DNA from: an uncultured Fibrobacterota bacterium
Lineage (GTDB): Bacteria > Fibrobacterota > OXYB2-FULL-49-7 > JAEUSG01
DNA length: 64,000 nucleotides
NCBI GenBank assembly: GCA_964590225.1
Contig: CAZPWS010000011.1
Location: 4,136 to 68,135 of the forward strand
Reading direction: 5' to 3'
Part shown: positions 1 to 64,000 of the stretch, piece after piece
Numbering within the stretch: position 1 is the first letter of the stretch
How the letters are laid out: each line of letters opens with the position of its first letter
The notes under the pieces: generated by a model
The model's database searches: none
What the model was told of the DNA's origin: nothing
Seen by the model: the letters and a program-made list of their open reading frames with translations, nothing else
Program-made: the position numbers and the translations under genes

Positions 1-189
1 CGCCAGTTTTTTTGCCGATTCGTTAAGCTCCTTTGCTCTTTTGACGGGCGAAACAAAGGTATCAATAAAAAATTCTGCCATCTGGACAGTGCCTTTGGTT
101 TTCAGCTCTACAATTGCCTGAATACCGCCAACCGAGAATAGCAGAAGACAGAAAAAAATAATAAAGACAATTTGATTTTTTTTACTCAT
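1..189 (-). CDS. Partial CDS (N-terminal 63 aa; runs off the window start). It is a membrane-anchored protein directly downstream of the MBOAT gene and may be its periplasmic partner.
   Basis: The reverse complement of 1-189 translates to MSKKNQIVFIIFFCLLLFSVGGIQAIVELKTKG..., a single N-terminal TM helix. The ATG is 7 nt after the MBOAT stop, so the two are probably co-operonic. Confidence 0.45.
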   Translation of the reverse strand, partial: MSKKNQIVFIIFFCLLLFSVGGIQAIVELKTKGTVQMAEFFIDTFVSPVKRAKELNESAKKLA

Positions 190-196
190 AATCTTC

Positions 197-1621
197 TCAA
201 AATTGAAAGTAGAGGAACGGACTGAATGTCTGTGTGAACATCATTATTATGGTTAGTGCAAAAACAGCCACAAGTAAAACAAGTTTGGATACCGAAAGTT
301 TTTCAACCCAATGGTGCGCCTGTACGGGCATCCATGTGAAAATTGAACAAACCACAATAGTTATGATGTTCTGAAGTGTAAAGAGATTCGCCTCAAGCAT
401 AGCTGAAGCTGGAGCAAGCTCTTTTAGTCCAAGCATAAACCCCCAATAATCCCAGGCCTGTCCTAACGAAGGAGCGCGGAACAGCACCCATCCGAAAAGA
501 ACCAGTATTTGTGCAAACACCAGTTGGCCCCATGCTGGCAGAATGGCATAAAAGGGCTTTTTGCCCGAAAGCCGCTCAATCAAAAGCCATGCCCCCTGAT
601 AAATTCCCCACATAAGAAAGTGCATCTGGTTACCATGCCACAAACCACAAAGGAAAAGGGTAACCACCAAGTTGAAATAGGTCCGTGCAACACCTTTCCT
701 GTTGCCGCCAAGCGGTATGTAGAGATAGTCCTTTATCCAGGTTGAGAGCGAAATATGCCATCTACGCCAAAATTCAGTAATTGATTTCGAGTTATAGGGC
801 GAGTCGAAGTTTTTAATAAATTCAAAACCGAACATCCGCCCAAGCCCAACTGCCATATCGGAATAACCGCAAAAATCAAAATAAATCTGGAAACTATAGC
901 CCAGTATTCCAAACCATGCCGTAAACACCCCCGGGGTGTCTGCACCAAATGCGGTGTCGGCAATAACCGCCGCAGAATCAGCTAAAAGAAGCTTCTTTGC
1001 AAGTCCAAGAACAAAGAGGGCCATGCCTCTTGTAAACATCTCTACTGAATGTTTTCGGTGGACAAGCGCATCCGCAACTGTTTGATAACGGATAATTGGG
1101 CCGGCAATCAGCTGCGGAAACATTGCAACAAAACAGGAAAAAGAGGCCATATCCTTGATTGGACGGGCATCACCGCGCCACACATCGATAGTGTAGCTCA
1201 TTGTCTGAAAGGTGTAAAACGAAATTCCCGCGGGCAGAAAAATTTGCATTACCGGCAGCATGGCACCATCAGCACCAAGAAGCATGGCAAGCTTATTTAC
1301 GCTGTCCGCAAAAAAGCCGGCATACTTAAAAAAACCAAGCATACTTAGATTGCCAACCATCGAAAAGGTCAAAAACAGATTTCTTCTGAACTTTGTAGCC
1401 CCCTCTATAGTTATGTTTTTGCCGCATGTGTAGTCGAGGAGGGTTGAAATCCACATCAATGACACATACCAAGGATTAAGCCAACCGTAAAATATGTAGC
1501 TGACTACGGTAAGGAAAAAGTTGGGGATGCTAATATTAACCCTTGAAGCTACTAAGGCATAGTACAGGACAAGGGTAAGCGGCAGAAAATAGAACAAAAA
1601 GATTTGCGAACTAAAAACCAT
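197..1621 (-). CDS. MBOAT-family membrane-bound O-acyltransferase (AlgI/DltB-like)
   Basis: 474 aa polytopic membrane protein. The conserved MBOAT His region is present (WRRWHISLSTWIKDYLYIPLGGNRKG), and the overall profile matches AlgI/DltB/PatA. Confidence 0.85.
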   Translation of the reverse strand: MVFSSQIFLFYFLPLTLVLYYALVASRVNISIPNFFLTVVSYIFYGWLNPWYVSLMWISTLLDYTCGKNITIEGATKFRRNLFLTFSMVGNLSMLGFFKYAGFFADSVNKLAMLLGADGAMLPVMQIFLPAGISFYTFQTMSYTIDVWRGDARPIKDMASFSCFVAMFPQLIAGPIIRYQTVADALVHRKHSVEMFTRGMALFVLGLAKKLLLADSAAVIADTAFGADTPGVFTAWFGILGYSFQIYFDFCGYSDMAVGLGRMFGFEFIKNFDSPYNSKSITEFWRRWHISLSTWIKDYLYIPLGGNRKGVARTYFNLVVTLFLCGLWHGNQMHFLMWGIYQGAWLLIERLSGKKPFYAILPAWGQLVFAQILVLFGWVLFRAPSLGQAWDYWGFMLGLKELAPASAMLEANLFTLQNIITIVVCSIFTWMPVQAHHWVEKLSVSKLVLLVAVFALTIIMMFTQTFSPFLYFQF

Positions 1622-1651
1622 TTGTAGAATTGCTCCTGAAAAATTAGTGGG

Positions 1652-2125
1652 TTATTTCACAATGTCGGCTTTAAGTGAATAATACTTTGCCAATTCAGAA
1701 TCAAAATATTCGTCTTCAACGGCATCGTTCCAGACAAGAGAGATTGGTTCGATAAGGGTAAGTTTATGTAGCTGCCCTTCTTCAAATTTTGCTACTGTTC
1801 CAATGGTAAGCTTCGCCATTGCATCCTTAACTTGGCCCCTTGCAATTCTCGGATTATAATGGCCTACAAGAAGATCTTTACCAGCATAATTGCCGCTCAA
1901 CACTTTAACAATACGATATTTCATTATATAAACATAATTGTACAGGTCGTTTGGGGCAAATTTACCAGGTATTTCAACAAGTCGAGCTTCAACTACCAAG
2001 GTGTCAACTTTTTTTGCGGTAGCTTTGTTAACTTTCTTAGCTGGTTCCGCTGCATAAGAGGCCAAAAAAAGTAGCGAAAAGATAAATACAAGAGAAATTT
2101 TATTGACCATTCCAACCCCTTTCAT
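1652..2125 (-). CDS. Exported hypothetical protein (157 aa) upstream of the MBOAT gene
   Basis: N-terminal signal peptide (LVFIFSLLFLASYAAEP). No motif I recognise. Confidence 0.55.
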   Translation of the reverse strand: MKGVGMVNKISLVFIFSLLFLASYAAEPAKKVNKATAKKVDTLVVEARLVEIPGKFAPNDLYNYVYIMKYRIVKVLSGNYAGKDLLVGHYNPRIARGQVKDAMAKLTIGTVAKFEEGQLHKLTLIEPISLVWNDAVEDEYFDSELAKYYSLKADIVK

Positions 2126-2204
2126 GAGAAAATCTAAGATTCCACTAAAAATTAATCCAAACTAATACGATTAACAATAATTAATTCACATACCATAATC
2201 AATA

Positions 2205-3203
2205 CTAACGGCCACCATTTTTCTGCACTACTACCGTAAAACCATTACCAACTTTATCATCAATATCCTGCACTTCAACTATATTGAAATTCAAATACTT
2301 AACAACCTCTACAAGATCCTCAGTTATCCAGATGTTATGATGTCCATAATCGGTACTCTTAAAATCGGTTTCAAACCTCTTTATAAGTTCTTCAAGAGTG
2401 GTTCGCGGTAAATCTTTATCGAACATCCTCTCCTTATGAGGGACAAGCAGAAATAGAAATCCACCTGGCCTTATAACTCTGTGCCATTCCAAAAGACCTT
2501 TAATGGGGTTAGCTATATGTTCAAGGACATGGGAAGTAACAATAAAGTCCCATGAATTATCGGTAAAAGGAAGCTTTTCACCAAAAGCAACAATATCAAC
2601 CGGCATATAGTCACCGCATGTTCTGATTTCATCAAGTTTATAAACGGTCATAGCTGGCGTATAGTCGATGTTTAGCGTATTTAACCCAAACGCATTACTG
2701 GCAGAGCCGCCTATTTCAATGCCACGCAAACCATCCAGATACTTGTGGGCAAGCACACTTTCTCGCACACGGCCAGCAATTGGCCACTTTATAGTATTGT
2801 CAAGTATAGCCGCTATCGCTTCCGGCAATTTCTCGACCTGTTGGGAAAGCAAGGCCTGTGCCAATAGAACCTGCAAATCTTTATCTGAAGGGTTAGCGTC
2901 CAGAGCTTTTCTAATTAGAGGTATCATCTCCCATATTGAGCCAAAAGAACGGGCAACTTCGGATAAATTTACTACAATATCCGGATTTTTCTGATCGAGT
3001 ATATGGGCGTGCAGCAATATCGCAAATGATTCGCTCTTCATGCCAAGATAGTAGTTAATCAAACCCATGCACTGATAAGTTGCTGCCGTGTTCCCGAATT
3101 TAATCCGAGCCTCCTTAACGGCATCCATAGCAGAGCGAAACTCTCTTTTCTGTATGTGGCTATTTGCGAGATCGATTAAGCCTGCAAGTTCATCGTTCTG
3201 CAT
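2205..3203 (-). CDS. TPR-like N-terminus fused to a class I SAM-dependent methyltransferase
   Basis: Methyltransf_11-type motifs (LEIGGSASNAFG ... SWDFIVTSHVLEH ... RVIRPGGFLFLLVP), with a helical repeat region at the N-terminus. Confidence 0.7.
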   Translation of the reverse strand: MQNDELAGLIDLANSHIQKREFRSAMDAVKEARIKFGNTAATYQCMGLINYYLGMKSESFAILLHAHILDQKNPDIVVNLSEVARSFGSIWEMIPLIRKALDANPSDKDLQVLLAQALLSQQVEKLPEAIAAILDNTIKWPIAGRVRESVLAHKYLDGLRGIEIGGSASNAFGLNTLNIDYTPAMTVYKLDEIRTCGDYMPVDIVAFGEKLPFTDNSWDFIVTSHVLEHIANPIKGLLEWHRVIRPGGFLFLLVPHKERMFDKDLPRTTLEELIKRFETDFKSTDYGHHNIWITEDLVEVVKYLNFNIVEVQDIDDKVGNGFTVVVQKNGGR

Positions 3204-3218
3204 AACACATGTCCCCTA

Positions 3219-3839
3219 CTAAGTTAGTGATTTTCGATACTCATTCATGCGCTTGCCATGATGGATAAACTCCCGCAGCAAAACAAAGCCGGCAGAACGG
3301 TAAAAAGCGTTCGATTTATTGTCAAGTGCGCTTGTAACGACTTTATACTCTTTTATACCGCCCTTTTCTTTAAAAAAGCTGTCAAGCCTGCCTACTAATT
3401 TTTTGCCGAGTCCCCTGCCATGCATTTCTGGTGTAACCGCTACCGACAATAATTCCGCATCGATTCCCTTACATTGAAATGTATTTGTTGAGGGCTTTGG
3501 AGAATGCGATACAAAAGGATAAGCCACTGTTTCGATAATTTTCTTAAGCGTTACAATAGAAAACAGCTTACTACTGATAGCAATAATAAAAGAAAATCCA
3601 TACCGTCGTAAGGCATACCTATAAAAGCGAGGAAGAGAAAGAGTACCAGCCAGAAAAGCAACAACAGAACTGCCAGCGTCCCGTTCTAAAAAAAGCACAC
3701 TATCTTTGTGCGAGTCAACCGATTCATACAGTTTCGATAAAAAACCTACCCCAAGCGAGGAAAGAAATCCTTCGGGAATACCCTCGATATGAAGTTCCGC
3801 AACCCGCCTGTAATCTTTTTTTTCAACCATTTTTTGCAA
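3219..3839 (-). CDS. GNAT-family N-acetyltransferase
   Basis: Acetyl-CoA binding motif HGRGLGKKLV and a GNAT-like C-terminus. Confidence 0.7.
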   Translation of the reverse strand: MQKMVEKKDYRRVAELHIEGIPEGFLSSLGVGFLSKLYESVDSHKDSVLFLERDAGSSVVAFLAGTLSLPRFYRYALRRYGFSFIIAISSKLFSIVTLKKIIETVAYPFVSHSPKPSTNTFQCKGIDAELLSVAVTPEMHGRGLGKKLVGRLDSFFKEKGGIKEYKVVTSALDNKSNAFYRSAGFVLLREFIHHGKRMNEYRKSLT

Positions 3840-3854
3840 GTATAAATTTGGCTC

Positions 3855-5069
3855 TTATAGGGGCAGAATTTTATTGTATTCATTAACCTCAACAGCCGTC
3901 CACGGAAGACCATACTTGTTAAGGTCGTCCATAAAAGGATCGGGGTCAAACTCTTCCATATTAAAAACCCCCTTGCCGCGCCATTTATTTTCCAAAATCA
4001 TTTTAGCGCCTATCATTGCTGGAACGCCAGTTGTGTAAGAAACAGCCTGAGCCTTCGTTTCACGGTAACATTCGGCGTGGTCGCAAACATTGTAGATGTA
4101 CCAGACCTTTTCTATGCCATCTTTTTTGCCCTTTATTAGACAGCCAATATTTGTTTTACCGGTGTAGTTCTTGCCAAGCGAACCAGGATCGGGCAAGAGC
4201 GCTTTAAGAAATTTTATTGGCACTATCTTTTTTCCCTCAAACTCAACAGGATCGATTCTGGTCATACCAATATTCTGCAATACTTTAAGGTGTGTGAGAT
4301 AGTTTTCTCCAAAGGTCATCCAGAAACGGATTCGTTTAAGACCTGGCAGGTTTTTTGCAAGAGATTCAAGCTCCTCATGATACAAAAGAAAGCTGTTTTT
4401 ATGGCCAATTTCGGGGTAATTATAATGAAAATTTAGCGACATAGGAGGAATTTCTATCCATTTTCCATTCTCCCAATACTTGCCCTTCTGGGTTATTTCC
4501 CTTATGTTAATTTCCGGGTTAAAGTTTGTGGCAAATGGATGACCGTGGTCACCTGCATTACAATCAAGAATATCAACAAAATTAATTTCATCGAAATAAT
4601 GTTTAAGTGCATAAGCACAAAAAACATTAGTTACTCCCGGATCGAAACCGGATCCAAGAAGAGCCATAATACCTTTGGTTTTATACTTCGATTTGTATGC
4701 CCATTGCCATTTATACTCGAATTTGGCTTTTGTTGGCGGTTCATAATTGGCAGTATCTAAATAGTCAACACCTGTTGCCAGACAAGCATCCATTATTGGC
4801 AGATCCTGATACGGCAGAGCAATATTTAACACCAACTTTGGCTTATGCTTTTTTATAAGGGCTATAACCTGCTTAACATTATCGGCATTGACCTTATCGG
4901 TTTTTATAGTTCTCTTTGTTGCACTCTTTACATCTTTGGCGATTTGCTTACACTTAGACTCCGTGCGGCTTGCAAGAACAATTTCAGAAAATACTTCCGG
5001 CAATTGAGCGCATTTGTGCGCAACTACATTTCCCACTCCACCAGCCCCGATAATCAGTACCTTTGCCAT
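3855..5069 (-). CDS. Saccharopine dehydrogenase-family oxidoreductase, possibly carboxynorspermidine/carboxyspermidine dehydrogenase
   Basis: Rossmann start MAKVLIIGAGGVGNVVAHKC. The 404 aa length fits the Sacchrp_dh N+C architecture typical of CANSDH. Confidence 0.65.
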   Translation of the reverse strand: MAKVLIIGAGGVGNVVAHKCAQLPEVFSEIVLASRTESKCKQIAKDVKSATKRTIKTDKVNADNVKQVIALIKKHKPKLVLNIALPYQDLPIMDACLATGVDYLDTANYEPPTKAKFEYKWQWAYKSKYKTKGIMALLGSGFDPGVTNVFCAYALKHYFDEINFVDILDCNAGDHGHPFATNFNPEINIREITQKGKYWENGKWIEIPPMSLNFHYNYPEIGHKNSFLLYHEELESLAKNLPGLKRIRFWMTFGENYLTHLKVLQNIGMTRIDPVEFEGKKIVPIKFLKALLPDPGSLGKNYTGKTNIGCLIKGKKDGIEKVWYIYNVCDHAECYRETKAQAVSYTTGVPAMIGAKMILENKWRGKGVFNMEEFDPDPFMDDLNKYGLPWTAVEVNEYNKILPL

Positions 5070-5087
5070 TTTTTGCCCCCTTATGTT

Positions 5088-7946
5088 CTATACAAAAAGT
5101 TTTATTTCGACCCGCTCTTTACCCTCAAGAGAGAATATTTCCGTCTGGTTATCTCCACTCTCTTTCCCCCTCTTTGGAGCCACTGTCACGGTAAGAGCTA
5201 TTTTGTCGTACAAACCCTTACTGTTTTTGCGGTGTATAATGCGCTTGAATACCATCTCTTTTTTTAATTCCGAAGGAAGTATGGGGGCTATTTCAATGTC
5301 CGGTTTATCCGGGTCATGTAGATTAAGTGAAACTCCGGCGATTTTCTGGAAAATTTCTACAATCCAGTCAACCGATCCAGAAAGGCCAAAATACATTCCT
5401 TTCCCATAGTGTGGGTCATCCCTGTCAGATACATATGATGTGCTTGGAGTTTCAAACGGACCACATAGAGACTCATCGCGTAGGGCAGACATCATCGGTT
5501 TAAACTGCTTCCACACAGTATCCACCTCACCGGCAATAGATAACCTATACCTGTGCATCATTACCTGACAGTGGTGATACTCACCATTTTCTGCGGTACC
5601 GACAGGCAGCACCCCCATCCTTCCGGCAAGCTCAATAGAGCGCTGGTTATTTGCGATAGGTTTTGTGAACATCACAAGTCCAAGTTTTTCATCAAAAAAC
5701 AGCTTGTCGGTTGTTCGTAATACCTTTGAAATTATTTCACCGCCATTGTTTACTTCCGGCAACCAATCCCGTTTGGTGTTAATCATCTCGATGCAATATG
5801 CCTGACAATTAAGCTCTCTTCTGTTTATGCTATCAAAGTCTCTATTTTTGAGAGAGCCAAGTGTATAACCTGTTTCACCATTTTTGTAATTTGGCACAGA
5901 CCCATCAAGGTGGAACTCATGGATACAATTGAGGAAGCCGGAGTTAAAAGAGTCCGGACCATCTTCGTATGCCCATTTAATAATATTGGTTCGTAGTGCT
6001 GCTGCAAAATTTTTCAAAACTGAAAGGTCAACAAATAATGAATTATTTCGTAAGGAATCAGCAATATGCCTACTTTCAAGAACATCCACAACCTCAACAA
6101 TAGTCAAAAACAGATGAGCAGAAAGCCTTGTTTGTACTCCCCTACCCTTTCCCCTTGTTGACGCATCTCCTACAACCGAAGTTCCAAACATATCAATGGG
6201 ATCACACCAGTCGCCGTAAAGAATTTGCGCCATACCATACGGCGAATCGTCTGCATGCCGCTTAAAGCAAAGTAAAACTTCTTCTATTACTTTCACAATG
6301 GGCAATACCCTCTCACCGCCGATAATCCCTGATACTTCGGGTTTTTCAGGATTTGTTAATTTTATGGTGCCAACGGATTCAAATAGTATATCGGTATCTC
6401 CCGTTTCCTTGATATACATACAAAGAGAGTTTAACAACCATAATGGGCTATCGGTATAGGGTCTGTTATCGTTTTTAATCTCGATGGTGCGATTGTTCCA
6501 TGAGCTCGGATATTGCCGGGGGAACATTCCATGCAGCTTTTCTTTGAGTGTAAGCGGTCGCTCGTCTTTTTTTGGAAAGGAGTCTGTCGTCTGATAGGTA
6601 AACCCAAGTGCGTAAACAAGGTCGTCTCTAACGCGGCCGGGATCCTCCTTCATTTTAGGCCACATATCCTGCCCCCGATCCCGTGTCCCAAGTTCAATAC
6701 CATCAGCCAATTTAGCGCCATGCGCACGACAATTTTCGTACAGCTCCTTTACGCCAGTCCAGACTGAATTAGCATACTCCGATACCGCTTTTTCCGCTGG
6801 CAATTGTAGTTCAAAGGGGGGAAAATAGTTTTCCGCTTTATCTTTTTTTGCAGCTTTTATATTGTAAACTTCTGAATTAATATTCGTTACCTTGAGAAGA
6901 GAACCTGTTGCTTTTCTAAAACTCTTTTCCATCGCACTAAAAGTAGGTTCAGTATGACCAGCTTCCATTCGGTATTTCTCGTTGATTGCATTGTTGTCGA
7001 TATAAAGTAAATACTGCTGTAAATCTGCACTTTTTTTAGGCGCAAGAGAAAAAGAAAATCCCGATGCACCTATCGCAGCAGTAGCAAACCTATTAATTCG
7101 CGTACCCGCACCCCCCTTTACCATTTCCCCCTTTAACACAGAGGCTGGCAAAAGCACCGAAATAGAAGTATCGCCAACAAAGGTAGAATAATCGCTTGTA
7201 GAAGCTATATGGGTAAGATTATTGTATTCACTATGAAGCCTCTTTATTTGCACAATCTCACTATATGGAACCCGTGCAGTCATTATAATATCTTTTTCCG
7301 TAACAGGCGCTCCACAGTCGTACCAGATTTCTTTATTGTACACAAATTTCTGTGTACCATGCAGTGACGAGTAGGACCAAAGTTGGCCGTTAATTTTCGT
7401 ACTTCCTCTGTTAAATATCGCCGCTGACCTTACAATAGCCGGTCCCTTTGAGGTGTACACAAGCGACAGTTTAACAGCCGTCTCAAATGTAGAATTAAAG
7501 ATTTTAAAGGCTGAACAGTACCACATTGCCCTTTCAGGATCGCCAACCTTTACTATCTTTGTTGAAATAGGAATACAACCGAAATTAATAGCAGGATTCA
7601 TAAGAGAAACAATTTTTAGCTCTTTCCCACGGTTTAATCGCAGCCAAAGATTGGTGGATGGAACTCCAACCTCCCGTTTTTCAACCGGATCAAAATGGGA
7701 ATCAAGCACCTTAACATCCATGCCATCTTTCAGCTTAACAGTGAACCCGACACTGCCATTAGACATGAAAGTAGCGGTCGCATTTAGTATATTGTCAACA
7801 ATAACGGATGGACACCCTGATGGATGCGCATTGTATATTACCTCGCTTGCAGGACCATACCCGCCGAGACGATTAACCCTGTGGACAACCTTAAGTGAAA
7901 GAATTCTGTTTGCCTCAGCTAAGAATCCATTTTGTTTGTCTGCCAT
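5088..7946 (-). CDS. Large (952 aa) glycoside hydrolase/phosphorylase-like protein, probably six-hairpin GH94/GH36-like. I cannot assign the family by eye.
   Basis: Long uninterrupted ORF with Trp/aromatic-rich segments typical of (alpha/alpha)6 glycosidase or phosphorylase cores. Translationally coupled to the IMPase gene. Confidence 0.45.
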   Translation of the reverse strand: MADKQNGFLAEANRILSLKVVHRVNRLGGYGPASEVIYNAHPSGCPSVIVDNILNATATFMSNGSVGFTVKLKDGMDVKVLDSHFDPVEKREVGVPSTNLWLRLNRGKELKIVSLMNPAINFGCIPISTKIVKVGDPERAMWYCSAFKIFNSTFETAVKLSLVYTSKGPAIVRSAAIFNRGSTKINGQLWSYSSLHGTQKFVYNKEIWYDCGAPVTEKDIIMTARVPYSEIVQIKRLHSEYNNLTHIASTSDYSTFVGDTSISVLLPASVLKGEMVKGGAGTRINRFATAAIGASGFSFSLAPKKSADLQQYLLYIDNNAINEKYRMEAGHTEPTFSAMEKSFRKATGSLLKVTNINSEVYNIKAAKKDKAENYFPPFELQLPAEKAVSEYANSVWTGVKELYENCRAHGAKLADGIELGTRDRGQDMWPKMKEDPGRVRDDLVYALGFTYQTTDSFPKKDERPLTLKEKLHGMFPRQYPSSWNNRTIEIKNDNRPYTDSPLWLLNSLCMYIKETGDTDILFESVGTIKLTNPEKPEVSGIIGGERVLPIVKVIEEVLLCFKRHADDSPYGMAQILYGDWCDPIDMFGTSVVGDASTRGKGRGVQTRLSAHLFLTIVEVVDVLESRHIADSLRNNSLFVDLSVLKNFAAALRTNIIKWAYEDGPDSFNSGFLNCIHEFHLDGSVPNYKNGETGYTLGSLKNRDFDSINRRELNCQAYCIEMINTKRDWLPEVNNGGEIISKVLRTTDKLFFDEKLGLVMFTKPIANNQRSIELAGRMGVLPVGTAENGEYHHCQVMMHRYRLSIAGEVDTVWKQFKPMMSALRDESLCGPFETPSTSYVSDRDDPHYGKGMYFGLSGSVDWIVEIFQKIAGVSLNLHDPDKPDIEIAPILPSELKKEMVFKRIIHRKNSKGLYDKIALTVTVAPKRGKESGDNQTEIFSLEGKERVEIKLFV

Positions 7947-8747
7947 TTATGCACCCTTATTAAATCCTGAAGTTAACGCAATAAACCGTTCCTGAAGTTT
8001 GTAGTTAGTCGCAAGAAAGGTCTCTCTATAAAGATTATCGTTGGCACCAAAAAAATCGCCACAAAAACCGCCCGCCTCTTTTACAATAAGCTGCCCAGCT
8101 GCAACATCCCACGGTTTAAGCTGGAGCTCGTAAAAGGCTTCTGCCCGTCCGCAAGCAACAGAGACAAGATCGAGTGCTGCCGAACCTTCGCGCCTGTGGT
8201 CGCTCACCGCATTTTGAACACGCCCATACAAGGAGGCAAAAGCATTAACAATGTCACTATTCTGACGAAATGGCGTTCCAAATAAAACCAGTGCGTTTCG
8301 CAAATCCGCAGTTTCAGAGACTATAATTTTCTTGCCATCAAGAAAAGCCCCTTTGCCATTAAGCGCCGTGAATAGTTCATTGTGCATCACATCCATTACA
8401 AGGGCAGCAGAAAGAACCCCTTTTATTTCCGCAGCAATCGATACAGAGAAGCGGTGATGCATACGAAGGTAGTTAGTTGTTCCGTCAAGCGGATCGATTA
8501 TCCATCGCACATCTCCGCATCCATTTTGTTCAGCCATGCCTTCTTCAGTTAAAAAAGTGTGATCTGTAAATTGGCTGAGGATGGTATTTACAATGGCTTT
8601 TTCGGCCTCTTTATCAACAAAAGAGACGAAGTCATTTTTCGCCTTTATCTCGATCTGAGTCTGATCAACCTTTCCATAATGCTTTAGCAGCACAACCCTT
8701 GCTGCTAAAGCGGCTTGTTCCGCAACTTTTAGTAAATCGTCATTCAT
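7947..8747 (-). CDS. Inositol monophosphatase-family protein (SuhB/IMPase)
   Basis: IMPase signature motifs WIIDPLDGTTNY and the metal-binding region. 266 aa. Confidence 0.8.
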   Translation of the reverse strand: MNDDLLKVAEQAALAARVVLLKHYGKVDQTQIEIKAKNDFVSFVDKEAEKAIVNTILSQFTDHTFLTEEGMAEQNGCGDVRWIIDPLDGTTNYLRMHHRFSVSIAAEIKGVLSAALVMDVMHNELFTALNGKGAFLDGKKIIVSETADLRNALVLFGTPFRQNSDIVNAFASLYGRVQNAVSDHRREGSAALDLVSVACGRAEAFYELQLKPWDVAAGQLIVKEAGGFCGDFFGANDNLYRETFLATNYKLQERFIALTSGFNKGA

Positions 8748-8765
8748 TTATTATGGTTCCATGCT

Positions 8766-9884
8766 TTATGCTACGGAATATTTTGAAGCGACATCATTAA
8801 TTGCTTTTTTATAAACCTTTTGCGCCTGTCTATACCAGAACTCATACTGCCCAGCACCAGCCTGCTTGCCTGGATCAGCACCCGCTTTTCTAAACGCATC
8901 GATCAAGTTAAGCAACTGTGGCTGTTTACCTCTGCACACTTCCACAACAAGAAGGTAGTAGTACGACTGCCAAATTCTATCCGGTATATCTTGAGGGGGG
9001 AAACGGATACAGTCTTTAAAACTCATTTCCGCTTTTTCAAGCAACTCGCTATCTTTTTTAGCGCCATTCATAAAATTATAAACAAGAAAATGGGCAAGTC
9101 CGACCTCATAAAAACGGTTTATACCTCTATCAAAGGAGGTTGCAGTAATGCAATCGGCACATAACCGATAAGCGTAATCGAGATGTTCCCTATCCGCAAA
9201 AAAAGAAAGATAATCCCCCTGTTCAACGCCGATTTTTGCAAGCATATCCTTTCTTCTGTTTGTGCTTTTTATAAGTAGCGTCCGTGCATCTGATGAATAT
9301 ATAGGCGGAAATTCCTGTCCTTCAGAGTGACAAATGAAATCTTCCTTATAAAACGATGTCAAAAGACATTCGCTGCACATTATAAGGGTATCACGATAAA
9401 AATCGATCTCTTCGTCTGTTGTACTATTTACAGCTACGGGCAGAAGCGAATGTTCTTTCCAAATAAACTTGATGGCTTGCTGGTTTAGAAATTCACTTGG
9501 GAAATCGGTATTATGACACACTGGACACTCAATAGTTGCATTAACCCAGTGAGTCCCCTTTCTTACACTGCCATAAACGGAAGCGCCAGCATCTCCATCA
9601 ACTAAGGAAATATTTGGCAAAACCCTGCAAAATTGTTCGGCAAGTTCAGCCGAACCACAAAGAATAGAAAACGAAACGCCCTGCTTTTCCAGAGTATTAT
9701 ACACATTGTTAATTAGTTTAAAGCCAACGCTATCAACACTCTTTACTCTCGACAGGTCAAGCAATACAGAGTTTCCAGAACGGACATCAGATAGCATCGT
9801 TGTAAAGAACGATTTTACCTGAACAAGATTTTTTAAATCAAATGAAAATTCTGGTCTGAGTGTTTTAAACTTTTTTGTATCCAT
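8766..9884 (-). CDS. STAS (anti-sigma-factor antagonist-like) domain fused to a DUF2225-like zinc-ribbon/helical domain
   Basis: The N-terminal ~110 aa has a STAS profile (LLDLSRVKSVDSVGFKLINNVYNTLEKQGVSFSILCGS). This is followed by CPVCHNTDF ... MCSECLLTSF, matching the Cys4 ribbon plus helical tail of DUF2225. Confidence 0.55.
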   Translation of the reverse strand: MDTKKFKTLRPEFSFDLKNLVQVKSFFTTMLSDVRSGNSVLLDLSRVKSVDSVGFKLINNVYNTLEKQGVSFSILCGSAELAEQFCRVLPNISLVDGDAGASVYGSVRKGTHWVNATIECPVCHNTDFPSEFLNQQAIKFIWKEHSLLPVAVNSTTDEEIDFYRDTLIMCSECLLTSFYKEDFICHSEGQEFPPIYSSDARTLLIKSTNRRKDMLAKIGVEQGDYLSFFADREHLDYAYRLCADCITATSFDRGINRFYEVGLAHFLVYNFMNGAKKDSELLEKAEMSFKDCIRFPPQDIPDRIWQSYYYLLVVEVCRGKQPQLLNLIDAFRKAGADPGKQAGAGQYEFWYRQAQKVYKKAINDVASKYSVA

Positions 9885-9944
9885 ATACTCTTTGGTAATT
9901 TCTTAACAACAGGACGAGTAAAATATAAGTGATGTATTTTACAT

Positions 9945-10943
9945 TCACCAAGACAAATGGTTGTATCCGCTGCGAGCCAAATCCACCAAACCCATTGTTC
10001 CTGTTTGCAATAGTTTAACAGAAGGCCTGTTTGATTTTTTCTTCACAACACCAATCCTGAAACATTCACAACATGGTTTCCAGTCTGGAGAGGCGGTAAA
10101 CAGTAGTTCGTATTCCTCACCGCTTTTTAAAGCGAGAGAAAGGGAGGATTCACCAATTAATTGTGCAACTTTTTTTAGTTCGCCCTCACAACCAATTTTT
10201 TCTGCCTCCACCTCAATTTGTACTCCTGACGACTCGGCAATATGCCATAATTCGGAGGAGAGGCCATCGCTTATGTCGATCATAGCGTGAACCTTCTTTT
10301 CTCTTCCAAGCAGCTCTCCTTTTAAGCAGGGCAAAGGCATGATGTGTTTTTTTATGGCATTTTTTGCTGCTCTTGTTCTGAATTTTACCTGCTTATTATC
10401 CTCCTTCATAAGTAGGCGAAGACCTGATTCCGACATTCCGACGCTACCAGTTAAATAAACGATATCGCCTGCCTTCGCCATCGACCGCATTTTAAGTGAA
10501 GAGCGGTCAACCACCCCACACACAGTTATAGTCGCCGAAAAATGGTCAGACGGGGACCTAACTGTATCTCCCCCTGCCACCACAGCTCCACATAAATCGG
10601 AGATATATTTCATACCCTTATAGAATTTGAGAATTTCCCTTTCGGCCAATCCAAACGGAACGGATATTGCCGAAAACAAGTAGTCACCACCGCCCCCCAT
10701 CGCATACATATCACTAATGGCTCCACTTGCAGCTTTTATACCAGCCTCGTAAAAAGAGGACCACTTCCTTGTGAAATGGATTTCCTCCACAAAGGAATCT
10801 GTTGAGACAATTAATGCCTTTCTATTCGGCAAAGGAATAACTGCGGTATCATCGCCTATGCCCATATAATACATAGAATTACAACAAACACCTCTTGTAA
10901 GTAGTGAGGATATTTTTTTAATTAAACCAAATTCGTTTTTCAT
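9945..10943 (-). CDS. thiL: Thiamine-monophosphate kinase
   Basis: EFGLI start, GDDTAV motif, and an AIR-synthase-related N and C domain layout. 332 aa. Confidence 0.75.
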   Translation of the reverse strand: MKNEFGLIKKISSLLTRGVCCNSMYYMGIGDDTAVIPLPNRKALIVSTDSFVEEIHFTRKWSSFYEAGIKAASGAISDMYAMGGGGDYLFSAISVPFGLAEREILKFYKGMKYISDLCGAVVAGGDTVRSPSDHFSATITVCGVVDRSSLKMRSMAKAGDIVYLTGSVGMSESGLRLLMKEDNKQVKFRTRAAKNAIKKHIMPLPCLKGELLGREKKVHAMIDISDGLSSELWHIAESSGVQIEVEAEKIGCEGELKKVAQLIGESSLSLALKSGEEYELLFTASPDWKPCCECFRIGVVKKKSNRPSVKLLQTGTMGLVDLARSGYNHLSW

Positions 10944-11013
10944 ATAACTTTAACTTTTTCTTTAAGTGCTACCACTTATTAACCGATAGATTGAAGTAAA
11001 GGGGGGCATAGCT

Positions 11014-11181
11014 ATGGATTTAGGCGCAATAGCATTAAACAATTCTTCGGCAGCACAAAACGAGATATCAATAGCGCTTTTAAAAAAGGCGCAAGATATT
11101 TCAAAAACAGAGGCGTCCCAATTGATTGAGTCGGTAGCTGTCGCTTCGCCGAAAAACGGCAAGATCGATTTATTAGCATAA
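11014..11181 (+). CDS. Small (55 aa) YjfB-like putative motility-associated protein. It is below the 60 aa cutoff of the ORF track.
   Basis: Strong SD (AAAGGGGGG) 7 nt upstream of the ATG. The product MDLGAIALNNSSAAQNEISIALLKKAQDISKTEASQLIESVAVASPKNGKIDLLA resembles the YjfB family (MDIAAL...ISI..LK...D). Confidence 0.4.
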   Translation: MDLGAIALNNSSAAQNEISIALLKKAQDISKTEASQLIESVAVASPKNGKIDLLA

Positions 11182-11188
11182 TCTTTGT

Positions 11189-13483
11189 TTACCTCAGGTG
11201 AAAACGATAGGGCATGATGGCAAGCATGGAGCCGTCGCGCGCCATTTCTGTAACCGCCCCTAGAATTCTTCGCTTCACTTTGGCCTCGCCACCCGAAAGT
11301 TCCGCAAAAAACCCCCTCGGTTTAGGATATAAGTCTATTCCAATAGGTGCAGCTTCATCAAATCCCGCCCTAACTTTAGCACTGTTTATAGCCTCCGCAA
11401 GTCCCCCTATCTCGTCTATCAACCCCCTCGCTAATGCCTGCTCGCCACTAAATACCCTTCCCCTTCCAAGTACATTAGCGCTGTCCTTTGATATGTTACG
11501 CCCCTCAGCCACCCTGTTTAGGAACCCCGAGTAAAATTCCTCAAGCGAAGCCTGCATAGTGGTCACCTGTTCCTCTGAAAACTCTTTATAATCAGAAAAC
11601 AGATCAGCATTTCTGCCAAATGTAATTAACTCTTTTTTTATGCCAAATTTATCGTACAGCCCCTTTAGTACAAATTTCCCTGCAAAGACGCCTATACTAC
11701 CAATAACCGCCCCCTCACCTGCAAAAATGGCATCGGCTCCCGCCATAACGAAATATCCACCAGAAGCGGCAACATCTCCAACAGAGGCTACAACAGGCTT
11801 CCCACTCTCACGAAGCCTTTTAACTTCACGCCAAATCTGATCGGATGCAGAACCCGATCCCCCTGGGCTATTAACACGCAGCACGACGCCCTTCACCCGT
11901 TTATCTTTCCGAATTTTGGCAAGTATATCACAAATCGTACGGGAACCGACAAAGCTTTCTCCGGAGAAAAAATCGGTAAATGACTCACCATTGACTATTG
12001 TCCCTTCAATTACAACAATAGCAATTTTGCTACCTCCGCTCCACTCCCTTTTATAGTATGAGCGGTTACGCAAATTTACAGGCCGTTCCCTTTTCGGAGC
12101 CAATTCTTCGAAAATATCTCTATAATAACCGATTTCATTAATCAGCCCTATTGAGCAGGCCTCGGAAAGCGGTATTGACCCTCTGTCAAGTACAGCAGCA
12201 AAAGTATCTCTATCGACTCCCCTATCAGTTACAATGTTATCAATGAAATGGTTATACCACGAAGACAACAACATAATTTCATTTTCACGAAACTTGGCCG
12301 ACATCGAATCGTCGGTAAAGACTTCAGGATAGTTTTTATACTCTCCCACCCTTAGAAAATTAGCTTTAACTCCAAGCTTATCAAAAAGTCCCTTATAAAA
12401 CGAAACTTCCGCGCCAATGCCAGTCATAACCCAGGGTGATAACGGTTCAACTATTATTCTGTCCGCAGCAGCAGCAAGGTAGTACGAACTTGGTTCAACA
12501 CTTTCAAGACAGGCCGTTATCCGTTTGTTTACAAGCCTTAAATCTTTTATGGCACTGCGGATTTCGTCAAGCATGCCAAAACCGGCTCTAATTTGGCCTA
12601 TTCTTAGGATTATTTGTCCAATGTCCTCATCTCTCGCGCCATTTCTGAGCTGAATTAAAATATCGCTAAGCCTTTGCGCGCCTCCTCCAAACAGCGAAAA
12701 ATCGGATGCCCCATCTGTTAACACTCCACTAATTTCAATTACTGCCACTTTACGCGGTCCGTTAACAACAGGTTCTTTGCGGTCCTTGCCCATCCATAAC
12801 GCAATGGAACCATTTTTACCAGCACCATCAAGTGGATGCGAATAGCCAAATTCAGAGTTGGATAGAGAGAAAGAAAGAGCAGCATTCCATTTGTTATCGT
12901 CAGGGGAATAGGCCGCCTGAAGTGCCATACCATTTAAATCAAGGGCAAGTGTAATAGCCGTACCATTAAAAGCCGCATCAAGGTATTTTGATGATGCGCC
13001 TATTGTCACAATATTTACTGGTCTAACAGCAACACCGCATTGAAGGATATGGGCTCCTCCTGCACCAATCAATCCATCCGTTGTAATCCCAAGAGAAAGC
13101 CACTGAACTGGGCGGAACAGCGTTCCTATGTCAAATTGATAACTTGAATTGGAGACTAATCTGTTTTGAATAAAGCCAAGTCGTGTTCCAAAGGAAAGAG
13201 CTTTCGATGTACGATGCCCTGTACTGAAAAAGAATGCATCCGTCTCCTTTTCTCTTCTAAAGCCCATGCCCACCAGACCTGTAGCTATCGCGGCCTCAAT
13301 GAGAGAATCCTGCGCAAGAGAGGAATGTAGCGCTATATTGGCCCCTCTGCCTTCTGCGAGTCCGGCAGGGTTAACTATGACAGATAACGCATCGTCTCTA
13401 ATGGCCGGCGAATTATTTAAAACTGAGGACGAAATAATTGAAACGAACATCAACACAAAGAGCAGAATCTTCTTTTTACTCAT
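11189..13483 (-). CDS. sppA: Signal peptide peptidase SppA (protease IV, 67K type) with an extra N-terminal beta-rich domain
   Basis: Tandem ClpP/crotonase-fold halves with SppA motifs (VVLRVNSPGGSGSASD, catalytic Ser/Lys regions). 764 aa, with a signal peptide. Confidence 0.75.
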   Translation of the reverse strand: MSKKKILLFVLMFVSIISSSVLNNSPAIRDDALSVIVNPAGLAEGRGANIALHSSLAQDSLIEAAIATGLVGMGFRREKETDAFFFSTGHRTSKALSFGTRLGFIQNRLVSNSSYQFDIGTLFRPVQWLSLGITTDGLIGAGGAHILQCGVAVRPVNIVTIGASSKYLDAAFNGTAITLALDLNGMALQAAYSPDDNKWNAALSFSLSNSEFGYSHPLDGAGKNGSIALWMGKDRKEPVVNGPRKVAVIEISGVLTDGASDFSLFGGGAQRLSDILIQLRNGARDEDIGQIILRIGQIRAGFGMLDEIRSAIKDLRLVNKRITACLESVEPSSYYLAAAADRIIVEPLSPWVMTGIGAEVSFYKGLFDKLGVKANFLRVGEYKNYPEVFTDDSMSAKFRENEIMLLSSWYNHFIDNIVTDRGVDRDTFAAVLDRGSIPLSEACSIGLINEIGYYRDIFEELAPKRERPVNLRNRSYYKREWSGGSKIAIVVIEGTIVNGESFTDFFSGESFVGSRTICDILAKIRKDKRVKGVVLRVNSPGGSGSASDQIWREVKRLRESGKPVVASVGDVAASGGYFVMAGADAIFAGEGAVIGSIGVFAGKFVLKGLYDKFGIKKELITFGRNADLFSDYKEFSEEQVTTMQASLEEFYSGFLNRVAEGRNISKDSANVLGRGRVFSGEQALARGLIDEIGGLAEAINSAKVRAGFDEAAPIGIDLYPKPRGFFAELSGGEAKVKRRILGAVTEMARDGSMLAIMPYRFHLR

Positions 13484-13617
13484 TTAATTTCCTTTTCTAT
13501 GTAAAATACAAAATCAAGCTTTCCGTAAAATTCATTTTCTTTATCTTGCATATCGACCTGCAATACAGAAATATTTTGACTGCTTTTTTAAATTGCAGAA
13601 AATTTTAAGGAGGTTCC

Positions 13618-14082
13618 GTGCAAATATCAGAATTACTCACTGCTTCATCAATAGTGATACCTTTGCGCTCCACCGACAGAGATGGTATAATAGCTGAGCT
13701 GGTTAAAGCCGCCCCCTTCAGCAGAAGCCATATCAATGAAGAAACAGTCGTAAAGGCCGTCATTGAACGAGAAAATGTTACAAGTACCGGCATAGGAGAT
13801 GGCGTGGCCATTCCACATGCAAAATGTGATATAAAAGAAGAATTGTTAATGTCGGTTGGCGTGGCGGATAATCCAATAGAGTTCGCAGCAATCGACAATA
13901 AACCGGCCAGAATATTCTTCATGCTCTTGTCACGCAAGGATGTTTCCGGTCTGCACATTAAAATGCTCGCCAAGATTGCAAAGCTTGCAAGACTCGATAA
14001 TTTCAGGGAAGGTGTGCTTCTTTGTAAAAACGCAGCTGAACTACTTGAATTGTTCAGAAAAGAGGAAGCTGCTATTCTGTAA
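13618..14082 (+). CDS. ptsN: PTS EIIA type-2 domain protein (PtsN / EIIA-Ntr-like)
   Basis: GTG start with an AGGAGG SD. Conserved His region GIGDGVAIPHAK. 154 aa. Confidence 0.65.
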   Translation: MQISELLTASSIVIPLRSTDRDGIIAELVKAAPFSRSHINEETVVKAVIERENVTSTGIGDGVAIPHAKCDIKEELLMSVGVADNPIEFAAIDNKPARIFFMLLSRKDVSGLHIKMLAKIAKLARLDNFREGVLLCKNAAELLELFRKEEAAIL

Positions 14083-14112
14083 CGAAATAGCTGTCAAATT
14101 CGGAGGTTAATT

Positions 14113-15588
14113 TTGTCACGAGTGAGAGTCAGAATAGCCCCATCACCAACGGGCGAACCGCATGTAGGCACCGCTTACATTGCCCTGTTTAACTACTGTT
14201 TCGCAAAAGTTAACAATGGTGATTTTATTTTAAGAATTGAAGACACCGATCAAACCCGCTCAACAAAGGAAAGTGAAGACTCCATATTTAAGGCTCTTTC
14301 ATGGCTTGGGATTAAGTGGAATGAGGGGCCTGATATTGGAGGACAATACGCACCATATAGGCAAAGCGAAAGAATTGCCATTTACAAGGAGCAGGCCGAA
14401 ACTCTTCTTAGTTCGGGCAAAGCTTACCGTTGCTTTTGTTCCGCCGGTAGGCTCGAAGAAATGCGCAAGAAACTTATAGCAGAAAAAAAGAACTACTTTT
14501 ACGACGGGTTATGCCGAACTTTATCACAGGAAGAGTCGGACAGACGGGCCAACACGGGTGAACCATTTGTAATACGAATGGCAGTACCGCGACAAGACGG
14601 GGCAACAACGAAATTCTTTGACGAAATCCGACAGAAAGAGATTGAATTAGCGCATACGGAAATTGATGACCAGATATTACTTAAAGCAGATGGCTTTCCT
14701 ACTTACCATCTTGCCAATGTGGTTGACGACCACCTAATGAGAATTAGCCATGTCATACGGGCGGAAGAATGGATAACATCAACACCAAAGCACATATTGC
14801 TATACAACGCGTTCGGATGGGAAGCACCAAAATTTGCCCATGTTTCATTGTTGAGAAACAGCGATAAGTCAAAGGTAAGCAAAAGGAAAAATCCTGTCTC
14901 CTTAAATTGGTTCCGTGCGGCTGGCTATACCAAGGAGGCAATAATAAACTTCCTCGGCCTTATGGGCTATTACAGCGGCACAGATAACGAGCGATTCGGC
15001 ATAGCGGAACTCTCCAAGGATTTTGCACTCAACAAAATATCCACCTCTGCCCCAATCTTTGACATGAATAAACTGAACGCTCTGAACGAAGAGTATATCC
15101 GTAAAATGGAACCTGACCAATATGCCGCTTTTCTTGGCAAAAGAGCTTTTTATAGAGCTAATTATCTTAAGCCTGTTCTTCCTCTTGTCCAGGAACGGCA
15201 CAAAATAAACAGCGATTTTGAATACTGGACAAATTTATTTTTTATCCACAATTTGTCCTACAACAAAGACTCTTTCGCCATTAAAGGGGCTGAAAAGCAG
15301 GTAATTGAAAAAATACTTAAGGAACTCCCCGAGGAAATAGATGCCGCTAAACCTCTTTCTTCAGCTGAGTTTGAGGCGGTTATTAACAAAGCAAAGGAGA
15401 AAAGCGCTCCTGATAAAAATAGTCCATTCATGACAGTTATTAGGGTCGCGCTAACCGGATCAACCGTCTCGCTGCCCATAGGCGCTGTTATGGCTACTCT
15501 TGGAAAGGATAGATGTATATTGCGCCTGAAGGAGGCGGCCTCTTTTGTCAGAAACAACCTAAAATCAAGTGATACAGAAAAAAGGTGA
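14113..15588 (+). CDS. gltX: Glutamyl-tRNA synthetase
   Basis: Class I HIGH motif (RIAPSPTGEPHVGTA) and KMSKS-like KVSKRK. 491 aa. Confidence 0.9.
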   Translation: MSRVRVRIAPSPTGEPHVGTAYIALFNYCFAKVNNGDFILRIEDTDQTRSTKESEDSIFKALSWLGIKWNEGPDIGGQYAPYRQSERIAIYKEQAETLLSSGKAYRCFCSAGRLEEMRKKLIAEKKNYFYDGLCRTLSQEESDRRANTGEPFVIRMAVPRQDGATTKFFDEIRQKEIELAHTEIDDQILLKADGFPTYHLANVVDDHLMRISHVIRAEEWITSTPKHILLYNAFGWEAPKFAHVSLLRNSDKSKVSKRKNPVSLNWFRAAGYTKEAIINFLGLMGYYSGTDNERFGIAELSKDFALNKISTSAPIFDMNKLNALNEEYIRKMEPDQYAAFLGKRAFYRANYLKPVLPLVQERHKINSDFEYWTNLFFIHNLSYNKDSFAIKGAEKQVIEKILKELPEEIDAAKPLSSAEFEAVINKAKEKSAPDKNSPFMTVIRVALTGSTVSLPIGAVMATLGKDRCILRLKEAASFVRNNLKSSDTEKR

Positions 15589-15591
15589 ATT

Positions 15592-17253
15592 ATGTCTGAT
15601 TTTATTAGTGAAGCAATTAATGAAGATCTCCAGAGCGGAAGATTTACAAAAATACACACCCGTTTCCCACCTGAACCAAATGGTTACCTCCATATCGGTC
15701 ATGCAAAGGCCATCTGTATCGATTTTGGCCTCGCAGAAAAATTTGGGGGTAAAACAAACCTCCGTTTTGATGATACTAATCCGGTCAGAGAGGATGTTGA
15801 ATTCGTCGATGCCATAAAGGATGACATTCACTGGCTCGGTTTTGACTGGGAAGAAAGACTCTATTACGCCTCAGACTATTTCGACCAGATTTTTGAATAC
15901 GCTGTAACGCTTATCAGGAAAGGCAAAGCCTTCGTTTGCGACCTTTCGTCCGATCAAATCCGTGAATATAGAGGTACGCTCACAGAGCCAGGCAAAGAGT
16001 CCCCTTTTCGCAACCGAACAGTTGATGAAAATCTTGATCTTTTTTTAAGAATGAGAAACGGAGAATTTGCGGAAGGAACAAAAACGCTTCGGGCTAAAAT
16101 CGATATGGCATCGCCAAATATCAACCTACGCGATCCTGTAATGTATAGGATAATAAATACACCTCACCACAGAACAGGCACAAAGTGGTCTATTTATCCC
16201 ATGTATGATTTTGCACACGGCCAGAGCGATTCCATAGAGGGAATTACCCATTCCCTCTGCTCGCTCGAATACGAAGACCACCGCCCCTTATACGATTGGT
16301 ACATTAAAGAGCTTGGCATATTCCATACTCGCCAAATCGAATTTGCGAGGCTTAATCTCACTTATACAGTTATGAGCAAAAGAAAGCTAATGAAACTTGT
16401 TGAGAGCGGCGTTGTATCCGGCTGGGATGATCCACGGATGCCCACTCTCGCTGGTATGCGGCGCCGTGGCTATACTGCAGAATCTATAAAGAATTTCTGC
16501 GATAGAATTGGCGTGGCAAAACGGGATAGCACCGTTGATTTTGCTTTTCTTGAGCACTGTGTCCGCGAAGTACTTAACCGTGACTCTGCCCGCATGTTTG
16601 CTGTATTACGACCATTAAAAGTGGTGATAACAAATTATCCCGAAAATTATACCGAAGAATTTGACGCAATCAACAATCCTGAGAATCCTACAGACGGAAC
16701 ACGCAAGGTTCCCTTCTCCAGAGTACTTTATATTGAACAGGATGACTTTAGGGAGGCTCCTCCTCCAAAATATTACAGGCTTTCTCCTGGTAAAGAGGTA
16801 CGACTTCGCTATGCCTACTTTATCAAGTGCAACGAGGTTATTAAGGATGGCAATGGTAACATTATTGAAATCAGATGCACTTACGATCCCGCAACAAAAG
16901 GTGGCGAGTCGCCCGATGGACGAAAGGTAAAAAGCACAATTCACTGGGTGTCTGCACAACATGCCGCCAGTGCTGAAGTAAGACTTTACAGCGTTCTCTT
17001 TTCAAAGCCAAATCCGGAAGATGTGGCTGAAGGTGGTGATTTTATCGATAACATTAATCAAAATTCAATAGAAACTGTTAAAGAGTGTAAGATAGAACCT
17101 CTTCTTTCAAAAGTAAAACCAGGAACAAAAGTTCAGTTTGAGCGGATTGGTTACTTTTGTGCGGATACTGTAGATTCCAAAGAGGGAGCACCAGTGTTTA
17201 ATCGGATTGTGACACTAAAAGACACATGGGCTAAGATTGAAAAAATGGGTTGA
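15592..17253 (+). CDS. glnS: Glutaminyl-tRNA synthetase
   Basis: [17 protein letters not shown] (HIGH), VMSKRK (KMSKS) and a GlnRS-type anticodon-binding C-terminus. 553 aa. Confidence 0.9.
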
Positions 17254-17316
17254 AAAAGCGCAAAACCCGTAAAACCTCACTTGAATATTGCTACAAAAAA
17301 ATGATTCTTTAAAAAA

Positions 17317-17400
17317 TGCCCAAGGGGGGACTTGAACCCCCAAGCTCTTGCGAGCACTAGTACCTGAAACTAGCGTGTCTGCCAATTTCACCACCTGGGC
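17317..17400 (-). tRNA. tRNA-Leu (anticodon CAG)
   Basis: The reverse complement folds as a cloverleaf with a GCCCAGG acceptor stem, anticodon loop TTCAGGT, a long variable arm (class II) and a GGTTCAAGTCC T-arm. 84 nt. Confidence 0.85.
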
Positions 17401-17430
17401 AATCATTTTGTGCTAAATATACATTTATGC

Positions 17431-18714
17431 TTATCCGTTAAGCTTTTCTTTAGTTGTCCATAAACCGGCAGAAGGGGTACTTATGAAATAAATTTCTTCG
17501 CCGTTAGGTAGTTTGTTAAAACCATTTTTTAGTTTTGCCGGATTATAGAGTTCCATAGCTTTACTGTAATCCATATAGCCGAAATTTACAGATGTTACTT
17601 CCTCTTCTGTAAGGTGCCCGGGAGCATAGGTGATTTTAAACCGACCTTCGGAAGAACCGTGTATAAGATGAGCGGTTGCGTGGGTTAAGTCCTGTAGGTC
17701 GTCATTTTCCTTCCAAAGCTTCATTATTTTTTCGGTGCCGCAATAGCCATATTTTCTTATTATTTTATCAACCGAATCCTGTTCGCCAAAGCGTTTTAAC
17801 CCTGGAGCAAGAACAATGAGCTCTCCCCCATCTGCCATTGCCTTTCTGGTTCGATATATTGACTTATTGGCCACCCATGTACTAAAAAACTCATCACCCT
17901 GCATAACAGCAACTACCTTTTTAAGGGGCGGCACAACCGTAATATTCTCTGACATGGATTGCTTTGCTGCAAGCAAATAGGTATCGACATCATCCCCGCA
18001 ATAAAAGCCTGTGTGAACAAGCTCTCCTGAAGCGTTGTAGGCCATTGTAACTTGAATATAAACATCCTTGACCTTACCGAGAAACTCCTGTTCGGCCTTG
18101 TTGTAGCAGTGCCGCAATGGAGTAACTAGTGTTCCAAGGTTGTTTTCGATCCCGTAGCAGGCAGCAGCCATATGGGAGGCGCAAATCATCTCTTTTCCGC
18201 CAAGACCGATGAAATAATTTTTGTTATGATTGGCAAAACCAAGTACTTCATGAGGTACAACATGACCAACATTAATTACAAGATCCCAGTCGTCCTGTAC
18301 AACCGCCCTGTTTATTGACACAGGAATATCCCAATCAGCACGGCCACTGGTAATCGCTTTTACATAATCAGCAGGTACTGTGCCTATACGGTCACAATCC
18401 GTAAGCCAATCGTGCTTAAGAATTCTATCCTCCGGAATATCTCCAAACATCCATTTATTTTGCTCTTCGGTGTGCGGAACATGTTGTCCAAGGGTAGGAA
18501 TTAAGTAAACTAATGCAGATTTCGAAAAATAGTCATACAAAATTTTGGTAATCCAGCCTGCACCGCTATGCGCCCTTGTAATATCAGGCGGGAGCAAAAG
18601 AACCTTCTTGGGACTTTTACAAACTCTCTTCACGCATTCATCAGCACTTTTTAGAACAAGCTGCTCTATCCTTTTCCTGCCAATTTCAGAACTCTTTTCA
18701 AAAAACCATGCCAT
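17431..18714 (-). CDS. LarA-family (lactate racemase-like, DUF2088) protein
   Basis: PPDITR ... NVGHVVPHEVLGFANHNKNYFIGLGGKE aligns to LarA SSDHTRP ... HxxxGFSGGRK and its His-rich active-site region. 427 aa. Confidence 0.6.
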   Translation of the reverse strand: MAWFFEKSSEIGRKRIEQLVLKSADECVKRVCKSPKKVLLLPPDITRAHSGAGWITKILYDYFSKSALVYLIPTLGQHVPHTEEQNKWMFGDIPEDRILKHDWLTDCDRIGTVPADYVKAITSGRADWDIPVSINRAVVQDDWDLVINVGHVVPHEVLGFANHNKNYFIGLGGKEMICASHMAAACYGIENNLGTLVTPLRHCYNKAEQEFLGKVKDVYIQVTMAYNASGELVHTGFYCGDDVDTYLLAAKQSMSENITVVPPLKKVVAVMQGDEFFSTWVANKSIYRTRKAMADGGELIVLAPGLKRFGEQDSVDKIIRKYGYCGTEKIMKLWKENDDLQDLTHATAHLIHGSSEGRFKITYAPGHLTEEEVTSVNFGYMDYSKAMELYNPAKLKNGFNKLPNGEEIYFISTPSAGLWTTKEKLNG

Positions 18715-18754
18715 TTGTCACCTCCAAAAAAAAGTTGTTAAGAGATAAAGAAAA

Positions 18755-18783
18755 TAATTTTTTTTGACGGTAAGTATAAATAA
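18755..18783 (+). promoter_or_regulatory. Sigma-70-like promoter candidate (TTGACG-N17-TATATT) upstream of the STAS gene
   Basis: -35 TTGACG at 18755-18760, a 17 nt spacer, then -10 TATATT at 18778-18783. It sits about 20 nt upstream of the ATG at 18806. Confidence 0.3.
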
Positions 18784-18805
18784 AACTATATTTTAAGCGC
18801 TTAAA

Positions 18806-19135
18806 ATGGAAATAACACTATCTACCCATCACGCTTTCAGTGTGGTTGAAGTAAGCGGTCAGATTAACTCTCTTAAGGATTCAATACAACTGAAATCCAT
18901 CATAAATACACTTTTTGATGATGGAAAACGGAATATTGCAATTAAGCTGAAAGATGTTGAGTATGTCGATAGCGCAGCAATAAATGTGCTTATATATGCG
19001 AGAAACATTGCAGACAAACTTAAAGGCGAACTTGTTATTCTCGAACCCAACGAGTACATCCTAAACATGCTCTCAGTTGTTGGAATATCAAAAATTTTCA
19101 CCATTTGCGAGAATTTAGAAACGCTTAAACGGTAA
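18806..19135 (+). CDS. Stand-alone STAS-domain protein (anti-sigma-factor antagonist family)
   Basis: 109 aa. A SpoIIAA-like profile is visible in MEITLSTHHAFSVVEVSGQINSLKDS..., but with no nearby kinase or phosphatase. Confidence 0.7.
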   Translation: MEITLSTHHAFSVVEVSGQINSLKDSIQLKSIINTLFDDGKRNIAIKLKDVEYVDSAAINVLIYARNIADKLKGELVILEPNEYILNMLSVVGISKIFTICENLETLKR

Positions 19136-19193
19136 CACATAAAAGAATCTTAAGGTATAATCGCGTATCTTCCGATAATTTATATATAGTCCT

Positions 19194-22130
19194 ATGAGCG
19201 ATGCCAAAATTAGGCCTCTATTTTTTGTGTTATTCTCCATATGTGGTGTTGTATATGGGCAACTCGATTTATTGTTTAAGAATGGCAGCGATGGAGCTGG
19301 TTCAACCGCCTTTACAACTTTAAATCTTAATGATGGTGCTAGAAATGAAGCACTTGGCGGAAATGCGGGTAGTCTTCTTTATGGCAGTGAGGCAATCTCC
19401 GTAAACGCAGCGATGCTTGCACATACTAACCGAAGCGACCTATCTCTTTCGCATAAAGAGATGCCTATGGGTATGCGCATGGATAAGGTCTCTTTTGTTT
19501 ACCCAACATTTGAATACGGAACCTTTGGCTTCCAATGGAAAAGTTTTCGTTCTGGCTTAATTACGGATGCGCGAAACATAGACGAAGAAGTGGTAGATGT
19601 CTCAACGGGAGACATGAGTCTTGGTGCAGCATATGCGATTGCCTTTATTGACGGAACTCTCTCTGTTGGTGCATTCGGCCAGTTTCTTCAAAGCAATCTC
19701 GCAGATGCAAGCGCAAGGGGATTTTCGTTTGATATTTCAACAAGTGCGCTTATTCTACAGACATTTCGAACAACATTATCACTTCACAACATGGGAGCCG
19801 GAGTATCCTTTGGTAATGTAAAAGAACCGCTTCCGCTTGGAATCTCGACAAATATTGCGTTACCAGTTTTTGAAAACAGGGTGTCAATCACTGCGGGAAT
19901 AAAAAAGAGCGCCGGTAGCGATCTTGAAAGTGGATTTGGGATAGAAACGCACATTCATTCACTGCTGTCCTTACAAATGGGATATGCACATAGAACCGGC
20001 GAAACCGAAAAATCTGAAAAAATTTTTGATGGCCTCCGCTTCGGCACCGGAATAAACATTGGGGATTTCAAAATCAATTATGCATATTCAAAAATCAACG
20101 CTTTTCTTGGCCTAACTCACTCGATTGAAGCGCGCTACAATTTCTCTCCGCTCATACCACCTAATGCGAGCGACTACCTTCGTCGTGCCGAGCGACAATT
20201 CCGCGAGGGCCGGTTTAGTCGCTGTATTTCTTCCGCAGAGCAAGCTCTCCGGCTAAACCCCAATCTATGGCAGGCACACGCGCTTATCGAAGAAGCTCAT
20301 CGACGCCTTAAAGTCAATGAAGGAAGTATATTCGCAGTGTTCTATACCGGCAACACAAATGGTGTGTTTGTTCCAAGTTTAACCAACGGACTTGGCGGAC
20401 TTGCGCGGAGAAGCGCACTATTGAAAATGTTAAGAGATGGCTACCCTTACTCGGTAACTGTAGATGGAGGAAACCTCTGTAAGCAGGATGCTGATTCTGT
20501 TCTCTGGAAAATTGGCTTTGATGTCCTGAAGGAAATGAACTATACAGCAGTATGCGCAGGCTATAACGAAGTAGCGGCTCCAATTACCAAGATACTACCT
20601 TATATCAAGAAAAACGGTACGCCATTTATCTCTTCAACCGGAACCAAAGGAGTTGAAGCATCAACAACAATCGATGCCGGAGGAGGATATAAAATAATCG
20701 TTTCCAGTGCACTTGCAGCCTCGCGAAAAATTGACCCCCTTTTAACTTCATCAAACAGTGGGGCAACAATCAAGCTTTTACTGTTCTCAGGTACAGCTTC
20801 GCAGGCTAAATTAATCGCTCGTTCCAATCCACTAATTGACTTAATTATTTGCAGCAATGACTTAATTCCCACCTATAAAGCTATTCAGGAAGGAAGGACA
20901 ATTATTGTTTCTCCAGGGAAAGATGGCAACTACCTTGGCCAACTATTGCTTCAATGCGATAAGAATAGAAAAATAATTGGGGTTAGCAACAGACTGCATC
21001 CACTTGATGCTTCAACACCGGAGGACGAAAGAATCAAAGCAGCGCTACGGAGCCTTGTAGCTAAAGGTGATATAGCCACAATAAACGACTCCCTATTTAG
21101 ACAGGAAGATACATGGCTGCCATTTATATCAAAATATGACTTTACACTTCAATACAAGCCGAAAACCGTAAAAGATACATCTATAAATGCAGATATGCGC
21201 AGAACAGATACTACTAACCAGATATATCTTGCCTCTGTAAGGACCAATCAAAAAATACGAGTAAGCCATAACCGCCGACATAACAGGCTACCAGAAATAA
21301 ACAGACAAAAGAGCGGAGTCATTTATCTTTCAGACTCAATATCAACTGGATATAACTCAACCGATCTGTTTGTCTATTTTACTCTATACAACATAACAAG
21401 GGCAATAAAAAAAGACGACCCTTTCGCGATCCCCTTAACTGCAAAATGGTCAGCCGAAGGCGACGCAATTTATTTAATCGAAAAAGACAAAACGGGAAAA
21501 AGTGAATTGTTCCTGCAATCTGTGCGTGGAAATGGACGAATTAATATTTCAAGATCACCTGAATCATCCGAGTTTGAGGTGGCGGTTTCGCCAGACGGTA
21601 AAAATATTGCTTTTACTTCCGACCGCGAGGCCGGACAACCCATCTATATTTCAGATCCCTATGGCGAAAAACCCATGAGATTACTCAATAGTCAAGCATA
21701 CTGCGCAAATCCGGAATTTTCGGCATCGGGTAGATATCTATCATTTACCGTTAATGGCAACAGGGCAACTGGAAGCGGAGACCTCTTCCTTTTTGATACA
21801 AAAACAGGTAAGATTGACACTTTAATTGCAGGCCAACCCGTTAGTGAGGCTAAATGGGCAAATGACGAAACCATATTAGCCGTTCAGGGAGAGCTATATA
21901 CTGATATCATTAGAATCAATGTACGCGAAAAAACTTTTCACAGGCACACCGACAGAACACGGAAAGCACCAGTAAAAGAACTAACCCCCCGCCCCTTCAT
22001 GGTTGGCGACACACTTAAGGTCTATTACGAACAGGAAATTGACGGAAAAAATGAAATCTACTGGACTGAATCACCAACAAATCGCCCAATTAAATTTTAC
22101 AATCAATCAGGCGTTGTTCATTTGCGGTAA
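19194..22130 (+). CDS. 978 aa exported multidomain envelope protein: N-terminal outer-membrane beta-barrel-like domain, TPR segment, unknown central domain and C-terminal PD40/TolB-like beta-propeller
   Basis: Signal peptide. The barrel-like region ends in HSIEARYNF. TPR-like EAHRRLK ... AEQALRLNPN. Repeated PD40-type segments (SPDGKNIAFTSDREAGQPIYISD, SASGRYLSFTVNGNR...LFLFDTKTG). Confidence 0.8.
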   Translation: MSDAKIRPLFFVLFSICGVVYGQLDLLFKNGSDGAGSTAFTTLNLNDGARNEALGGNAGSLLYGSEAISVNAAMLAHTNRSDLSLSHKEMPMGMRMDKVSFVYPTFEYGTFGFQWKSFRSGLITDARNIDEEVVDVSTGDMSLGAAYAIAFIDGTLSVGAFGQFLQSNLADASARGFSFDISTSALILQTFRTTLSLHNMGAGVSFGNVKEPLPLGISTNIALPVFENRVSITAGIKKSAGSDLESGFGIETHIHSLLSLQMGYAHRTGETEKSEKIFDGLRFGTGINIGDFKINYAYSKINAFLGLTHSIEARYNFSPLIPPNASDYLRRAERQFREGRFSRCISSAEQALRLNPNLWQAHALIEEAHRRLKVNEGSIFAVFYTGNTNGVFVPSLTNGLGGLARRSALLKMLRDGYPYSVTVDGGNLCKQDADSVLWKIGFDVLKEMNYTAVCAGYNEVAAPITKILPYIKKNGTPFISSTGTKGVEASTTIDAGGGYKIIVSSALAASRKIDPLLTSSNSGATIKLLLFSGTASQAKLIARSNPLIDLIICSNDLIPTYKAIQEGRTIIVSPGKDGNYLGQLLLQCDKNRKIIGVSNRLHPLDASTPEDERIKAALRSLVAKGDIATINDSLFRQEDTWLPFISKYDFTLQYKPKTVKDTSINADMRRTDTTNQIYLASVRTNQKIRVSHNRRHNRLPEINRQKSGVIYLSDSISTGYNSTDLFVYFTLYNITRAIKKDDPFAIPLTAKWSAEGDAIYLIEKDKTGKSELFLQSVRGNGRINISRSPESSEFEVAVSPDGKNIAFTSDREAGQPIYISDPYGEKPMRLLNSQAYCANPEFSASGRYLSFTVNGNRATGSGDLFLFDTKTGKIDTLIAGQPVSEAKWANDETILAVQGELYTDIIRINVREKTFHRHTDRTRKAPVKELTPRPFMVGDTLKVYYEQEIDGKNEIYWTESPTNRPIKFYNQSGVVHLR

Positions 22131-22990
22131 GCCGCTAAGGCCATCTCTTCCGGCATTGGCGCTTCCACAGATATCTTTTTATTTGTAAACGAATCCGTAA
22201 ATTCAATCAGAGCTGAATGAAGCATTATGCGGAAGGCCTGCTTACCGCCATACTCGGTATCGCCAATAATTGCCATGTTTTCGCCGGAAAGGTGGCGTCT
22301 AATTTGATGCATTCGGCCAGTGTAAAGCCTTACTCGAAGAAGTGCGCCCTCACCTCTCCTTTCAATAACTTTCCACGCTGTTTTTGATTCTAAAAATTTA
22401 CCGCTTTTGTCTTCGAGCGGAGTTTCAATAACGCCTGAATCTGCAAAAGGTGCCGTGCCAACAAGCGCAAAATATTCTTTTTTTACTTGCGATAAACGAA
22501 AAAGCTCAGTGGCTTTCCGAAGAGCATCAGCGCTCTTTGCGGCCAAAACTGCTCCCGAAACTCCCTTATCAATTCTGTGCGCCAATGCCGGCTCAAATGT
22601 AAAAGAGTCTGCATTTCTACCTACATGCTGCTTAATTAAATCTATCAGTGTGTCACCATGGTGAAAAGCGCCGGAATGAACAGGAAGGCCTACAGGTTTA
22701 TTAACTACAATAAATCGCTCATCTTCGTAAAGAATCATAGGGGTTAAATCAATTGAAAATTCCTTTACCTGTTCATTTACTGAAACTATACGCCTTAGGG
22801 CAATATCTCTGGCATTAAGCGTATCGCCAATTTCAAGCATCTGTTCTGCTTTACCCCGCTTACCGTTAACTCTTACTTTACCTTTCCGTAAAGACTTATG
22901 AATTAAAGAGAGCGGTGTAGCCTTAAATGCTTTTCGTAAAAAGCGGTCGAGCCTCTGGCCGGCATCATTTTCTGCGATTTTTATTTCCAC
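22118..22990 (-). CDS. RluA-family pseudouridine synthase with S4 domain
   Basis: An S4 RNA-binding N-terminus plus the catalytic motif AHRIDKGVSGAVL (HRLDxxTSG-type). Confidence 0.8.
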   Translation of the reverse strand: MEIKIAENDAGQRLDRFLRKAFKATPLSLIHKSLRKGKVRVNGKRGKAEQMLEIGDTLNARDIALRRIVSVNEQVKEFSIDLTPMILYEDERFIVVNKPVGLPVHSGAFHHGDTLIDLIKQHVGRNADSFTFEPALAHRIDKGVSGAVLAAKSADALRKATELFRLSQVKKEYFALVGTAPFADSGVIETPLEDKSGKFLESKTAWKVIERRGEGALLRVRLYTGRMHQIRRHLSGENMAIIGDTEYGGKQAFRIMLHSALIEFTDSFTNKKISVEAPMPEEMALAAYRK

Positions 22991-23685
22991 TACTTATTCC
23001 ATTTAAGCGCATTTACCGCTTCGCTGACGCTCAATTGCCCTGGAGCCACGCCTTCTTTTCCTACAAATGCATATGTAGCGAGTGAATTGAAAGCTGAAGG
23101 ATTTAATCTTGATTCTACCCCCATACTACCCATAGCTATAATGATCGATGGCATGGATAACATACCACTAAATTCCTTTATGCGCAACAAATCTTCTTTT
23201 GTGTTGGCTGTAAAGGCAAGCTTTACAACATCTGCGCCAAAAGATCTTGCAGTGTCCGCCCATCTGCAAATTTCATTAAGCGGTGGCGTTTGCTTATAAT
23301 CATGATGAGAGACAATTCGCAGTTTGTTGCTGCATTTTTCCAAGGCGACCTTTGCCGTTGGACACGAAACCTCTTCGTCGATAGCGTCAATATATGGTTC
23401 TATAAGCTCTATCAAGCTCAACCTGTCATCAACATCGGCAGCAGTTTCTCGCGCTGTTCCAAGAACTCCAAAAAAACCAAATTCCTTAACTAATCTGGCA
23501 AACTTTACCTTTTCGGATATGGTACCATGCAGCAAATCAAATCGGATTTCGACAATTTCTGCACCATCAGCTTTAATCTGTTCTAATTTTCCCTTGTTAA
23601 CAATAGAATCAAGAACTGCAATTACACAAGGTGAGCTAACGGAAAGTTCAACGGTACCAAGCCTAATCACAGTTATCCTTTTCAA
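22990..23685 (-). CDS. aroD: 3-dehydroquinate dehydratase, type I
   Basis: The type I DHQase pattern is conserved: KLAF..., AMGSMGVESRL and APGQLSVSE near the C-terminus. 231 aa. Confidence 0.7.
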   Translation of the reverse strand: MKRITVIRLGTVELSVSSPCVIAVLDSIVNKGKLEQIKADGAEIVEIRFDLLHGTISEKVKFARLVKEFGFFGVLGTARETAADVDDRLSLIELIEPYIDAIDEEVSCPTAKVALEKCSNKLRIVSHHDYKQTPPLNEICRWADTARSFGADVVKLAFTANTKEDLLRIKEFSGMLSMPSIIIAMGSMGVESRLNPSAFNSLATYAFVGKEGVAPGQLSVSEAVNALKWNK

Positions 23686-24289
23686 CTACAAAAAGGCCAT
23701 GCTCCGAAAAAAGGTTAGGCAGTGTGGCGTATATCCCCTTTAAAACTCCGCTCACTCCAATATGTTGCTCATCAACTATTTTGATTCCAAGTCGTTTGCA
23801 TATTATTCGAAAATCTTTTATTGTTGTGAGTCGGATATTTGGTGTATTGTACCACTCATAGCCATAAGCGCGTGTTACCGGAAGCCGTCCTGTAAAGCCA
23901 AGAACAAACCTGATCTTCCAGTAGCCAAAATTTGGAATGCCCACAACTACCCGTTTCCCGACCCTTAACGATTCTTTGAGTAAAAGCTCTGTATTATAAA
24001 CAGATTGCAGGGTTTCGTTAAGCACTACCCAATCATACGACTGATCGGGATACTCTTTTAGCCCTTCTTCGATGTTACCTTGAAACACTGATAAACCTCG
24101 CCTTATGCACTCAATAACATGATCTTCGTTAATTTCAACGCCCCGTCCTTTCGCACCACTTTGAGTCAAGACCTGAAGCAGCTCTCCACCGCCGCAACCA
24201 AGGTCGAGGACACTGCTGCCACCTTTAATAATTGAGGCGATAATCTCCTGAGAAACTGAAAGGGGTGTACTACCACCTTCTTTTATCAT
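23663..24289 (-). CDS. metW: Methionine biosynthesis protein MetW (SAM-MTase-like)
   Basis: VLDLGCGGGELL and IPNFGYWKIR are hallmark MetW segments. Immediately downstream of metX with a 4 nt overlap. Confidence 0.8.
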   Translation of the reverse strand: MIKEGGSTPLSVSQEIIASIIKGGSSVLDLGCGGGELLQVLTQSGAKGRGVEINEDHVIECIRRGLSVFQGNIEEGLKEYPDQSYDWVVLNETLQSVYNTELLLKESLRVGKRVVVGIPNFGYWKIRFVLGFTGRLPVTRAYGYEWYNTPNIRLTTIKDFRIICKRLGIKIVDEQHIGVSGVLKGIYATLPNLFSEHGLFVVEKDNCD

Positions 24290-25431
24290 GTTTTCCTCGC
24301 AGTGGCAAGAAAACTTTCTATTATTCGCCCAAGCTTGTCAACTTCAAGCAAAAAGGCATCATGCCCGTAAGATGACTCAATCGCACAATACGATACATCT
24401 TTTTGATTCCGCATTAATGCCTTTACAATCTCCTTCGACTGATATGGAGGGAAAAGCCAGTCCGATGAAAAAGAGACAATCAGCATCTTGGCAGCTATAT
24501 TGCGCACAGCCGCATCCATCGATCCATATTTTCCAGGAAGATCGTAATAATCCATCGCCTTTGTAATATAGAGGTATGTATTGGCATCAAATCTTTCAAC
24601 AAAAACGCCTCCTTGATGTTCAAGATAACTCTCAACGGCAAATTCATCGGCAAGTTCAAAGGAAACCTCATCCCGCGATTGCAGATTTCGCGAAAACTTT
24701 TTCCGCATTGACTCGTCGGAAAGGTAGGTAATGTGACCAATCATTCTTGCTATTGAAAGTCCCTTTTCGGGCGCCTTTGCACCATAATAGTGGCCTTCCT
24801 GCCAGTTTGGGTCGGATGTGATTGCATTTCGCCCAACCTTGTTAAAAGCAATCGCCTGTGCAGAAGTATATGCTGCACTCGCGATAATAACCGCCGACCT
24901 AACTGTCTCAGGGTATAAAATCGACCAAGACAATGCCTGCATTCCCCCCATAGATCCGCCAACAACACAGAGTAGTTTATCTATTTCAAGTGTGCCAATA
25001 AGCTTTTTTTGCACCCTAACCATGTCATCAATTGTAAATACTGGGAAGGTTGATGCGTACTCCTTACCGGTATCAGGGTTAATGCTTGCGGGGCCGGTAC
25101 TTCCCTTACAACCACCAATCACATTCGAACAGATAATAAAATATTTATCAGTATCAAAAGTTTTTCCTGGCCCGACCATAGAGTCCCACCAACCACCTTT
25201 TTTGTCCGTAACGCTATACTTTCCTGCAACATGGGAGTCGCCTGTTAAGGCATGGCAAATAAGAACTGCGTTATCACGCTCTTTAGAAAGTGTTCCAAGC
25301 GTTTCGAATGCCACTTCAAGCGGAGCAATGCTTTTACCACTTTCCAATTCAAAAGCGCTCTCCTTTGTGAATAATTCAACGATTTTTTTTTCTACAATCA
25401 ATTCTTGCAAAGTAGCCGCCTTTAGGATCAA
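24286..25431 (-). CDS. metX: Homoserine O-acetyltransferase
   Basis: Alpha/beta-hydrolase with GGSMGGMQAL nucleophile elbow and a MetX N-terminal profile. 381 aa. Confidence 0.85.
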   Translation of the reverse strand: MILKAATLQELIVEKKIVELFTKESAFELESGKSIAPLEVAFETLGTLSKERDNAVLICHALTGDSHVAGKYSVTDKKGGWWDSMVGPGKTFDTDKYFIICSNVIGGCKGSTGPASINPDTGKEYASTFPVFTIDDMVRVQKKLIGTLEIDKLLCVVGGSMGGMQALSWSILYPETVRSAVIIASAAYTSAQAIAFNKVGRNAITSDPNWQEGHYYGAKAPEKGLSIARMIGHITYLSDESMRKKFSRNLQSRDEVSFELADEFAVESYLEHQGGVFVERFDANTYLYITKAMDYYDLPGKYGSMDAAVRNIAAKMLIVSFSSDWLFPPYQSKEIVKALMRNQKDVSYCAIESSYGHDAFLLEVDKLGRIIESFLATARKT

Positions 25432-25488
25432 TTATTCAATTACGATTTGCATACAAAATATAATGAATAAATTTTGTGGGCACAGTGC

Positions 25489-26232
25489 TTAAACAAGAGA
25501 AAAGGCGATTATTCCAAACGCAACTGCAACATTTAATGACTCAACATCCTTATGTAGCGGTATATGAATCCGCTCGTTCGAAAAAGCGGAAACGGCGGCG
25601 GAAACTCCCTCCCCTTCATTTCCCATAATTATCAGCCTATTCTTTTTTTTATCCATTTGACGGTAATCCTTACCTCTTTTAACATCCGTTACAGTAAGCA
25701 TAAAGTTTTTCTGTTTTAACCGAGGTAAAAGAGTTCCGGATGTGTCCTCAATTAAATCAAGGTTAGCAAAAGCGCCAGCTGTCGATCGAATTACTTTAGG
25801 ATTGAAAAAATCAACCGTCCCTTTTCCTGCTATAACATTCCTAAACCCAGCCGCCGCCGCAGATCGGATGATTGCACCAACATTACCTGGGTCCTGTACG
25901 CCATCAAGATAAACCGAATTGCCGCCCGTTACAACCGTATCGGCCTTAATATCGGTAACGCCTACTGCAAGTATCCCCTGCGAGTTTTCTGTTTCGACTA
26001 AATTGTCAATATTTCGCACCTGCACAAACCGTACCTCAACCCCTAATCTACGGGCACCAATTGCAATATTACTATACTTGGCTGACTGAGTTTCGTCAAT
26101 TAGTATCTCCTTTATGGGAAATTTCATATCGATGCAATGAGCGATAATAGAAGGCCCTTCTATCAAAAAAAGATGGTATTTATCGCGATATTTTTTGTGG
26201 GATAACGATGCTATAACTTTTTCAGACAACAT
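25489..26232 (-). CDS. TrmH/SpoU-family RNA 2'-O-methyltransferase (RlmB-like)
   Basis: SPOUT motifs (LDGVQDPGNVGAIIRSAAAAGF ... IMGNEGEGVS ... IPLHKDVESLNVAVAFGI). Confidence 0.75.
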   Translation of the reverse strand: MLSEKVIASLSHKKYRDKYHLFLIEGPSIIAHCIDMKFPIKEILIDETQSAKYSNIAIGARRLGVEVRFVQVRNIDNLVETENSQGILAVGVTDIKADTVVTGGNSVYLDGVQDPGNVGAIIRSAAAAGFRNVIAGKGTVDFFNPKVIRSTAGAFANLDLIEDTSGTLLPRLKQKNFMLTVTDVKRGKDYRQMDKKKNRLIIMGNEGEGVSAAVSAFSNERIHIPLHKDVESLNVAVAFGIIAFSLV

Positions 26233-26249
26233 TCTATTACTTCCTCATT

Positions 26250-28040
26250 TTAAGTATCTCTTCGCCACCTTGCACGCAGAATATGGGCTGCCATTTTAGG
26301 CTGCCTTTGCCTCGTAAAAACCCCTTTTTTATTACCCGCCACACGGTTAACTGCTTGCTTTGTAGCAAAGTCAGCAAAATTCCACACATGCTCGCCAATC
26401 ATAAAGTCACATTTATCAAAAGCCTTGTGGTAACATTCAAGTATGGCACATTGATATTCTTCCGAAAACATAATAGCGGGCTCCTGATGTAGCCCAGCTA
26501 TGGTATCTGCGCCGTATTCCGCACATAGAACCGGTTTACCGTACTTTTCCCACCATCCAGTTATTTCGTTTGTAACCCGCGCTTCTGCAACTGCTAATTG
26601 GCCCGGTTCTGAGTACCACGCATAGTAACGGTTAAAACAAATTACATCACAAAGGTCACCAACCAGATCCGGTACGGGATACCATGCCTCGTAAGTTGGA
26701 AGAGACGACTGCACTATGGTAATAGGGCGCGATGAATCCAATTCCCTTGCACGCTTAAAAAGTGTTTCAAAATAGGGTCTGGAGCTCTTTTCGTATGTTG
26801 CAGCTTCGTTTGCCAGGCTCCACATAACCACACACGGATGGTTATAATCTCGTTCAAATGTCGCATTCAAGGTATCAAGATGGTGGGCAAGTGTAGCATC
26901 TCCGATTACCTGACTGTTAAATACCTCTTCAGGTTTGTGTGGATGCCAAAAATTCATACCAACGGCCGGCAACTCATCGATCACGAGAATACCCCTTTTG
27001 TCTGCCAGTTGAAGGGTTTCTTCGGCATAAGGGTAATGTGCAGTACGAAAACTGTTTGCACCAATCCAGTCAAGTAAATTAAAATCCTTAAGCATTAACG
27101 CCATATCAAAACCACGGCCATTGATATCCATGTCTTCGTGCTTACCAAACCCCTTAAAATAAAAAGGCTCACCATTAACTAAAAACTGTTTACCCTGTAT
27201 CTCTATAGACCGAAAGCCAAAATTTTCCCTATACAAATCACCTTCATCACTGTCTAACCTGATTTCAAAAGTGTATAAATATGCCTTGCCTGGATTCCAT
27301 AAACATGGATTTTTTATTGTTATAGAACCATTAAAACCACTCCCCACTGCAACGCAATTATTTGTCTCATCTATGACCCTGATAGCAGTGGTTGCATGAG
27401 TTGCGCCATCAACATCTACACTGTATAAAAGCGTACCTGTTTTCCGTTTAAGATCAATATTCGGCTGTAGGCGAATTCGTTGTATTTTGGTTTGTGGTGT
27501 CGTATATAGCGTAACAGAGCGGTGAATTCCTGCATAATTAAAAAAATCGAAAAAAGTTTCCTGTTTAGGCAATGCAATAGAGTCACTAGGAGGAATAAGT
27601 GTACCAGTTGGTAAGCAGGTATAGTCAAGACGGTTGTCAACAACAACGGACAGACGGTTCTCTTTTCCGGAATTATAATGGGCGGTTATTTCAAATTCGA
27701 ACGGAAGAAATCCCCCTTTATGAGAGCCTAGCTCCTGTCCATTTAACCAAACAGTTGCATGATGCGTAACCGAGCCAAAACGCAGCCATACCCGTTTATT
27801 TTTCCATGTTTGCGGCACAAAAAAAGTTCTTTCGTACCATACAAGACCTATATGATCACGCAACGATGGATCCTGTGTAATGTCATTATAACTCGCCGGA
27901 ACAGCCATTTCAGTTGAACCTAACAGGTTTGATTTGTACCAGCCAAGCTCAACCCCATTCCCCCGTTCATCTTTTTTAAATGCCCACAAGCCGTCCAGCT
28001 TATTTGTTTCTCTGACCTCATTGGACTGCGGAAATAGCAT
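26250..28040 (-). CDS. uidA: GH2 beta-glucuronidase
   Basis: Block-for-block similar to E. coli GusA: KLDGLWAF, FFNYAGIHRSV, LLDWIGANSFRTAHYPYAEE, MWSLANE, EEYQCA, IGEHVWNFADFATKQ, GNKKGVFTRQRQPK. Confidence 0.9.
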   Translation of the reverse strand: MLFPQSNEVRETNKLDGLWAFKKDERGNGVELGWYKSNLLGSTEMAVPASYNDITQDPSLRDHIGLVWYERTFFVPQTWKNKRVWLRFGSVTHHATVWLNGQELGSHKGGFLPFEFEITAHYNSGKENRLSVVVDNRLDYTCLPTGTLIPPSDSIALPKQETFFDFFNYAGIHRSVTLYTTPQTKIQRIRLQPNIDLKRKTGTLLYSVDVDGATHATTAIRVIDETNNCVAVGSGFNGSITIKNPCLWNPGKAYLYTFEIRLDSDEGDLYRENFGFRSIEIQGKQFLVNGEPFYFKGFGKHEDMDINGRGFDMALMLKDFNLLDWIGANSFRTAHYPYAEETLQLADKRGILVIDELPAVGMNFWHPHKPEEVFNSQVIGDATLAHHLDTLNATFERDYNHPCVVMWSLANEAATYEKSSRPYFETLFKRARELDSSRPITIVQSSLPTYEAWYPVPDLVGDLCDVICFNRYYAWYSEPGQLAVAEARVTNEITGWWEKYGKPVLCAEYGADTIAGLHQEPAIMFSEEYQCAILECYHKAFDKCDFMIGEHVWNFADFATKQAVNRVAGNKKGVFTRQRQPKMAAHILRARWRRDT

Positions 28041-28198
28041 TATAAAATCCCCTAAATAAGATTAGAACCATTGCGTGCAATTGAGTGTTAATTATAAATA
28101 AAGATGGCTGGAAGAATCAAAAATAGCAAAAAGAATTTATTCGGTTTTTTTTATATTATATTTAGCTGACGGTTCAAGACATTGTCTTTGGAAATAAT

Positions 28199-28271
28199 GG
28201 GGTTTTAGCTCAGTTGGTAGAGCACAACGCTGGCAGCGTTGGGGTCAACGGTTCGACTCCGTTAAGCTCCA
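28199..28271 (+). tRNA. tRNA-Ala (anticodon GGC)
   Basis: 73 nt cloverleaf with anticodon loop CTGGCAG. The acceptor stem carries the G3:U70 wobble pair that is the AlaRS identity element. T-loop GGTTCGACTCC. Confidence 0.85.
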
Positions 28272-28282
28272 CAAAAATATAA

Positions 28283-28318
28283 GAGATTCCGCTTCAAAAA
28301 GCTGGGTCTCTTTTTTAT
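28283..28318 (+). terminator. Weak stem-loop plus T-run downstream of tRNA-Ala
   Basis: CCGCTTcaaaAAGCtGG imperfect hairpin followed by TCTCTTTTTTATTTT. Confidence 0.35.
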
Positions 28319-28327
28319 TTTATACCT

Positions 28328-30283
28328 ATGGCACTATTTAGCACTATGCTGCCAAAGGCAGCCCTTTCCACTCTTGTTGACCGTTTTCCGGATGGCCTGG
28401 CGATTTTTCTGCACGAAAACAATACCCCCATTTATGTTAATGACGCTTTCGCAGCCTTACTATGCCTATCAAAAGAAGCACTTCTAAGCGGCGACGCAAG
28501 GCTCCCCTTTGCAATACCGCAAAATGGAACCCAGCATATCGATTTTAGAAGTCCACTTCGAAGCATAACTCTTGACTGTAAGGTTTTTAACATTAAGCAT
28601 GAAAACTTCAATTTTAGGGCTATCACCATAAGGGATGTTACGGATGTCGTTTACAAGGAAAACATGCTGAAGGAAAAAGAGGAAAGACTCAGACTTGCTT
28701 TTCAGGGTGCACAAAACGGAATATGGGACTGGGACTTACGAACCGGCAAAATGCATTTTTCGCCTGAGTGGAAGATTATGATAGGTTGCGCGGAAAACGA
28801 AGTTTCAGACCATCCGGATGCATGGTTTAAACGAGTTCATGACATGGATATGCCGGTTCTTCAAAATGCCATACAGGAGCATCTCCGCGGTAAAACACAG
28901 CATTTCAAGTGTCAATACAGAATTCTCCACAAAGATTTCTCCTATAAATGGATGCTTTGCAGTGGCGCCGCAATTAACGGACCCGATAACCGACCGGCAC
29001 GGCTTACAGGTGTCCAAGTTGATATTACCTCACAAAAAGAAAATGAAACAAGGCTCAAGGAAGCACTTGATGACTTGCAATTAGCACTCACATCCGAAAG
29101 GCTCCTGCTTCAAGAGCTTGATCGAAAAAACAAGGAATTAACTGAGCTGTCCATTACTGATGGTTTAACTAAACTTTACAATCATAGATTTCTTCAGGAA
29201 AGATTTGATTTTGAATTCGGTAAAGCAAGACGCTATGGTCAGGTACTATCATGCCTTTTAATAGATATTGACCATTTTAAAAACATAAACGATACATACG
29301 GCCACCAGTTCGGCGATTGCGTACTACGAGATTTATCGCGACTACTCAAAGAAAATTCCCGCGAATCGGATATTTGTGGAAGATATGGAGGCGAAGAGTT
29401 TATGGTTGTATCGTCAATATCTATTGACGACGCGCTGAAATTCGCGCAAAAACTTCACGATGCTGTAGCCTCTTACCCATTTTCTGACGGTACAACAACT
29501 ATTAAGGTTACAATAAGTATCGGCGTTACAGATTATAAAAACGATATAAAAACAAAGCAGGAAATGATTGAGCGGGCAGACAACGCTCTTTATCAAGCCA
29601 AGCACGAAGGGCGTAACACCGTGCGACAATGGAAGGAAAGAAATGACAACGACGACAAAACTATGGACCCCGATGCAATAGAAGGTTTGCGTAACAGTTT
29701 TAACAACCTGACTGAAAAAATGCGTACAACCTACATAGAGTCAACAAACGCACTGGTTAATGCCATAGATGCGAAAGATCACTACACCATGGAACACTCG
29801 CAAAATGTCGCCAATTATGCTGTCGCTCTTGCGAAAGAAATTCACTTGCCAGATAAAACTATCGAGACCATAAAGAACGCCGCCCTACTGCATGATGTTG
29901 GTAAAATTGGAATAGCACAGGAAATACTTCTTAAAAACGGACCTCTTACAAAGGAAGAATTTGAAGTAATGAAACGGCATCCTGTAATTGGTGTCAATAT
30001 TCTTAAAGATGTAAAATTCCTTGAGAAGGAGTTGCCAATTATCCTGCACCATCACGAAAGATTTGATGGAAAAGGATATCCACACGGTCTCAAAGCGTAC
30101 GAAATACCTCTGGGGGCAAGAATTCTCGCTGTGGTGGATGCTTACGACGCAATGACTACAGACAGGCCATACCGAAAAGCGTTATCAAATGAAATTGCTA
30201 TTGAGGAGCTTAGGAAAGGGGCTGGCACCCAGTTTTCAGAAGAGCTAATTGATGCTTTCATAAGAATTATCCGAACTTCATAA
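28328..30283 (+). CDS. PAS-GGDEF-HD-GYP composite c-di-GMP turnover protein
   Basis: PAS-like region (WDWDLRTGKMHFSPEWK), intact GGDEF A-site (RYGGEEFMVV), and an HD-GYP domain (HSQNVANYAVALA ... LLHDVGKIG ... HHERFDGKGYP). Confidence 0.85.
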   Translation: MALFSTMLPKAALSTLVDRFPDGLAIFLHENNTPIYVNDAFAALLCLSKEALLSGDARLPFAIPQNGTQHIDFRSPLRSITLDCKVFNIKHENFNFRAITIRDVTDVVYKENMLKEKEERLRLAFQGAQNGIWDWDLRTGKMHFSPEWKIMIGCAENEVSDHPDAWFKRVHDMDMPVLQNAIQEHLRGKTQHFKCQYRILHKDFSYKWMLCSGAAINGPDNRPARLTGVQVDITSQKENETRLKEALDDLQLALTSERLLLQELDRKNKELTELSITDGLTKLYNHRFLQERFDFEFGKARRYGQVLSCLLIDIDHFKNINDTYGHQFGDCVLRDLSRLLKENSRESDICGRYGGEEFMVVSSISIDDALKFAQKLHDAVASYPFSDGTTTIKVTISIGVTDYKNDIKTKQEMIERADNALYQAKHEGRNTVRQWKERNDNDDKTMDPDAIEGLRNSFNNLTEKMRTTYIESTNALVNAIDAKDHYTMEHSQNVANYAVALAKEIHLPDKTIETIKNAALLHDVGKIGIAQEILLKNGPLTKEEFEVMKRHPVIGVNILKDVKFLEKELPIILHHHERFDGKGYPHGLKAYEIPLGARILAVVDAYDAMTTDRPYRKALSNEIAIEELRKGAGTQFSEELIDAFIRIIRTS

Positions 30284-31143
30284 TGTATATTACCAGTATG
30301 AAGAAGTTTTATTTGATATTGCCATTTCTTCTTTCTGTGATCGGGTGTTCCGGCAGGGGTAAGGAGCTAAAATTTTCCTTTGCGGTTCCCGATACTGTCC
30401 GATATAAAGTCCTTTCTCAGGCAAGCTCACGAACCACTACAGCTTCTTCCACAACTGCCCATTCAACAAGAATCGAAATGACTGTATCGTATTTTGTAAA
30501 AGAACAGCTTGCTAACGGCGACAAAAGGCTACAATTTTCATACGATGATATTAGTTACGAAAATTCACAGGCCGATAAGCATAATACCGATTCCATTATT
30601 AAGGAATTAAAAAGCACACCAATAACTGTAACAATGTCTCCATACGGGGATATTGCCGACGCTACTGGATACGAACAGATACCACGGTTTATGGCGGAAG
30701 ATTTTAACATTTTTACTCTCCTTCTTAAGGCTCTGCCCGTATTTCCTCGTTCGCCTGTACAACCGGGAGCGAAATGGGAAAGGGAACAGGAATATCCAAT
30801 CGAGAATGGCCTTATAAAAGGAAGAATGCTTGTATATAAAAGATTTACACTTATCGATTCTTCCGTGAATGAGAATCCCTTTCTTTCGCTTGTTTCAACA
30901 GACATTTCAATGCGATTTGATGTTCCTGATAATGAAAATTTCTCTATACAACGGGACGGTCAGGAAGAACTTGGCCTTAATGGCCGTGGCGAAATTCGTT
31001 TCGACAGCGACAGAGGCATGGTAACAGATGCAAGAGCGGCCGTATTCGGAAAAATGATAATTGGACTTAAGCATCCAATCACCAAAGAGTCCATTTTAAC
31101 AAAAGTGGAAATTGCTCAAAGTATCCAGGTCTATGAACCATGA
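30283..31143 (+). CDS. Lipoprotein (286 aa), function unknown. The real start is probably the internal ATG at 30298.
   Basis: MKKFYLILPFLLSVIGC has a signal peptide plus lipobox Cys. There is a 1 nt stop/start overlap with the upstream gene. Confidence 0.6.
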   Translation: MYITSMKKFYLILPFLLSVIGCSGRGKELKFSFAVPDTVRYKVLSQASSRTTTASSTTAHSTRIEMTVSYFVKEQLANGDKRLQFSYDDISYENSQADKHNTDSIIKELKSTPITVTMSPYGDIADATGYEQIPRFMAEDFNIFTLLLKALPVFPRSPVQPGAKWEREQEYPIENGLIKGRMLVYKRFTLIDSSVNENPFLSLVSTDISMRFDVPDNENFSIQRDGQEELGLNGRGEIRFDSDRGMVTDARAAVFGKMIIGLKHPITKESILTKVEIAQSIQVYEP

Positions 31144-31865
31144 AAACAAACACTATGGCTATTTCTACTATTGTAATTGTTTGTTTTCTTTTCCACTCCT
31201 TGCAAGCTATTAGCATAAGCGGCACACTGGAAAAAAACACTACATGGTCTTCCGCCGACAACCCTATTATTATTACGGGCAACATTGAAATTCCAGACTC
31301 GGTTGCACTAAAAATCAAGAAGGGAACGATAATTCGCTTCGACGGTTACTATCGTTTACTTGTTCGTGGTTCTTTAGAGGCTGATGGCGAGGCAGGCAGC
31401 GAAGTTGAATTTTCTTCAAATAAAGAGAAACCCTCTGCAAGCGACTGGGAAGGCATAATTTTCTACGGAGAAAAAAGCGGTGGTTACCTAAAGTATTGCA
31501 AGATTCGGCACGCATACAGAAATTTTGTTTGGAAATCTTCGCCCTTTATTCAGTCCTGCACCTTTATAATGAACAATTATGCGATATACTGTTCATATTC
31601 TAAATCTGCTAAGATTATTGACAACTCATTTACAAAAAATAACTTTGCTATCTATTGTGACTATTCAAGTCCGGTAATACAAAAAAACACTATTACCGAT
31701 AACTCTTACGGCATTTACTGTGTTCTCTCATCCGCGCCAATTGTTGGTGAAAATAGAATTGCGGCCAATACAGAGAAAGATATTTACATGGACGATAGTT
31801 TGGGGAAAAATGGTGCAGAAAATGTAAACAACCATGTTTGGGATTTGATGAAAGGTCTTTTTTAA
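31140..31865 (+). CDS. Exported right-handed parallel beta-helix repeat protein (241 aa)
   Basis: Signal peptide. Repeated PbH1-like units (NNYAIYCSYS / NNFAIYCDYS / NSYGIYCVLS). Overlaps the upstream stop (ATGA). Confidence 0.65.
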   Translation: MKTNTMAISTIVIVCFLFHSLQAISISGTLEKNTTWSSADNPIIITGNIEIPDSVALKIKKGTIIRFDGYYRLLVRGSLEADGEAGSEVEFSSNKEKPSASDWEGIIFYGEKSGGYLKYCKIRHAYRNFVWKSSPFIQSCTFIMNNYAIYCSYSKSAKIIDNSFTKNNFAIYCDYSSPVIQKNTITDNSYGIYCVLSSAPIVGENRIAANTEKDIYMDDSLGKNGAENVNNHVWDLMKGLF

Positions 31866-31867
31866 TT

Positions 31868-33073
31868 ATGGCAAAAACACACCCTGGATTCGATCAAGTA
31901 GCGAAAGGTTATCTTTTTCCCGAAATCGGTCGGCGTGTCAGAGCGTATGCTTCGGCAAATCCAAAAGCGAAGATAATGCGACTTGGCATCGGGGACACAA
32001 CACAACCACTACCTTCCATTGTTATAGCAGGGCTCCTTAACGGTGTTAATAAACTCGCAAAGATTGAAACTTATACCGGTTATCAGGACGACAGTTCCGG
32101 CATCCCATCTCTTAAAAATGCCCTTAAGACACGATATCAGAAATTAGGAGTAACCCTTGACCTTGACGATATCTTTGTTAGCGATGGAGCTAAGTCCGAT
32201 TCTGCCAATATCCAGTCGATATTCGATATAAGCAATATAGTGGCCTTTCAAGATCCGGCTTACCCTGTATATGTCGATAGCAACATAATGGCGGGCCGAA
32301 ATAAAAACAACTTCGTTTATATGCCTTGCTCAGAAGAAAACGGCTTTTTCCCTGCCATACCTAATGAAAAGGTTGACATTATTTACCTGTGTAGTCCCAA
32401 CAACCCAACGGGTGGAGTAGCAACCAAAGAACAGCTTAAAAGTTTTGTGAACTACGCTATTGAACAGAAAGCGGTTATTATTTTTGACGCTGCATACAGT
32501 GCATATATTTCCGATCCACTACTCCCCCGCTCAATTTATGAGATACCAGAGGCTAAAAAGTGTGCAATTGAAATAAACAGCTTTTCAAAAGAGGCAGGTT
32601 TCACAGGTGTCCGTTTGGGCTGGACAATTGTACCCAAGGCAATTGTGTGCGAAGATGGCGAAGAAGGAAAGCTGAACAGGCTTTGGACTAGAAGGCAAAA
32701 CACTATGTTCAATGGTGCATCTAATATAGTTCAAGACGGCGGCATAGCCGTTTTGTCCGATGCCGGACAAAAAGAGTGTAACGAAGTTATCGCTTACTAT
32801 ATGGAAAACGCAAAACTGATCCTTAATGGCGTAAAAGAAAAGGGGCTCGTTGCCTTTGGTGGTATAAACGCCCCATATATCTGGATGAAAACTCCAAATG
32901 GAATGGCATCGTGGGACTTCTTTGATAAACTATTGAACGAGGCTCATGTTGTCGGTACACCCGGTAGCGGTTTCGGCGCAAGCGGAGAGGGATATTTTCG
33001 TCTGAGTGCCTTTGGTATTAGGGAGAATGTTATTGCGGCAATTGACTCTATAAACAAAAATCTTAAATTATGA
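31868..33073 (+). CDS. dapL: LL-diaminopimelate aminotransferase
   Basis: AKGYLFPEIGRRV N-terminal hallmark of DapL and a fold-type I PLP aminotransferase (SFSKEAGFTGVRLGW carries the PLP Lys). The ORF track starts at 31838. The ATG at 31868 is 2 nt after the upstream stop and fits better. Confidence 0.8.
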   Translation: MAKTHPGFDQVAKGYLFPEIGRRVRAYASANPKAKIMRLGIGDTTQPLPSIVIAGLLNGVNKLAKIETYTGYQDDSSGIPSLKNALKTRYQKLGVTLDLDDIFVSDGAKSDSANIQSIFDISNIVAFQDPAYPVYVDSNIMAGRNKNNFVYMPCSEENGFFPAIPNEKVDIIYLCSPNNPTGGVATKEQLKSFVNYAIEQKAVIIFDAAYSAYISDPLLPRSIYEIPEAKKCAIEINSFSKEAGFTGVRLGWTIVPKAIVCEDGEEGKLNRLWTRRQNTMFNGASNIVQDGGIAVLSDAGQKECNEVIAYYMENAKLILNGVKEKGLVAFGGINAPYIWMKTPNGMASWDFFDKLLNEAHVVGTPGSGFGASGEGYFRLSAFGIRENVIAAIDSINKNLKL

Positions 33074-33291
33074 TAAACGAACAGTCGGTAGAGGAATTTT
33101 CCTCCATTCTTCATGATCTCAACAACATTATTAATACCCTCAACGGCTATGCCGAACTGCTAATCGAAGCCTCAAAGCAGAATAGTCAGGATGAGGTGCA
33201 ACTCTATAAAGAAAAGATAGTAGCAACAGTAATTAACAAGCTACCTCTTGCAAAAAGCATTGCTCAACGGATGCAACAGTTAGAAATTTAA
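33070..33291 (+). CDS. 73 aa protein with a HisKA-like H-box (phosphoacceptor/dimerisation helix only)
   Basis: FSSILHDLNNIINTLNGYAELL resembles the histidine-kinase H-box HDLNNxL. ATGA overlap with the dapL stop. Confidence 0.45.
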   Translation: MINEQSVEEFSSILHDLNNIINTLNGYAELLIEASKQNSQDEVQLYKEKIVATVINKLPLAKSIAQRMQQLEI

Positions 33292-33311
33292 TCTTTGGGA
33301 TACTAAAAACT

Positions 33312-34247
33312 ATGAAAAGAAAAGATCTCCTTACCCTATTAGACTATTCGGAGCAGGAAATAATAAACATTATAAGAATGGCAGCATCACTCAAAAAAGA
33401 GCTTAAAGAAAAAAAATTTCCCAAACCACTGAACAATAAAACAGTTGCGCTAATATTTGAGAAACCTTCACTGCGGACACATGCTACATTCGAAACTGGC
33501 ATTGTACAGCTTGGTGGCCACGCACTCTATCTGCCTCCTTCAAATATCAAGATAGGCATTAGAGAGAGCGTAGTGGATGTGGCAAAGAATCTTGAAAGGT
33601 GGGTGGACGGTATAGTTATTAGAACATTTTCGCAAAAACTTGTTGAAAATTTGGCGATTGCCTCTTCTATACCTGTAATTAACGCCCTTACCGATGAAGC
33701 CCACCCATGCCAAGCGCTTGCGACAGGCCTTACAATCAAAGAGCATTTTGGCAAATTCGACAAACTAAAGGTTGCTTTTGTTGGCGATGGAAACAATGTG
33801 GCATCATCTCTCCTAATTATGTGCGCAAAACTTGGTATGAACTGCGTACATGTCGGACCGCCAAGGTACCAGCTCCCCTCCAACTATCTTGCAATAATAA
33901 CTGAACTTTCTAAAAAGAAAAAAAGAACCTTTGAGTACAGCCAAGACATTAAGAGTGTAGCGAAAGCTGACCTCATATATACCGATGTCTGGACAAGTAT
34001 GGGCCAAGAAGCCGAATCTGCCCGAAGATTGAAAATTTTCCGAAAATATCAGGTAAATAGCGCCTTAATGGAGATTGCAGGACCGCAAGCCTTATTTTCA
34101 CACTGCCTACCTGCGCACAGAGGTGAAGAAGTTACCGCCGATGTGCTTGATTCCAATAAGTCAATAGCTCTTGACGAAGCAGAAAACAGGCTGCATGTTC
34201 AGAAAAGCGTCCTTACGATGCTTCTGGCAAATAACCACAAACGATAA
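33312..34247 (+). CDS. Ornithine carbamoyltransferase-family enzyme (possibly N-acyl-ornithine carbamoyltransferase, argF')
   Basis: Carbamoyl-phosphate site KPSLRTHATFE (SxRT) and the OTC-type HCLPAHRGEE motif. 311 aa. Confidence 0.75.
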   Translation: MKRKDLLTLLDYSEQEIINIIRMAASLKKELKEKKFPKPLNNKTVALIFEKPSLRTHATFETGIVQLGGHALYLPPSNIKIGIRESVVDVAKNLERWVDGIVIRTFSQKLVENLAIASSIPVINALTDEAHPCQALATGLTIKEHFGKFDKLKVAFVGDGNNVASSLLIMCAKLGMNCVHVGPPRYQLPSNYLAIITELSKKKKRTFEYSQDIKSVAKADLIYTDVWTSMGQEAESARRLKIFRKYQVNSALMEIAGPQALFSHCLPAHRGEEVTADVLDSNKSIALDEAENRLHVQKSVLTMLLANNHKR

Positions 34248-34253
34248 CAGTTA

Positions 34254-35540
34254 TTAGTTTACAGTTATAGCCTTACCCTGTCCTCTATAAAGGTCAAGTT
34301 CACCTTCTAACTCGATTTTTATTACAGTTGCGTATTTGTCTATCTCAGATTCTGGTATGTTTATCCATAGCACACCAGGGATGGGAATTTTCATCCAAGG
34401 CGCTCCTCCAATCATTTTATAATCGAGTTCTCTCCCACTCTTAAGAGCGGAAATCCGCTTAATTCTATTATTGATACCCTTTATAGCAACTGCGTCCCAC
34501 GGGCGATCGAATAGATAGGCATAAATTACAGTACGATCCTTAGATAGTGTAGTTGCCCCATAAAAATGGCCTGCTGGAAGACCGGCAACCGTACCATAAA
34601 CAGCCTCAGAATGATTTTTTATCCAGCCTCCAAGCTCTTTTAATACCGCTACTTGCTCTTCAGGAATGGTTCCATCTGGCTTTGGACCAATATCAAGCAG
34701 CAGATTTCCTCCCATACCAATGCATTCAACAAAAGTTCTTATTATTTGTCGTGGTGTCTTGTAGTTTTTATCACGAGGTTGATATCCCCATGAGTCGTTG
34801 ATGGTCATGCAAAATTCCCACTGCCCTTCCGGAGCTATTATAGGAAAAGCTTGTTCGGGAGTTTCATAGTCACCATGACCATGCATACGAGAGTTAAGAA
34901 TAACTTCCGGCTGCCAACTGTGAAGTAAGTCCCTCAACTCCTTCATTTTCCACTGCTCGGGACTCGGCCACCAGTCACCATCAAACCAAAGTAAATCTAT
35001 TTTTCCAAACTCTGTACACAATTCTTTCAACTGCGCACGATGAAATCTTAAAAACTCTTTCCATTGTGGATCATCACCGAACTTATAGGGGTGAGCTGGT
35101 GAGCAAACGGTCTCTTGGGTCCGTTTATTTACTGGTACCTGAGGTGCATATCCTGGGTGTGACCAGTCAAGTTGTGAAAAATAAAGTCCTACCTGAATCC
35201 CTTCAGCACGAATGGCATCACAATAGGGCGCAACAAGATCCCGACCAGCAGGGGAGCTTTTAACGCAATTTAGATCGCTCTCCTTCGTGTTCCAAAGAGC
35301 AAATCCATCGTGATGTTTTGCGGTTAGTACGGCATATTTCGCGCCCGCTTCCTTAAAAAGTTTTGCCCACTCATTGGGGTTATACTTTTCACCAGTAAAT
35401 CCATCCTTCTGTTTAAAGTAATCTTCGTAGGAGATTTCCCCGTTAAAAAAAGACCACGACTCAGCTATTCCGTTAACAGCATAGATTCCCCAATGGATAA
35501 AAATACCAAGCTTTGCGTCAGTGAACCACGGTTGCATCAT
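34254..35540 (-). CDS. GH29 alpha-L-fucosidase
   Basis: N-terminus WFTDAKLGIFIHWGIYAV ... AKHHDGFALWNT is typical of GH29. 428 aa. Confidence 0.8.
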   Translation of the reverse strand: MMQPWFTDAKLGIFIHWGIYAVNGIAESWSFFNGEISYEDYFKQKDGFTGEKYNPNEWAKLFKEAGAKYAVLTAKHHDGFALWNTKESDLNCVKSSPAGRDLVAPYCDAIRAEGIQVGLYFSQLDWSHPGYAPQVPVNKRTQETVCSPAHPYKFGDDPQWKEFLRFHRAQLKELCTEFGKIDLLWFDGDWWPSPEQWKMKELRDLLHSWQPEVILNSRMHGHGDYETPEQAFPIIAPEGQWEFCMTINDSWGYQPRDKNYKTPRQIIRTFVECIGMGGNLLLDIGPKPDGTIPEEQVAVLKELGGWIKNHSEAVYGTVAGLPAGHFYGATTLSKDRTVIYAYLFDRPWDAVAIKGINNRIKRISALKSGRELDYKMIGGAPWMKIPIPGVLWINIPESEIDKYATVIKIELEGELDLYRGQGKAITVN

Positions 35541-35680
35541 AACAGACCTCCTTTTTATTGTATTTCAAGTATAGTAAATCATCATGAAATTAGCTATGTA
35601 ATATGGCACTTTATTTGTGTAGATTTCTGATATGATGATATCCTATACAGGTAGTCTTAATGTAACTTATATTTCGATCA

Positions 35681-38404
35681 ATGCAGCAGTTATTTGCGCT
35701 ACTCTTTTTAATTTTCTCGTCTGTTATTCTCGGCGATAATGTTTCCGACTCTATGCTTTTATCGTACTTTGATGCATCTCTTTTGCCGGTAATGTTTATA
35801 CTTAACGCAATCCTACTGTTTATCGTATCTGCCTTTTTTATGACCTTAATAGATAGAGTTGACCGCGGCTACTTACTAATAGGCGTTCTTGTCAGCCACC
35901 TAATAATACTGTCTGCAGTAAAAGTTGCAATAACATTAAAAATATTCGTAGCCTGTCCATTTTTGTACTCTTATTCCTATTCATCTAAAATGATTTTATT
36001 TATGGTTTTCTGGACAGTTGTCAATGATATTATTGATGCACGGGATGCAAAAAGGCTGTTCCCACGAATAGCAGCAGGTGGCGTACTTGGTGGAATCACA
36101 ATCTCCTTTGTTGCGGCTATATTTGCCCCTAGCCTCGGCGCAGAAGGGCTTATGGTTGTATGGCTTGCAATTGTTAGCGCAGCTATTCCTCTCTCGTTCG
36201 CGATACATAAAAAATTCATGCCACATTTAAAGGCTACACGCGAGCCATCAACATCATCATCTCTTTTTCAAAGGCTAACAGACTTTCGTTTAATCCGCAA
36301 TGACAATCTGCTACGGCATATGGCGATTATCTATTTTCTTACCTTCATTCTCTTATACGCGAACGATTTTATATTTCTTTCAACACTTAAAGAAAATTTT
36401 CTTTCGGCGCGCAATAGCCTAATAGAAGCGATCGATCCATCGCTGATACTTGGCCTATTAAGTGGCGGCGATGCCGATGCACTGATCTTAAAAAAGGCAG
36501 TGCCAACTTTTCTTGGACTTTTTAAAGGAATAGCAAACACACTTACCTTGATAATTCAGTTTACAATAGCAGGTTTTATTCTCCGTAGTCTTGGAACCGT
36601 AAAAGCTATGCTTGTTATGCCAATTTGCCTCTTTTTTATTTATGGTTCAATGGTAGCGGTCAAGTTTCTTAATTTTCCAGATATTGCCCCACTAGGATAT
36701 CCTTTTTTCGGAAATCTTTTATTCACAACTGTACTATTTGGTCTTACCGCGAGAATCGCGCTTTTCGACGCGATTTATTCACCCAATTTCCAAATTTTCT
36801 TTTCTGCACTAAATAAAGACATTAGGGGAAGAGGAAAAATCCTTATCGAAGGCCTTATAAAACCATTCGCCATTCTTGCAGCCGGACTTTTTATACTTAC
36901 ATTTTATGAATCCCACCCTACTGGTTCGCTTATCTCTCTATTTGTTTTTTCGTTTGTACTAATCGTGATATGTCTTTTAATAAAAAAATCATATACAAAG
37001 AGCATTGCGAAATCGCTCGGAGACGGTAGAGAGGAAAGACTTGAAACCCTGCTGCACTCCGACAAAGAGAAAGAAGAAAACGCCATCCCCTTTCTTCAGG
37101 ACTTTATTGAGGACACCGATACAGAAATAGCTGAATTCGCGACTTTCACGCTAGCTTCTTTGAGTGGAGATGAACCCCCAAAGCTTCTATGGGGACGCTT
37201 CTCTCGAGCGAGTGAGTCTGAAAAAATACACTTTCTTCGTGTCATATTACCGCTAAAAGATATGCGATATATACGGCTCTATGAAGCTGGTCTTTTTAGC
37301 ATCTCGGGCGATGTAACGGCAACATCACTTGAGGCTATTATTAAATTAGGAATACCAATAGATACTTCTCGCATATCCAGATTTGTCAACAGTAATCATG
37401 ACGGAGTGAGAGCGGCAGCGGCAGTTGCACTATGGAAGAATGGTTCTGCAAGCGAAAAACAGATGCTGCAAACTGTTTTGCGTGAGGTGCTATTTGCATC
37501 CGATACATCTTATCTTAAATTTGGTATTAGAGCACTTGCAGCCTCCTCTGATTCTTCGCTCTGGCCCTTGCTTGAAATGGGATTAAATAGAGCGCTACTG
37601 CTCGGTACAGACTATACGAGAATAGCAATTGAGGCCGCCTCCTCCATAAACGATATCAGGGCATGTAGGTGGTTAATGACACAAATACCTCTTTTAGAAG
37701 GAACCGTTCTGGATCTTATTGATAAACATCTTTCACTGTATTTGCATGAGTATCCTGAACTTGTTGAAGAGGCTTTTAATAGTCCATGCGCGGTTCTGCG
37801 AATACATACCGTCAAGGCCCTTGTCAACAGGAGTAAAGACAATGACGAAGCAATTACAACTCTACTTGAGGATCTGCTTGAAACTGAAGTACAACTTATG
37901 TTTCGCTATGCGTCGTACACATCCATACTGCTGCCAGAAAGCGATGGTGAAAAACTTTTATCTGATGCTGTTAACGAGCGAAAAATATCCACCAACTTAT
38001 CGCACTTTCTAATGATATGCGCGGCACTCTATCCAAATTCGGGACTAAAAGCTGCGGCGAATAGAATTAAAAGCATAAATAAACATGTAAGAGCCTCAGC
38101 CCTTGAGCTGCTTGATAATACAACATCAATCCGTCCTGTTAAGCTTTTTCTAAAGCTTATCGACAAACCGGACCATTCGTGGATACGAGATACGCTTCGC
38201 AAGGAGTGGCGAGAGGAAACGCCAACGCGCCTTTCCGTTATCAAAACATTATCTGAAGAGTCTGATGCATGGATACGAATGCTCGCTATTTACGCTGCAT
38301 TGGAACACGACAGAGCTTTTGGAAACACAGAATTTCTCGATGCAATTGACCTAAACAGGGTAAGCGCTCTTGCACTTATGGCGGAGGTAATTGAAGATGG
38401 CTGA
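35681..38404 (+). CDS. TLC/NTT-like (ATP/ADP-translocase family) polytopic membrane domain fused to a ~450 aa cytoplasmic HEAT-repeat array
   Basis: The N-terminal ~440 aa has 10-12 predicted TM helices. WTVVNDIIDARDAKRLFPRIAAGGVLGGI parallels the TLC signature WQFANQIT..AEAKRFY..FG.LANL. The C-terminus carries repeated HEAT/PBS-lyase-like helices (VRAAAAVALWK..., LRIHTVKALVN..., VRASALELLDN..., IRMLAIYAALE...). Confidence 0.65.
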   Translation: MQQLFALLFLIFSSVILGDNVSDSMLLSYFDASLLPVMFILNAILLFIVSAFFMTLIDRVDRGYLLIGVLVSHLIILSAVKVAITLKIFVACPFLYSYSYSSKMILFMVFWTVVNDIIDARDAKRLFPRIAAGGVLGGITISFVAAIFAPSLGAEGLMVVWLAIVSAAIPLSFAIHKKFMPHLKATREPSTSSSLFQRLTDFRLIRNDNLLRHMAIIYFLTFILLYANDFIFLSTLKENFLSARNSLIEAIDPSLILGLLSGGDADALILKKAVPTFLGLFKGIANTLTLIIQFTIAGFILRSLGTVKAMLVMPICLFFIYGSMVAVKFLNFPDIAPLGYPFFGNLLFTTVLFGLTARIALFDAIYSPNFQIFFSALNKDIRGRGKILIEGLIKPFAILAAGLFILTFYESHPTGSLISLFVFSFVLIVICLLIKKSYTKSIAKSLGDGREERLETLLHSDKEKEENAIPFLQDFIEDTDTEIAEFATFTLASLSGDEPPKLLWGRFSRASESEKIHFLRVILPLKDMRYIRLYEAGLFSISGDVTATSLEAIIKLGIPIDTSRISRFVNSNHDGVRAAAAVALWKNGSASEKQMLQTVLREVLFASDTSYLKFGIRALAASSDSSLWPLLEMGLNRALLLGTDYTRIAIEAASSINDIRACRWLMTQIPLLEGTVLDLIDKHLSLYLHEYPELVEEAFNSPCAVLRIHTVKALVNRSKDNDEAITTLLEDLLETEVQLMFRYASYTSILLPESDGEKLLSDAVNERKISTNLSHFLMICAALYPNSGLKAAANRIKSINKHVRASALELLDNTTSIRPVKLFLKLIDKPDHSWIRDTLRKEWREETPTRLSVIKTLSEESDAWIRMLAIYAALEHDRAFGNTEFLDAIDLNRVSALALMAEVIEDG

Positions 38405-38861
38405 TCAAAAGATGGATGCCTTGCGGTTTCTTGAAAATGTAATTTTCCTGCGAAAACATACGCTTTTTTCCGGCTTACAAACTGGAGAACTGAGAGCCCT
38501 TGCCCTCATTGCAAAAGAAATACCCTTGATAAGTGGTGAATACGCAGTAAGAGAAGGAGATGCCGGAGATTCTTTTTTTATTGTTAAGTCCGGTACTCTT
38601 CTTGTTGTTAAGGATGAGGGAAAAATTACTCTAGCCCGCATCGAGCAAGGGGGCTGTTTTGGAGAAATGGCATTATTTGAAGATGGCACACTTCGTTCAG
38701 CAGATGTCAGGGCAGATGGGCCAAGCATACTTCTTTCCTTTCAACGGGAAGACTTTTTTGATGTGCTAAGCCGACAACCGAGAATTGCAATTGAGTTGCT
38801 TGTACTGTTCAGTCGCCGTATCAGAGAACTCAACGAAAAGCTATCTGCGGAGAAATTATAA
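38391..38861 (+). CDS. Stand-alone cyclic-nucleotide-binding (cNMP/CAP-effector) domain protein, 156 aa
   Basis: Canonical cNMP cassette FGEMALFEDGTLRSADVRA. It overlaps the upstream gene by 14 nt and the downstream gene by 1 nt. Confidence 0.7.
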   Translation: MKMADQKMDALRFLENVIFLRKHTLFSGLQTGELRALALIAKEIPLISGEYAVREGDAGDSFFIVKSGTLLVVKDEGKITLARIEQGGCFGEMALFEDGTLRSADVRADGPSILLSFQREDFFDVLSRQPRIAIELLVLFSRRIRELNEKLSAEKL

Positions 38862-40291
38862 TGGGTAAAACTGGATTTGCTACTCTATTTATAGTAGCTA
38901 CAATGTTGCTTAACTGTGTAGCAACGCGACAGGTTTCGATAACGGTTCGAATGATGCCAGAACAGGAAAAATATTTTAAAGAGAACATTCTTTCTCCTTT
39001 CGAAAAGAAGCATAAATGCCGTATTACGGTTAATTCCTACGATCACCCAGCATCATTAGATACAATGCTTATGGATGGTGCAAAAAATACTATTCTTGTT
39101 AAAGTTCCCTTTGAAGCCACCAGGCATGTCGCCGAAACCAAGCTATTAAAACCTATCGACTCTATAGTTAATACTAAGGAATTTACAGAAATTAAAAACC
39201 GTTATTTTCTGATGCAACTCGCGGCTTTTGATGGCCAAACATATTACTTTCCGAGAAAATTTGAAACAAGAATAGTTGTAGCATTAAAAAGTAAAATAAA
39301 CGAAGCTATTAGGATGTGGGGCGGACATCGAGAAGCAATTGATTCGGTACTTAAGACATACAACGGATACGGTCTTCCGAGCGGATATACTTTGGAAGCT
39401 AATCCCGATGAATGGGACTATTTCGATGTATTTGTCGCTGGCTGGTACTGGGCAAGATCTGACTCAACAAAGTTTATGCCACGAATTGCGCATCGAAGCA
39501 AAAGATACTCAGGCACATGCCAAAGACTTGTTGATAGGATTATATCGCTTGGAGGGAACAGTAGCTCAATAATGAAAATGGAAGGACCAGAAACCGATGG
39601 CTCCTTTATATGGGAAGCGCTCTATGCACGAGAAAAAATTTATCATCCATCAATGATCAAAGATGGATGGTCGGGAGTGGACATATGGAATGGTTTTAAA
39701 AAAGGCGAAGTATATCTTGCTTTCATGACACAACTTGATGCCTTTTTTATACACGGCGATGACGCAGGAAAACAGGCTGGTTATATTGCGAATCCTGACG
39801 ATCTTACTTTTGCTGTTATGCCTAAAGGTGTCTCGCTTGAATTATCATCGGAAGGAAAGCCCCTGTTTGTTGGAACAAACTCCGTATCAACTGGTGGGTG
39901 GTGGTGGGGTATCCCTGTAAATTCCCCCGACTATAAACTCTCTTTACTCCTTGCAGAGTGGATACTCGCTTCTGCCAATCAAACAACCGAAGCAAGCAAT
40001 TTTGGAATGATACCAGTGCGAAAAGATATCTTGAGTGACATCGGGTTGCTGTTTGGAAGAACATGGATTGCTGATATCTATAACACTTCACTCAAACAAC
40101 TCGTTTATAACCGTTATAATACAGTTCCTGTTCATGATAAATATGCTGAGGTAGAATCAATTTATCTTGACGCTTTCGACGACATAGTAATAAAGGGAAA
40201 CAACGGTCCAACAAACAGTGGCATGATTTCATACATTGGGAAAATATTGGAACCTTACCGATCTAAGGCATATATCATTTCAAACAAGTAA
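38861..40291 (+). CDS. Periplasmic solute-binding protein (SBP_bac_1-like) lipoprotein, with no adjacent ABC permease or ATPase
   Basis: Signal peptide with LLNC lipobox-like Cys. 476 aa. Aromatic blocks WDYFDVFVAGWYWA and GGWWWGIP are typical of family-1 sugar-binding proteins. Confidence 0.55.
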   Translation: MGKTGFATLFIVATMLLNCVATRQVSITVRMMPEQEKYFKENILSPFEKKHKCRITVNSYDHPASLDTMLMDGAKNTILVKVPFEATRHVAETKLLKPIDSIVNTKEFTEIKNRYFLMQLAAFDGQTYYFPRKFETRIVVALKSKINEAIRMWGGHREAIDSVLKTYNGYGLPSGYTLEANPDEWDYFDVFVAGWYWARSDSTKFMPRIAHRSKRYSGTCQRLVDRIISLGGNSSSIMKMEGPETDGSFIWEALYAREKIYHPSMIKDGWSGVDIWNGFKKGEVYLAFMTQLDAFFIHGDDAGKQAGYIANPDDLTFAVMPKGVSLELSSEGKPLFVGTNSVSTGGWWWGIPVNSPDYKLSLLLAEWILASANQTTEASNFGMIPVRKDILSDIGLLFGRTWIADIYNTSLKQLVYNRYNTVPVHDKYAEVESIYLDAFDDIVIKGNNGPTNSGMISYIGKILEPYRSKAYIISNK

Positions 40292-40309
40292 TATATTAAC
40301 GGTGGCCTG

Positions 40310-41152
40310 CTACGAGCCAACAATTACAGAAATTATTCCACCGATCAGCACAACTTTAAGAATAGTAGATAAAATATCGCATCTATTTTTGATATTTTTA
40401 GTATAGGTCAGTAAAAGAAATATTGAATATATAGTTGCTGCTAATATAATGGGAGCTGCTATCAATAGATATCGTAAAGAGTACCTTTCTGTTAACCACG
40501 GTAATGGTATGAGAAATGTCAGCAGTAGCATAAACAAAACAACTATTAGCAATGCTCGATTAACACCATAGACAATCGGAAAGGTAAGAATTCCGGCAGA
40601 TTTGTCGCCTTCAACATCAGCGATATCTTTAACAATTTCCCTGCAAAAATGAATTATCAAGGCAAATATTGAAGGCCAAATAACATGCGTAACCGCCGTA
40701 ACACTAAGCAATGCACCATACAGCAGAGTAACAGTTGACAAGAGTGCTACAACAAGGTTCCCCCAAATCACGGTTCCTTTAAGATAAAAGGAGTAGATCC
40801 AGAGCAAAAACGCTATGCATAAGGTAGTAAGAAAGTAGTGAAGACTAACAGCACGAGCGAGGGAAAATCCAATAAGTAATAGCAAAAATGAAAAGTTATG
40901 CGCGCCCTCTATTGTTACCATACCGGATGGCAGCGGCCTGTTAGGACGATTAATTTTATCAATATCTATATCAGCAATATCATTAATGACATTTCCATAT
41001 GCGGTTATTAGAAATGCTGCCCCAGAAAGCAAAAGTAGTTGTCCTGTTACTGTAAAAGTATAGGGATTAGAAACAAGCACATACCCGGTTACAACTCCAA
41101 TTGAAGCAAGCAGTGAATTTATAGGGCGTATCATCAGCAAAAAATTGATCAC
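40310..41152 (-). CDS. UbiA-family aromatic/isoprenoid prenyltransferase
   Basis: NDIADIDIDKINRPNRPLPSG (first Asp-rich motif) and a second motif KDIADVEGD. Polytopic, 280 aa. Confidence 0.75.
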   Translation of the reverse strand: MINFLLMIRPINSLLASIGVVTGYVLVSNPYTFTVTGQLLLLSGAAFLITAYGNVINDIADIDIDKINRPNRPLPSGMVTIEGAHNFSFLLLLIGFSLARAVSLHYFLTTLCIAFLLWIYSFYLKGTVIWGNLVVALLSTVTLLYGALLSVTAVTHVIWPSIFALIIHFCREIVKDIADVEGDKSAGILTFPIVYGVNRALLIVVLFMLLLTFLIPLPWLTERYSLRYLLIAAPIILAATIYSIFLLLTYTKNIKNRCDILSTILKVVLIGGIISVIVGS

Positions 41153-42150
41153 GAAACCAACCTCTCAGTTTCGTTAAAATCAAATGGTGGCTCAACAAAA
41201 AACTCCATCTTCTTATCACTGATGGGGTGATTGAAAGAGAGATACTCTGCATGCAGCATCACCCGCGCAGCGGAATCTGCTAATTTGGCCGCTTTTGCTT
41301 TATAAAGAGGCTCAATCTGCTTCATTCTGTTTGCACGCGATTCGCCATATAAAGAATCACCGGCAATGGGGTGACGCATATATGCCGCGTGAACTCTAAT
41401 CTGATGGGTTCGACCAGTTTCTGGATACGCATAAACAACAGCTGCAAAAGGTGCTGAACGAATAAGCGCAAATTCTGTTTTTGCAATCCGTCCGTTAACA
41501 TTGGCTGCGATTTTTAGCGGGTTAGAAGGGCTTCGTTTCAAGGAAATGTCAACCATAAAACCCGACTCAACGCATCCCCACAATATTGCACGATACCTCT
41601 TTTTAATTTTTCTATCGGAAAAATAGTTAGCCATCACGGTGTGAGACTTTTCGTTCAGCGCTATAACTAATAAACCCGAGGTCTCTTTATCAAGACGATG
41701 CACTACGCCAGGCCTATTTGATGATGTTCTTTCGGGCATCGGCAGGGAATTACCGTACCTGAATAATAAAGCATTTACAAGAGTACCTTTTTTAATACCT
41801 GCTCCAGGATGCACTACCATACCGGAAGGCTTGTTTATAACAAGAATATCACTGTCCTCATACACAACATTAAGATTGATGTTTTCTGCTTCTACGGCAA
41901 GCTCGTTTATAATATAAGAAGAATCAAAATCTATCTGATCGCCATGCCTTACGGAATAGCCTGGTTTTGCAATGTCACCATTTACCTTAACTTTTCCTAA
42001 TTCAATAAAACGCTTGATAGCGGAACGCGATAGGTCTGGTATTTCCGGCTGTGCCTTTGTAAGCCAAATATCAAGCCGTTGATCCGCACTATCAGGCGGA
42101 ACAGTCAACTTTATCACAACGGCTTCCCCTTTTTTGGAAAAAAGAGACAA
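41149..42150 (-). CDS. rluD: 23S rRNA pseudouridine synthase RluD-like. The 5' end probably begins at a later start, because the ORF-track start overlaps lspA by 58 nt.
   Basis: S4 domain plus HRLDKETSGLLV catalytic motif. Confidence 0.8.
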   Translation of the reverse strand: MSLFSKKGEAVVIKLTVPPDSADQRLDIWLTKAQPEIPDLSRSAIKRFIELGKVKVNGDIAKPGYSVRHGDQIDFDSSYIINELAVEAENINLNVVYEDSDILVINKPSGMVVHPGAGIKKGTLVNALLFRYGNSLPMPERTSSNRPGVVHRLDKETSGLLVIALNEKSHTVMANYFSDRKIKKRYRAILWGCVESGFMVDISLKRSPSNPLKIAANVNGRIAKTEFALIRSAPFAAVVYAYPETGRTHQIRVHAAYMRHPIAGDSLYGESRANRMKQIEPLYKAKAAKLADSAARVMLHAEYLSFNHPISDKKMEFFVEPPFDFNETERLVS

Positions 42151-42637
42151 TTACGAGAGTAAACACACCAACCGTTACACATGAATCGGCAAAATTAAAG
42201 ATAAAAAACCGCTCCATAATAATATCGGGGAGGTTGACATCTATAAAATCAACAACTTTTCCATGCATAAATCTGTCGTACATATTTCCCAACCCACCAC
42301 CAAGAATCAGGATAAAACAGGCCATTCCTAGTTTGCCATTATTTCTATCAAAATAATAGAGATATAGTATCATTAATACCGCCAAAACAGAGAAAATCGT
42401 ATAAAACAGCTTTGAGCCAATAAATGGCAGTACGGCACCAGGATTAAGACCGAAAGCACCATTGTAATTATACACAAAAGTAAAACGGACTGCATCACCT
42501 ATTACCTCAATCGACTCGTGCAGCGACATACGCGTAACAACAAGCTTTTTAGTGTACTGGTCAATAGCAAAAATTGTCGCAACACATACTAACAATAGAA
42601 TTGTTTTTATAATATTTTTACGAACTTTAGGGTTCAT
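42092..42637 (-). CDS. lspA: Lipoprotein signal peptidase (signal peptidase II)
   Basis: FNFADSCVTVG (FNxAD motif), four TM helices, 181 aa. Confidence 0.8.
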   Translation of the reverse strand: MNPKVRKNIIKTILLLVCVATIFAIDQYTKKLVVTRMSLHESIEVIGDAVRFTFVYNYNGAFGLNPGAVLPFIGSKLFYTIFSVLAVLMILYLYYFDRNNGKLGMACFILILGGGLGNMYDRFMHGKVVDFIDVNLPDIIMERFFIFNFADSCVTVGVFTLVIVSFFQKRGSRCDKVDCSA

Positions 42638-43649
42638 TAATTACCTTTCTTGCTCTATTAGAGGTAGATTTCAAATTATTAATTATCTCAGTAGATTTAT
42701 TATCGGTACCGTATAAATGGCCGTAAAGAGCAATAATCGAATCACACCTTTCTGCGCTCATTTTATAGTTTTTCTCATCAAACTCCAATTGCGCAAGTGT
42801 GCTATGAATCGAAAGTCGGTTATAGGCAAAATCCATTGGTATTAAATCAACCAAAGGCAGTAACTCATAAAAATACCGCTTTGCAATATCCTTTCTCCCT
42901 GCCGAGATTGCCCCCTTGGCAGCAATCCACAAAAAAGACCTGTTAGTAGGGTATTTTTCCCTAAAAACAGCAAGAAGAGAATCCGCTTCTGCCCATTTTT
43001 TTGAACTACAATAGAGGTTTAGAAGTATTTGCGCAGAAACAATTTTTGAAAATAATCCATATGAAATTGAATGACGCATTTGATTTTCCATGCTGTGGAA
43101 GCCATCATCAACACCAGGTAACCAGCTTACTATTCTTTTCTTGGCATATCTATATACTGTGATGTAAAAGAGGGCATCAACCATTGCAGGATCCCTCTTA
43201 AGAGCTGTTTCAATATGTCCAACGCCTTTAAGCATATTCTTGGCAAAATCATAGTATTGCGCAAATCTTACCTGATGTGCCCCTTTAGTTATAAGTAGAG
43301 AACCAAGATAAAATGGAATCCATGGTGACGCATTATGCTTTCGATAGATACCACGAATCAAGGTTTCAAGTGCGGTTGAAAGGCTATCAAATTCTCGGCC
43401 GTATATGTCGCTTTCATAATCGACCATTGCAGCTTCGTAGGTAATTATCAGACAAAAGTCTTTAATAATTTTTTTTTCGTTACAGTCATTTTTTACGGAT
43501 GAGAAGATTGCTATTGCGCTGTCGTATTCTTGCGTAGCCACAAAATCCATGCCGCGCAAAATATCCGCTTCAATATCTAAAGGGGAAAGATAATGATGAA
43601 CAGAACTCGCGTTAACCGACAAGAAAAGGGCTAAAATGATAATTAACAT
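42627..43649 (-). CDS. Exported alpha-helical (TPR-like) hypothetical protein, 340 aa
   Basis: Signal peptide and helical repeat character. It sits between the M16 peptidase and lspA. Confidence 0.5.
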   Translation of the reverse strand: MLIIILALFLSVNASSVHHYLSPLDIEADILRGMDFVATQEYDSAIAIFSSVKNDCNEKKIIKDFCLIITYEAAMVDYESDIYGREFDSLSTALETLIRGIYRKHNASPWIPFYLGSLLITKGAHQVRFAQYYDFAKNMLKGVGHIETALKRDPAMVDALFYITVYRYAKKRIVSWLPGVDDGFHSMENQMRHSISYGLFSKIVSAQILLNLYCSSKKWAEADSLLAVFREKYPTNRSFLWIAAKGAISAGRKDIAKRYFYELLPLVDLIPMDFAYNRLSIHSTLAQLEFDEKNYKMSAERCDSIIALYGHLYGTDNKSTEIINNLKSTSNRARKVINEP

Positions 43650-43661
43650 AACGGTTAATAA

Positions 43662-44927
43662 TTAAAACCGCGCCTTCATAACCAACTTGTCAATATTTTT
43701 TATTTTTGGCGATGCAGTACAAATGGCCATATTACTGTCCGAAAAGTAACGGTTAGCCACATCAACAATGTCCTTTTGAGTGACCTTCTCAATTCTTTTA
43801 ATAGCTACCTCAACAGGCTCCAATCTTCGCCAATAAAGTTCACTTTTTGCAATCTGCCCCATGCGATTGCTGGTATTCTCCATTCCGAGCATTATACTAC
43901 CACAAAGGTAAGTTTTTGCAAAATCAACCTCCTTCGCACCCACTCCCCTTGTTTTAATGGAGTTTAATTCCTCAAAGAGAGCATTAAGTGCTTTCCCGAG
44001 GTTTTCAGGATCGGTACCAAGGAAAAAGCCAATAATGCCGTTGTCGATATTTGCTTCCATAAAAGAATAGACAGAATAAGCAAGTCCAAGACGCTCCCGT
44101 ATATTTTGAAATAGCCTGGAACTCATACCGTCACCAAGAATGGCATTTAGTACAAGAAGTGGGTATTTATCTTTGTGCACAAAAGATGGGATTCTGAAAG
44201 CTGCAGAAAAATTAACCTGCTGAATGGGTTTAATAAAATACTTCCGTACAGGAGAAGATAACTCGGGAAGCATCCTTTTACTCTGCCCCATTTTAAGTGC
44301 GACAAGAGGTTTGGCATACAAGCATAACTTCTTGTGGTCCACATTACCAGATGCGGCAACAATAATTCGACTCGAACGCATTAACTCACTCATGTGAAGT
44401 ATATCTTGCCTGCTAAAGGCACGAACATGGTTGTCTCTGCCGGTAATGGGCCAACCAAGAGAAATTTCCGGCCAAAGGCATTCCATTATACCATCATGAA
44501 CAAACTCTTCCGGATTATCGTCACACCCTTTAATTTCCTCAAGAATTACCAATCTCTCTTTTTCAAGTTCACCAGCATCAAAAGAGGAATTGAGAAAGAT
44601 ATCATTGATGAGTTCACACGCAGTTCTTAGTTCCTTATCGACAAACTTTGCATGTACACAGACCTGTTCACGGCCTGTAAACGCATTAATGGACCCTCCA
44701 CTTCTTTCAAGTGTACGAGCGATATCTTCGGGTGAGCTCTTTGCCGTTCCCTTGAAAATCATATGCTCATAAAAGTGCGACAATCCCATTTCCCGCTCGT
44801 TTTCATCTCTTGATCCCCTATCGATCCAGACCCCCAGGGTAATGGATGATACATGGGGCAGAAAATCGGTTACCACAGTAACATTTTTTCCGATCTTCGT
44901 GCGGGAAACGGACTGTCTCATTTTCAT
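43662..44927 (-). CDS. M16-family zinc peptidase (insulinase/pitrilysin-like, active subunit)
   Basis: Inverted zinc motif HFYEHMIFKGT (HxxEH). 421 aa. ATGA overlap with the pnp stop. Confidence 0.8.
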   Translation of the reverse strand: MKMRQSVSRTKIGKNVTVVTDFLPHVSSITLGVWIDRGSRDENEREMGLSHFYEHMIFKGTAKSSPEDIARTLERSGGSINAFTGREQVCVHAKFVDKELRTACELINDIFLNSSFDAGELEKERLVILEEIKGCDDNPEEFVHDGIMECLWPEISLGWPITGRDNHVRAFSRQDILHMSELMRSSRIIVAASGNVDHKKLCLYAKPLVALKMGQSKRMLPELSSPVRKYFIKPIQQVNFSAAFRIPSFVHKDKYPLLVLNAILGDGMSSRLFQNIRERLGLAYSVYSFMEANIDNGIIGFFLGTDPENLGKALNALFEELNSIKTRGVGAKEVDFAKTYLCGSIMLGMENTSNRMGQIAKSELYWRRLEPVEVAIKRIEKVTQKDIVDVANRYFSDSNMAICTASPKIKNIDKLVMKARF

Positions 44928-47002
44928 CCTGCCTGTTTTTTACTCAGGCGAATCTTTCCGCTAATTGGGTCAATATCCAAAAGTTTTACCGAAATGGTGT
45001 CGCCGATATTTACCACATCCTCTACCTTTGCCACACGCGTGCTGGCAAGTTCGGAAATATGGACCAATCCTTCGCGGCCAGGCATAAACTCAACAAAGCA
45101 ACCAAAATTTTGTATGCCTTTTACGACACCATTATAAACTTTTCCAATTTCAGGCTTCATGGTGATCCGTTCGATCCACGCCTTTGCTTCGCTGCCTCCC
45201 CGACCACCTGTTGATGCAATTAATACCGTACCATCATCGTCGATATTTATTACCGCACCTGTTTTTTCCTGAATTTCCTTGATCACCTTACCTTGCGGAC
45301 CTATTACTGCACCAATATCGGCAACAGCAATTTTTATATTTATAATACGAGGTGCAAACTTAGAGAGTTCTGTCCGCGGTACACTTATGGCTTGCTCCAT
45401 CTTTCCAAGAATGTGCAATCTGCCCTCTTTTGCCTGTTGTAGAGCTCGTCTCATAAGGTCAGGAGTAATACCGTTAATCTTGATATCCATCTGGAATGCG
45501 GTAATACCTTCGCTTGTACCTGTTACCTTGAAATCCATATCGCCAAGGTGGTCTTCATCCCCGAGAATATCAGACAGTATAGCTGTCCTATCGCCTTCCT
45601 GAATGAGTCCCATTGCTATACCGGCAACGGGGGCCTTTATTGGAACACCCGCATCCATAAGAGAGAGCGAACCACCACAGACTGACGCCATTGAAGACGA
45701 ACCGTTCGACTCAAGAATATCAGAAACAACACGGATAGTATATGGGAACTTATCCTTGCTCGGCAACACAGCAGCAAGCGACCTCTCCGCAAGGTGGCCA
45801 TGACCGATCTCACGGCGGCCAGTTCCTCTCATCGCCTTAACCTCGCCGGTCGAGAATGGAGGAAAATTATAATGGAACATATAATCTTTCCAGCTTTCAC
45901 CATGCAGAGCATCAATTTTTTGTTCGTCAAGCTTTGTTCCAAGAGTTGATGCGACAAGCGCCTGTGTTTCACCTCTGGTAAATACTGCTGATCCGTGCGC
46001 TCGCGGCAATACGCTTACTTCGCAAGTAATTGGACGAATCTCATTTGTAGCCCTCGAATCGATACGGATACCTTCGTCGAGAATTCTTGCCCGCATTATA
46101 TCGCTTTCGAATCCGTGAATAATCTCTATTATCGCCTTTTCCTGTTCGGGATATTCAGCAATTAAAGCAGCGACCGCATCCTTTTTTATAGTCTCAATAG
46201 CAACTCTCCGCTCCTCTTTTTTCGCTATCTTATACGCCGCTTTCAGCTTATCCACGGTTATAGCCGAAATTTTATCCTTAAGAGCTGAATCCGTTTCGAC
46301 TTTTTCAAATTTGAACTTCGGCTTACCTACTTCCTTAACAATTTCATCCTGAAGTGCACAAATCTTTTTGATAGCTTCGTGTCCGGCCAAAATTCCCTCA
46401 ATCATTTTTTCTTCGGAAATCTCGAAAGCGCCGCCTTCAACCATCATTATTGAGTCTCGGGAGCCAGCCACTACCATATCGGCTGAACTTTTCTCTAGTT
46501 CTTCAAATGTGGGATTGATAATAAACTTATCATCAACGAGTGCGACACGGACACCAGCAACCGGACCGGCAAAGGGAATATCTGAGATACAAAGTGCAAG
46601 ACTTGCAGCAGAGATAGCAAGCATATCGGCGTCGTTCTCTTGATCCTGCGAAATTATAGTCGCTATTACCTGTGTATCGTTCATAAATCCTTCAGGGAAT
46701 AGCGGACGGATTGGTCGATCGACACAACGAGCAGCTAAAATCTCTTTCTCTGATGGTTTTGATTCCCGCTTAAAGAAACCACCGGGGATTTTTCCTGCGG
46801 CATAAGCCCGTTCCCTGTATTCAACCTGCAATGGGAAAAAATCCTGCCCATCTTTTACTTCTTTAGATACACAAGCCGTTACGAGCACCATGGTCTCTCC
46901 CATTCTCGCAACCGCCGCGCCATTAGCCTGTTTTGCCCATTTGCCTGTTTCAAGTGAAAATGGATGCCCATTAAGCTCCATCTCTTTTCGTATTAATTGC
47001 AT
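44924..47002 (-). CDS. pnp: Polynucleotide phosphorylase
   Basis: Two RNase PH domains plus KH (GPQGKVIKEIQEKTGA) and S1 domains. 692 aa. Confidence 0.95.
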   Translation of the reverse strand: MQLIRKEMELNGHPFSLETGKWAKQANGAAVARMGETMVLVTACVSKEVKDGQDFFPLQVEYRERAYAAGKIPGGFFKRESKPSEKEILAARCVDRPIRPLFPEGFMNDTQVIATIISQDQENDADMLAISAASLALCISDIPFAGPVAGVRVALVDDKFIINPTFEELEKSSADMVVAGSRDSIMMVEGGAFEISEEKMIEGILAGHEAIKKICALQDEIVKEVGKPKFKFEKVETDSALKDKISAITVDKLKAAYKIAKKEERRVAIETIKKDAVAALIAEYPEQEKAIIEIIHGFESDIMRARILDEGIRIDSRATNEIRPITCEVSVLPRAHGSAVFTRGETQALVASTLGTKLDEQKIDALHGESWKDYMFHYNFPPFSTGEVKAMRGTGRREIGHGHLAERSLAAVLPSKDKFPYTIRVVSDILESNGSSSMASVCGGSLSLMDAGVPIKAPVAGIAMGLIQEGDRTAILSDILGDEDHLGDMDFKVTGTSEGITAFQMDIKINGITPDLMRRALQQAKEGRLHILGKMEQAISVPRTELSKFAPRIINIKIAVADIGAVIGPQGKVIKEIQEKTGAVINIDDDGTVLIASTGGRGGSEAKAWIERITMKPEIGKVYNGVVKGIQNFGCFVEFMPGREGLVHISELASTRVAKVEDVVNIGDTISVKLLDIDPISGKIRLSKKQAG

Positions 47003-47023
47003 TTTTACTCCGATTTAAATTTT

Positions 47024-47293
47024 TTAGCGGCGAATATTAAGTTCCTTAATAACAGCACGATATCTTTCAACATCCTTTTTGTGCAGATATTGGAGGAGAG
47101 AACGACGCTTATTGACCATCATTATGAGACCTCTCCGCGAATGGTTATCCTGAGCATGTTCCTTTAAGTGCTCAGACAAGTGGTTTATTTTCTCAGTAAG
47201 TATAGCAACCTGTACCTCTGTTTTACCAGTATTGTTCTCGTTTCCACCGAACTTAACAGTAAGTTCCTTTTTTTTCTCAACAGTAACTTTCAA
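47024..47293 (-). CDS. rpsO: 30S ribosomal protein S15
   Basis: [20 protein letters not shown] and the C-terminal NIRR. 89 aa. Confidence 0.9.
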
Positions 47294-48242
47294 GCGACTC
47301 CTCCTTTTGATTTTTTTTATTTATCATTACAGCAATATCATCTGTTATTTTCTTTTCAAGTTCTTTGATGTTCCTAAAAACCTGCTGTTGCCGTATAAAC
47401 CCTTCAACAAACAAATCTACCTTTCTGCCATAAAGGTCCCCCGAATATCCGGGTATATGCACCTCAAGTGCCCTTTCGACTGCAACACCAAATGAAGGGC
47501 GGCTTCCAAGCGAAACAACCGCATTCCACTTTTTCTTATCTATACAGATTACCCCGTAATAGACTCCATCGGGCATGAGGAGCTTCTCTCTTTCGACCGC
47601 CACATTGGCAGTCGGGAAGCCCAATTGGCGACCCCGTCCGTAACCTCTCACAACCGGCCCCCTTATAAAGTAGGGACGACCAAGAAGCGATGACGCAGCC
47701 TCCATCCTGCCCAAGGCTACAAGCTCCCGTATTACGGTACTGCTTATTGTGTAACCCTGGAACCCCAAAGAGCGAGCCCGATGGACCCGCACCCGATACT
47801 TTTCGCACGCCTTACGAACAAGATCATAACCACCCTGTCGCTTGGCACCAAAACGGTGATCGTAACCAAGAACGATCTCCTTCGGGGCAAGATACTTAAA
47901 GATAATATTTTCAAGGAATGATATTGCATCCATTTTTTTCATTCTGCCACCAAATGGAGCCAACACAAGAGCATCAATACCACTTTTTTCTATAAGAAAG
48001 GCTTTTTCATGACTTGGGGACAAAACCTTAAGCATTCCTTCAGATGTACAGCTTGGCGCAAGAACAGATTGTGTATGAGGCTCAAATGAAAGTACAACAG
48101 AGGGGCCATTAACAGCTTTGGCTCTTTCGATAACCTTTTTAAATACGAAAAGATGGCCACGATGACATCCATCAAAGTTACCGACGGTAACCACACCACC
48201 ACGATACTGAGTGCAATTAGCGAATCTCCTAATGACTCTCAT
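47277..48242 (-). CDS. ribF: Bifunctional riboflavin kinase / FAD synthetase
   Basis: [13 protein letters not shown] nucleotidyltransferase motif and a C-terminal riboflavin kinase PTAN motif (GFPTAN). Confidence 0.85.
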
Positions 48243-49141
48243 ACAAGCATCCTGTCGGGTTGAAGTACAATACCTTTACCTATATCTTTTGCTATTGCAA
48301 TGCAAATAGGCTTGTTTTCGGCACTCTTAACCAATATGAAGCGACTAATGGTATTCTTAGCAAATTCGCAATCTGTGCAATGAATGTACGCACCTCTCCT
48401 TATGCGTGCCTCTTCCTCGTTATTCACGCAATACGACCTGAAAAAACTGAGCGCAACAGAAATTGGAATAACCGCCCGACAAACAGCTTCACTATCGACA
48501 CGATCTGTAATCTGTATTGCTTTTTCGATGTTATACTCACCAATTGACTCCCTTATTAACTTTGTTAGATGGGCTCCACATCCAAGTTTATCACCAATGT
48601 CTCTCACAATAGATCTTATGTATGTGCCCTTCGAACACTTTATCCGGAAAGAGGCAACGCCACTGTTCCGATTGTATCCACAGAACTCAATATTGTAAAC
48701 AATAATCCGTCGTTCTGGAATATCAACCACACTTCCACTCCGTGCTACACTATATGCTCTGCGCCCATTTAACTTCACAGCAGAAAACTGCGGTGGTCTC
48801 TGAAGCTGTTCTCCTATAAAACAATTTAGCAACTGGATAATTTGCGCCTCTGAAACATCTTTAAAGCTACCATTAAATATAACCGTACCCTCTTTGTCGT
48901 CTGTGTCGGTTTTTTTGCCAAGCTGGAATTCAACATAATAAGTTTTATCCATCCCTTCAAAAAAACGAAGAACCCTTGTTCCTGTACCAACGCCAACCAC
49001 AAGTACGCCGCTTGCCATTGGATCAAGCGTTCCGGCATGACCAGCCTTACTAATACCGTATGTGCGGGCAAATTTTCTGACAAGAAAAGCCGAAGATATT
49101 CCCTCTTGCTTATCAATTATTATCAGTCCGTTCATTTCCAT
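48239..49141 (-). CDS. truB: tRNA pseudouridine(55) synthase
   Basis: GHAGTLDPMASGVL catalytic Asp motif. 300 aa. Confidence 0.85.
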   Translation of the reverse strand: MEMNGLIIIDKQEGISSAFLVRKFARTYGISKAGHAGTLDPMASGVLVVGVGTGTRVLRFFEGMDKTYYVEFQLGKKTDTDDKEGTVIFNGSFKDVSEAQIIQLLNCFIGEQLQRPPQFSAVKLNGRRAYSVARSGSVVDIPERRIIVYNIEFCGYNRNSGVASFRIKCSKGTYIRSIVRDIGDKLGCGAHLTKLIRESIGEYNIEKAIQITDRVDSEAVCRAVIPISVALSFFRSYCVNNEEEARIRRGAYIHCTDCEFAKNTISRFILVKSAENKPICIAIAKDIGKGIVLQPDRMLV

Positions 49142-49144
49142 CTG

Positions 49145-50107
49145 TTAATTGAAGATGCCTGCTGCCACTGAGAGGACCATTTCTCTGGCCTTATTAATGT
49201 CGGCCACAATTGTACAACCGGAAGCGGCTTCATGACCGCCGCCATCAAAACGAGAAGCCATATTCCTCACATTTACACCGCCGTAAGAACGAAAACAGAC
49301 CTTTGTTTTTTCTTTTTGCTCAATAAGAAGAATACCAACCTCAACACCTTTAATAGAAAGTGTATAATTGGAGAGTCCTTCAAGGTCCGACTCCCTCGCG
49401 CCCGATTCAACCATATCCGACAAGCTTATTTGCATTACACAAAGTGCCCCACCAAAGTAAATTTGCATACTGCTATACATCTTTGCTTCAATTAGAATTC
49501 GAGACATTTCTTTATCGAGAAAAATCCTACGATATAACTCATGAGGCTGCGCGCCATATTCAATTAGTTTTGCGGCAATAGATAATGTATTGGCAGTCGT
49601 ATTAGAGAAACGAAATCCTCCCGTATCCACAAGCAGACCGGAATAAAGTGCAGACGCAGAAATTGCATCCGGCACGACACCAAGCTCCGTAAATAATTCA
49701 TAAATCATTTCAACAGTAGCCGCAGAATTACCGTTTATCCAGTTAACATCACCATAGGCCGGATTATCACCGTGATGATCGATAACTACAAGCTTTCTGC
49801 CCGCCCGTAATTTTACAGTACCAGTCCTCTCGTATCGAGATGTATCGAGAACAATCCAGGTATCCGCGACCTCTGCCTCCGGCGAGACAGCTGTCTGAAT
49901 ATGAACTGTTTCTTCGATAAACGAATGCGGTTTGGACAATCTGCCTTCGTTAATTATAAAACTCTTTTTACCCAACGCCAATAAGAGCCGTTGAAGTGCA
50001 ACACACGAACCAACGCCATCGGCATCAGGGTTAATATGAGTTGTAAGTATGAAGGTTTTACCTTCATGAATACTATTCAGAACTTGTTGAGGAATCATTT
50101 TTGCCAA
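49145..50107 (-). CDS. nrnA: DHH-family phosphoesterase (NrnA-like oligoribonuclease/pAp phosphatase)
   Basis: DHH motif (VVIDHHGDN) and a DHHA1-like C-terminus. A later Met may be the true start, because the track start overlaps rbfA. Confidence 0.7.
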   Translation of the reverse strand: MAKMIPQQVLNSIHEGKTFILTTHINPDADGVGSCVALQRLLLALGKKSFIINEGRLSKPHSFIEETVHIQTAVSPEAEVADTWIVLDTSRYERTGTVKLRAGRKLVVIDHHGDNPAYGDVNWINGNSAATVEMIYELFTELGVVPDAISASALYSGLLVDTGGFRFSNTTANTLSIAAKLIEYGAQPHELYRRIFLDKEMSRILIEAKMYSSMQIYFGGALCVMQISLSDMVESGARESDLEGLSNYTLSIKGVEVGILLIEQKEKTKVCFRSYGGVNVRNMASRFDGGGHEAASGCTIVADINKAREMVLSVAAGIFN

Positions 50108-50432
50108 GATTATTCAAAATGGAAAGGACTCTATCTCCACTCTCAAGGCCATCGTCATAAATAAAACGAAGTTCGGGCATATTTTTTATTCTTATTATGG
50201 CAGCCGTCTCCCTCCTTATATAGGAGGCCGACGCTTCAAGACCCGATAAAAGTGACTTTCGTCCGTTAGACGAAAATGAACTTACAAAAATAGTAGCATT
50301 GCGTAAATCAGGGCTAACACTAACAGAGGTAACTGTAACCGAAACAATTCGGGGATCTTTAACTTTCCTCTGTAAAACTTCCGTAACCGCTCTCAATAAA
50401 GCATCTTCAACTCTTTTTGGTCTAACTCCCAC
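50073..50432 (-). CDS. rbfA: Ribosome-binding factor A
   Basis: RbfA N-terminal KH-like profile (RVEDALLRAVTEVLQRKVKDPRI ... VSVTVTSVSVSPDLRNATIFVS). Confidence 0.8.
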   Translation of the reverse strand: MGVRPKRVEDALLRAVTEVLQRKVKDPRIVSVTVTSVSVSPDLRNATIFVSSFSSNGRKSLLSGLEASASYIRRETAAIIRIKNMPELRFIYDDGLESGDRVLSILNNLGKNDSSTSSE

Positions 50433-50434
50433 CT

Positions 50435-53089
50435 TTACTCAGCTTTCTTAATTTTTTGTATTTCGTAGAATTCAAAAATATCGTCAACTTCACAATCATT
50501 GAAACCATCAAGTACTATGCCACACTCAAAGCCAGCCAAGACTTCACCTACATCGTCCTTGTGTCTTTTAAGCGAACCTACCTTCACATCGGCAATTACT
50601 TCGTCTTTCCGTATAACACGGACACGAGCCGATCTCTTGATAGTCCCACTTTCTACATGCGAACCCGCTATAGTACCAAGTCTGGAAATCTTGAAAAGTT
50701 CCCTAACCTTTGCGGTACCAAGAATCACCTCTTTCTCAACGGGCTCAAGCATACCATCAATGGCCTTTTGCAGTGACTCTATCGCTTCGTAGATGATTTT
50801 ATAGAGCCTGATTTCCACACCTTCGCTCTCAGCAAGTTCTCGCACTTTACTATTTGGATTAACATGGAATCCAATTATAACAGCATTTGTTGTAGCAGCA
50901 AGTAGCACATCGCTTTCTTTAATTGAACCAACGCTTTTATGAACAATATTTACTTTAAGTTTATCGTTAGTTAACTTGGCAAGCGAATCAGAGAGCGCTT
51001 CAACTGAGCCATCAACATCTCCCTTAACAATAAGATTAAGATCCTTAGCACCCTGTTTAATCTCCGAATACAAATCATCAAGGGAAATGTGCTTGATCTG
51101 CCTGATCTCCCGTTCTTTTTCCGCCTGTGACCGTTTTACAGATATATCCCTCGCCACCCGTTCGTTCTCAACAACAACAAACGAGTCTCCAGCGCGAGGG
51201 GTGCCGGAAAGGCCAAGTACCCGTACAGGAGTTGAAGGACCAGCTGATTCAATTCGATTAAGGTGTTCGTCTGTCATCTGCTTAACTCTTCCATAATGCG
51301 AACCCGTAACAAAATCGTCGCCAAGCTTTAGGGTTCCGTTTTGGATGAGTACAGTAGCTACGGCACCAAGACGGGTATCCATACGAGCCTCAATAATAGT
51401 TCCAATCGCAGCCTTGTTTGGATTGCCCTTTAATTCAAGGAGTTCAGCCTCCGCAGCAACCATATCAAGAAGTTTTTCAATATTAAGCCCACTCTTGCAG
51501 GAAATTTCTACGGACACAACATTGCCTCCGAAATCTTCGACAACAACCCCATGCTTGGTAAGTTCCTGCTTAATCTGCATAGGGTTAGCAGTCGGCAAGT
51601 CAACCTTGTTAATTGCCACTACAATTTTTACACCAGCAGCCTTTGCGTGGTCAATGGATTCAATAGTTTGCGGCATAACATGGCTATCGGCGGCTATCAC
51701 GAGAATTATTATATCGGTTATTCTTGCGCCACGGGCACGCATTGTTGCAAAGGCTTCGTGGCCAGGAGTATCGAGAAACGCAATTGGGCCATGAGCCGTA
51801 TTCACTCTATATGCACCAATATGCTGGGTTATGCCACCAGCTTCGCCTGCCATAACATTTGTTCTTCTGATATAATCAAGAAGAGAGGTTTTGCCATGGT
51901 CAACATGACCCATAACGGTAACAATTGGAGCCCGAAGTACAAGCTCCCCCCCCTCATCGTCACTACTCTCTTTCAAAATATTCTCTTCTGCGTATTCTTC
52001 CATTAGCTTGGCTTCATAGCCAAACTCATCAACCACAGCCGCCATTGTAGTAAAATCCAGCCGCTGGTTCATTGTTGCCATTATTCCAAGCCGCATACAA
52101 GCAGCGATAACTTCAGCTGGCTTAACATTCATAATATTAGCCACCTCGGCAACCGACATAAAGTCGCTTATATATAGAGTTTTATCATCTTCTAATTCTC
52201 CTGCATCATCATACGCTTTACGATATCTCTTTCGCGACGCAGTATTTTCAATATTGATTTTTGCCATTGTCCGCTTAACAGCATCTTTCGCCGCAATTGT
52301 ATCTTCGACTGTCTTTTTCTTTTTCTTTTTTCTGCGTCTTTGACCGCCGCCGGAAGCGCCACCGAAAAGCGCTTTTGGATCATCCTTGGCTCCCTTTGGT
52401 GATTGAATTGGAGCAACCACCTCATCTTCATACTCAATTTCTTCTATAACCTCCTGTACCTCTTCCTCAACTTCTTCGTACTCATCCTCATTTGCTGCTA
52501 TTACAGGTACTTTCATCGCCGTAAGCGCCTTTTCGAGTCTTGCCACTGATCGTGCCTCAACATCCAGCGCCTCGCGAGCTAATCGCTCCTTTTCTTTTTC
52601 CTTTTCCCGTTCTTTCTCTTTCTCTCTCAACGCATTCTGTTCAGCGAGCTCCTTAAGAGAAATTACATCCCTGCCAGAGTGCGGCATAACGGGATCTGTG
52701 TGACCATGCCCTGCCGTTTTTACCAATGGGTCCGTAGCTTTGGCCGCTGCAGCTTCGACAGCAGTAATTTCCGCTGATACAGTTTCTTCTGGTATTGAAG
52801 CAATTGCAGCAACAGCACCTTTTCGGATTACTGTTGACTTTTTTCCTGCGACAGCCTTATTGCTTTTGGGTGTAATTGAGGACTCAGCAGAAACAACAGT
52901 CTCTTTTTTCAGACTCTTTTTGCGGCTGACCACACCATGATGTGCGACAGGAGTAGCTGGTGAAGCTACATCGCCTGAAAGAGAGCCAAATAACTCTTCC
53001 TCAATTTTTTTTCTGTCTGCCTCAGTTACTTCAACCTTCGCAGAAACAACCACCTTCTTATCGCTTTCGCTCTTTTTTATAACCGCCAT
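50435..53089 (-). CDS. infB: Translation initiation factor IF-2
   Basis: G-domain VTVMGHVDHGKTSLLD ... DTPGHEAF ... NKVD. The start MAVIKK at 53089 has a GAAGGGAAG SD. The track start at 53125 is probably an upstream extension. Confidence 0.93.
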   Translation of the reverse strand: MAVIKKSESDKKVVVSAKVEVTEADRKKIEEELFGSLSGDVASPATPVAHHGVVSRKKSLKKETVVSAESSITPKSNKAVAGKKSTVIRKGAVAAIASIPEETVSAEITAVEAAAAKATDPLVKTAGHGHTDPVMPHSGRDVISLKELAEQNALREKEKEREKEKEKERLAREALDVEARSVARLEKALTAMKVPVIAANEDEYEEVEEEVQEVIEEIEYEDEVVAPIQSPKGAKDDPKALFGGASGGGQRRRKKKKKKTVEDTIAAKDAVKRTMAKINIENTASRKRYRKAYDDAGELEDDKTLYISDFMSVAEVANIMNVKPAEVIAACMRLGIMATMNQRLDFTTMAAVVDEFGYEAKLMEEYAEENILKESSDDEGGELVLRAPIVTVMGHVDHGKTSLLDYIRRTNVMAGEAGGITQHIGAYRVNTAHGPIAFLDTPGHEAFATMRARGARITDIIILVIAADSHVMPQTIESIDHAKAAGVKIVVAINKVDLPTANPMQIKQELTKHGVVVEDFGGNVVSVEISCKSGLNIEKLLDMVAAEAELLELKGNPNKAAIGTIIEARMDTRLGAVATVLIQNGTLKLGDDFVTGSHYGRVKQMTDEHLNRIESAGPSTPVRVLGLSGTPRAGDSFVVVENERVARDISVKRSQAEKEREIRQIKHISLDDLYSEIKQGAKDLNLIVKGDVDGSVEALSDSLAKLTNDKLKVNIVHKSVGSIKESDVLLAATTNAVIIGFHVNPNSKVRELAESEGVEIRLYKIIYEAIESLQKAIDGMLEPVEKEVILGTAKVRELFKISRLGTIAGSHVESGTIKRSARVRVIRKDEVIADVKVGSLKRHKDDVGEVLAGFECGIVLDGFNDCEVDDIFEFYEIQKIKKAE

Positions 53090-53125
53090 ATTACACTTCC
53101 CTTCAGTACAATAGCACCAAAACAA

Positions 53126-54295
53126 CTACCCTCTTTTAGACCGCGCCGATGTAGATGCAAGAGGATCAGCGTGAACATCAGCCTCAGCAACAGTTATATC
53201 TTCTTCGGAATCCTGCATACCTTTAGTTAACGCCGCCTCTCTCTCCTCTTCCGACATCTTTGCAAAATCATCTGTTCCAAAAACATCTATCTGCTTCTTA
53301 AGCAATTTACTTACAAGGCGAATATTCTGCCCACTCTTACCTATGGCCTGCGCAAGATTTTCCTGCTGTACTATAGAAACAATTTTGTTGTCTCCGACGA
53401 AATAAATTTTCTTAACTTCGGAAGGCTGAAAAGCCCGCTTAACATATACATCAAGATTATCGTTCCAGTGAACAATATCGATTCGCTCACCTGACAACTC
53501 CCTAACTATTGCTTGTACCCTGTTTCCCTTCATTCCAACGCAAGAGCCTACCGGATCAATCCTATCGTCCTTGGAATACACAGCAATCTTCGCTCGCTTG
53601 CCAGGATCCCTTGCTACACCTTTGATTTCAACAATTTTATCGTAGATTTCAGGCACTTCAAGCTCAAATAGTTTTACAAGAAACTGCGGATGCGTTCTGG
53701 ACAATATTACCTGTGCACCAGATGTACCATCATCAACTTTGAGTATATATGCCCTGATGGTGTCGCCTTGCCTGTACTTTTCTCCACGGATTTGCTCGTT
53801 TGGAGGAATAATTGCCTCTGTACGGCCAAGATTAACAAGAATAATTCCACGGTCAACTTGCTGTACTGAACCGGTAATAAGCTCACCAACCCTGTCCTTA
53901 TAGTCCTCAAAAATTTTCCGTCTTTCGAGATCACGAATCCTTTGCACAACCATCTGCTTTATGGAGAGTATGATAGTGCGTCCGAATTCATCAAGGGTAA
54001 TATCACGGACAATCTGATCGCCTACCTCAACATCCGGTTCGATCTCCTGAGCCTCTTCAAGAAGCATCTCCTTTTCTTCGTTTCCTTCCGTGTAGGCATC
54101 AACAACATTTACAACAAGTTGTATTTCGATTCCGCTTGTTACTCTATTGATTTTTACATCAATAAACTTATCAAGTTCGAGATATCGCTTAGCAGCGGTG
54201 ACAAAAGCCCCCTTAATTGTGTCCTCTACTACACCCTGTGAAATGTTTTTCTCTTTTGAGATCTGCATTATCAGCTCGTTCACATCAAGATTCAT
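53126..54295 (-). CDS. nusA: Transcription termination/antitermination factor NusA
   Basis: NusA N-terminal domain, S1 and two KH domains. 389 aa, with no C-terminal AR repeats. Confidence 0.9.
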   Translation of the reverse strand: MNLDVNELIMQISKEKNISQGVVEDTIKGAFVTAAKRYLELDKFIDVKINRVTSGIEIQLVVNVVDAYTEGNEEKEMLLEEAQEIEPDVEVGDQIVRDITLDEFGRTIILSIKQMVVQRIRDLERRKIFEDYKDRVGELITGSVQQVDRGIILVNLGRTEAIIPPNEQIRGEKYRQGDTIRAYILKVDDGTSGAQVILSRTHPQFLVKLFELEVPEIYDKIVEIKGVARDPGKRAKIAVYSKDDRIDPVGSCVGMKGNRVQAIVRELSGERIDIVHWNDNLDVYVKRAFQPSEVKKIYFVGDNKIVSIVQQENLAQAIGKSGQNIRLVSKLLKKQIDVFGTDDFAKMSEEEREAALTKGMQDSEEDITVAEADVHADPLASTSARSKRG

Positions 54296-54320
54296 GTAGC
54301 TCCTCCAAATTATTTAACAG

Positions 54321-54767
54321 CTAAAATTTAATTATTTGCTTTGCCTTTATAATTGCCGTTAGTGGTATTTCTGTTTTCTCACCATTTTTACCAAGCAGCA
54401 CAAGCTGTCCACTATTCACAGAGTTTATAATACCCTCAAGCTCTTTTTCTGCACCTTCTATCAGGTACAAGAGTCTTATATGCCGTCCTTCTTTTCTGAT
54501 AAAATCAGCCTCTGATTTAAGTGGGCGATCTATACCTGGAGAAGAGACCTCGATCAGCAGATTATCGGGAAGATCCGCCTCGACAAGAGAGAGAACGGAG
54601 AGTTCCTTTGCTATTCGTCCACATTCATTAACCGTAATACCGCCCTTTTTATCGACTATTACTCTCGCAATGGACCTTTTCCCTGAACGAAAACACGACA
54701 CCTCAAGAATATCAACTTCTTGTCTTGCGACAATAGAACTAAGTAGAGCAGCAATTTTTTCGTTCAT
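54321..54767 (-). CDS. rimP: Ribosome maturation factor RimP
   Basis: RimP profile (LLSSIVARQEVDILEVSCFRSGKRSIARVIVDKKGGITVNECGRIAKELS). I chose the ATG at 54767 (MNEK...). The track's GTG at 54791 lies only 4 nt from the T-run of the upstream hairpin. Confidence 0.8.
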   Translation of the reverse strand: MNEKIAALLSSIVARQEVDILEVSCFRSGKRSIARVIVDKKGGITVNECGRIAKELSVLSLVEADLPDNLLIEVSSPGIDRPLKSEADFIRKEGRHIRLLYLIEGAEKELEGIINSVNSGQLVLLGKNGEKTEIPLTAIIKAKQIIKF

Positions 54768-54794
54768 GCCAAAAGAACCTATCTTCTCCACAAG

Positions 54795-54825
54795 AAAAAA
54801 AAATGGGGTCTTTGGTCAAGACCCC
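54795..54825 (-). terminator. Perfect 8 bp GC-rich hairpin plus a 9-nt T-run on the minus strand, between truA and rimP
   Basis: Plus strand shows AAAAAAAAAT-GGGGTCTT-tggtc-AAGACCCC. On the minus strand this reads as stem GGGGTCTT/AAGACCCC with a 5 nt loop followed by UUUUUUUUU. Confidence 0.5.
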
Positions 54826-54889
54826 GAACCCGTAAACAACGATTCATTGTAAAGATAATCAATGTTATTGGCTCAACACAAGACTTGGT

Positions 54890-55615
54890 TTATGGATAAT
54901 CAACCCGTACCAGAGTTAAACCGTGAGCAGGAGCGCAAAATGTCTTTTTCCCCTCGTCTCCATTTAAAAGCCGCTCCAAAATCATGGGGTCTGCCCTCCC
55001 CTTGCCAATCGCAAGTAGTGTCCCTACAATAATTCTAACCATTTTATGGAGGAACCTGTTAGCGGTAATGTTAAAAAAAAGCCTATCCCCATCTGTAATG
55101 ATGCTTAGTTCATAAACGGTACATAAGGTTGACTTTTTCCCCGGATCCACCGATAATTGTTTGAAGTCATGCGTTCCGAGAATAGATTGAGCGGCATTTC
55201 GCATTAGCTCAATATCTATGCCACACATTACCGTATAGCATTTTCGTCGATCGATTGCTACCTTTCGTCTTGAAACTGTATATGTATAGGAACGAGCGAG
55301 GGCAGAGTATCGTGCATGGAAGCTCTCATCGACTTCCGCCACACTCTTTATGGCTATTCCCTCCCTAAGTATCCCGTTCAGAGACTGCATAAGCTGGTGC
55401 ATAGTCATTAACAGCTTATTAACCTTAAAATTGGCAACTTGCCCAATCGCGTGAACACCGGTATCTGTTCTGCCGGCACCAATTATTGTAACACGCTCCC
55501 TTAAGATGATTTCAAGAGCTTTTTCAATTGATTCCTGCACGGTATCCGCATCTTTTTGAATTTGCCATCCGTGATACAAGGAACCGTCATACTCAATATC
55601 GAGTCTTATATTCAT
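54890..55615 (-). CDS. truA: tRNA pseudouridine(38-40) synthase
   Basis: GAGRTDTGVHA catalytic Asp motif. 241 aa. Confidence 0.85.
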   Translation of the reverse strand: MNIRLDIEYDGSLYHGWQIQKDADTVQESIEKALEIILRERVTIIGAGRTDTGVHAIGQVANFKVNKLLMTMHQLMQSLNGILREGIAIKSVAEVDESFHARYSALARSYTYTVSRRKVAIDRRKCYTVMCGIDIELMRNAAQSILGTHDFKQLSVDPGKKSTLCTVYELSIITDGDRLFFNITANRFLHKMVRIIVGTLLAIGKGRADPMILERLLNGDEGKKTFCAPAHGLTLVRVDYP

Positions 55616-55624
55616 TCAATAAGC

Positions 55625-56656
55625 TTACTTCGTTACTTTTACGCAGAGCTGACCACAAGCCGCGTCAATATCCCTGCCCCTGCTCTTTCTAACTGTAACT
55701 ATTACAGGACTTCTTAACAATGGAGCCATAAACAAATCAACCTCTTTTTCTGTTGGTGGATGAAATTCACTTTTTCTATATGAATCGTTATAAGGAATCA
55801 GATTTATTTTTGATGGTAACCGGGAAAGCCTTTTAGCAAGAGTTGCCGCGTCACTTGGAGAGCAATTTACCCCCCCAATCATCACATATTCAAAAGTAAT
55901 CTTTTCTCCTGTTATTCTCGCATAATTTGCAGCATGTTTTAAAAGAGTATCCATATCAAGCTCATATGCGTGAGGTATCAGAGTCTTTCTAATTTCATCA
56001 TTGGGGGCGTGCAATGAAACAGCAAGCCCAACGCCTCCCCCCTCTTTTGCGAGCCGTTCGAAACCCTCAATAATTCCCACCGTGGAGACCGTTATTCGCT
56101 TTGGGCTTATGCAAAAGGCTTCTTCAGAAACAACAACTTTTATTGAAGCCAAAACCGCATCGAGATTGTCTAATGGTTCACCCATTCCCATATAGACTAT
56201 ATTTGATATTCTCTCTTTCGTCAATAATCTTTTTGCTGCAATTATCTGGTTAAGTATTTCCCCTGTTGATAGGTTTCTTTTAAAACCCATCGATGCAGTT
56301 GCGCAAAGGCGACAACCCCGGGCACAGCCAACCTGAGTTGAAATACAAAGAGTAGTCCTCTTTTCGTCTGGAATAATTACACTCTCTACCGCAAGCCCAT
56401 CCCTAAGACGGAGAAGAAATTTTTTTGCACCATCGCTGGAAACCTGCAAATTCTCAATAACCGGTTCGTCGATATCAAATGAATCCGACAATGTCAATTT
56501 GAGTGCTGAATTAAAATTTGTTATGGACTCAAAATCAGAAACACACTTATTATAAAGCCATGTAAAAAGCTGGCGCGAACGAAATGCTTTTTCTCCTTTG
56601 GTGACAAACCACTCCTCAAGTTCAGCAAGCGGCAAGTCCTTTACAGAAAGCCTCAT
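55625..56656 (-). CDS. rlmN: Radical-SAM 23S rRNA/tRNA adenine-C2 methyltransferase RlmN/Cfr family
   Basis: STQVGCARGCRLCATA radical-SAM cluster motif in an RlmN context and a C-terminal Cys. 343 aa. Confidence 0.8.
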   Translation of the reverse strand: MRLSVKDLPLAELEEWFVTKGEKAFRSRQLFTWLYNKCVSDFESITNFNSALKLTLSDSFDIDEPVIENLQVSSDGAKKFLLRLRDGLAVESVIIPDEKRTTLCISTQVGCARGCRLCATASMGFKRNLSTGEILNQIIAAKRLLTKERISNIVYMGMGEPLDNLDAVLASIKVVVSEEAFCISPKRITVSTVGIIEGFERLAKEGGGVGLAVSLHAPNDEIRKTLIPHAYELDMDTLLKHAANYARITGEKITFEYVMIGGVNCSPSDAATLAKRLSRLPSKINLIPYNDSYRKSEFHPPTEKEVDLFMAPLLRSPVIVTVRKSRGRDIDAACGQLCVKVTK

Positions 56657-57747
56657 TTTTTTTTCTGAAGCGGCACAATATCCGTTCCACCATACATTCC
56701 AATGTCATTCACCGTGCCATCATTATCGTTGTACGCTCTTCCTTTTTCACCAGCATCAATAAGGCGTGAATAGCGGGAGAGCTGCCACGGCTTGTGCGGT
56801 TTCTTCCATTCATTTTCCCTTTTTACCGAAGCGGGAATTGACTCAACAATTGTGCGAGAAAGCCGCTTATTTGCCACATCAGAATCAATTGTATCGGTGG
56901 CGACAGTAACATCCCTTCTTATACTATCAAGATGGCTATTCGAACCCATAAAAACCGGATCAATAAAAATGTTTTCACCGTCGTCGCACGCATCCTTTCT
57001 ATGATTTATCTTCCGTATAAGTCCATACTCTGGCGGACAGTCGATAAGATGTCCGTCGAAATTGCCCCAGAATGCGTTATTTTTGACAACAAAGCGGCTC
57101 AACTTGTCACCAATAATGGCCGCGAAATTATAAGCAATTATATTGCTTGACAATAACGGATTAGAATTTTTTATTGTTACCGCAGCAGCCCGATTGTATA
57201 GCACATTGTTATTTCTTATTTGCGCTATACTGCCATTTTCAACTACAATTCCCTGATGATTTGCCACTATAAGATTATTCCTAATAATTGGAGAAGAATT
57301 CAGCAGTGTTACTGCTCTAAATGCACCTCTGATATCGGTATAGGCGACTGTTCCGGTACTCGCTCTATCATCTTCAAATATAATTCCATACCAAACTGGT
57401 TCATTGGCGGCAGAGTCGGAAATATCAGGACCAATCGAAATCCTGTTATTACTTGCGCCTACGCAATCAAGCCTTCCCTTGACTATAATTGCCGGCAATT
57501 CGCTTTCCTTTGCAATTGGATGGTCAACTGCTACCGTGCATAAAGTGGATTTTTGAATACGAATAACTGTTCCGGGCATAACAGTAACTGTAGTTTTATA
57601 GGGTATCAATACTGTGCCCGTAATCGTATATGGCCCTTTTTGAGGCTGCAATAACAGATCGTTATCTATCACACCACATAATTTTACTTCTGCCCTCACA
57701 GTAGCGAAAATGAACAGCAAAAACGCAATAGCGGCAAAACGGTTCAT
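56653..57747 (-). CDS. Exported right-handed parallel beta-helix protein (364 aa), paralogous at its N-terminus to the 31140-31865 product
   Basis: Signal peptide. PbH1-like repeats (NNLIVANHQGIVVENGSIAQIRNNNVLYNRAAAVTIKNSNPLLSSNIIAYN). The shared N-terminal module is PYTITGTVLIPYKTTVTVMPGTVIRI versus NPIIITGNIEIPDSVALKIKKGTIIRF. Confidence 0.65.
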   Translation of the reverse strand: MNRFAAIAFLLFIFATVRAEVKLCGVIDNDLLLQPQKGPYTITGTVLIPYKTTVTVMPGTVIRIQKSTLCTVAVDHPIAKESELPAIIVKGRLDCVGASNNRISIGPDISDSAANEPVWYGIIFEDDRASTGTVAYTDIRGAFRAVTLLNSSPIIRNNLIVANHQGIVVENGSIAQIRNNNVLYNRAAAVTIKNSNPLLSSNIIAYNFAAIIGDKLSRFVVKNNAFWGNFDGHLIDCPPEYGLIRKINHRKDACDDGENIFIDPVFMGSNSHLDSIRRDVTVATDTIDSDVANKRLSRTIVESIPASVKRENEWKKPHKPWQLSRYSRLIDAGEKGRAYNDNDGTVNDIGMYGGTDIVPLQKKK

Positions 57748-58701
57748 CTAATCCTCCACAGATATATCATTGAGCCTAAACATTGAGGCAGCAAGAATGG
57801 CTGCCACTTTTTTTGCATTTACAGATATCTTTGCGGTCTCTTTAGTTTTGCCCTCAAGCAAAGTTTTTTCATCAAAATTCACCACTTCCATCTGAGCAAG
57901 TTCTGTCATGAAATCACCATTAGAAAACAGCTTATCAGCACCTTCACCAAGCTTTGTAAGCGATAATTCACACATGCCATCTTTCTCACCCTTGGCGACC
58001 TTCACTGCATCGTAAAGAACCCGCAGTACGGTGATTGCCTCAACAGACAATGGCTGACTGGCTTCTATAGAAGAATCCGCAATTTCTCCCCGCTTATAAC
58101 TGGCAAATAGCTCGATGGCCGATTTATCCGGAACCTGAATACGGTTATTACCGATAGCTATTAGTTTATGTCTTTCAATCTCCTTTAAAGCGGCAAGAAC
58201 ACGGTCGTGCGGTAGGCTCATTATTTCCATTATTTCGTTTTTTGCAAATTTTAGATCAAGTTCATCGTGGCCTGATAACGAATCTTCCTTTTTCCTGTTT
58301 ATCATAAGAGTCAACATAGTGGCAATGTTTGCCACAGTGTCCGAATCGAGGGAGGCTCGCACCTTTCTATCGGTATCCCTAAGGCGAGTGCATAATATCC
58401 TAATGATTGCCAAAAACCACTCGGGCATCTGGTGTGATCGCTTCTCAAACTCCTCAACAGAGATAACCGAAGCCTCAACCTCATCAATTGCTTCTACCGT
58501 TGCAGAACGGGAGCGGCCATCAAGCATGGACATTTCACCAACTATGCCACCCTTGCCAATTTCACACAAGTCAATTCGTTGTCCCTTTTCCGTCCTGTAA
58601 ACTTTCACCTTACCGCGGTGTAATAAATACATCTCACGACTTCTATCATTTTCTCTGAAAAGAACTGAACCGCTTACAAAAATTTTATTTACAGGTGCCA
58701 T
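57748..58701 (-). CDS. cNMP-binding domain protein (317 aa) with an uncharacterised C-terminal helical domain
   Basis: N-terminal cNMP cassette (LCEIGKGGIVGEMSMLDGRSRSATVEA). Its stop abuts the start of the downstream beta-helix gene (57747/57748). Confidence 0.7.
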   Translation of the reverse strand: MAPVNKIFVSGSVLFRENDRSREMYLLHRGKVKVYRTEKGQRIDLCEIGKGGIVGEMSMLDGRSRSATVEAIDEVEASVISVEEFEKRSHQMPEWFLAIIRILCTRLRDTDRKVRASLDSDTVANIATMLTLMINRKKEDSLSGHDELDLKFAKNEIMEIMSLPHDRVLAALKEIERHKLIAIGNNRIQVPDKSAIELFASYKRGEIADSSIEASQPLSVEAITVLRVLYDAVKVAKGEKDGMCELSLTKLGEGADKLFSNGDFMTELAQMEVVNFDEKTLLEGKTKETAKISVNAKKVAAILAASMFRLNDISVED

Positions 58702-58767
58702 ACTATCTGTAAAATTAAGGCATTAGCGCATAAGTTTGCAAGTTTCACCTGAAATATCTGATTATAT

Positions 58768-60342
58768 TTGTTAAATATGCTTCCATTTCCCCCAATATCC
58801 TTCGCATATGTAGAAACTCACTTTAGAAAACGCCCCCTCCCCTCTTTCCTGTACAGAAAAGAGCCAGAAATCCTCTTTGATACCCCTTCCCGACTTGAAC
58901 CAGGCAAAAAACTTCCGGCCATGCTACTAATAAAAGACGCTAATCTCTTCCCTATTGAATTAATAAATATTACAGCAGCAATAGGACTAATAGAACAACA
59001 CCGAATATTTTTTAAGGAGTTTGTGCCGGAGCAAAAAAAAATCAACTCCAAAATTTACTTCCAGACAATGGAAATTCCGCTGCCCGTTGATTACTCTGGC
59101 CAGCTACATATAAATTTCAAGCTCGATTACCGGATAGGAAATTCTTTGCGATTTGTTTTGAATGATAATATTCCCAGCTTACTCCATGCACCATGCTCGC
59201 TTTTTATTGCAAACACCCCCCTTCCCGTGCCTTATGGCTGGATTACCGGCGATATGCACACACATTCGATATTTACAAATGACGAAGTTGAATATGGTGC
59301 GCCAATTGAAGTGATGCCCATGATGGCAAAAGCGATGGGTTTTTCTTTTGCTGCTTTACTCGACCACAGTTACGATCTTGACAATAAAAACCCATTTTCT
59401 GAAAAAGATTCTTTTTATTTACAAAAGCAATTCGCAAATAAACTTTCGGACGACACTTTCGCTCTTTTTTCGGGCGAAGAGGTAAGTCTTATTAACTCAA
59501 AAGGCAAGACAGTTCACGCAGGTGTTATAGAACCGTACTCATTGATAAATGGTTATAGAGACTCAGGGCGTACTTTTTCTACAAAAAATGATGCAAGAAT
59601 AGATGATCTTTCGCAAAAGAGCCAAGGTAAAATCATTTTTGCCACCCATCCTTGCCATTCTCCAGGTCTTTTTGAACGGATTCTCTTGAACCGTGGTTCA
59701 TGGAGCAGAAGTGATATCGATAATGTCAGTCACATTCAATTTATGAATGGAGCAATTGATACCTCCTTTTTTAAAGGTCGAGTGCTTTGGATAAAATCTC
59801 TTTTGAGAGGTAAAAAACTGTTTGCCGTCGCGGGAAGCGACGCGCATGGCGACTTTTCACAAACCCGAAGGATCGGCTTGCCGTTTATAAACGCAAGGAA
59901 AGATAACTCTCATAACTTTGGAATAAGCAGAACTGTCATTCCTTCAAAGATCAATAAAAACGATATACTTGATGCAATTAAAGAAGGAAGAGCAGTAATA
60001 TCAAATGGACCATTTCTATCTCTCCTTTTTAAACAGGAAAACCATCAGATTGAAACCGGACAAACATTTAGTGGAGAAGGTATTTTTAAAATAACTGCTA
60101 TCTCGACCAGTGAATTTGGAGCCATCACCGCCATCAAGCTATACCACGGCATTATTGGCACAAAGCGCGAAGAATTAATTTCAGAATGGAAACCCGAACC
60201 AAATATATTTTCAATGGATTGCGAATTTGCATTTGTTTCAAAAGAACATGGATATACAAGAGCTGAGATATATACAGGAAAAGGGCTAAACAGCATTACT
60301 GCTGGATACGCTGCAACTAACCCAATATGGAATGTGGAATGA
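58768..60342 (+). CDS. PHP-domain (polymerase/histidinol-phosphatase-like) metal-dependent phosphoesterase, 524 aa
   Basis: PHP motif series GDMHTHS ... ATHPCHSPG ... AGSDAHG. Confidence 0.6.
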   Translation: MLNMLPFPPISFAYVETHFRKRPLPSFLYRKEPEILFDTPSRLEPGKKLPAMLLIKDANLFPIELINITAAIGLIEQHRIFFKEFVPEQKKINSKIYFQTMEIPLPVDYSGQLHINFKLDYRIGNSLRFVLNDNIPSLLHAPCSLFIANTPLPVPYGWITGDMHTHSIFTNDEVEYGAPIEVMPMMAKAMGFSFAALLDHSYDLDNKNPFSEKDSFYLQKQFANKLSDDTFALFSGEEVSLINSKGKTVHAGVIEPYSLINGYRDSGRTFSTKNDARIDDLSQKSQGKIIFATHPCHSPGLFERILLNRGSWSRSDIDNVSHIQFMNGAIDTSFFKGRVLWIKSLLRGKKLFAVAGSDAHGDFSQTRRIGLPFINARKDNSHNFGISRTVIPSKINKNDILDAIKEGRAVISNGPFLSLLFKQENHQIETGQTFSGEGIFKITAISTSEFGAITAIKLYHGIIGTKREELISEWKPEPNIFSMDCEFAFVSKEHGYTRAEIYTGKGLNSITAGYAATNPIWNVE

Positions 60343-60728
60343 TATACGGGATAGGCACAGACATAATAGAAGTTGATAGATTAAAGAAAAGTCTGCAAAG
60401 AACTACCGGCCTGATCCACCGTATTTTTTCAGCAATAGAAATTAGTCATTGTACCAGCAATAATCAGGAGAGAAACCTAAATTTCGAAAAACTCTCTGCC
60501 CGATTTGCGGCAAAAGAGGCTTTCCTTAAAGCTTGCGGAACGGGGCTTCGCGGCGAATACAAACTCACCGAAATCAGTATTACAAATGATGAACTTGGTA
60601 AGCCGGCTATAACGCTTACAGGTAAATCCAAGAAAGAATTTGAAACAAACATCAACGGGAAAATATTTGTGAGCCTCTCCCACCTTCAGTCCATTGCACA
60701 AGCTGTTGTAATAATCGAAAAAAATTAA
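60327..60728 (+). CDS. acpS: Holo-[acyl-carrier-protein] synthase
   Basis: MIYGIGTDIIEVDRL start and a conserved AcpS fold signature (FAAKEAFLKACGTG). 133 aa. Confidence 0.8.
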   Translation: MECGMIYGIGTDIIEVDRLKKSLQRTTGLIHRIFSAIEISHCTSNNQERNLNFEKLSARFAAKEAFLKACGTGLRGEYKLTEISITNDELGKPAITLTGKSKKEFETNINGKIFVSLSHLQSIAQAVVIIEKN

Positions 60729-63001
60729 CTCTCTGTCCCATCCTGTTCGCGGAGAACTTCTGCCTTACACTTAATACAGCGATAAAAACTGCCTTTTGTC
60801 TTAGTTGACATTTCCATCATGATAGGATTTTCGCAAACTTCGCATTTTTTTTCTACCGGTTTGCTCCAGCTTGCAAATTTACATTTAGGATATTCGCTAC
60901 AAGAATAAAAAACTTTACCTCTTTGAGAGTACCTTTCAGCTATATAACCCGTGCAGTTTTCCTCTGGACATTTGACACCTATGGGAAAAGGCATTACACC
61001 CTTACATTCCGGATATCTTGAACAGCCCATAAACCTGCTCTTGCGCCATCTTTTTACAACCATCGGTGCACTACAAACTTTACATTTAATATCCGGCACG
61101 GCAGAATCGGAGGCGATATCCTCCTCAAGAGGTTTGGTAGTTTTACAGGCTGGATAGGCAGTACAGGCAAGGAAGCGGCCATTCCGTCCCCATTTTACAA
61201 CCATAGGCTGGCCACACTTTTCACAAACCTCATCACTTTTTTCTTCGAGCGCTTTCTTAAGTTCCTTAGCCTTATTTTGTGCATGTTCAAGATCTTTACT
61301 CATTGGTTCATAGAACTGCCGCAAGAGCTGAACCCAGTCATTTTCTCCCGATTCGACTTTGTCAAGTTTTTCTTCCATATTAGCCGTAAAACTGACATCA
61401 AAAATATCGGGGAATTCTTTAACAAGAAGCGTATTAATTGTTTTTCCTAAAAGTGAGGGGGCGAAACGACGCTGATCCTGCTCTACATACTCTCGCTTTT
61501 TTAGGGTATCGATTATTTGTGCGTAGGTGCTTGGACGGCCAATGCCCTGTTTCTCAAGTTCTTTAACAAGTGTAGCTTCACTATAGCGAGGCGGCGGCTG
61601 GGTAAAATGCTGCTCTTTGTCAAACTTTTCCGGTTTAACAACCTCTCCTTCGGATAAATCAGGGAGAATTACTGTGCCATCATCTTCAATGGCATCGGAA
61701 TCCGATTCATTTTTGTTTTGCTGTTCAATTAAACCATAAACCCTAAGAAAACCATCAAATTTCATTACCGAACCAGCCGCTCTGAATATTGTATTATCTA
61801 TCACAATATCGGCAGTAGTTAGGTCAAATTCGGCTGGTACCATCTGTGAAGATAGAAAGCGACACCATATAAGCTCATATAATTTGTACTGGTCCTTAGA
61901 TAGGAAACCTTTGATTTTTTCGGGTGCATAATCGGCAGAGATATAGGTTGGCCTTATAGCTTCGTGTGCATCCTGCGCCATTTCATTCTTTTTGTATTCT
62001 CTGAATGATTCGGGGAGGTAATTCGCACCAAATTCAGACTCAATGTAAGCCGCCGCCGCTGTTTTTGCCTCGTTAGATATACGGGTAGAATCGGTTCGCA
62101 TATATGTTATTAAGCCAACTGTGCTTTCGCCGAGATCGAGTCCCTCGTACAATTGCTGAGCAAGCGACATGGTTTTGGAAGCCGAAAAATGGAGCCTACG
62201 AGCAGCTTCCTGCTGAACCGTACTTGTTATAAAGGGTGGTAATGGATTCCTCTTCTTTGATCGACGGGAAATATCGCCTATACGCCATGAAGCGTTTTCG
62301 ACCTTTTTTACAATATCATTAACAGCTGATTCATTGGGTAACGCAGGATCCTTTCCATCTACTTTGAAGAGATTAACAAAAAATTGTCTGCCAGCGCTAT
62401 TTTTTACTGTTACCGCAAGAGTCCAGTATTCATCCTTTTTAAATGCCTCCCGCTCAGCTTCGCGCTCACAAATTAACCTCAGCGCCACTGATTGTACTCG
62501 GCCTGCAGAGAGGCCTCTATACAATGCCCGCCATAGAAACGGACTAACCTTGTAACCCACAATTCTATCGAGGAGCCGACGCGCCTGCTGTGCATTAACC
62601 TTACTCATATTAAGCTCTCGCGGCTCTTTAATGGCAGCGATAACGGCATTCTTTGTAATCTCATTAAGAAGTATCCGCTGGATGCGTGCTTTCGGATTTG
62701 ACTTACCGAGGATTTCCGCGATATGCCATGCAATAGCCTCACCTTCACGGTCAGGGTCGGGCGCAAGATAGATTGCGGATACCTTAGCTGCGGCTTTCTT
62801 TAGATCGGCAATTATTTTTGCCTTTCCCTTCATAGTTACATACTTGGGAGCAAAATCATTATCGATATCAATACCAAGTTCCTTAACGGGTAAGTCAATG
62901 ATATGCCCCATCGATGCTTTAACTACATAATCCTCTCCCAAATATTTGCCGATTGTCCGTGATTTAGCTGGAGACTCTACAATTATTAAATTCTTTGACA
63001 T
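60725..63001 (-). CDS. topA: DNA topoisomerase I
   Basis: Toprim start (LIIVESPAKSRTIGKYLG), active-site Tyr region, and three or four C-terminal Cys4 zinc ribbons. 758 aa. Confidence 0.9.
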   Translation of the reverse strand: MSKNLIIVESPAKSRTIGKYLGEDYVVKASMGHIIDLPVKELGIDIDNDFAPKYVTMKGKAKIIADLKKAAAKVSAIYLAPDPDREGEAIAWHIAEILGKSNPKARIQRILLNEITKNAVIAAIKEPRELNMSKVNAQQARRLLDRIVGYKVSPFLWRALYRGLSAGRVQSVALRLICEREAEREAFKKDEYWTLAVTVKNSAGRQFFVNLFKVDGKDPALPNESAVNDIVKKVENASWRIGDISRRSKKRNPLPPFITSTVQQEAARRLHFSASKTMSLAQQLYEGLDLGESTVGLITYMRTDSTRISNEAKTAAAAYIESEFGANYLPESFREYKKNEMAQDAHEAIRPTYISADYAPEKIKGFLSKDQYKLYELIWCRFLSSQMVPAEFDLTTADIVIDNTIFRAAGSVMKFDGFLRVYGLIEQQNKNESDSDAIEDDGTVILPDLSEGEVVKPEKFDKEQHFTQPPPRYSEATLVKELEKQGIGRPSTYAQIIDTLKKREYVEQDQRRFAPSLLGKTINTLLVKEFPDIFDVSFTANMEEKLDKVESGENDWVQLLRQFYEPMSKDLEHAQNKAKELKKALEEKSDEVCEKCGQPMVVKWGRNGRFLACTAYPACKTTKPLEEDIASDSAVPDIKCKVCSAPMVVKRWRKSRFMGCSRYPECKGVMPFPIGVKCPEENCTGYIAERYSQRGKVFYSCSEYPKCKFASWSKPVEKKCEVCENPIMMEMSTKTKGSFYRCIKCKAEVLREQDGTES

Positions 63002-63018
63002 TTTACTCCCTGCAAATA

Positions 63019-64000
63019 TCAGTGTCTGAAATGACGGGTTCCGGTAAAAATCATCGCAATACCTTTTTCGTTACAGGCCGCAATTACTTCATCATCCCGT
63101 TTTGACCCACTTGGCTGCACAATATACTTAATCCCAACTTCCGCAGCCTGCTCAATAGTATCAGCGAAAGGGAAAAAAGCATCCGATGCCATTACGCATT
63201 CGGCCATTCTCTCCCTTAGAAAAATATCAAATGGGGTTTCCGGTTTTGTTTCGTCGTACAACCTGCGAAAGTTTTCTTCTGCCTTAACTGCGGATAGTTT
63301 CCGTAGAGAATCAATTCTGTTAGGCTGCCCCGCTCCCATTCCAACCACACGATACAAACCGGGAGAATATTCATGAGCCAATACAATCGCGTTACTTTTT
63401 GTATGTTTACAGGCTTTATAGGCAAACTCCGCAAGTCCTCTTTTACCATCATCAAAAACAGTTTTTGTAACCGTTTCGAATTTCTCAAAAAGTAATGTAT
63501 CCCTATCCTGCTCAAGCATACCTCCTATGATATGCCTATAAACCTTACCCTGTAGCGGAGCGGCAACCTGACCATTCAACTTCAGGAGACGAATATCCTT
63601 CGATTTTGTTTTTAAAAACTCAAGCGCATCCGAATCGAAATCGGGAGCGATGAGAATCTCAACAAATCTGCCAGAAAGACGGCGCGCTGCTTTAATATCA
63701 ACAGTATCGGTTACAGCAATTACACTACCAAAGGCGGAAATTATATCACCACTCCATGCCATTTCAAGTGCCTGCTCAATTGAATTGCCAGTTGCATAGC
63801 CGCAGGGATTTGTGTGTTTAATAACGACAGCGCCCTTTTTACCTGCAAGTTCCTTAACGGCTTCAAGCGCCGCATCACCATCTACAAAATTATTGAATGA
63901 GAGTTCCTTACCATGCAGTTTTTTTGCGCTGCCAAGAGTCGCTTCTTCACTCTTCTGCCTGTAAAAAACCGCTGTCTGATGTCCATTTTCTCCATAGCGC
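63019..64000 (-). CDS. purH: Bifunctional AICAR transformylase/IMP cyclohydrolase PurH, C-terminal part. The gene continues past the window end.
   Basis: The C-terminal end ...IFTGTRHFRH is the PurH hallmark, and AFGSVIAV matches the AICARFT region. The ORF stays open upstream to position 64000. Confidence 0.8.
   Translation of the reverse strand, partial: RYGENGHQTAVFYRQKSEEATLGSAKKLHGKELSFNNFVDGDAALEAVKELAGKKGAVVIKHTNPCGYATGNSIEQALEMAWSGDIISAFGSVIAVTDTVDIKAARRLSGRFVEILIAPDFDSDALEFLKTKSKDIRLLKLNGQVAAPLQGKVYRHIIGGMLEQDRDTLLFEKFETVTKTVFDDGKRGLAEFAYKACKHTKSNAIVLAHEYSPGLYRVVGMGAGQPNRIDSLRKLSAVKAEENFRRLYDETKPETPFDIFLRERMAECVMASDAFFPFADTIEQAAEVGIKYIVQPSGSKRDDEVIAACNEKGIAMIFTGTRHFRH

Follow-up and report, generated by a model that had tools for sequence, protein, structure and literature searches.

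A conserved STAS-DUF2225 fusion protein from Fibrobacterota, a candidate for phosphorylation-dependent control of a DUF2225 module

The locus studied lies in a stretch of 64,000 nucleotides from an uncultured Fibrobacterota bacterium, and this whole 64-kb stretch is referred to here as the window. The gene was found to be a complete ORF with an ATG start (8766..9884, minus strand) encoding a protein of 372 aa, in exactly the position given by the initial annotation. It encodes a conserved signalling protein, in which a STAS domain of the SpoIIAA/RsbV type is joined to a divergent DUF2225 module and whose function would be regulatory. The STAS domain occupies residues 1–103 (9576..9884, minus strand), and is followed by an inter-domain linker at about residues 104–111 (9552..9575, minus strand), a zinc-ribbon sub-domain at residues 112–196 (9297..9551, minus strand; delimited by hhalign and secondary structure) and a helical TPR-like alpha-solenoid sub-domain at residues 197–372 (8769..9296, minus strand), the last of these also being part of the DUF2225 module. 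The protein was predicted to be cytoplasmic, with no signal peptide and hydrophobic runs of at most 4 residues. A horizontal-transfer origin was rejected, since the gene had a GC content (39.8%) near that of the window (41.9%) and lay in conserved synteny. The linker was the segment of weakest confidence in both structure models, with pLDDT values of 28 and 59 for the block of residues 101–110 in models 1 and 2, respectively, and its length differed among the sequences of a 6-sequence alignment. The second model (pLDDT 92.1, pTM 0.80) left a short flexible linker only, which would be compatible with a defined arrangement of the STAS and DUF2225 parts.

An inositol-monophosphatase-family gene (7947..8747, minus strand; Pfam Inositol_P, 200 bits) was located 18 bp downstream of the fusion gene, an adjacency that was conserved in the orthologous locus at 53% identity (L005); judged by spacing alone, the two genes are probably co-transcribed. 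Promoter and terminator scans over positions 4900–13700 gave counts at or under the shuffled expectation (13 versus 16.7 and 8 versus 8.7, respectively) and therefore say nothing on operon structure. The surroundings of the gene varied by clade and were mostly housekeeping, with thiL and the inositol-monophosphatase gene in the window and a pair of lipoprotein genes in the main clade, so that the context yielded no partner. Small unannotated genes (148–192 aa) upstream of the main-clade fusion genes were homologous in L008, L010 and L019 (E about 1e-7). Their products were considered as a hidden kinase or partner and rejected, being lipoprotein-like and of secreted appearance and having neither a Pfam match nor a counterpart in the window. 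Further upstream, genes of 652 and 760 aa were mutually homologous (E = 5e-75); they too were absent from the window. The window also encodes a single-domain STAS protein of 109 aa (18806..19135, plus strand), matched by Pfam STAS over its full length with 43.9 bits and carrying Ser56 at the aligned phospho-acceptor column. Its neighbours were a LarA-like gene and, 58 bp downstream, the gene of a 978-aa PorV/Tricorn/PD40 protein, with no kinase or phosphatase among them; this second STAS protein is an orphan, as had been noted initially, and no functional tie between it and the fusion protein was found. A stand-alone DUF2225 gene was observed directly upstream of a homologue of the 978-aa protein in L013 (E = 3e-50). 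A link of all three, STAS, DUF2225 and the 978-aa protein, was nevertheless rejected, since homologues of the latter in L016, L017 and L018 had no STAS or DUF2225 neighbour and the DUF2225 gene of L014 had another gene, FliD, next to it.

The assignment of the N-terminal domain to STAS was confirmed by a Pfam match (PF01740) of 28.6 bits over residues 24–85, above the cut-off of 22.6 (E = 1.3e-6), and the same profile was matched by 57 of the 74 aligned family members, with a best E value of 8e-19. The domain displayed the SpoIIAA-like alpha/beta fold, with a central beta-sheet (strands at residues 6–9, 39–44, 72–76 and 93–95) and four helices (residues 17–33, 52–67, 79–88 and 97–103). The TIGR00377 model for anti-sigma factor antagonists scored 24.8 bits, below its curated cut-off of 53.45, which suggests a resemblance at the level of the superfamily only. 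A profile search of PDB sequences returned STAS chains only, the best being TM1081 and TM1442, and RsbR and YtvA were among the structural matches of the fusion protein. The serine at position 52 (codon AGC at 9729..9731, minus strand; read from the DNA and the alignments) lies in a V-D-S-V-G loop and aligned with the phospho-acceptor Ser59 of TM1442 in the HMM alignment to the TM1442 and TM1081 chains. In a MAFFT alignment it fell in what we take to be the phospho-acceptor column of SpoIIAA Ser58 and RsbV Ser56. Ser52 was kept in all five full-length close homologues, and an acceptor D-S/T was kept in 44 of 58 STAS-type members (76%), in which the loop consensus was DSSG, compared with DSVG in the window protein. 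The remaining 14 of the 58 lacked the acceptor serine or threonine, which means that phosphorylation cannot extend to every member of the family. Conserved DSxG loops are known from unphosphorylated STAS domains as well. On these alignments, the conservation of Ser52 favours control by phosphorylation; it gives no specific support to the sensing of an anion or other ligand, nor does it exclude it.

The C-terminal part was described initially as resembling DUF2225, and "resembles" was the right word, since the single-sequence match to PF09986 was insignificant (7.2 bits against a cut-off of 21, E = 4.9, covering the ribbon region only). The best E value among six close homologues was 0.16, and 22 of the 74 family members passed E <= 0.01. 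The relationship was established by comparison of profiles, the six-sequence family alignment matching that of six Pfam-positive DUF2225 proteins in hhalign with a probability of 98.2% and an E value of 5.8e-14 over 253 columns (residues 103–361 against 52–317). Similarly, the family HMM retrieved Pfam-positive DUF2225 proteins from a library of 1.8 billion proteins with E values from 3e-9 to 4e-4; the stand-alone proteins P0062, P0068 and P0072 were retrieved with E values from 3e-9 to 1.5e-7 and gave 71–72 bits with PF09986. As far as profile comparison can establish it, the homology of the C-terminal part to genuine DUF2225 takes in the ribbon as well as the helices. Matches to zf-C6H2/MYND (E = 0.003), glutaminase, MlaB, DUF1368, Lar_restr_allev and RING fingers all fell short of their cut-offs; the CxxC knuckles or the STAS fold account for them. 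The ribbon sub-domain was beta-rich and acidic (pI 4.4), with the CPVC...CSEC motifs just as they had been described: a first knuckle, C120-P-V-C123 (9516..9527, minus strand), and a second, C170-S-E-C173 (9366..9377, minus strand), both invariant in the 6-sequence alignment and separated by about 46 residues, in the CxxC...CxxC arrangement of DUF2225. In the 74-sequence alignment C120, C123, C170 and C173 were kept in 73, 74, 74 and 74 sequences, respectively, and they aligned with C68/C71 and C117/C120 of P0062. The second knuckle was followed by a conserved L-x-[ST]-S-x4-D-F motif (S177 in 62/74, F183 in 74/74), corresponding to C-P-R-C-L-F-A-S-P-D-K-K-D-F in stand-alone DUF2225 proteins, and P149 and F183 were invariant within the sub-domain. 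A Cys4 ribbon of this kind would bind a structural zinc. The C-terminal sub-domain, a TPR-like helical repeat as in DUF2225, was basic (pI 8.8), with R211 invariant in the family and L241 and W350 nearly so. The initial estimate of a helical domain of about 200 aa was correct as to its nature and too large as to its size, which is about 175 aa for the purely helical stretch (residues 197–370), residues 112–196 belonging to the ribbon. In structure searches the solenoid resembled the peptide- and protein-binding TPR regulators NprR and Rap, and the ribbon and solenoid together found generic helical-repeat matches only, with no specific solved structural relative.

The occurrence of the fusion in other organisms, which had been proposed as a check, was verified: the fusion forms a conserved family, which comprised about 86 clusters when grouped at 50% identity. 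Full-length homologues at 35–53% identity were found in conserved synteny, an identical protein was present on 6 independent contigs, and end-to-end alignment with the fusion protein was seen for over 50 further clusters, of 360–400 aa. All taxon-named members belonged to Fibrobacterota or Chitinivibrionales, save one MAG labelled Elusimicrobia, and a profile search with the 6-sequence alignment returned two Fibrobacterota MAG loci only. In 7 of 74 relatives (P0065, P0073, P0078, P0079, P0080, P0083 and P0090) the STAS domain was replaced by a REC domain (Pfam Response_reg, best E = 4e-27), with the acidic pocket and the phospho-acceptor aspartate visible in most of the sequences when read. 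Pfam gave no Response_reg match in the window protein, which by its architecture is an analogue of REC-output response regulators and not one of them. Stand-alone DUF2225 forms with no input domain also occurred in sister clades. When only the DUF2225 region was used for a tree, the STAS-fused, REC-fused and stand-alone forms separated, the DUF2225 part of the REC type grouping with the stand-alone clade, apart from the STAS-fused clades. Since the module is found behind STAS, behind REC or alone, it looks like a shared output domain with swappable inputs. The combination of STAS with DUF2225 was unmentioned in the literature found to contain the term "DUF2225", and the architecture is undescribed; since each half comes from a family already known, the system is not new in kind.

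A kinase of the RsbW/SpoIIAB type or a phosphatase of the PP2C/SpoIIE type was found nowhere in the 64-kb window, where all 54 ORFs were compared by phmmer with SpoIIAB and RsbW and a six-frame tblastn search was added; for annotation, 18 ORFs were scanned with Pfam, three more carried Pfam labels and the housekeeping genes left over were judged by eye from their translations. The initial remark that neither enzyme was encoded nearby can thus be extended to the whole window. Kinase and phosphatase were also absent within about 7–10 kb of the STAS-DUF2225 genes in L007, L008, L010 and L019/L020 and on the short contig L006. An adjacent cognate kinase or PP2C is typical of partner-switching modules and is not absolutely required.

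The reading preferred here, with a probability of roughly 0.45, is that a phospho-switchable STAS input controls a protein-binding DUF2225 output, possibly with motility downstream. The STAS domain, which keeps the canonical phospho-acceptor Ser52, would be the regulatory input, and a serine kinase and a phosphatase from other places in the genome would determine its phosphorylation state. Phosphorylation or its removal may alter either an intramolecular contact between STAS and DUF2225 or the binding of STAS to a partner, and would in this way gate what the DUF2225 solenoid can bind, the Cys4 ribbon presumably being packed against the TPR-like solenoid in a shape typical of protein-binding domains. 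In the REC-DUF2225 paralogues an aspartyl-phosphate switch would take over this task, and the stand-alone proteins would represent the unregulated form. The initial proposal, in which STAS serves a DUF2225 output as its input, is indirectly supported by the occurrence of the module behind REC or alone; its other part, sensing of a ligand or an anion, found no specific support.

The strongest alternative, though a less likely one, is that the STAS domain is not a phospho-switch, but a constitutive protein-docking module or one for a small ligand (nucleotide, anion or lipid), which would recruit DUF2225 to a complex or sense a metabolite. Models for such a role are MlaB, the STAS domains of SLC26/SulP, YchM-ACP and the scaffold STAS of RsbR. 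Against it stand the serine, which all close orthologues and 76% of the family retain in a canonical D-S-x-G/A context, the best sequence matches, which were to the anti-sigma antagonists TIGR00377, TM1081 and TM1442, and the phospho-accepting REC domain that takes the place of STAS in sister proteins and points to a phospho-input. A classical anti-sigma-factor antagonist within a dispersed partner-switching network is an improbable explanation, in which STAS would itself be the output and sequester an RsbW-like kinase, so freeing a sigma factor, with DUF2225 as an accessory for localisation or oligomerisation that STAS does not regulate. The SpoIIAA/RsbV-like fold and serine agree with such a role, and relatives are publicly annotated as "anti-anti-sigma factor", although these labels are automatic; the orphan STAS protein of the window and the small STAS found two genes upstream of the STAS-DUF2225 gene in L008/L009 suggest that several STAS proteins could share one kinase. 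However, none of the STAS-DUF2225 members examined had an anti-sigma kinase, a PP2C or an alternative sigma factor beside it, and DUF2225 was the more strongly conserved part, with all five invariant columns of the 74-sequence alignment lying in that module and none in STAS. The module also occurs with REC or alone, and so looks like a functional core, not an accessory. An artefact, whether two adjacent genes joined by an error of sequencing, assembly or frameshift or a chance ORF, can practically be dismissed, since its sole foothold is the low-confidence linker (residues 100–111) and it is contradicted by the identical protein on independent contigs, the full-length syntenic orthologues and the end-to-end architecture shared by the further clusters.

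In the phospho-switch reading, flagellar motility may be what is controlled downstream. When the DUF2225 gene LEPBIa0550 was knocked out in Leptospira biflexa, motility was lowered (PMC12236494, preprint), so far the only phenotype tied to a DUF2225 gene. The FliD gene of L014 directly followed a stand-alone DUF2225 gene, and an ORF for a YjfB "putative motility protein" was located one gene away both in the window and in the orthologous locus at 35% identity (L006). Additionally, flagella are ancestral in Fibrobacterota (PMC4704652). From one preprint on a distant stand-alone member and these anecdotal adjacencies, the fusion protein is possibly linked to motility. A bolder and rather unlikely extension would make DUF2225 a previously unrecognised phospho-signalling output domain, governed by STAS (serine phosphorylation) in Fibrobacterota or by REC (aspartate phosphorylation) in other lineages, with the ribbon/TPR module binding a flagellar or chemotaxis component and STAS-DUF2225 acting as a "fused partner switch" complete in itself, through which a serine kinase/phosphatase pair would be coupled directly to motility without a sigma factor.

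The uncharacterised DUF2225 family gains a context from these results, since a module that is found alone, behind a receiver and behind STAS bears the signature of a regulated effector domain. An N-terminal STAS-effector fusion is also added to the short list of STAS proteins with a non-sigma output. To our knowledge, the target of the STAS switch is not known for several non-canonical partner-switching systems; here the likely target is named outright by the fusion. Almost no signal transduction has, as far as we know, been characterised in Fibrobacterota, for which this mostly Fibrobacterota family is a data point. If the phospho-switch model is true, the function of DUF2225 could be approached directly, through variants of Ser52 and through pull-downs with the solenoid of the module.

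When compared with known systems, the window protein differs from the single-domain antagonists SpoIIAA, RsbV and TM1442 in that its STAS domain forms the N-terminal quarter of a 372-aa protein, in its DSVG loop, which is DSSG or DSTG in the antagonists, and in that no RsbW/SpoIIAB kinase, PP2C or sigma factor is encoded nearby. With the stand-alone DUF2225 proteins (PF09986) it has in common the Cys4 ribbon, CPxC ... CxxC-L/F-x-S/T-S-x4-DF, followed by the TPR-like helical domain, and R211, F183 and W350 are conserved family-wide, the window protein included. In the stand-alone proteins found here a helical extension of about 65 aa stands at the N-terminus, where the window protein has STAS, and the latter protein, under the Pfam cut-off when taken alone (7.2 bits), falls in a separate clade; the likeness to LEPBIa0550 is drawn through membership in the DUF2225 family. 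The REC-DUF2225 proteins, of 379–405 aa, follow the same plan of an N-terminal phospho-acceptor-type domain, linker, ribbon and solenoid, with a CheY-like input that works by aspartate phosphorylation, whereas the STAS input of the window protein would work through a serine. The initial view that STAS proteins are normally small is true in part only, multidomain examples such as SLC26/SulP, RsbR, YtvA (LOV-STAS) and All4160 being well known. Partner switches with non-sigma outputs are represented by SypA/SypE, HsbA and BtrV. The Anabaena protein All4160, a STAS-glycosyltransferase, is one of the multidomain STAS proteins (PMC8256260). In RsbR, YtvA, All4160, SypA/SypE, HsbA and BtrV, as in the window protein, STAS is coupled to a non-sigma effector by fusion or by partner switching. 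The STAS domain of RsbR and YtvA is C-terminal and serves as output or scaffold, whereas that of the window protein is N-terminal and fused to DUF2225.

The minus-strand ORF at 8766..9884 (ATG start, 372 aa), placed exactly in the initial annotation, encodes a soluble protein whose STAS domain is SpoIIAA-like and retains the phospho-acceptor serine. The Pfam STAS model matched residues 24–85 with 28.6 bits (gathering cut-off 22.6), and the NCBIfam model TIGR00377 (anti-sigma factor antagonist) matched with E = 1.6e-5, under its curated cut-off. The best PDB sequences for a profile of six close homologues were the Thermotoga antagonists TM1081 and TM1442, and in the tool-derived PDB alignment Ser52, in the loop V-D-S52-V-G, was aligned with Ser59 of TM1442, the phosphorylation site of that protein. 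The same residue was aligned with Ser58 of SpoIIAA and Ser56 of RsbV, in agreement with the PDB alignment; conclusions from these Bacillus queries, and from those for SpoIIAB, RsbW and CheY, were backed by Pfam or PDB results wherever possible. Sequence, fold and acceptor serine all place this half among STAS domains, and the earlier STAS assignment stands, the N-terminal region not being a different α/β fold.

The C-terminal half is best described, on profile comparison, as a divergent DUF2225 (PF09986) subfamily beyond the reach of the current Pfam model. Alone, the window protein failed the Pfam threshold, matching only across the ribbon with 7.2 bits (E = 4.9), and the best value among the six close homologues was E = 0.16. 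A word-indexed search of 5.8 billion clusters returned only six close relatives. Run exhaustively over 1.84 billion representatives, an HMM of the 6-sequence alignment retrieved 86 proteins at E ≤ 1e-3. Among these were P0062, P0068, P0072, P0081, P0087 and P0061, retrieved at E = 3e-9 to 4e-4 and scoring 52–72 bits on PF09986. Comparison of two 6-sequence alignments with hhalign gave a probability of 98.2% and E = 5.8e-14 over 253 columns (residues 103–361), and DUF2225 was matched at E ≤ 0.01 by 22 of 74 family members. The CPVC...CSEC ribbon, exactly as first described (C120-P-V-C123 and C170-S-E-C173), is invariant in the close family and present in 73–74 of the 74 wider members, in which F183 (74/74), R211 (74/74), P149 (71/74), L241 (72/74) and W350 (69/74) are also conserved. 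Profile–profile comparison, motif and fold class agree on DUF2225: the resemblance claimed initially would fall if taken literally as a hit of the single sequence, and holds as profile-level homology. In the module a TPR-like solenoid follows the Cys4 ribbon, and a short flexible linker joins the whole to the STAS domain.

Most of the 86 hits were 360–400 aa long and aligned end to end. When 74 of them were aligned and classed by N-terminal module, 58 carried STAS, seven a response-regulator receiver (REC; called with Pfam Response_reg, best E = 4e-27, and phmmer with CheY) and nine a short or truncated N-terminus, six of the nine being Pfam-typical stand-alone DUF2225 proteins with a helical N-terminal extension of ~65 aa. 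The fusion belongs to a family with a swappable input domain, in which the DUF2225 module occurs alone, behind REC or behind STAS. On a neighbour-joining tree built from only the DUF2225 region, without support values, the stand-alone proteins formed one clade with the REC proteins as its sister group, and the STAS proteins fell into several; a small clade joined the window protein to P0003, P0007, P0009, P0010 and P0011. The acceptor position was D-S or D-T in 44 of the 58 STAS-type members, with a canonical DSSG consensus, and in most REC versions, read by eye, the phospho-acceptor Asp and the acidic residues typical of a receiver were recognisable. The minority of members with named taxa came from Fibrobacterota, Fibrobacteria, Fibrobacteres and Chitinivibrionales MAGs, except for one MAG labelled Elusimicrobia.

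The favored reading, to which a probability of roughly 0.45 is given, is that STAS would be a regulatory input to DUF2225, switched by serine phosphorylation, and that DUF2225 would be the effector, probably protein-binding, through either intramolecular gating or partner exchange. The kinase/phosphatase pair for the serine would be encoded elsewhere. Of 54 ORFs defined in the window, 18 were run through Pfam and none of these was a HATPase_c kinase or PP2C/SpoIIE phosphatase; similarly, neither phmmer nor six-frame tblastn with the SpoIIAB and RsbW queries found a homologue across the 64 kb, which extends the first impression of no such enzymes nearby to the whole window. Most ORFs, read by eye, were housekeeping genes (the nusA-infB-rbfA-truB-rpsO-pnp cluster, tRNA synthetases, topA, glycosidases). 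A non-phosphorylated STAS domain used for docking or ligand binding comes next, as a somewhat unlikely reading. A classical anti-sigma antagonist with DUF2225 as a mere accessory is distinctly more doubtful. Public records label the relatives no further than 'hypothetical protein', 'STAS domain-containing protein' or 'anti-anti-sigma factor'.

The second STAS protein (18806-19135) was, as first noted, canonical and orphaned: it matched STAS over its full length (43.9 bits), with Ser56 at the acceptor column, between a LarA-like gene and a 978-aa secreted protein (19194-22130, +) that starts 58 bp downstream. Relatives of the latter are annotated 'PorV/PorQ family', with Tricorn_N, Tricorn_2nd and PD40 domains. 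A homologue (E = 3e-50) directly follows the stand-alone DUF2225 gene of locus L013, a pairing that is probably coincidental, since three further loci (L016, L017 and L018) lack it. The window also encodes a 651-aa PAS-GGDEF-HD-GYP (HD_5) protein (28328-30283, +), a potential c-di-GMP synthase/phosphodiesterase, so that second-messenger signalling genes are present, and two cNMP_binding proteins (38391-38861, +; 57748-58701, -), the former directly following, with a 14-bp overlap, a 907-aa multi-pass membrane HEAT-repeat protein (35681-38404).

At five other STAS-DUF2225 loci (L006, L007, L008/L009, L010/L011 and L019/L020), no RsbW/SpoIIAB-type kinase or PP2C/SpoIIE phosphatase was found within ~7–10 kb. 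The only kinases were in L019/L020, where a hybrid histidine kinase occupies the edge of the locus and a Hanks-type Ser/Thr kinase lies ~5 kb upstream. The latter (583 aa) is accompanied there (58-3607, ~3.4–7 kb upstream) by a 576-aa PAS-containing [FeFe]-hydrogenase-like 'sensory hydrogenase', an arrangement that none of the other loci showed. A conserved pair of genes stands ahead of STAS-DUF2225 in the main clade: one for an unannotated 650–760-aa protein (L010 7240-9198, L019 4001-6283; 33% identity, E = 5e-75), with a weak DUF5700 zinc-peptidase-like match, and one for a probable lipoprotein of 148–192 aa, likewise unannotated (L008 8937-9503, L010 9195-9773, L019 6280-6810; ~21% identity, E about 1e-7), neither of which has a counterpart in the window. 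A further small STAS lies two genes upstream in L008. Because the conserved neighbours differ between clades, the neighbourhoods point to no partner.

That the fusion is an artefact is hardly credible: the ORF is a genuine conserved gene, neither a chance ORF nor an assembly fusion, because six independent public contigs carry an identical protein and orthologues of 35–53% identity share the gene order (SppA peptidase, small yjfB-like ORF on the opposite strand, thiL, STAS-DUF2225, inositol-monophosphatase-family gene). Its GC content of 39.8% is close to the 41.9% of the window, and the protein, having no signal peptide or hydrophobic segment, is cytoplasmic. The IMPase gene begins 18 bp downstream and is also adjacent in L005, the locus of the 53%-identity orthologue; from this spacing and conserved adjacency we infer co-transcription, on which promoter and terminator scans were uninformative. 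A 952-aa protein (5088-7946, -) weakly matches the catalytic domain of GH94, the cellobiose/chitobiose phosphorylase superfamily (29.1 bits, cut-off 27); its gene starts immediately after the stop codon of the IMPase gene and so probably shares the transcript, and it was not found beside the L005 orthologue.

Some observations hint at motility, a link much less likely than the phospho-regulated input/output model. Functional data on DUF2225 come from a single 2025 preprint (PMC12236494), in which Leptospira biflexa became less motile when LEPBIa0550, a DUF2225 family member conserved among spiral-shaped spirochetes, was inactivated. In agreement with this, the gene immediately after a stand-alone DUF2225 gene (1940-2938) in L014 encodes FliD (FliD_N, 67 bits; 3238-3990), and flagella have been deduced to be an ancestral trait of Fibrobacterota (PMC4704652). 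A 55-aa YjfB_motility ORF ('putative motility protein' in Pfam; 11014-11181, +; 31.2 bits, cut-off 27) fits as well: it is one gene away from STAS-DUF2225, on the opposite strand and flanked by SppA and thiL, and the 35%-identity locus L006 has a 40% identical copy at the corresponding place (2453-2590). A divergent lpxK precedes the stand-alone gene in both L013 and L014, and L013 has PilZ and DksA-type genes within 5 kb.

Multidomain STAS proteins and non-sigma outputs of partner switching are already established (PMC8256260, PMC13555669 and PMC6482189), so a STAS domain fused to another module is unsurprising in itself. The STAS-DUF2225 architecture and its REC-DUF2225 sibling are new, and from them we infer that DUF2225 would be a regulated output domain, which is likewise new; neither architecture nor this reading was mentioned in the three papers with the term 'DUF2225' in the literature searched. 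The fusion gives a tidy, testable starting point for work on an uncharacterised domain and would not surprise specialists. Its STAS half lacks the linkage to kinase or phosphatase genes that typifies partner-switching modules, and, in contrast to single-domain STAS proteins, it forms part of a multidomain protein.

Follow-up and report, generated by a model that had tools for sequence, protein, structure and literature searches.

The lactate racemase LarA of Lactiplantibacillus plantarum and T. thermosaccharolyticum (PDB 5HUQ and 2YJG) comes with a larBCDE operon. Its homologues (LarAH) are sorted into groups, among them those of the D-gluconate/D-mannonate 2-epimerases GntE1 (group 19) and GntE2 (TM0442, PDB 4NAR; group 20). 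The residues E,V,A,H are given as the signature of the gluconate 2-epimerases (PMC11770544), and groups 18–20 have in common an E-V/S loop, a Trp in alpha11, and an Ala or Val in alpha14 (PMC7583248). In NCBIfam, group 18 (Desguin et al. 2020, Sci Rep 10:18123) appears as the family NF052594, "nickel-dependent putative hexonate epimerase". Among 25 group-18 genes, the context included a short-chain dehydrogenase/reductase (SDR) in 36%, 6-phosphogluconate dehydrogenase (Gnd) in 32%, a ribokinase-type kinase in 16%, and glucuronate isomerase and KduI in 12% each (PMC7583248, Table S1). With more than 7,900 homologues found in at least eight phyla, group 18 ranks among the largest branches of the LarA superfamily, and its function is still putative; both LarAH source papers, including PMC7583248, term it hypothetical, and our full-text literature search for LarAH18 found no assay of any group-18 enzyme.

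The window, by which we mean the whole 64-kb stretch of DNA that was analyzed, belongs to an uncultured Fibrobacterota genome and carries one such homologue surrounded by housekeeping genes (gltX, glnS, tRNA-Leu). The phylum was inferred from homologues of the window's PNPase (Fibrobacteres, 82%; Fibrobacterota, 72%; Raymondbacteria, 68%); the source genome is not among the GTDB species representatives, in which the best match was only 81% identical. As an earlier sequence-only reading had described, a tRNA-Leu gene lies between it and glnS.

15592..17253, plus strand: glnS, separated from the LarAH gene by tRNA-Leu(CAG)
17316..17401, minus strand: tRNA-Leu(CAG) (ARAGORN; Rfam tRNA, 49.3 bits), 29 nt past the LarAH stop codon and on the same strand
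17431..18714, minus strand: LarAH group 18 gene, 427 aa, ATG start, putative nickel-pincer-nucleotide (NPN)-dependent hexonate 2-epimerase
18719..18725, minus strand: Shine-Dalgarno GGAGGTG, 4 nt 5' of the LarAH ATG, read from the sequence
26250..28040, minus strand: beta-glucuronidase gene (NF007538 equivalog, 783.7 bits vs. a cutoff of 544)

The LarAH protein is full length and gapless against its family, and its start codon is placed correctly, since the N-terminus MAWFFEK agrees with the family consensus. The GC and GC3 of the gene are typical and its codon fit is z = +1.55; it looks compositionally native and, judging by the strong Shine-Dalgarno and the codon usage, appears to be expressed. 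No riboswitch or other RNA element was found in the LarAH leader with Rfam. We also considered a recent horizontal transfer beside the tRNA gene and rejected it, as the compositional signal is absent. The gene is an ordinary one for the window, a well-conserved native metabolic gene.

The assignment to the LarA family made by the sequence-only reading is borne out by Pfam Lar_N, which matches the protein at 1.5e-13 (50.9 bits vs. a cutoff of 23.3). With the NF052594 model, the protein reaches 580 bits (cutoff, 500) in an alignment over the full length, with LarAH residues 11–420 corresponding to model positions 5–410 of 411. In contrast, the LarA equivalog model NF033504 gives only 28.5 bits (cutoff, 460), and the other models that hit the protein score similarly low (53 and 39 bits for two malate racemase models and 35 bits for LarAH10). 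In this comparison with characterized LarA members, made with profile models, the protein groups with group 18 and not with the lactate racemases. A structure model (AF2, pLDDT 71, pTM 0.74) was of moderate confidence overall and of low confidence in the active-site loops; all 17 of its Foldseek matches in the PDB at E ≤ 0.001 were LarA-family structures. The top PDB match was GntE2 (4NAR), both by sequence (2.3e-35) and by fold (TM 0.72 with the AF2 model), whereas the LarA structures were distant, with TM 0.57–0.60 and 13–18% identity. A profile built from 22 group-18 proteins, being too narrow, did not extend as far as LarA 5HUQ among the PDB sequences. By these matches, the gene is intact and belongs to LarAH group 18 of the LarA superfamily. 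The group is already curated, and the gene adds one more member to it, 65–81% identical to hundreds of others; Fibrobacterota is missing from the phylum tables of both LarAH papers, and the known host range of the group is slightly extended.

We then mapped the cofactor and catalytic residues position by position, using a single-sequence alignment to T. thermosaccharolyticum LarA (2YJG). LarAH D44, R47, H78, H155, K165, and H181 correspond to LarA D72, R75, H108, H174, K184, and H200, and K284 corresponds to LarA K298 through the Mar2 alignment. By the alignment to LarA, K165 occupies the position of the cofactor-tethering Lys, H181 that of the nickel-ligand His, and H78 and H155 those of the proton-shuttling catalytic His pair; D44 and R47 match the Asp/Arg pair. 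The tethering Lys and the His residues that the sequence-only reading had singled out for a check are therefore in place, and none of the seven residues varies among 22 relatives, which represent at least eight phyla. The two-domain fold is also shared with LarA and, since fold and cofactor and catalytic residues are the same, the hydride-shuttle mechanism is presumably that of LarA.

The specificity positions, on the other hand, differ from LarA. Where LarA has F175, F176, W358, and T359, LarAH has E156, V157, A348, and H349, again invariant in the 22 relatives. These four residues are those of the E,V,A,H signature, and the E156-V157 loop, W280 in alpha11, and A348 in alpha14 are the features that LarAH has in common with groups 18–20. 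GntE1 and GntE2 share with LarAH the same E,V,A,H and all of the catalytic and NPN positions. A pocket of E-V-A plus His in place of the hydrophobic F-F-W would suit a polyhydroxylated substrate.

Could the protein still be a true lactate racemase, with its accessory genes elsewhere in the genome? It has the Lar_N domain, and its annotation in the sources is "nickel-dependent lactate racemase"; but with a score so far below the LarA cutoff, the loss of the F-F-W pocket, and only a distant likeness to the LarA folds, we give this reading next to no chance. A non-lactate substrate, as anticipated by the sequence-only reading, is the right expectation because the protein does not group with the lactate racemases and its nearest solved structure is GntE2.

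Taking these results together, LarAH is probably a group-18 NPN-dependent hexonate 2-epimerase, with D-mannonate/D-gluconate as its likeliest substrate pair, with cofactor genes elsewhere in the genome, and with no functional tie to the adjacent STAS gene. We infer that it would use the proton-coupled hydride transfer of the family to invert a 2-hydroxy acid at its C2 hydroxyl. A hydride would pass from C2 of the substrate to C4 of the cofactor pyridinium to give a planar 2-keto intermediate, and would then be returned to the opposite face, with a proton donated by the opposite histidine. With less certainty, we suggest that the substrate is a hexonate, D-mannonate/D-gluconate being the first candidate; the identity of LarAH to the assayed GntE2 is only 24–30%. 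Mannonate from glucuronate or fructuronate breakdown might in this way be diverted to gluconate, 6-phosphogluconate, and the pentose-phosphate route.

The NPN cofactor would be supplied by LarB, LarC, and LarE encoded elsewhere in the Fibrobacterota genome. A Pfam scan of the window, covering all 53 ORFs of 90 aa or more and a partial ORF at the left edge, gave no match to AIRC (LarB), DUF111 (LarC), or a LarE-type PP-loop protein, in agreement with the sequence-only reading; nor did Logan contigs reveal lar biosynthesis genes in the 4–6 kb past each end of the window, which brings the total span to ~75 kb. The description of the gene as an orphan thus holds within ~75 kb, but it does not mark a peculiarity, because the flanks of ~90% of related loci are likewise without lar genes. 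Among 80 related loci, larE and then larB lie directly 3' of the LarAH gene on the same strand in 7, an adjacency seen in Bacteroidales (LarE, TIGR00268 at 301.7 bits vs. 150; LarB, NF033503 at 282 bits vs. 175). In Limibacterium, larE and larB adjoin the LarAH gene but larC is elsewhere, and together with the ~90% of loci without lar genes this indicates that their dispersal is normal.

The lack of lar biosynthesis genes over ~75 kb might also mean that LarAH is a cofactor-less relic or an NPN-independent protein in a genome devoid of LarB, LarC, and LarE. The LarAH gene is absent from the gltX-glnS locus in three related Fibrobacterota contigs, which would agree with such a reading; these contigs are distant and differ downstream of glnS. 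However, all of the catalytic and cofactor residues are intact and invariant, the protein is full length and gapless, the gene has a strong Shine-Dalgarno and native codon usage, and distant lar genes are what most relatives have, including Limibacterium for larC. A relic is therefore very unlikely.

Sugar-acid neighbors of the LarAH gene (uxaC, uxuA/B, kinase, gnd) were not found in the 64-kb window, and the SDR, Gnd, and kinase neighbors reported for one-third of group 18 are absent here. The beta-glucuronidase gene, 7.5 kb away with housekeeping genes in between, is a possible upstream pathway context as a source of glucuronate. In Limibacterium fermenti, the gene order is a D-mannonate-oxidoreductase-type SDR (365.8 bits vs. 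281), a PfkB kinase, LarAH18, LarE, LarB, and Gnd (754.7 bits vs. 426.7). This combination of reductase, kinase, and Gnd is comparable to the pathway context of GntE1 and GntE2, although the group-20 context lists COG1070-type sugar kinases, whereas the kinase neighbor in Limibacterium is of the PfkB type.

Elsewhere, most of the 80 related loci have a housekeeping or variable context. In one planctomycete locus a Gnd fragment adjoins the LarAH gene, in another locus LarAH18 lies beside the rhamnose genes rhaB/rhaA/rhaT, and in a third beside a D-2-hydroxyacid dehydrogenase. When 89 putative operon partners from 69 loci were tallied by Pfam domain, only the LarE-type and AIRC (LarB) domains recurred; the remaining partners are housekeeping genes or reflect synteny within a lineage, for example glyQS and a ComB-like protein in Thermoguttaceae. 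A BLAST cluster had suggested a recurrent "mannonate oxidoreductase" among the neighboring SDRs, which we rejected: only the Limibacterium SDR passes the NCBIfam model, and the planctomycete SDRs are generic by NCBIfam.

The signature residues, the larE-larB adjacency in Bacteroidales, and the Limibacterium fermenti SDR-kinase-LarAH18-larE-larB-gnd operon lead us to propose a nickel-dependent shunt from hexuronate breakdown, by way of mannonate, to gluconate and the pentose-phosphate route. This is where the evidence points, and Limibacterium fermenti, which is cultured, is a tractable organism for the idea.

Might the substrate be another sugar acid? LarAH could be an NPN-dependent epimerase of a different hexonate stereoisomer, or could interconvert 6-phospho-D-mannonate and 6-phospho-D-gluconate, a reading that we consider possible but doubtful. 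Group 18 is a clade with a separate NCBIfam model, distinct from groups 19 and 20, to which the assayed GntE enzymes belong, and the identity to GntE2 is low. Desguin et al. suspect a non-mannonate native substrate even for GntE1, of the sister group 19. Furthermore, the ribokinase-type kinase and Gnd neighbors fit a kinase-first order equally well; that order was demonstrated in extracts of Lactobacillus suebicus, in which the 6-phosphomannonate 2-epimerase is still an orphan activity (PMC6978723). Finally, the conservation across phyla is extreme (65–81% identity), suggesting a tightly defined substrate. Against this stand the four specificity positions, which are exactly those of GntE; in addition, a phosphate-binding feature was not identified in LarAH, and the L. 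suebicus paper implicates no LarA homologue (PMC6978723). The broader proposition, that the group-18 homologues are the missing 6-phosphomannonate/6-phosphogluconate 2-epimerase or the epimerase of another hexonate, is a long shot. If true, it would assign a gene to the orphan L. suebicus activity and account for the recurrence of kinase and Gnd neighbors as well as for the unusually high conservation across phyla.

There remains the gene that diverges from LarAH. The region between the two is exactly 91 nt, and the gene is of the STAS type by Pfam and TIGR00377, both as in the sequence-only reading.

18715..18805, no strand: divergent LarAH/STAS intergenic region, 91 nt, matching no Rfam family
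18764..18792, plus strand: sigma-70-like TTGACG-17-TATATT, 10 of 12 positions, 13 nt before the STAS ATG
18790..18807, no strand: perfect palindrome of 18 bp, ATTTTAAGCGCTTAAAAT; it overlaps both the -10-like hexamer and the start codon of the STAS gene
18806..19135, plus strand: stand-alone STAS/anti-sigma-factor-antagonist gene, 109 aa (Pfam STAS, 2.3e-11; TIGR00377, 55.7 bits vs. 53.45)

The sigma-70-like promoter claimed for the STAS gene fared less well: the hexamers are there, but in the 2.1-kb AT-rich region such matches number 9, compared with 5.6 ± 2.2 after shuffling, and the match is not clearly above chance. The palindrome occurs once in the window, even with three mismatches allowed. 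When the STAS protein is aligned with TM1442 and SpoIIAA, its Ser56 falls on the position of the phosphorylated serine.

A LarA homologue next to a STAS (anti-sigma-antagonist) gene is also the arrangement of LarAH group 21, for which the association with STAS, an anti-sigma kinase, and RsbU is 100% in 6 genomes (PMC7583248, Table S1). The two genes might accordingly be a functional pair, with a partner-switching regulation coupled to the epimerase; the palindrome in their common divergent region and the retention of the phosphorylatable Ser56 would fit. However, LarAH is of group 18 by HMM, not of group 21. Here, the STAS gene stands alone: no anti-sigma kinase or PP2C phosphatase was found in the window, and the HAMP protein, permease, and binding protein of group 21 are missing as well. 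Moreover, a phmmer search of the 1069 ORFs that lie up to 10 kb from LarAH18 in the 80 related loci found no homologue of the STAS protein, so the adjacency is kept in no relative and looks coincidental. Such a pairing is highly improbable, and the STAS gene is a neighbor that is probably unrelated in function to the LarAH gene. A 978-aa PorV/TolB-like protein, encoded 58 nt past the STAS gene on the same strand, is a more natural partner for it than LarAH.

The 427-aa ORF that the sequence-only reading had singled out as a LarA (lactate racemase) homologue, here the LarAH gene, is arranged with its neighbors as follows.

17316–17401, minus strand: tRNA-Leu(CAG), 29 nt past the LarAH stop codon; the convergent glnS lies beyond it
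17431–18714, minus strand: LarAH gene, 427-aa ORF
18725–18719, minus strand: strong Shine-Dalgarno sequence GGAGGTG, ahead of the LarAH ATG
18764–18792: sigma-70-like match TTGACG-17-TATATT, ahead of the STAS gene
18806–19135, plus strand: STAS gene, 109 aa, single STAS domain

The strong Shine-Dalgarno sequence and the N-terminus MAWFFEK, which agrees with the family consensus in an alignment of relatives, indicate that the gene model is sound. The composition of the gene is native in GC (0.423), GC3 (0.386) and codon fit (z = +1.55), and an Rfam scan of its leader matched no family. The ORF coordinates and the Pfam STAS/TIGR00377 matches bear out that it shares a 91-nt divergent region with a STAS gene, as had been proposed, and the tRNA-Leu indeed lies between it and glnS. 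We also observed, within the 3′ coding end of the LarAH gene and ~140 nt upstream of the tRNA, an ATTACA-17-TATAAT match (17542–17570, minus strand; 10 of 12 positions) that could be a promoter of the tRNA-Leu itself.

The protein matched the NCBIfam model NF052594, "nickel-dependent putative hexonate epimerase", over its full length at 580 bits against a curated cutoff of 500; the LarA lactate-racemase equivalog scored 28.5 bits against a cutoff of 460, and two malate-racemase models and the LarAH10 model scored 35–53 bits against cutoffs of 462–540. Its best sequence match among solved structures was 4NAR (2.3e-35), with the malate racemase Mar2 and T. thermosaccharolyticum LarA far below. 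A moderate-quality AlphaFold2 model (pLDDT 71, pTM 0.74) matched only LarA-family structures at E ≤ 0.001 (n = 17), with 4NAR at the top (TM 0.72). The latter is GntE2 of Thermotoga maritima, a D-gluconate/D-mannonate 2-epimerase of LarAH group 20, and groups 18, 19 and 20 have loop, α11 and α14 features in common (Desguin et al. 2020, PMC7583248). The LarAH gene is an intact new addition to the already catalogued group 18 (LarAH18), a curated branch with a predicted function, and its host phylum is absent from the phyla listed for the family; the sequence-only reading was essentially right. The branch is experimentally uncharacterised, since hexonate epimerisation by group 18 was put forward only as a hypothesis (PMC7583248), a full-text literature search for "LarAH18" gave no match, and the enzymes assayed in the 2024 follow-up included no group-18 member (Urdiain-Arraiza et al., PMC11770544).

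The active site was mapped position by position on an alignment with LarA_Tt (2YJG), with further positions taken from the Mar2 and 4NAR alignments.

Residue equivalences of the LarAH protein
D44: LarA D72 (2YJG)
R47: LarA R75 (2YJG)
H78: LarA H108 (2YJG)
H155: LarA H174 (2YJG)
K165: LarA K184 (2YJG)
H181: LarA H200 (2YJG)
W280 and K284: LarA Y294 and K298 (through the Mar2 alignment)
A348 and H349: LarA W358 and T359 (through the 4NAR alignment)

All of these residues, including the tethering lysine (K165) and the histidine pair (H78, H155) that had been named for checking, were invariant in 22 relatives from Bacteroidota, Ignavibacteriota, Bacillota, Verrucomicrobiota, Lentisphaerota, Planctomycetota, Spirochaetota, Hydrogenedentes and Kiritimatiellia. 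Furthermore, the four function-predicting positions (E156, V157, A348, H349) give exactly the E,V,A,H signature of gluconate 2-epimerases, as opposed to F,F,W,E/Q in lactate racemases (Urdiain-Arraiza et al. 2024, PMC11770544). The protein has the LarA fold and the full set of cofactor and catalytic residues, and from the established chemistry of the family we infer its reaction. The nickel-pincer nucleotide (NPN) would be tethered to K165, with nickel ligated by H181, and would take a hydride from C2 of the 2-hydroxy acid as one histidine accepts the hydroxyl proton; from the planar 2-keto intermediate, the hydride would be returned on the opposite face and the other histidine would give the proton.

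The makers of this cofactor were said to be missing from the window, and the Pfam scan of every window ORF of 90 aa or more (n = 53) and of a partial ORF at the left edge agrees: no AIR-carboxylase-like LarB, DUF111 LarC or LarE-type PP-loop protein was found. Overlapping Logan contigs, which extend a few kb past both ends, carry PurH and PurC on one side and MBOAT, ALGX and two proteins of unknown function on the other, and no lar genes were found there. Logan contigs also show a 55-aa YjfB_motility-family ORF, flanked by the S49 peptidase gene and thiL (L004 9081–9248; window region 13100–13190), below the window ORF length threshold. In 80 related loci (up to 10 kb of flank per side, ORFs called and clustered), ~90% had no lar gene nearby; therefore, their absence from the window is the usual state of the group and carries little functional information. 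The context in these loci is heterogeneous, and cofactor genes are the only recurrent functional neighbors: in seven Bacteroidales loci, LarE (TIGR00268, 301.7 bits against 150) and then LarB (NF033503, 282 bits against 175) lie directly 3′ of LarAH18 on the same strand, and among 89 putative operon partners a Pfam census counted NAD_synthase-type domains in 8 and AIRC in 7. In a Prolixibacteraceae MAG, a LarE-like fragment of ~100 aa directly 3′ of LarAH18 (L025 11365–11664) may be a decayed larE.

Could the substrate pair be D-mannonate and D-gluconate? In the complete genome of Limibacterium fermenti (L032/L087 8032–14363; CP159486, 3.73 Mb region), the same-strand order is SDR (D-mannonate oxidoreductase subfamily, 365.8 bits against 281), PfkB-type sugar kinase, LarAH18, LarE, LarB and Gnd (754.7 bits against 426.7); larC was not found within 10 kb, although larE and larB adjoin. 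A LytTR two-component pair lies ahead of this run. Together with a Gnd fragment adjoining LarAH18 in planctomycete locus L052, the run is in line with what has been published on the neighborhoods of 25 group-18 genes: SDR 36%, 6-phosphogluconate dehydrogenase 32%, ribokinase-type kinase 16%, glucuronate isomerase 12% and KduI 12% (PMC7583248 Table S1). SDR neighbors in planctomycetes, considered as mannonate oxidoreductases, proved to be generic SDRs. Less firmly than the reaction type, the signature residues, together with operons of the Limibacterium type, suggest D-mannonate ↔ D-gluconate, a step that would, like the Thermotoga route, join the reduction of fructuronate with the phosphorylation of gluconate and with Gnd. 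Action on a different hexonate or a 6-phospho form is a real alternative: the kinase and Gnd neighbors suit a kinase-first order equally well, and in Lactobacillus suebicus the kinase acts first, followed by a 6-phosphomannonate 2-epimerase without an assigned gene (PMC6978723). A Tannerellaceae MAG in which LarAH18 precedes, on one strand, an FGGY kinase (rhaB), L-rhamnose isomerase RhaA and a RhaT symporter (L023 408–5429) does not fit the hexuronate reading, and this locus and another with an adjoining D-2-hydroxyacid dehydrogenase match that pathway context less well. As a cultured species, Limibacterium fermenti offers a ready-made test system for group-18 function. The only trace of a pathway link in the window is a hint, a gene at 7.5 kb from the LarAH gene, with housekeeping genes between, whose product may supply glucuronate.

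26250–28040, minus strand: beta-glucuronidase (GH2), NF007538 equivalog, 783.7 bits against 544

An alpha-L-fucosidase is also present at 34254–35540.

The exact LarAH protein was found only in Logan metagenome runs SRR13617028–46 and one NCBI contig, always with identical synteny. It shares 65–81% identity with homologues of many phyla, which equals or exceeds the conservation of GlnRS (about 71% across phyla) and is above that of PNPase. The PNPase of the window assigns the host to Fibrobacterota: its identity is 82% and 72% with MAGs of Fibrobacteres/Fibrobacterota, 68% with Raymondbacteria and at most ~61% with other matches. In a neighbor-joining tree, it is sister to a Bacteroidota/Ignavibacteriota clade, a position compatible with descent within the FCB group. 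Paenibacillaceae sequences nest next to a Bacteroidota sequence, evidence that members of the family have been transferred horizontally. In three related Fibrobacterota contigs gltX and glnS are still paired, but the sequence downstream differs and no LarA homologue is present at that locus; these contigs are too distant to date an acquisition.

Is the divergent STAS gene functionally linked to the LarAH gene? Its product matches Pfam STAS (2.3e-11) and the anti-sigma factor antagonist model TIGR00377 (55.7 bits against a 53.45 cutoff), and in alignment Ser56 falls at the serine that is phosphorylated in TM1442 and SpoIIAA. A LarA-STAS link has been published for LarAH group 21, of unknown function, in which all 6 genomes have STAS, anti-sigma kinase, RsbU and HAMP proteins (PMC7583248 Table S1), but it does not apply to a group-18 gene. 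The ORF scan found no partner anti-sigma kinase or phosphatase in the window, and phmmer searches with the STAS protein and the 978-aa protein that follows it found no homologue among 1069 ORFs flanking the 80 related loci. All of this weighs against a functional link, and we regard the arrangement as coincidental. The more likely partner of the STAS gene is the next gene, 58 nt downstream on the same strand, whose domain fusion is unusual.

19194–22130, plus strand: 978-aa protein with a PorV/PorQ-like N-terminal part, a UshA/5′-nucleotidase-like middle and TolB/PD40 beta-propeller repeats

A second STAS-containing protein (8766–9884, minus strand; 372 aa) has the domain at its N-terminus, and its remaining ~280 residues had no Pfam or NCBIfam match. 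The sigma-70-like promoter proposed for the STAS gene exists as a match, but it is not statistically distinctive (9 such matches in a 2.1-kb region against 5.6 ± 2.2 in shuffled sequence). Overlapping its -10-like hexamer and the STAS ATG is a further element, which occurs once in the window even with 3 mismatches allowed and could be an operator.

18790–18807: 18-bp perfect palindrome ATTTTAAGCGCTTAAAAT

What the first reader, a model, noticed from the sequence alone, without database searches (positions are those of the whole stretch)
19194..22130. 978 aa single polypeptide combining an OM-barrel-like N-terminus, TPR, an unassigned ~350 aa central domain and a PD40/TolB-like propeller
The N-terminal ~310 aa looks like a self-contained outer-membrane beta-barrel, with a signal peptide, alternating hydrophobic strands and a terminal ...ARYNF. 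Yet it continues into periplasmic-type domains, namely TPR and PD40 repeats of the kind found in TolB and peptidase S9/S41 N-termini. The central region 'FYTGNTNGVF...' has no metallophosphatase His/Asp motifs and I cannot assign it. This could be an envelope-spanning scaffold of the T9SS/Tol type.
Basis: partly seen in the sequence, partly recalled or inferred. Interest (0 to 1): 0.5.

Follow-up and report, generated by a model that had tools for sequence, protein, structure and literature searches.

The report
PorV-like barrel with dead-enzyme periplasmic arm
This gene encodes a real, conserved Fibrobacterota outer-membrane protein: a PorV/FadL-type barrel joined to a periplasmic arm made of a short helical module, an inactivated 5'-nucleotidase domain and a TolB-like propeller, most likely a non-enzymatic envelope scaffold whose partners are unknown.

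Summary
The 978-aa ORF (19194-22130, +) is real and is not a frameshift fusion. The identical protein sits on 9 independently assembled contigs. At least 57 cluster representatives (50% identity level) share the same end-to-end architecture, and every named source is Fibrobacterota. A high-confidence AF2 model (pLDDT 88.6) plus sequence profiles resolve four modules:
2. A three-helix TPR-like module.
3. The "unassigned" centre, which is the N-terminal metallophosphatase domain of 5'-nucleotidases (CD73/UshA). Its metal ligands are replaced (DxH to NxX, GD to GN, GNHE to GxxE, no GHxH), so it is a pseudo-enzyme. The nucleotide-binding C-domain is absent.
4. A variable linker followed by a TolB-like PD40 propeller.
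Loop lengths place the C-terminal arm in the periplasm. No T9SS or Tol-Pal genes occur in the window, and no partner gene is conserved across 13 loci. The best reading is an outer-membrane-anchored, non-catalytic periplasmic scaffold. A T9SS role is plausible but untested. This is a new architectural variant of the PorV/FadL family, of moderate interest.

The parts
19194..22130 (+). Complete ORF of 978 aa plus stop codon: four-module outer-membrane protein
   Evidence: ORF list. The identical protein is on 9 contigs. Collinear homologues were found.
19194..19259 (+). Sec signal peptide (aa 1-22, predicted cleavage after VYG)
   Evidence: Read directly from the sequence: a positive N-region, a hydrophobic core and a small-x-small site. 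Relatives have equivalent ...SAQ sites. No canonical lipobox. No signal-peptide predictor was run.
19281..19427 (+). N-terminal plug/hatch segment (aa 30-78) with family motif AG.T..FL.LP..A..LG and an (N/F)-P-A motif, which is N71-A-A in the window
   Evidence: Short helices 41-77 in the AF2 model. Column conservation. Aligns to the start of the PorV_fam profile and to PorV residue 30 onward.
19428..20150 (+). 14-strand FadL/PorV-type transmembrane beta-barrel (aa 79-319)
20157..20321 (+). Three-helix TPR-like module (aa 322-376). It is the best-conserved stretch of the family (C344, A351, P356, W359, A361, L364).
   Evidence: Helices 325-337, 341-354 and 359-376. Pfam TPR_2 is weak at 16.2 bits. 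Conservation.
20325..21059 (+). Pseudo-enzyme domain (aa 378-622): the N-terminal metallophosphatase domain of the 5'-nucleotidase/UshA/CD73 superfamily with its metal ligands replaced
21060..21209 (+). Variable, low-confidence linker (aa 623-672)
   Evidence: pLDDT below 50 at 624-633 and 654-670. Across the family its length is 28-39 aa in most members, 54 in the window and 93-96 in its closest relatives.
21210..22127 (+). TolB-like PD40 beta-propeller (aa 673-978, roughly six blades by strand count)
19132..19161 (+). Promoter-like site (GTAACA-18-TATAAT) in the 58-bp gap upstream of the ORF. This is tentative.
   Evidence: Consensus scan. The number of such sites in the region is no higher than in shuffled sequence, so this is only a hint that the gene has its own promoter.

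Best explanation
The gene encodes an integral outer-membrane protein of an uncultured Fibrobacterota bacterium.

After Sec export, the N-terminal 14-strand PorV/FadL-type barrel, plugged by its own N-terminal segment, is inserted into the outer membrane. Because the barrel has an even number of strands and its long loops all lie on one face, strand 14 ends in the periplasm. The barrel therefore acts as a covalent membrane anchor for a periplasmic arm of about 660 residues. The arm consists of a three-helix TPR-like module, a catalytically dead 5'-nucleotidase-type domain, a flexible linker and a TolB-like PD40 propeller.

None of these modules is an enzyme here. All are classic protein- or ligand-binding surfaces. 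The protein most likely works as a scaffold or tether that holds one or more periplasmic or outer-membrane partners at the inner face of the outer membrane. This resembles what the lipoproteins PorE (TPR + TolB-like propeller) and the TolB-Pal pair do in other bacteria.

Shown: the ORF, the conservation of the fusion, the four folds, and the loss of the catalytic residues.
Inferred: periplasmic location of the arm, the scaffold role, and the identity of partners, which remain unknown.
For: - Real, conserved fusion. The identical protein is on 9 contigs from several runs. Seven proteins are collinear end to end. At least 57 full-length four-module representatives were found among the best 150 hits of an exhaustive profile search. 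All modules are similarly conserved at 25-34% pairwise identity, while the linker is variable.
- Topology. Connections of 18, 15 and 12 aa occur only at L2, L4 and L6, and all alternate turns are 5 aa or shorter.
- Independent export of the arm. Barrel-less variants P0089 and P0095 carry their own signal-peptide-like N-terminus in front of the pseudo-phosphatase and propeller. This fits the arm being a Sec-exported periplasmic unit.
- Precedent. T. pallidum FadL-like barrels carry a C-terminal three-helix TPR domain described as presumptively periplasmic (PMC8407342).
- Dead enzyme. The fold and sequence are homologous to CD73, UshA and SoxB. However, D-x-H has become N387-x-x, G-D has become G-N427, G-N-H-E has become G456-x-x-E459, and there is no G-H-x-H. 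N387 is Asn in 68 of 74 members and N427 is Asn in 57 of 77. His is not among the common residues at the GNHE positions. No PF02872 substrate-binding domain is present.
- Propeller. TolB-like by sequence and by fold.
- Analogue. PorE has a TPR domain plus a TolB-like propeller and is proposed to be a periplasmic scaffold (PMC5053529).
Against: - No partner has been identified. No conserved operon partner appears across 13 loci, and there are no T9SS or Tol-Pal genes in the window.
- The periplasmic location of the arm is inferred from loop lengths and general OMP rules. It was not measured, and model coordinates could not be inspected.
- The hatch (N/F)-P-A motif is partly conserved, which leaves open that the barrel is a working FadL-type channel and not just an anchor.
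- Seven members keep Asp at the motif-II position. A residual ligand-binding role, for phosphate or a metal, cannot be excluded for the central domain.
- The organism is assigned only through the names of homologues' source MAGs.
Confidence: 0.6

Rival explanations
1. It is a dedicated type IX secretion component of Fibrobacterota. In effect it would be a PorV/PorQ-type barrel fused to a PorE-like periplasmic scaffold, linking the outer-membrane translocon or attachment complex to periplasmic T9SS parts.
For: - The PorQ model is hit in 45 of 49 members and the PorV model in 27 of 49.
- PorE has TPR plus a TolB-like propeller (PMC5053529).
- T9SS is reported as possibly present in Fibrobacterota (PMC11285876).
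- A protein with a weak Por_Secre_tail hit lies about 7 kb from the homologue in L004.
Against: - Scores are far below the equivalog cut-offs: PorQ 66.9 against 220, PorV 23.4 against 250. PorE is hit in only 1 of 49 members.
- No OmpA_C domain is present.
- The extracellular loops are much shorter than in PorV. About 80 PorV residues have no counterpart, yet PorV uses its loops to bind cargo.
- No T9SS gene lies in the window or next to any of the 13 loci.
- The 'PorV/PorQ family' label also occurs in spirochaetes, outside the superphylum to which T9SS is ascribed.
Confidence: 0.25
2. The barrel is a working FadL-type channel for hydrophobic molecules, and the fused periplasmic arm receives or hands on the cargo, or regulates the hatch.
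For: - The hatch-type (N/F)-P-A motif is partly conserved, with the NAA variant in the window, as in TP0859 and TP0865.
- T. pallidum FadL-like transporter candidates also carry C-terminal TPR helices (PMC8407342).
- One locus (L014) lies beside LolCDE/MacB-type permeases and a LolA-like TP_0789 gene.
Against: - There is no Pfam Toluene_X hit.
- The sequence is closer to PorV, which is not a small-molecule transporter.
- Asn of the NPA motif is present in only 24 of 58 members.
- Nothing in the arm resembles a lipid-binding fold.
- The lateral opening could not be examined without model coordinates.
Confidence: 0.15
3. It is a BamG-like accessory subunit of the FCB-type BAM complex, with the periplasmic arm docking on BamA POTRA domains or BamD.
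For: - BamG is a FadL-family 14-strand barrel. [quoted passage not shown]
Against: - BamG ranks below PorV, FadL and TodX structurally.
- BamG gives no sequence match to the barrel profile at E up to 1.
- No periplasmic arm is described for BamG in the passages read.
- There is no bamA or bamD neighbourhood.
Confidence: 0.07
4. The C-terminal modules are displayed on the cell surface, in the manner of an inverse autotransporter or a PorQ-anchored PorZ propeller, and do not stay in the periplasm.
For: - An N-terminal barrel followed by a large C-terminal part is the domain order of type Ve autotransporters (from my own knowledge).
- PorQ is part of the cell-surface attachment complex with PorU, PorZ and PorV (PMC11205867).
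Against: - A plugged 14-strand FadL-type barrel is not the 12-strand type Ve barrel.
- The loop-length pattern puts the end of strand 14 on the periplasmic face.
- There is no T9SS C-terminal domain. The family ends in ...WLE or ...HLR.
- TPR, UshA-type and TolB-type modules are typical periplasmic folds.
- Barrel-less variants have plain signal peptides.
Confidence: 0.05
5. It is an artefact: two or more genes fused by a sequencing or assembly frameshift, or a chance ORF.
For: None was found.
Against: - The identical 978-aa product is on 9 independently assembled contigs.
- End-to-end collinear homologues at 20-52% identity occur in at least 57 clusters.
- There is no composition anomaly.
Confidence: 0.01

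Closest known systems
[quoted passage not shown]
   Same: - Significant sequence relationship at profile level (E 7.7e-17).
- NF033709 is matched over its whole length.
   Different: - Below the family cut-off (83.7 against 90) and far below the PorV and PorQ equivalog cut-offs.
- Much shorter extracellular loops. About 80 PorV residues have no counterpart.
- Carries a 660-aa C-terminal periplasmic arm. None was seen in PorV: its 402-residue chain aligns with the barrel profile to within a few residues of its C-terminus.
- No T9SS gene context.
PorE / PG1058 (T9SS outer-membrane-associated periplasmic lipoprotein)
   Same: The N-to-C order of a TPR module followed by a TolB-like PD40 propeller, held at the inner face of the outer membrane and proposed to be a scaffold (PMC5053529).
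   Different: - PorE is lipid-anchored, not barrel-anchored.
- PorE has CRD and OmpA_C peptidoglycan-binding domains that are absent here.
- PorE has no pseudo-phosphatase domain.
- The PorE model is hit by only 1 of 49 family members.
Treponema pallidum FadL-like OMPs TP0548, TP0859 and TP0865
   Same: A 14-strand FadL-type barrel with a hatch (NPA or NAA motif), followed by a short linker and a C-terminal three-helix TPR-containing domain that is presumed periplasmic (PMC8407342).
   Different: - The treponemal proteins stop after the helical bundle, whereas this family continues with a dead 5'-nucleotidase domain and a propeller.
- The phylum is different.
- No direct sequence comparison was made here.
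5'-nucleotidase / UshA / CD73 / SoxB metallophosphatases
   Different: - The metal-ligand and catalytic residues are replaced in the window protein and in most of the family.
- The C-terminal nucleotide-binding domain (PF02872) is missing.
- It is therefore a pseudo-enzyme, not a nucleotidase.
TolB of the Tol-Pal system
   Same: A PD40 beta-propeller of the same type: TIGR02800 hit in 49 of 49 members, Foldseek E 5e-13.
   Different: - Scores 48.8 against a cut-off of 343.
- The match covers only the propeller part of the TolB model (profile positions 239-369 of 418).
- No tol-pal operon nearby.
- Here the propeller is covalently tied to an outer-membrane barrel, whereas TolB is a soluble periplasmic protein.
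BamG (FadL-family subunit of the Bacteroidota/FCB BAM complex)
   Different: - Structurally less similar than PorV.
- No detectable sequence match.
- No periplasmic arm is described for BamG in the passages read.

Membership tests
PorV/PorQ family (NCBIfam NF033709, subfamily model) | Whole-protein score at or above the curated cut-off (90 bits) with full-length profile coverage | tested here: inconclusive
   The window protein scores 83.7 bits, just under 90, but covers profile positions 1-326 of 326. All 49 scanned relatives match, with a best E of 1.5e-40. NCBI names P0001 and P0002 'PorV/PorQ family protein'.
PorV/PorQ family / FadL superfamily | Closed 14-strand beta-barrel with an N-terminal segment occupying the lumen | tested here: met
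   [not shown]
T9SS PorV equivalog (NF033710) and PorQ equivalog (NF033711) | Score above the equivalog cut-off (250 and 220 bits) | tested here: not met
   PorV 23.4 bits and PorQ 66.9 bits.
Type IX secretion system component | Co-occurrence or gene linkage with core T9SS genes (gldK/L/M/N, sprA/sov, porU, porV) | tested here: inconclusive
   None appear among the window ORFs scanned or among the conserved neighbours in 13 loci. Whole-genome co-occurrence could not be tested because only fragments are available.
FadL / Toluene_X transporters (Pfam PF03349) | Pfam family match and a conserved hatch NPA motif | tested here: not met
   There is no Toluene_X hit at E up to 1. The motif is N-A-A in the window. 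Across 58 members the motif's Asn is present in 24, Pro in 38 and Ala in 47.
5'-nucleotidase / UshA-type metallophosphatase | Calcineurin-like fold of the N-terminal domain | tested here: met
   [not shown]
5'-nucleotidase / UshA-type metallophosphatase | Dimetal-site ligands and catalytic His (D-x-H, G-D, G-N-H-E, H, G-H-x-H) | tested here: not met
   The motifs have become N387-x-x, G-N427 and G456-x-x-E459. The motif IV His is lost in the window and kept only in P0004-6. There is no motif V His.
5'-nucleotidase / UshA-type metallophosphatase | C-terminal substrate-binding domain (PF02872) | tested here: not met
   There is no PF02872 hit in the window protein or its relatives. The propeller follows the linker instead.
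TolB (TIGR02800) | Equivalog score (343 bits), the N-terminal TolA-binding domain, and a tol-pal operon | tested here: not met
   It scores 48.8 bits, and only the propeller part of the profile (positions 239-369 of 418) is matched. No tol or pal genes are nearby.
PorE (NF052230) | Lipoprotein with TPR + propeller + CRD + OmpA_C peptidoglycan-binding domain | tested here: not met
   Only the TPR-then-propeller order is shared. There is no lipobox and no OmpA_C or CRD hit. The model is hit by 1 of 49 members at 1.8e-4.
TPR repeat proteins (Pfam TPR_2) | Repeat match above the gathering score, with at least 3 repeats typical of a TPR domain | tested here: inconclusive
   It scores 16.2 bits against a cut-off of 27. 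The model shows only three helices at 325-376.
BamG (FCB-type BAM subunit) | Closest structural or sequence relative is BamG, plus association with BamA | tested here: not met
   [not shown]
Type Ve (inverse) autotransporter | 12-strand barrel with the passenger threaded to the surface | tested here: not met
   The barrel is a 14-strand FadL type. Loop lengths indicate a periplasmic C-terminus.

The most novel reading that the evidence does not exclude
Fibrobacterota may use a single polypeptide to do what other Gram-negative bacteria do with separate parts: an outer-membrane barrel hard-wired to a TolB/PorE-like periplasmic arm. In this reading the arm includes a 'fossil' 5'-nucleotidase that has been re-purposed as a binding or sensing module, for instance for a phosphorylated envelope ligand or a partner lipoprotein such as the small one encoded directly downstream in one branch. 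That would make it a previously undescribed, lineage-specific envelope-tethering or secretion-coupling device.
Probability: 0.2. Interest if true: 0.65.

Novelty: new variant of a known kind. Interest (0 to 1): 0.45.

Why it matters
- PorV/FadL-type barrels are usually stand-alone proteins. This family shows one serving as the membrane anchor for a large, non-catalytic periplasmic arm. Among the lineages that could be named, it occurs in Fibrobacterota, a phylum of major cellulose degraders whose envelope and secretion machinery are poorly understood.
- It adds a clear case of a 5'-nucleotidase fold turned into a pseudo-enzyme. The two metal-binding Asp residues are replaced by Asn in most of the family.
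- It gives a concrete, testable candidate for how these bacteria organise outer-membrane-to-periplasm contacts, possibly for T9SS.
- It also warns against reading the automated name 'PorV/PorQ family protein' as proof of a T9SS function.

Tried and rejected
- Frameshift or fusion artefact: rejected.
- Active phosphatase: rejected on the motif evidence.
- T9SS or Tol-Pal gene context: looked for among all window ORFs of 150 aa or more and in 13 related loci. Only housekeeping synteny was found (RluA, AroD, MetW/MetX, Smr, TGT, radical-SAM).
- Upstream STAS gene as a partner: it is present only in the window's own lineage.
- Single-protein scan of species-representative genomes: found nothing. 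The alignment scan found 5 loci, using only one usable peptide pattern.
- Metagenome scan: failed with the 58-sequence alignment because no stretch was conserved enough, and gave 5 loci with the 7-sequence alignment.
- Indexed protein search: returned the same six full-length relatives three times, even when seeded with 58 sequences. The exhaustive search found many more. Those extra members could not be looked up for genomic context or taxonomy.
- Single-sequence barrel search of the PDB: found nothing, and a family profile was needed.
- Pfam on the central domain alone: found nothing meaningful.
- AFDB50 fold search: unavailable.
- First AF2 model from 7 sequences: only moderate quality (pLDDT 70.7), and superseded by the 58-sequence model.
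- Small downstream lipoprotein of the distant branch: no Pfam family and no counterpart in the window.
Full report
**1.

An ATG-initiated ORF of 978 codons occupies 19194..22130 on the + strand, in DNA of unremarkable composition (GC about 0.41-0.43). The identical protein is encoded on nine independently assembled contigs from several sequencing runs, with the same neighbours as in the window. Six database proteins of 974-1042 aa align with it end to end at 24-52% identity.

An exhaustive profile search of 1.84 billion cluster representatives returned many more. Among the best 150 hits, 57 proteins of 930-1045 aa carry all four modules in the same order. There are also numerous obvious fragments. 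A frameshift or assembly fusion is therefore excluded. Every named source is a Fibrobacterota MAG (Fibrobacteres, Fibrobacterota, Fibrobacteria, Chitinivibrionales). The window's synteny with RluA, AroD and MetW/MetX is shared with those MAGs. The window therefore most likely comes from an uncultured Fibrobacterota bacterium. This is an inference.

**2. Anatomy**

A first AF2 model from 7 sequences was moderate (pLDDT 70.7). A second model from the 58-sequence alignment is confident (mean pLDDT 88.6, pTM 0.60). It shows:
- a signal peptide
- short helices at 41-77
- 14 long beta-strands at 80-319
- three helices at 325-376
- an alpha/beta domain at 379-622
- a low-confidence linker at 624-670
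- an all-beta propeller at 676-959

**3. The barrel**

NCBIfam's PorV/PorQ family model is matched over its whole length (residues 37-317 against positions 1-326 of 326). The score is 83.7 bits, just under the 90-bit cut-off. The PorQ and PorV equivalogs score 66.9 and 23.4, far below their cut-offs of 220 and 250. All 49 scanned relatives hit the family model, 45 hit PorQ and 27 hit PorV.

The PorV alignment skips about 80 PorV residues. The long inter-strand connections in the model are only 18, 15 and 12 residues, so the surface loops are short. Those three long connections all fall at alternate positions (L2, L4, L6), while every other turn is 5 residues or shorter. By the usual OMP rule of long loops outside and short turns inside, both termini of the barrel face the periplasm. 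The hatch carries a partly conserved (N/F)-P-A motif, which is N71-A-A in the window.

**4. The helical module**

Three helices (325-376) give a sub-threshold TPR_2 hit. This is nevertheless the best-conserved stretch of the family. [quoted passage not shown]

**5. The 'unassigned' centre is a dead 5'-nucleotidase domain**

Weak single-sequence hits to UshA-like and SoxB models became decisive at profile level. CD73 scores E 1e-15 over profile positions 23-266, with YfkN at 1e-10, SoxB at 3e-7 and UshA at 1e-6. Genuine PF00149+PF02872 enzymes appear in the profile search.

Alignment with real enzymes shows each catalytic motif replaced:

| Enzyme motif | In this family |
|---|---|
| T-x-D-x-H | T-G-N387-x-x |
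| D-x-G-D | D-x-G-N427 |
| G-N-H-E | G456-x-x-E459 |
| motif IV His | lost in the window, kept only in P0004-6 |
| G-G-H-x-H | no His |

Across about 80 family sequences, N387 is Asn in 68 of 74. N427 is Asn in 57 of 77, with Asp in 7. His is not among the common residues at the GNHE positions. The nucleotide-binding C-terminal domain is absent. The domain is as well conserved as the others (28% pairwise identity). It is therefore a maintained pseudo-enzyme, presumably a binding or structural module.

**6. The propeller**

Several lines of evidence identify a PD40 propeller:
- a Pfam PD40 hit
- the TolB model hit in 49 of 49 members
- TolB as the best PDB sequence match
- TolB as the top Foldseek hit (4.8e-13)

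Strand counting suggests roughly six blades. The protein is not a TolB orthologue. It scores 48.8 against a cut-off of 343, only the propeller part of the profile is matched, and there is no tol-pal context.

**7. Modularity**

Two representatives (P0089, P0095; about 660 aa) have a signal-peptide-like N-terminus directly followed by the pseudo-phosphatase and propeller, with no barrel. One (P0078, 730 aa) has the barrel, TPR module and propeller without the pseudo-phosphatase. It also supports the arm being a Sec-exported periplasmic unit. The linker varies from 28 to 96 residues and is 54 in the window.

**8. Context**

The window is housekeeping throughout. It includes SppA, the GltX/GlnS pair, LarA-like, STAS, RluA, AroD, MetW/MetX, PNPase, IF-2, NusA, TruB and TopA. 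No T9SS or Tol-Pal gene was seen.

Across 13 loci, only lineage synteny recurs: RluA convergent in the window's branch, Smr and TGT in the other branch, and AroD and a radical-SAM gene nearby. The upstream STAS gene is specific to the window's lineage. A promoter-like site lies in the 58-bp gap, but such sites are no more frequent there than in shuffled sequence. In four loci of the distant branch, a small lipoprotein (129-143 aa...AGC|SNDN) follows on the same strand. It has no Pfam family and no counterpart in the window.

**9. Mechanism**

The best-supported reading is an outer-membrane-anchored, non-catalytic periplasmic scaffold or tether. The barrel fixes the protein in the outer membrane. 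The TPR-like module, dead nucleotidase and TolB-like propeller offer three binding surfaces on a flexible arm.

- Shown: the fusion, the folds and the loss of catalytic residues.
- Inferred: the topology, the scaffold role and the partners.

The closest functional analogue is PorE, which has TPR plus a TolB-like propeller and is proposed to be a T9SS scaffold (PMC5053529). A T9SS role is a reasonable special case, since T9SS may occur in Fibrobacterota (PMC11285876). It is not demonstrated, however. The equivalog tests fail, the loops are short, and FadL/PorV-type barrels also serve BAM (BamG, PMC12611786) and occur in spirochaetes outside the T9SS-bearing superphylum. FadL-type transport with a periplasmic acceptor, a BAM accessory role and surface display are kept as lower-probability rivals.

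**10. Novelty and verdict**

The individual folds are all known, and NCBI's pipeline already labels relatives 'PorV/PorQ family protein'. I found no description of this four-module architecture, or of the conserved pseudo-5'-nucleotidase, in the literature searched. I rate it a new variant of a known kind and of moderate interest (0.45). It is a clean, well-supported family definition with a testable scaffold hypothesis, but no partner or phenotype is known yet.

Noticed in passing
L010:12894-13325, L012:13048-13446, L014:8561-8953, L016:9124-9513 (all + strand, 29-221 bp downstream of the homologue): A small conserved lipoprotein (129-143 aa, lipobox ...AGC|SNDN, Ser/Thr-rich tail, no Pfam family) directly follows the gene in one branch of the family. 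The gene order is reminiscent of tolB-pal. It is absent from the window.
   Followed up: partly
P0089 and P0095 (about 660 aa); P0078 (730 aa): Natural architectural variants exist. Two have a signal peptide, pseudo-phosphatase and propeller without the barrel. One has the barrel, TPR module and propeller without the pseudo-phosphatase. Their genomic context and taxonomy could not be looked up.
   Followed up: partly
window 22118-22130: The 3' end of the ORF overlaps the 3' end of the convergent RluA-type pseudouridine synthase gene (22118-22990, minus strand) by 13 bp. The same convergent arrangement is kept in the relatives L007 and L008.
   Followed up: partly
window 18806-19135 (+) and 8766-9884 (-): A 109-aa single-domain STAS protein (anti-sigma-antagonist type) sits 58 bp upstream on the same strand, but only in the window's own lineage. 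A second, 372-aa STAS-containing protein lies about 10 kb away.
   Followed up: partly
window 21060-21209 (aa 623-672): The linker between the pseudo-phosphatase and the propeller varies in length across the family: 28-39 aa in most members, 54 in the window and 93-96 in its closest relatives. This suggests lineage-specific tuning of the arm's reach.
   Followed up: partly
window 5088-7946 (-), 35681-38404 (+), 42627-43649 (-), 1652-2125 (-): Several ORFs have little or no family assignment: a 952-aa protein with only a weak GH94 hit, a 907-aa protein with only HEAT repeats, and 340-aa and 157-aa ORFs with no hits.
   Followed up: no
window 38391-38861 (+), 57748-58701 (-), 28328-30283 (+): There are two cyclic-nucleotide-binding-domain proteins. 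One overlaps the end of the 907-aa HEAT protein and precedes a solute-binding protein at 38861-40291. There is also a PAS-GGDEF-HD(-GYP) protein. This is a notable density of second-messenger signalling genes.
   Followed up: no
window 14113-15588 and 15592-17253 (+): Two class-I Glx-type aminoacyl-tRNA synthetase genes lie back to back, 491 aa and 553 aa. The second has the GlnRS-type C-terminal domains.
   Followed up: no
window 31140-31865 (+) and 56653-57747 (-): Two NosD/right-handed beta-helix proteins lie in otherwise housekeeping surroundings. The first follows a DUF6263-like ORF.
   Followed up: no
L014:182-5235: In one distant relative's locus, the gene is preceded by two MacB/FtsX-type permeases, a TP_0789-like (LolA-like) protein and an unassigned 424-aa protein. 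This is a possible lipoprotein or envelope-transport neighbourhood, and it is not conserved elsewhere.
   Followed up: no

Follow-up and report, generated by a model that had tools for sequence, protein, structure and literature searches.

The window analysed here, a stretch of 64,000 nucleotides from an uncultured Fibrobacterota bacterium, carries a string of six closely packed genes on the plus strand (Table 1). The initial annotation described this string as one overlapping operon of c-di-GMP, envelope and amino-acid genes and took it to suggest co-regulation of envelope remodelling with the lysine and arginine pathways. Inspection of the coordinates confirmed the six same-strand reading frames, their place just downstream of a tRNA-Ala gene, and the junctions of -1, -4, +2, -4 and +20 nt for genes 1 to 6, corresponding to a 1-nt overlap, an ATGA overlap, a 2-nt gap, a second ATGA overlap and a 20-nt gap. 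The 1-nt overlap between genes 1 and 2 holds for the reading frame as called, but the lipoprotein encoded by gene 2 more likely begins at position 30298, which matches the start methionine (MKK...) in its relatives and leaves a gap of 14 nt after gene 1 instead of an overlap.

Table 1. Features of the six-gene locus and of other parts of the window.
Feature	Position	Strand	Basis
SpoU-family RNA methyltransferase	25489..26232	-	Pfam SpoU_methylase, 123 bits
tRNA-Ala (GGC)	28199..28272	+	ARAGORN; Rfam tRNA, 64.2 bits
Intrinsic-terminator-like hairpin and T-run directly 3' of the tRNA	28281..28321	+	RNA fold
Gene 1, PAS-PAS-GGDEF-HD-GYP protein, 651 aa	28328-30283	+	Pfam, NCBIfam
AT-rich element CATAATGTATATTA	30279..30297	+	TATATT at 30286-30291, 6 nt before the probable lipoprotein ATG
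Gene 2, DUF6263-like lipoprotein	30283-31143 (probable true start 30298)	+	Pfam; lipobox VIGC
Gene 3, exported right-handed beta-helix protein, NosD/CASH-like, 241 aa, signal peptide	31140-31865	+	Pfam Beta_helix and NosD
Gene 4, LL-diaminopimelate aminotransferase, DapL1 form	31868-33073 (ATG start)	+	TIGR03542
Gene 5, mini protein, 73 aa, putative free-standing DHp (HisKA-like) helical hairpin	33070-33291	+	HisKA match below threshold; AF2; hhalign
Gene 6, ornithine carbamoyltransferase ArgF	33312-34247	+	TIGR00658, NF001986
Crp-like cNMP-binding protein, 364-aa beta-helix paralogue, RlmN	55625..58701	-	tblastn of L093 genes; Pfam

Gene 1 encodes PAS_3, GGDEF (149.7 bits, above threshold) and HD_5 (131.7 bits) domains, arranged in the order PAS-GGDEF-HD-GYP as in composite GGDEF-HD-GYP c-di-GMP enzymes (HD-GYP structure PmGH, 4mcw), and its GGEEF, RxxD I-site, HD and HHExxDGxGYP motifs are intact. 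Translation and alignments to solved structures revealed RYGGEEF with an RESD I-site five residues upstream, HD, and HHERFDGKGYP. In the GGDEF domain RYGGEEF, DIDHFKNINDTYGH, the RESD I-site and the DxD/N/D residues align with those of solved cyclases, and the protein has the GG[DE]EF signature, the metal- and GTP-binding residues and the Pfam score of a diguanylate cyclase. The H, HD, H, HH and D ligands of the PmGH phosphodiesterase site are also present, and seven of the eight metal-ligand positions, numbered as we presume them to be in PmGH, are kept. Unlike PmGH, gene 1 has a tyrosine at the position which we take to be E185, a ligand of the third metal, and the metal site of its HD-GYP domain may therefore be binuclear. 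The proposal that both the GGEEF and the HD...GYP motifs are intact was thus borne out, and the protein is predicted to be able, probably, to both make and degrade c-di-GMP.

The product of gene 2 matches DUF6263 (27.9 bits). Its signal peptide ends in LLSVIGC, the cysteine of the VIGC lipobox is kept in at least 90% of 14 homologues, and the sequence thereby classifies as a bacterial lipoprotein. In a structural model of moderate quality (pLDDT 81) the predicted fold best matches the N-terminal beta-barrel of large lipid transfer proteins and LolA/LolB-type carriers; the likeness to lipovitellin, ApoB-100, MTP and LolA/LolB would be one of fold only, at 10-13% identity. The beta-helix protein encoded by gene 3 has 20 homologue clusters at 49-100% identity, and its gene directly follows the lipoprotein gene in every lineage, with a 4-nt overlap in six of the eight. 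Similar to the NosD/NosL system of nitrous oxide reductase maturation, in which a periplasmic beta-helix protein is paired with a lipoprotein, the locus encodes an exported NosD-like beta-helix protein beside a lipoprotein. However, gene 3 scores just 23.8 in the NosD family against a cut-off of 300, gene 2 is DUF6263-like, unlike NosL, and nosZ, nosF and nosY are absent from the gene context in the window.

Gene 4 encodes a regular DapL1-type LL-diaminopimelate (LL-DAP) aminotransferase (TIGR03542, 534.4 bits against a trusted cut-off of 364.7). Comparison to uncultured Fibrobacterota-like relatives (loci labelled L001 and onwards, most of them on short contigs) showed that a trio of the lipoprotein, a beta-helix protein of 237-241 amino acids and an LL-DAP aminotransferase co-occurs in eight lineages (the window, L001, L081/L082, L092, L093, L094/L095, L096, whose contig stops after the beta-helix gene, and L097), with 1-39 nt between the beta-helix and aminotransferase genes. 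In other phyla, neither the lipoprotein nor the beta-helix gene accompanies dapL at any of 79 loci. Whereas dapL of Treponema is located near other DAP/lysine genes (PMC4176475), the window dapL is joined to the lipoprotein and beta-helix genes, and no other DAP/lysine genes occur among the genes within about 10 kb on either side. In L097 the position taken elsewhere by DapL1 is occupied by an aminotransferase of the DapL2 form (NF006756, 525.6 bits against a cut-off of 507; TIGR03540, 555 bits), which has just 29% identity to the window DapL. DapL1 and DapL2 are diverged forms that share about 30% (PMC3390587). This replacement, a single case, together with the recurrence of the trio in eight lineages, speaks for a link under selection that ties DAP supply to the two exported proteins. 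The trio, here called module A, would be an old, tightly coupled unit of this uncultured Fibrobacterota-like clade, and the lipoprotein and beta-helix protein most likely act in an envelope process that needs diaminopimelate, i.e. peptidoglycan, a role that we infer solely from their export signals, their fold and the genes beside them.

The mini protein encoded by gene 5 was initially taken for an H-box mini-HisKA. Its H-box, its helical hairpin and its homology to kinase DHp domains agree with this, but its HisKA score (PF00512, 22.8 bits) stays below the Pfam gathering score of 26.9. HisKA is the top Pfam match in seven of nine mini family members, always below threshold (19.7-23.3 bits), and the remaining two (P0041 and P0042) gave no HisKA match in Pfam. 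The nine aligned members have H15, N18, N19, T23, G26, Y27, L30, E33 and K57 in common; H15 lies in an H[DEA][LFY]NN motif (HDLNN in the window) and aligns with the histidine of HDFNN in hybrid kinases. An AF2 monomer model (pLDDT 93.5) predicts a two-helix antiparallel hairpin (residues 4-36 and 40-70), for which Foldseek returned non-specific matches, HK853 reaching a TM score of 0.70 at an E-value of about 2. An hhalign comparison with hybrid-kinase DHp segments gave a probability of 98.2% and an E-value of 5e-14 over 52 columns covering both helices, a comparison that is partly circular since the kinases were picked by their H-box pattern. By tblastn, the 17 long matches are PAS-HisKA-HATPase-REC hybrid kinases that align exactly at their Pfam HisKA stretch with 33-40% identity. 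The mini profile matched no kinase in the PDB, and a search of 1.84 billion representatives gave no kinase at E<=0.001. The mini proteins form a tight family of their own, with 103-130 bits among themselves versus 22-33 bits for the kinases, and are under purifying selection (dN 0.09, dS saturated). The reading frame stops after helix 2 and encodes no HATPase_c domain, with argF as the next gene; thus the protein is not a complete histidine kinase. Judged by its sequence and predicted structure, it is a DHp helical hairpin encoded on its own, whose H-box histidine is invariant.

In Spo0B and ChpT, a DHp-like four-helix bundle passes phosphoryl groups between receiver domains. The mini protein resembles these proteins and the DHp domain of HisKA-type hybrid kinases in its two-helix hairpin and its H-box (HDLNNIxNTLxGYxEL), and the second helix aligns as well. 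Unlike them, it has no CA or CA-like domain, measures 73-80 amino acids, and is always encoded beside argF and never beside a two-component gene. Sda and Spo0E-type proteins, small helical hairpins too, act on histidine kinases or response regulators. They share size and fold class with the mini protein but have no H-box, whose histidine all mini family members keep, and no sequence similarity to them was found. The mini protein is most likely a dimeric four-helix bundle with a phosphorylatable histidine, and would serve hybrid histidine kinases as a minimal partner in phosphotransfer or as a modulator, co-expressed with ornithine carbamoyltransferase.

The last gene, initially assigned to the OTC family, could be specified as a regular ornithine carbamoyltransferase by TIGR00658 (369.7 bits against a cut-off of 280.85), NF001986 (382 bits) and its motifs. 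The top solved relatives are all OTCases, the best being the Pyrococcus furiosus enzyme (1a1s, 3e-82), and the ornithine motifs DxxxSMG (DVWTSMG) and HCLP (HCLPAHRGE) are present. The carbamoyl-phosphate motif, canonically STRTR, reads SLRTH in the window and six relatives and SLRTR in two. In all ten lineages with context, argF lies immediately 3' of the mini gene at a distance of 1-71 nt, and this neighbour is kept by mini sequences with identities down to 26%. Five of the ten (L098, L099, L100, L102 and L103) have no adjacent dapL trio. In L099, L102 and L103 a SpoU methylase gene lies divergently beside the pair, and L102 has a near-consensus promoter just 5' of the mini gene; the window itself retains a SpoU-family gene whose homologue adjoins mini-argF in these trio-less relatives. 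The free-standing DHp domain of 73-80 amino acids and argF would thus form a second old unit, module B.

The full gene order is not kept in relatives: the nearest ones have genes 2-6, and farther out genes 2-4 and genes 5-6 are separate. The arrangement is accordingly not restricted to one strain for five of the six genes, gene 1 being the exception. The PAS-GGDEF-HD-GYP gene is not conserved upstream of the trio. In L001 and L081, the nearest relatives with context, it is replaced by a class-I adenylate-cyclase-like gene (PF12633 and PF01295), in the deeper relatives L092, L093, L094/L095 and L096 by a divergent cNMP-binding gene, and in L097 by a Ser/Thr kinase gene. Comparison of dapL neighbourhoods therefore upheld the link of lipoprotein, beta-helix protein and dapL but not the six-gene order. 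In L092-L096 the divergent neighbour of the trio is a block of genes for a cNMP-binding protein, a beta-helix paralogue and RlmN. The L093 genes have counterparts (43%, 42% and 51% identity by tblastn) in a block of the window that lies 25 kb away from the trio.

Promoters and terminators were assigned from sequence alone. Between the end of the hairpin behind the tRNA-Ala gene (-15.7 kcal/mol, z -4.4, none of 200 shuffles folding equally well) and the ATG of gene 1 lie about 7 nt. Scans across the six-gene unit gave no convincing internal terminator and no Rfam element dividing it; the undivided unit of the initial annotation is consistent with this, but the TATATT at 30286-30291, a candidate -10 box and hence a candidate internal promoter, would speak against it if active. 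The surrounding element CATAATGTATATTA does not vary between the window, L001 and L081 despite unrelated upstream genes, and two further units (35681 and 58777) have TATATT 7-8 nt ahead of the ATG of their leading gene. A promoter scan picked TTCATA-16-CATAAT at 30257-30284, on a consensus that may not be that of the host phylum. Genes 2-6 are probably transcribed together from a promoter at the junction of genes 1 and 2.

We consider the six-gene string to consist of three units, each with its own history, whose joining is lineage-specific (probability about 0.65). In the subclade of the window, module A would have been placed ahead of module B, and in this genome the PAS-GGDEF-HD-GYP gene would have come to lie in front of module A, directly after the tRNA-Ala terminator. 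That all six genes instead form a single operon, in which a bifunctional c-di-GMP enzyme is co-expressed with envelope, lysine and arginine genes and so couples envelope remodelling to these pathways, seems quite unlikely. Such an operon would fit the junctions, all overlapping or of at most 20 nt, the intact catalytic motif sets of gene 1 and the lack of a convincing internal terminator or dividing Rfam element. Against it stand the replacement of gene 1 by an unrelated adenylate-cyclase-like gene in L001 and L081, the terminator just before gene 1 and the conserved -10-like box before gene 2. Close spacing is moreover ordinary in the window: 23 of 39 same-strand neighbour pairs are at most 20 nt apart, 10 of them overlapping, and equally tight runs whose members are unrelated occur often, UbiA, a pseudouridine synthase and LspA being one example. 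Overlapping strings of mixed function being the norm in this genome, co-location of c-di-GMP, lysine and arginine genes by itself implies no shared function. Conservation gives no support to co-regulation of c-di-GMP turnover with lysine and arginine synthesis, since gene 1 falls outside the conserved unit, nor to dapL and argF as one linked unit, since they are neighbours in the window's subclade and stand apart, in trio and pair, elsewhere.

The three different cyclic-nucleotide genes found before the trio across lineages could reflect a real second-messenger link after all. The trio would then be an envelope module under cyclic-nucleotide control, different lineages keeping a different second-messenger gene beside it because its expression or activity would respond to such signals. 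This is possible, if rather doubtful: a cNMP-binding, adenylate-cyclase-like or GGDEF-HD-GYP gene lies upstream of the lipoprotein gene in seven of eight lineages, and the window retains both the Crp-like block and a second cNMP-binding gene (38397-38861, Pfam), but the pattern was spotted post hoc, genomes of this kind are rich in signalling genes, L097 has a Ser/Thr kinase gene at this place, and cAMP and c-di-GMP are distinct signals. In addition, the HTH match of the Crp-like protein is weak or absent, and a search for a CRP-type operator or a c-di-GMP riboswitch found neither. A similarly modest chance is left to the view that gene order here has no functional meaning, dapL and argF lying in compact constitutive units whose conservation reflects shared ancestry only. 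The dense packing across the window, the pairing of another beta-helix gene with the housekeeping gene rlmN, and the restriction of all module-bearing lineages to one uncultured group agree with this. However, the flanks are reshuffled on both sides while trio and pair stay intact, argF adjacency outlasted the divergence of the mini protein to 26% identity, and in L097 the DapL1 position is held by the non-orthologous DapL2; these observations speak against this view.

A further-reaching proposal, which we hold to be unlikely, combines two parts: that the mini protein represents an undescribed DHp-only class of phosphotransfer proteins or kinase modulators tied to ornithine carbamoyltransferase, and that the DUF6263-lipoprotein and the small beta-helix protein together make up an envelope machine with a specific need for co-expressed LL-DAP aminotransferase. 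If true, the mini protein might, for instance, inform hybrid histidine kinases of carbamoyl-phosphate or arginine status, or it might bind ArgF and regulate it.

The six co-directional open reading frames (ORFs) that the initial annotation had joined into one operon were recovered from the window sequence exactly as claimed, junctions included, as was a tRNA-Ala(GGC) gene upstream of the unit. The single-nucleotide overlap at the lipoprotein gene holds for the ORF that opens at 30283, whereas the relatives begin at the methionine equivalent to 30298, which leaves a gap of 14 nt. The string is real and is best read as a mosaic, in which a first module (lipoprotein, beta-helix protein and DapL) and a second one (a small protein of 73-80 amino acids, here called mini, and ArgF) are both conserved, each probably meaningful; the two are fused in only one subclade. 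The arrangement is not unique to this strain as far as genes 2-6 are concerned, which occur in the same order and with small gaps in L001 and L081/L082; there, leuS and not a fucosidase gene lies downstream. A rough mapping of the window's genes gave 39 same-strand neighbour pairs, of which 23 are spaced by 20 nt or less and 10 overlap; an overlapping string for UbiA, a pseudouridine synthase and signal peptidase II combines unrelated functions, and other strings are also mixed. Tight spacing is thus the norm in this genome and by itself carries little functional information. At the distal end, argF and a convergent alpha-L-fucosidase gene end only 6 nt apart with no terminator in between; their transcripts must therefore either overlap or stop inside the gene opposite.

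Features of the window and of related loci (L handles are loci of relatives, MAGs or metagenome contigs, used for gene-context comparison)
Feature	Location	Strand	Remark
SpoU methyltransferase gene	25489-26232
tRNA-Ala(GGC)	28199-28272
Hairpin + T-run	28281-28321		-15.7 kcal/mol, z -4.4
Gene 1	28328-30283	+	PAS-GGDEF-HD-GYP
Gene 2	30283-31143	+	DUF6263-like lipoprotein
TATATT	30286-30291		6 nt 5' of probable lipoprotein start
Gene 3	31140-31865	+	Beta-helix protein
Gene 4	31868-33073	+	DapL
TTGACT-16/18 promoter-like match	33042		Before mini gene
Gene 5	33070-33291	+	Mini protein
Gene 6	33312-34247	+	ArgF
Ends of argF and fucosidase gene	34247-34254		Convergent
TATATT	~35668-35673		Estimated; before gene at 35681
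Three overlapping genes	35681-40291		907-aa multi-pass HEAT-repeat protein, 154-aa cNMP-binding protein, family-8 solute-binding protein
cNMP-binding block	55625-58701	-	317-aa cNMP-binding protein, 364-aa beta-helix paralogue, RlmN
TATATT	~58763-58768		Estimated; before gene at 58777
Adenylate-cyclase-like gene	L001:249-2237		Fibrobacterota-like MAG
Adenylate-cyclase-like gene	L081:246-2234		Fibrobacterota-like MAG
Ser/Thr protein kinase gene	L097:2-1573	-	Divergent from module with DapL2
tRNA genes (Ser, Arg, Gly)	L093:11944-12030, 12551-12626; L094:12181-12252		Directly 3' of dapL

Family searches assigned PAS_3, GGDEF and HD_5 (HD-GYP) domains to gene 1. The GGDEF and HD/GYP motifs are intact, as had been noted, and both activities are predicted from the sequence: the GGDEF domain carries RYGGEEF, preceded at a distance of five residues by a RESD I-site, and has the DxD/N/D residues for substrate and metal, and alignment of the HD-GYP domain with PmGH (4mcw) showed that the H, HD, H, HH and D ligands and HHERFDGKGYP are kept. 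A tyrosine aligns to the PmGH residue that we take to be E185, presumably a ligand of the third metal. Among the loci compared, a GGDEF-HD-GYP gene ahead of the lipoprotein, beta-helix and dapL genes was seen only in this genome. In L001 and L081/L082 its position is occupied by a gene for a 662-aa class-I adenylate-cyclase-like protein (PF12633 and PF01295, both above threshold); class-I (CyaA-type) adenylate cyclases are known mainly from gammaproteobacteria. Horizontal acquisition of gene 1 was considered and rejected, as its composition is unshifted, tRNA adjacency alone is a weak indication and the relatives have no tRNA there.

Of the exported proteins, according to family searches, that of gene 2 is DUF6263-like and has a lipobox, and that of gene 3 is Beta_helix/NosD-like and has a signal peptide; a NosD/NosL system was ruled out by family scores and gene context. 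The predicted fold of the lipoprotein appears closest to the N-terminal beta-barrel of eukaryotic large lipid transfer proteins (lipovitellin, ApoB-100, MTP). Gene 4 encodes a DapL1-type LL-diaminopimelate aminotransferase (TIGR03542, 534 bits, cut-off 364.7), whose closest relatives are found in uncultured "Fibrobacteres/Fibrobacterota" MAGs and metagenome contigs. DapL of L001 and L081/L082 is 78% identical to that of the window, and the beta-helix protein is equally conserved (78-79% in L001 and L081). Deeper relatives (L092, L093, L094/L095, L096 and L097) were retrieved via the beta-helix protein at 49-69% identity. Lipoprotein and beta-helix genes occur in all five, with an aminotransferase gene behind them in four; the contig of L096 stops after the beta-helix gene. 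The mini and argF genes are absent across the fetched contigs of L093, L094/L095 and L097, those of L092 and L096 being too short for a decision. Among 79 dapL loci from other phyla, searched with HMMs included, no lipoprotein or beta-helix partner was found except a weak 32-bit beta-helix match in L062. The genes of this module tend to border tRNA genes, which lie downstream in L093 and L094 and upstream of the unit in the window.

In L097, the lipoprotein and beta-helix protein are 32% and 49% identical to those of the window, and an aminotransferase gene starts 13 nt after them. This enzyme is of the DapL2 form (NF006756, 525.6 bits, cut-off 507; TIGR03540, 555 bits) and shares no more than 29% identity with DapL of the window; DapL1 and DapL2 are diverged forms sharing about 30% (PMC3390587). 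The enzyme function was thus kept in place though the gene was swapped, which argues, from a single case, that selection holds the link of the two exported proteins to DAP synthesis.

The initial annotation had also proposed that envelope remodelling is co-regulated with the lysine (DAP) and arginine pathways behind the c-di-GMP gene. The comparison does not support a direct coupling of c-di-GMP turnover to these pathways: gene 1 was seen in this place only here, the fusion of the two modules is subclade-specific and tight spacing is usual. A weaker version, second-messenger control of the envelope module, stays alive because the gene just upstream of it in 7 of 8 lineages is of a cyclic-nucleotide kind, encoding a cNMP-binding, an adenylate-cyclase-like or a GGDEF-HD-GYP protein. 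In L092, L093, L094/L095 and L096 the module is divergent from a block consisting of a cNMP-binding (Crp-like) gene, a 360-aa beta-helix gene and rlmN, and this block is kept in the window, 25 kb away. However, the pattern was noticed post hoc, no operator or riboswitch was seen, and L097 is an exception, with a Ser/Thr protein kinase gene and no cyclic-nucleotide protein. The divergent neighbour of the block in the window encodes a 524-aa protein without Pfam hit and is followed by an ACPS gene; the three overlapping genes from 35681 form another cyclic-nucleotide-linked cluster.

Transcription signals were sought, at sequence level, in and before the unit. The strong hairpin with its T-run directly after the tRNA stops about 7 nt short of the gene 1 ATG. 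A TAAT(T)GTATATTA element before the lipoprotein gene does not vary between the window, L001 and L081 despite unrelated upstream genes, and two clear unit-first genes have TATATT as well, 7-8 nt ahead of their ATG. This recurrence near several unit-first starts, together with the invariance, suggests that TATATT is a -10 box, that mRNAs are leaderless or have very short leaders, and that the element is a candidate promoter of genes 2-6. A GGAGG ribosome-binding site precedes some genes only. No riboswitch or leader RNA (lysine, c-di-GMP, T-box) was detected in or before the unit at gathering threshold or E<=1, and the searches showed no Rfam element and no convincing internal terminator in the unit.

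In the second module, argF lies directly 3' of the mini gene in all ten lineages with context (window, L001, L081, L083, L085, L098, L099, L100, L102 and L103), with gaps of 1-71 nt. The pair has no adjoining dapL module in L098, L099, L100, L102 and L103, and is divergent from a SpoU methyltransferase gene in L099, L102 and L103. The window retains the SpoU gene, with a GH2 gene, the tRNA and genes 1-4 between it and the pair. A near-consensus promoter was found just 5' of the mini gene in L102; the promoter-like match before the window gene is unconserved in relatives and probably due to chance. Gene 6 encodes an ornithine carbamoyltransferase (TIGR00658, 369.7 bits, cut-off 280.85), with the P. 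furiosus OTCase as best solved relative; acetylornithine, putrescine and YgeW-type carbamoyltransferase models all scored below their cut-offs. Its ornithine motifs are canonical. Residues 52-56 read SLRTH for the carbamoyl-phosphate motif STRTR, as in six mini-linked relatives, two others having SLRTR.

The sole family match of the 73-aa mini protein is HisKA, at 22.8 bits under the 26.9 threshold. Word-indexed and exhaustive protein searches returned only a handful of small relatives, and a metagenome pattern scan added two; H15, N18, N19, T23, G26, Y27, L30, E33 and K57 are invariant in nine aligned members. The AlphaFold model is a helical hairpin (H4-36 and H40-70, pLDDT 93.5). The H-box pattern selected 17 long proteins, all of them PAS-HisKA-HATPase-REC hybrid kinases, which mini matches at 33-40% identity over the stretch that Pfam assigns to HisKA. 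Profile-profile comparison with them gave 98.2% probability over both helices, a value with some circularity, given that this pattern had selected the kinases. Membership in a known solved fold family, judged by sequence, was rejected: a profile search of the PDB returned no kinase and chance hits only, and Foldseek generic hairpins only. A kinase pseudogene remnant is likewise ruled out, since mini is kept in ten lineages, is under purifying selection (dN 0.09 with saturated dS, L081 vs L083) and forms a family sharply apart from the kinases (103-130 vs 22-33 bits). From the hairpin model, the invariant residues, the HisKA matches and the profile comparison, we call mini a free-standing DHp (dimerisation/phospho-acceptor) domain, homologous to the phospho-acceptor domain of histidine kinases and not itself a kinase. 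Most likely it would act as a dimeric four-helix bundle whose histidine may engage in phosphotransfer with hybrid kinases, or it may modulate these. No two-component genes lie within about 10 kb of the mini gene in the window.

The enzymes of the string are ordinary. Both gene associations, mini with argF and the exported pair with DapL, appear undescribed, since literature searches found no paper on DUF6263 or on a link of argF with a DHp-only protein. A single-genome "operon", however tidy, may be a recent mosaic. Mini, a lone DHp domain with argF always beside it, would be the smallest representative so far of the phospho-acceptor fold of histidine kinases, and it hints that two-component signalling may be connected with the metabolism of arginine or carbamoyl phosphate. 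The exported pair, retaining an LL-DAP aminotransferase despite the swap of its form, gives a lead that can be tested on what DUF6263 does and on how an uncultured Fibrobacterota-like lineage builds its envelope.
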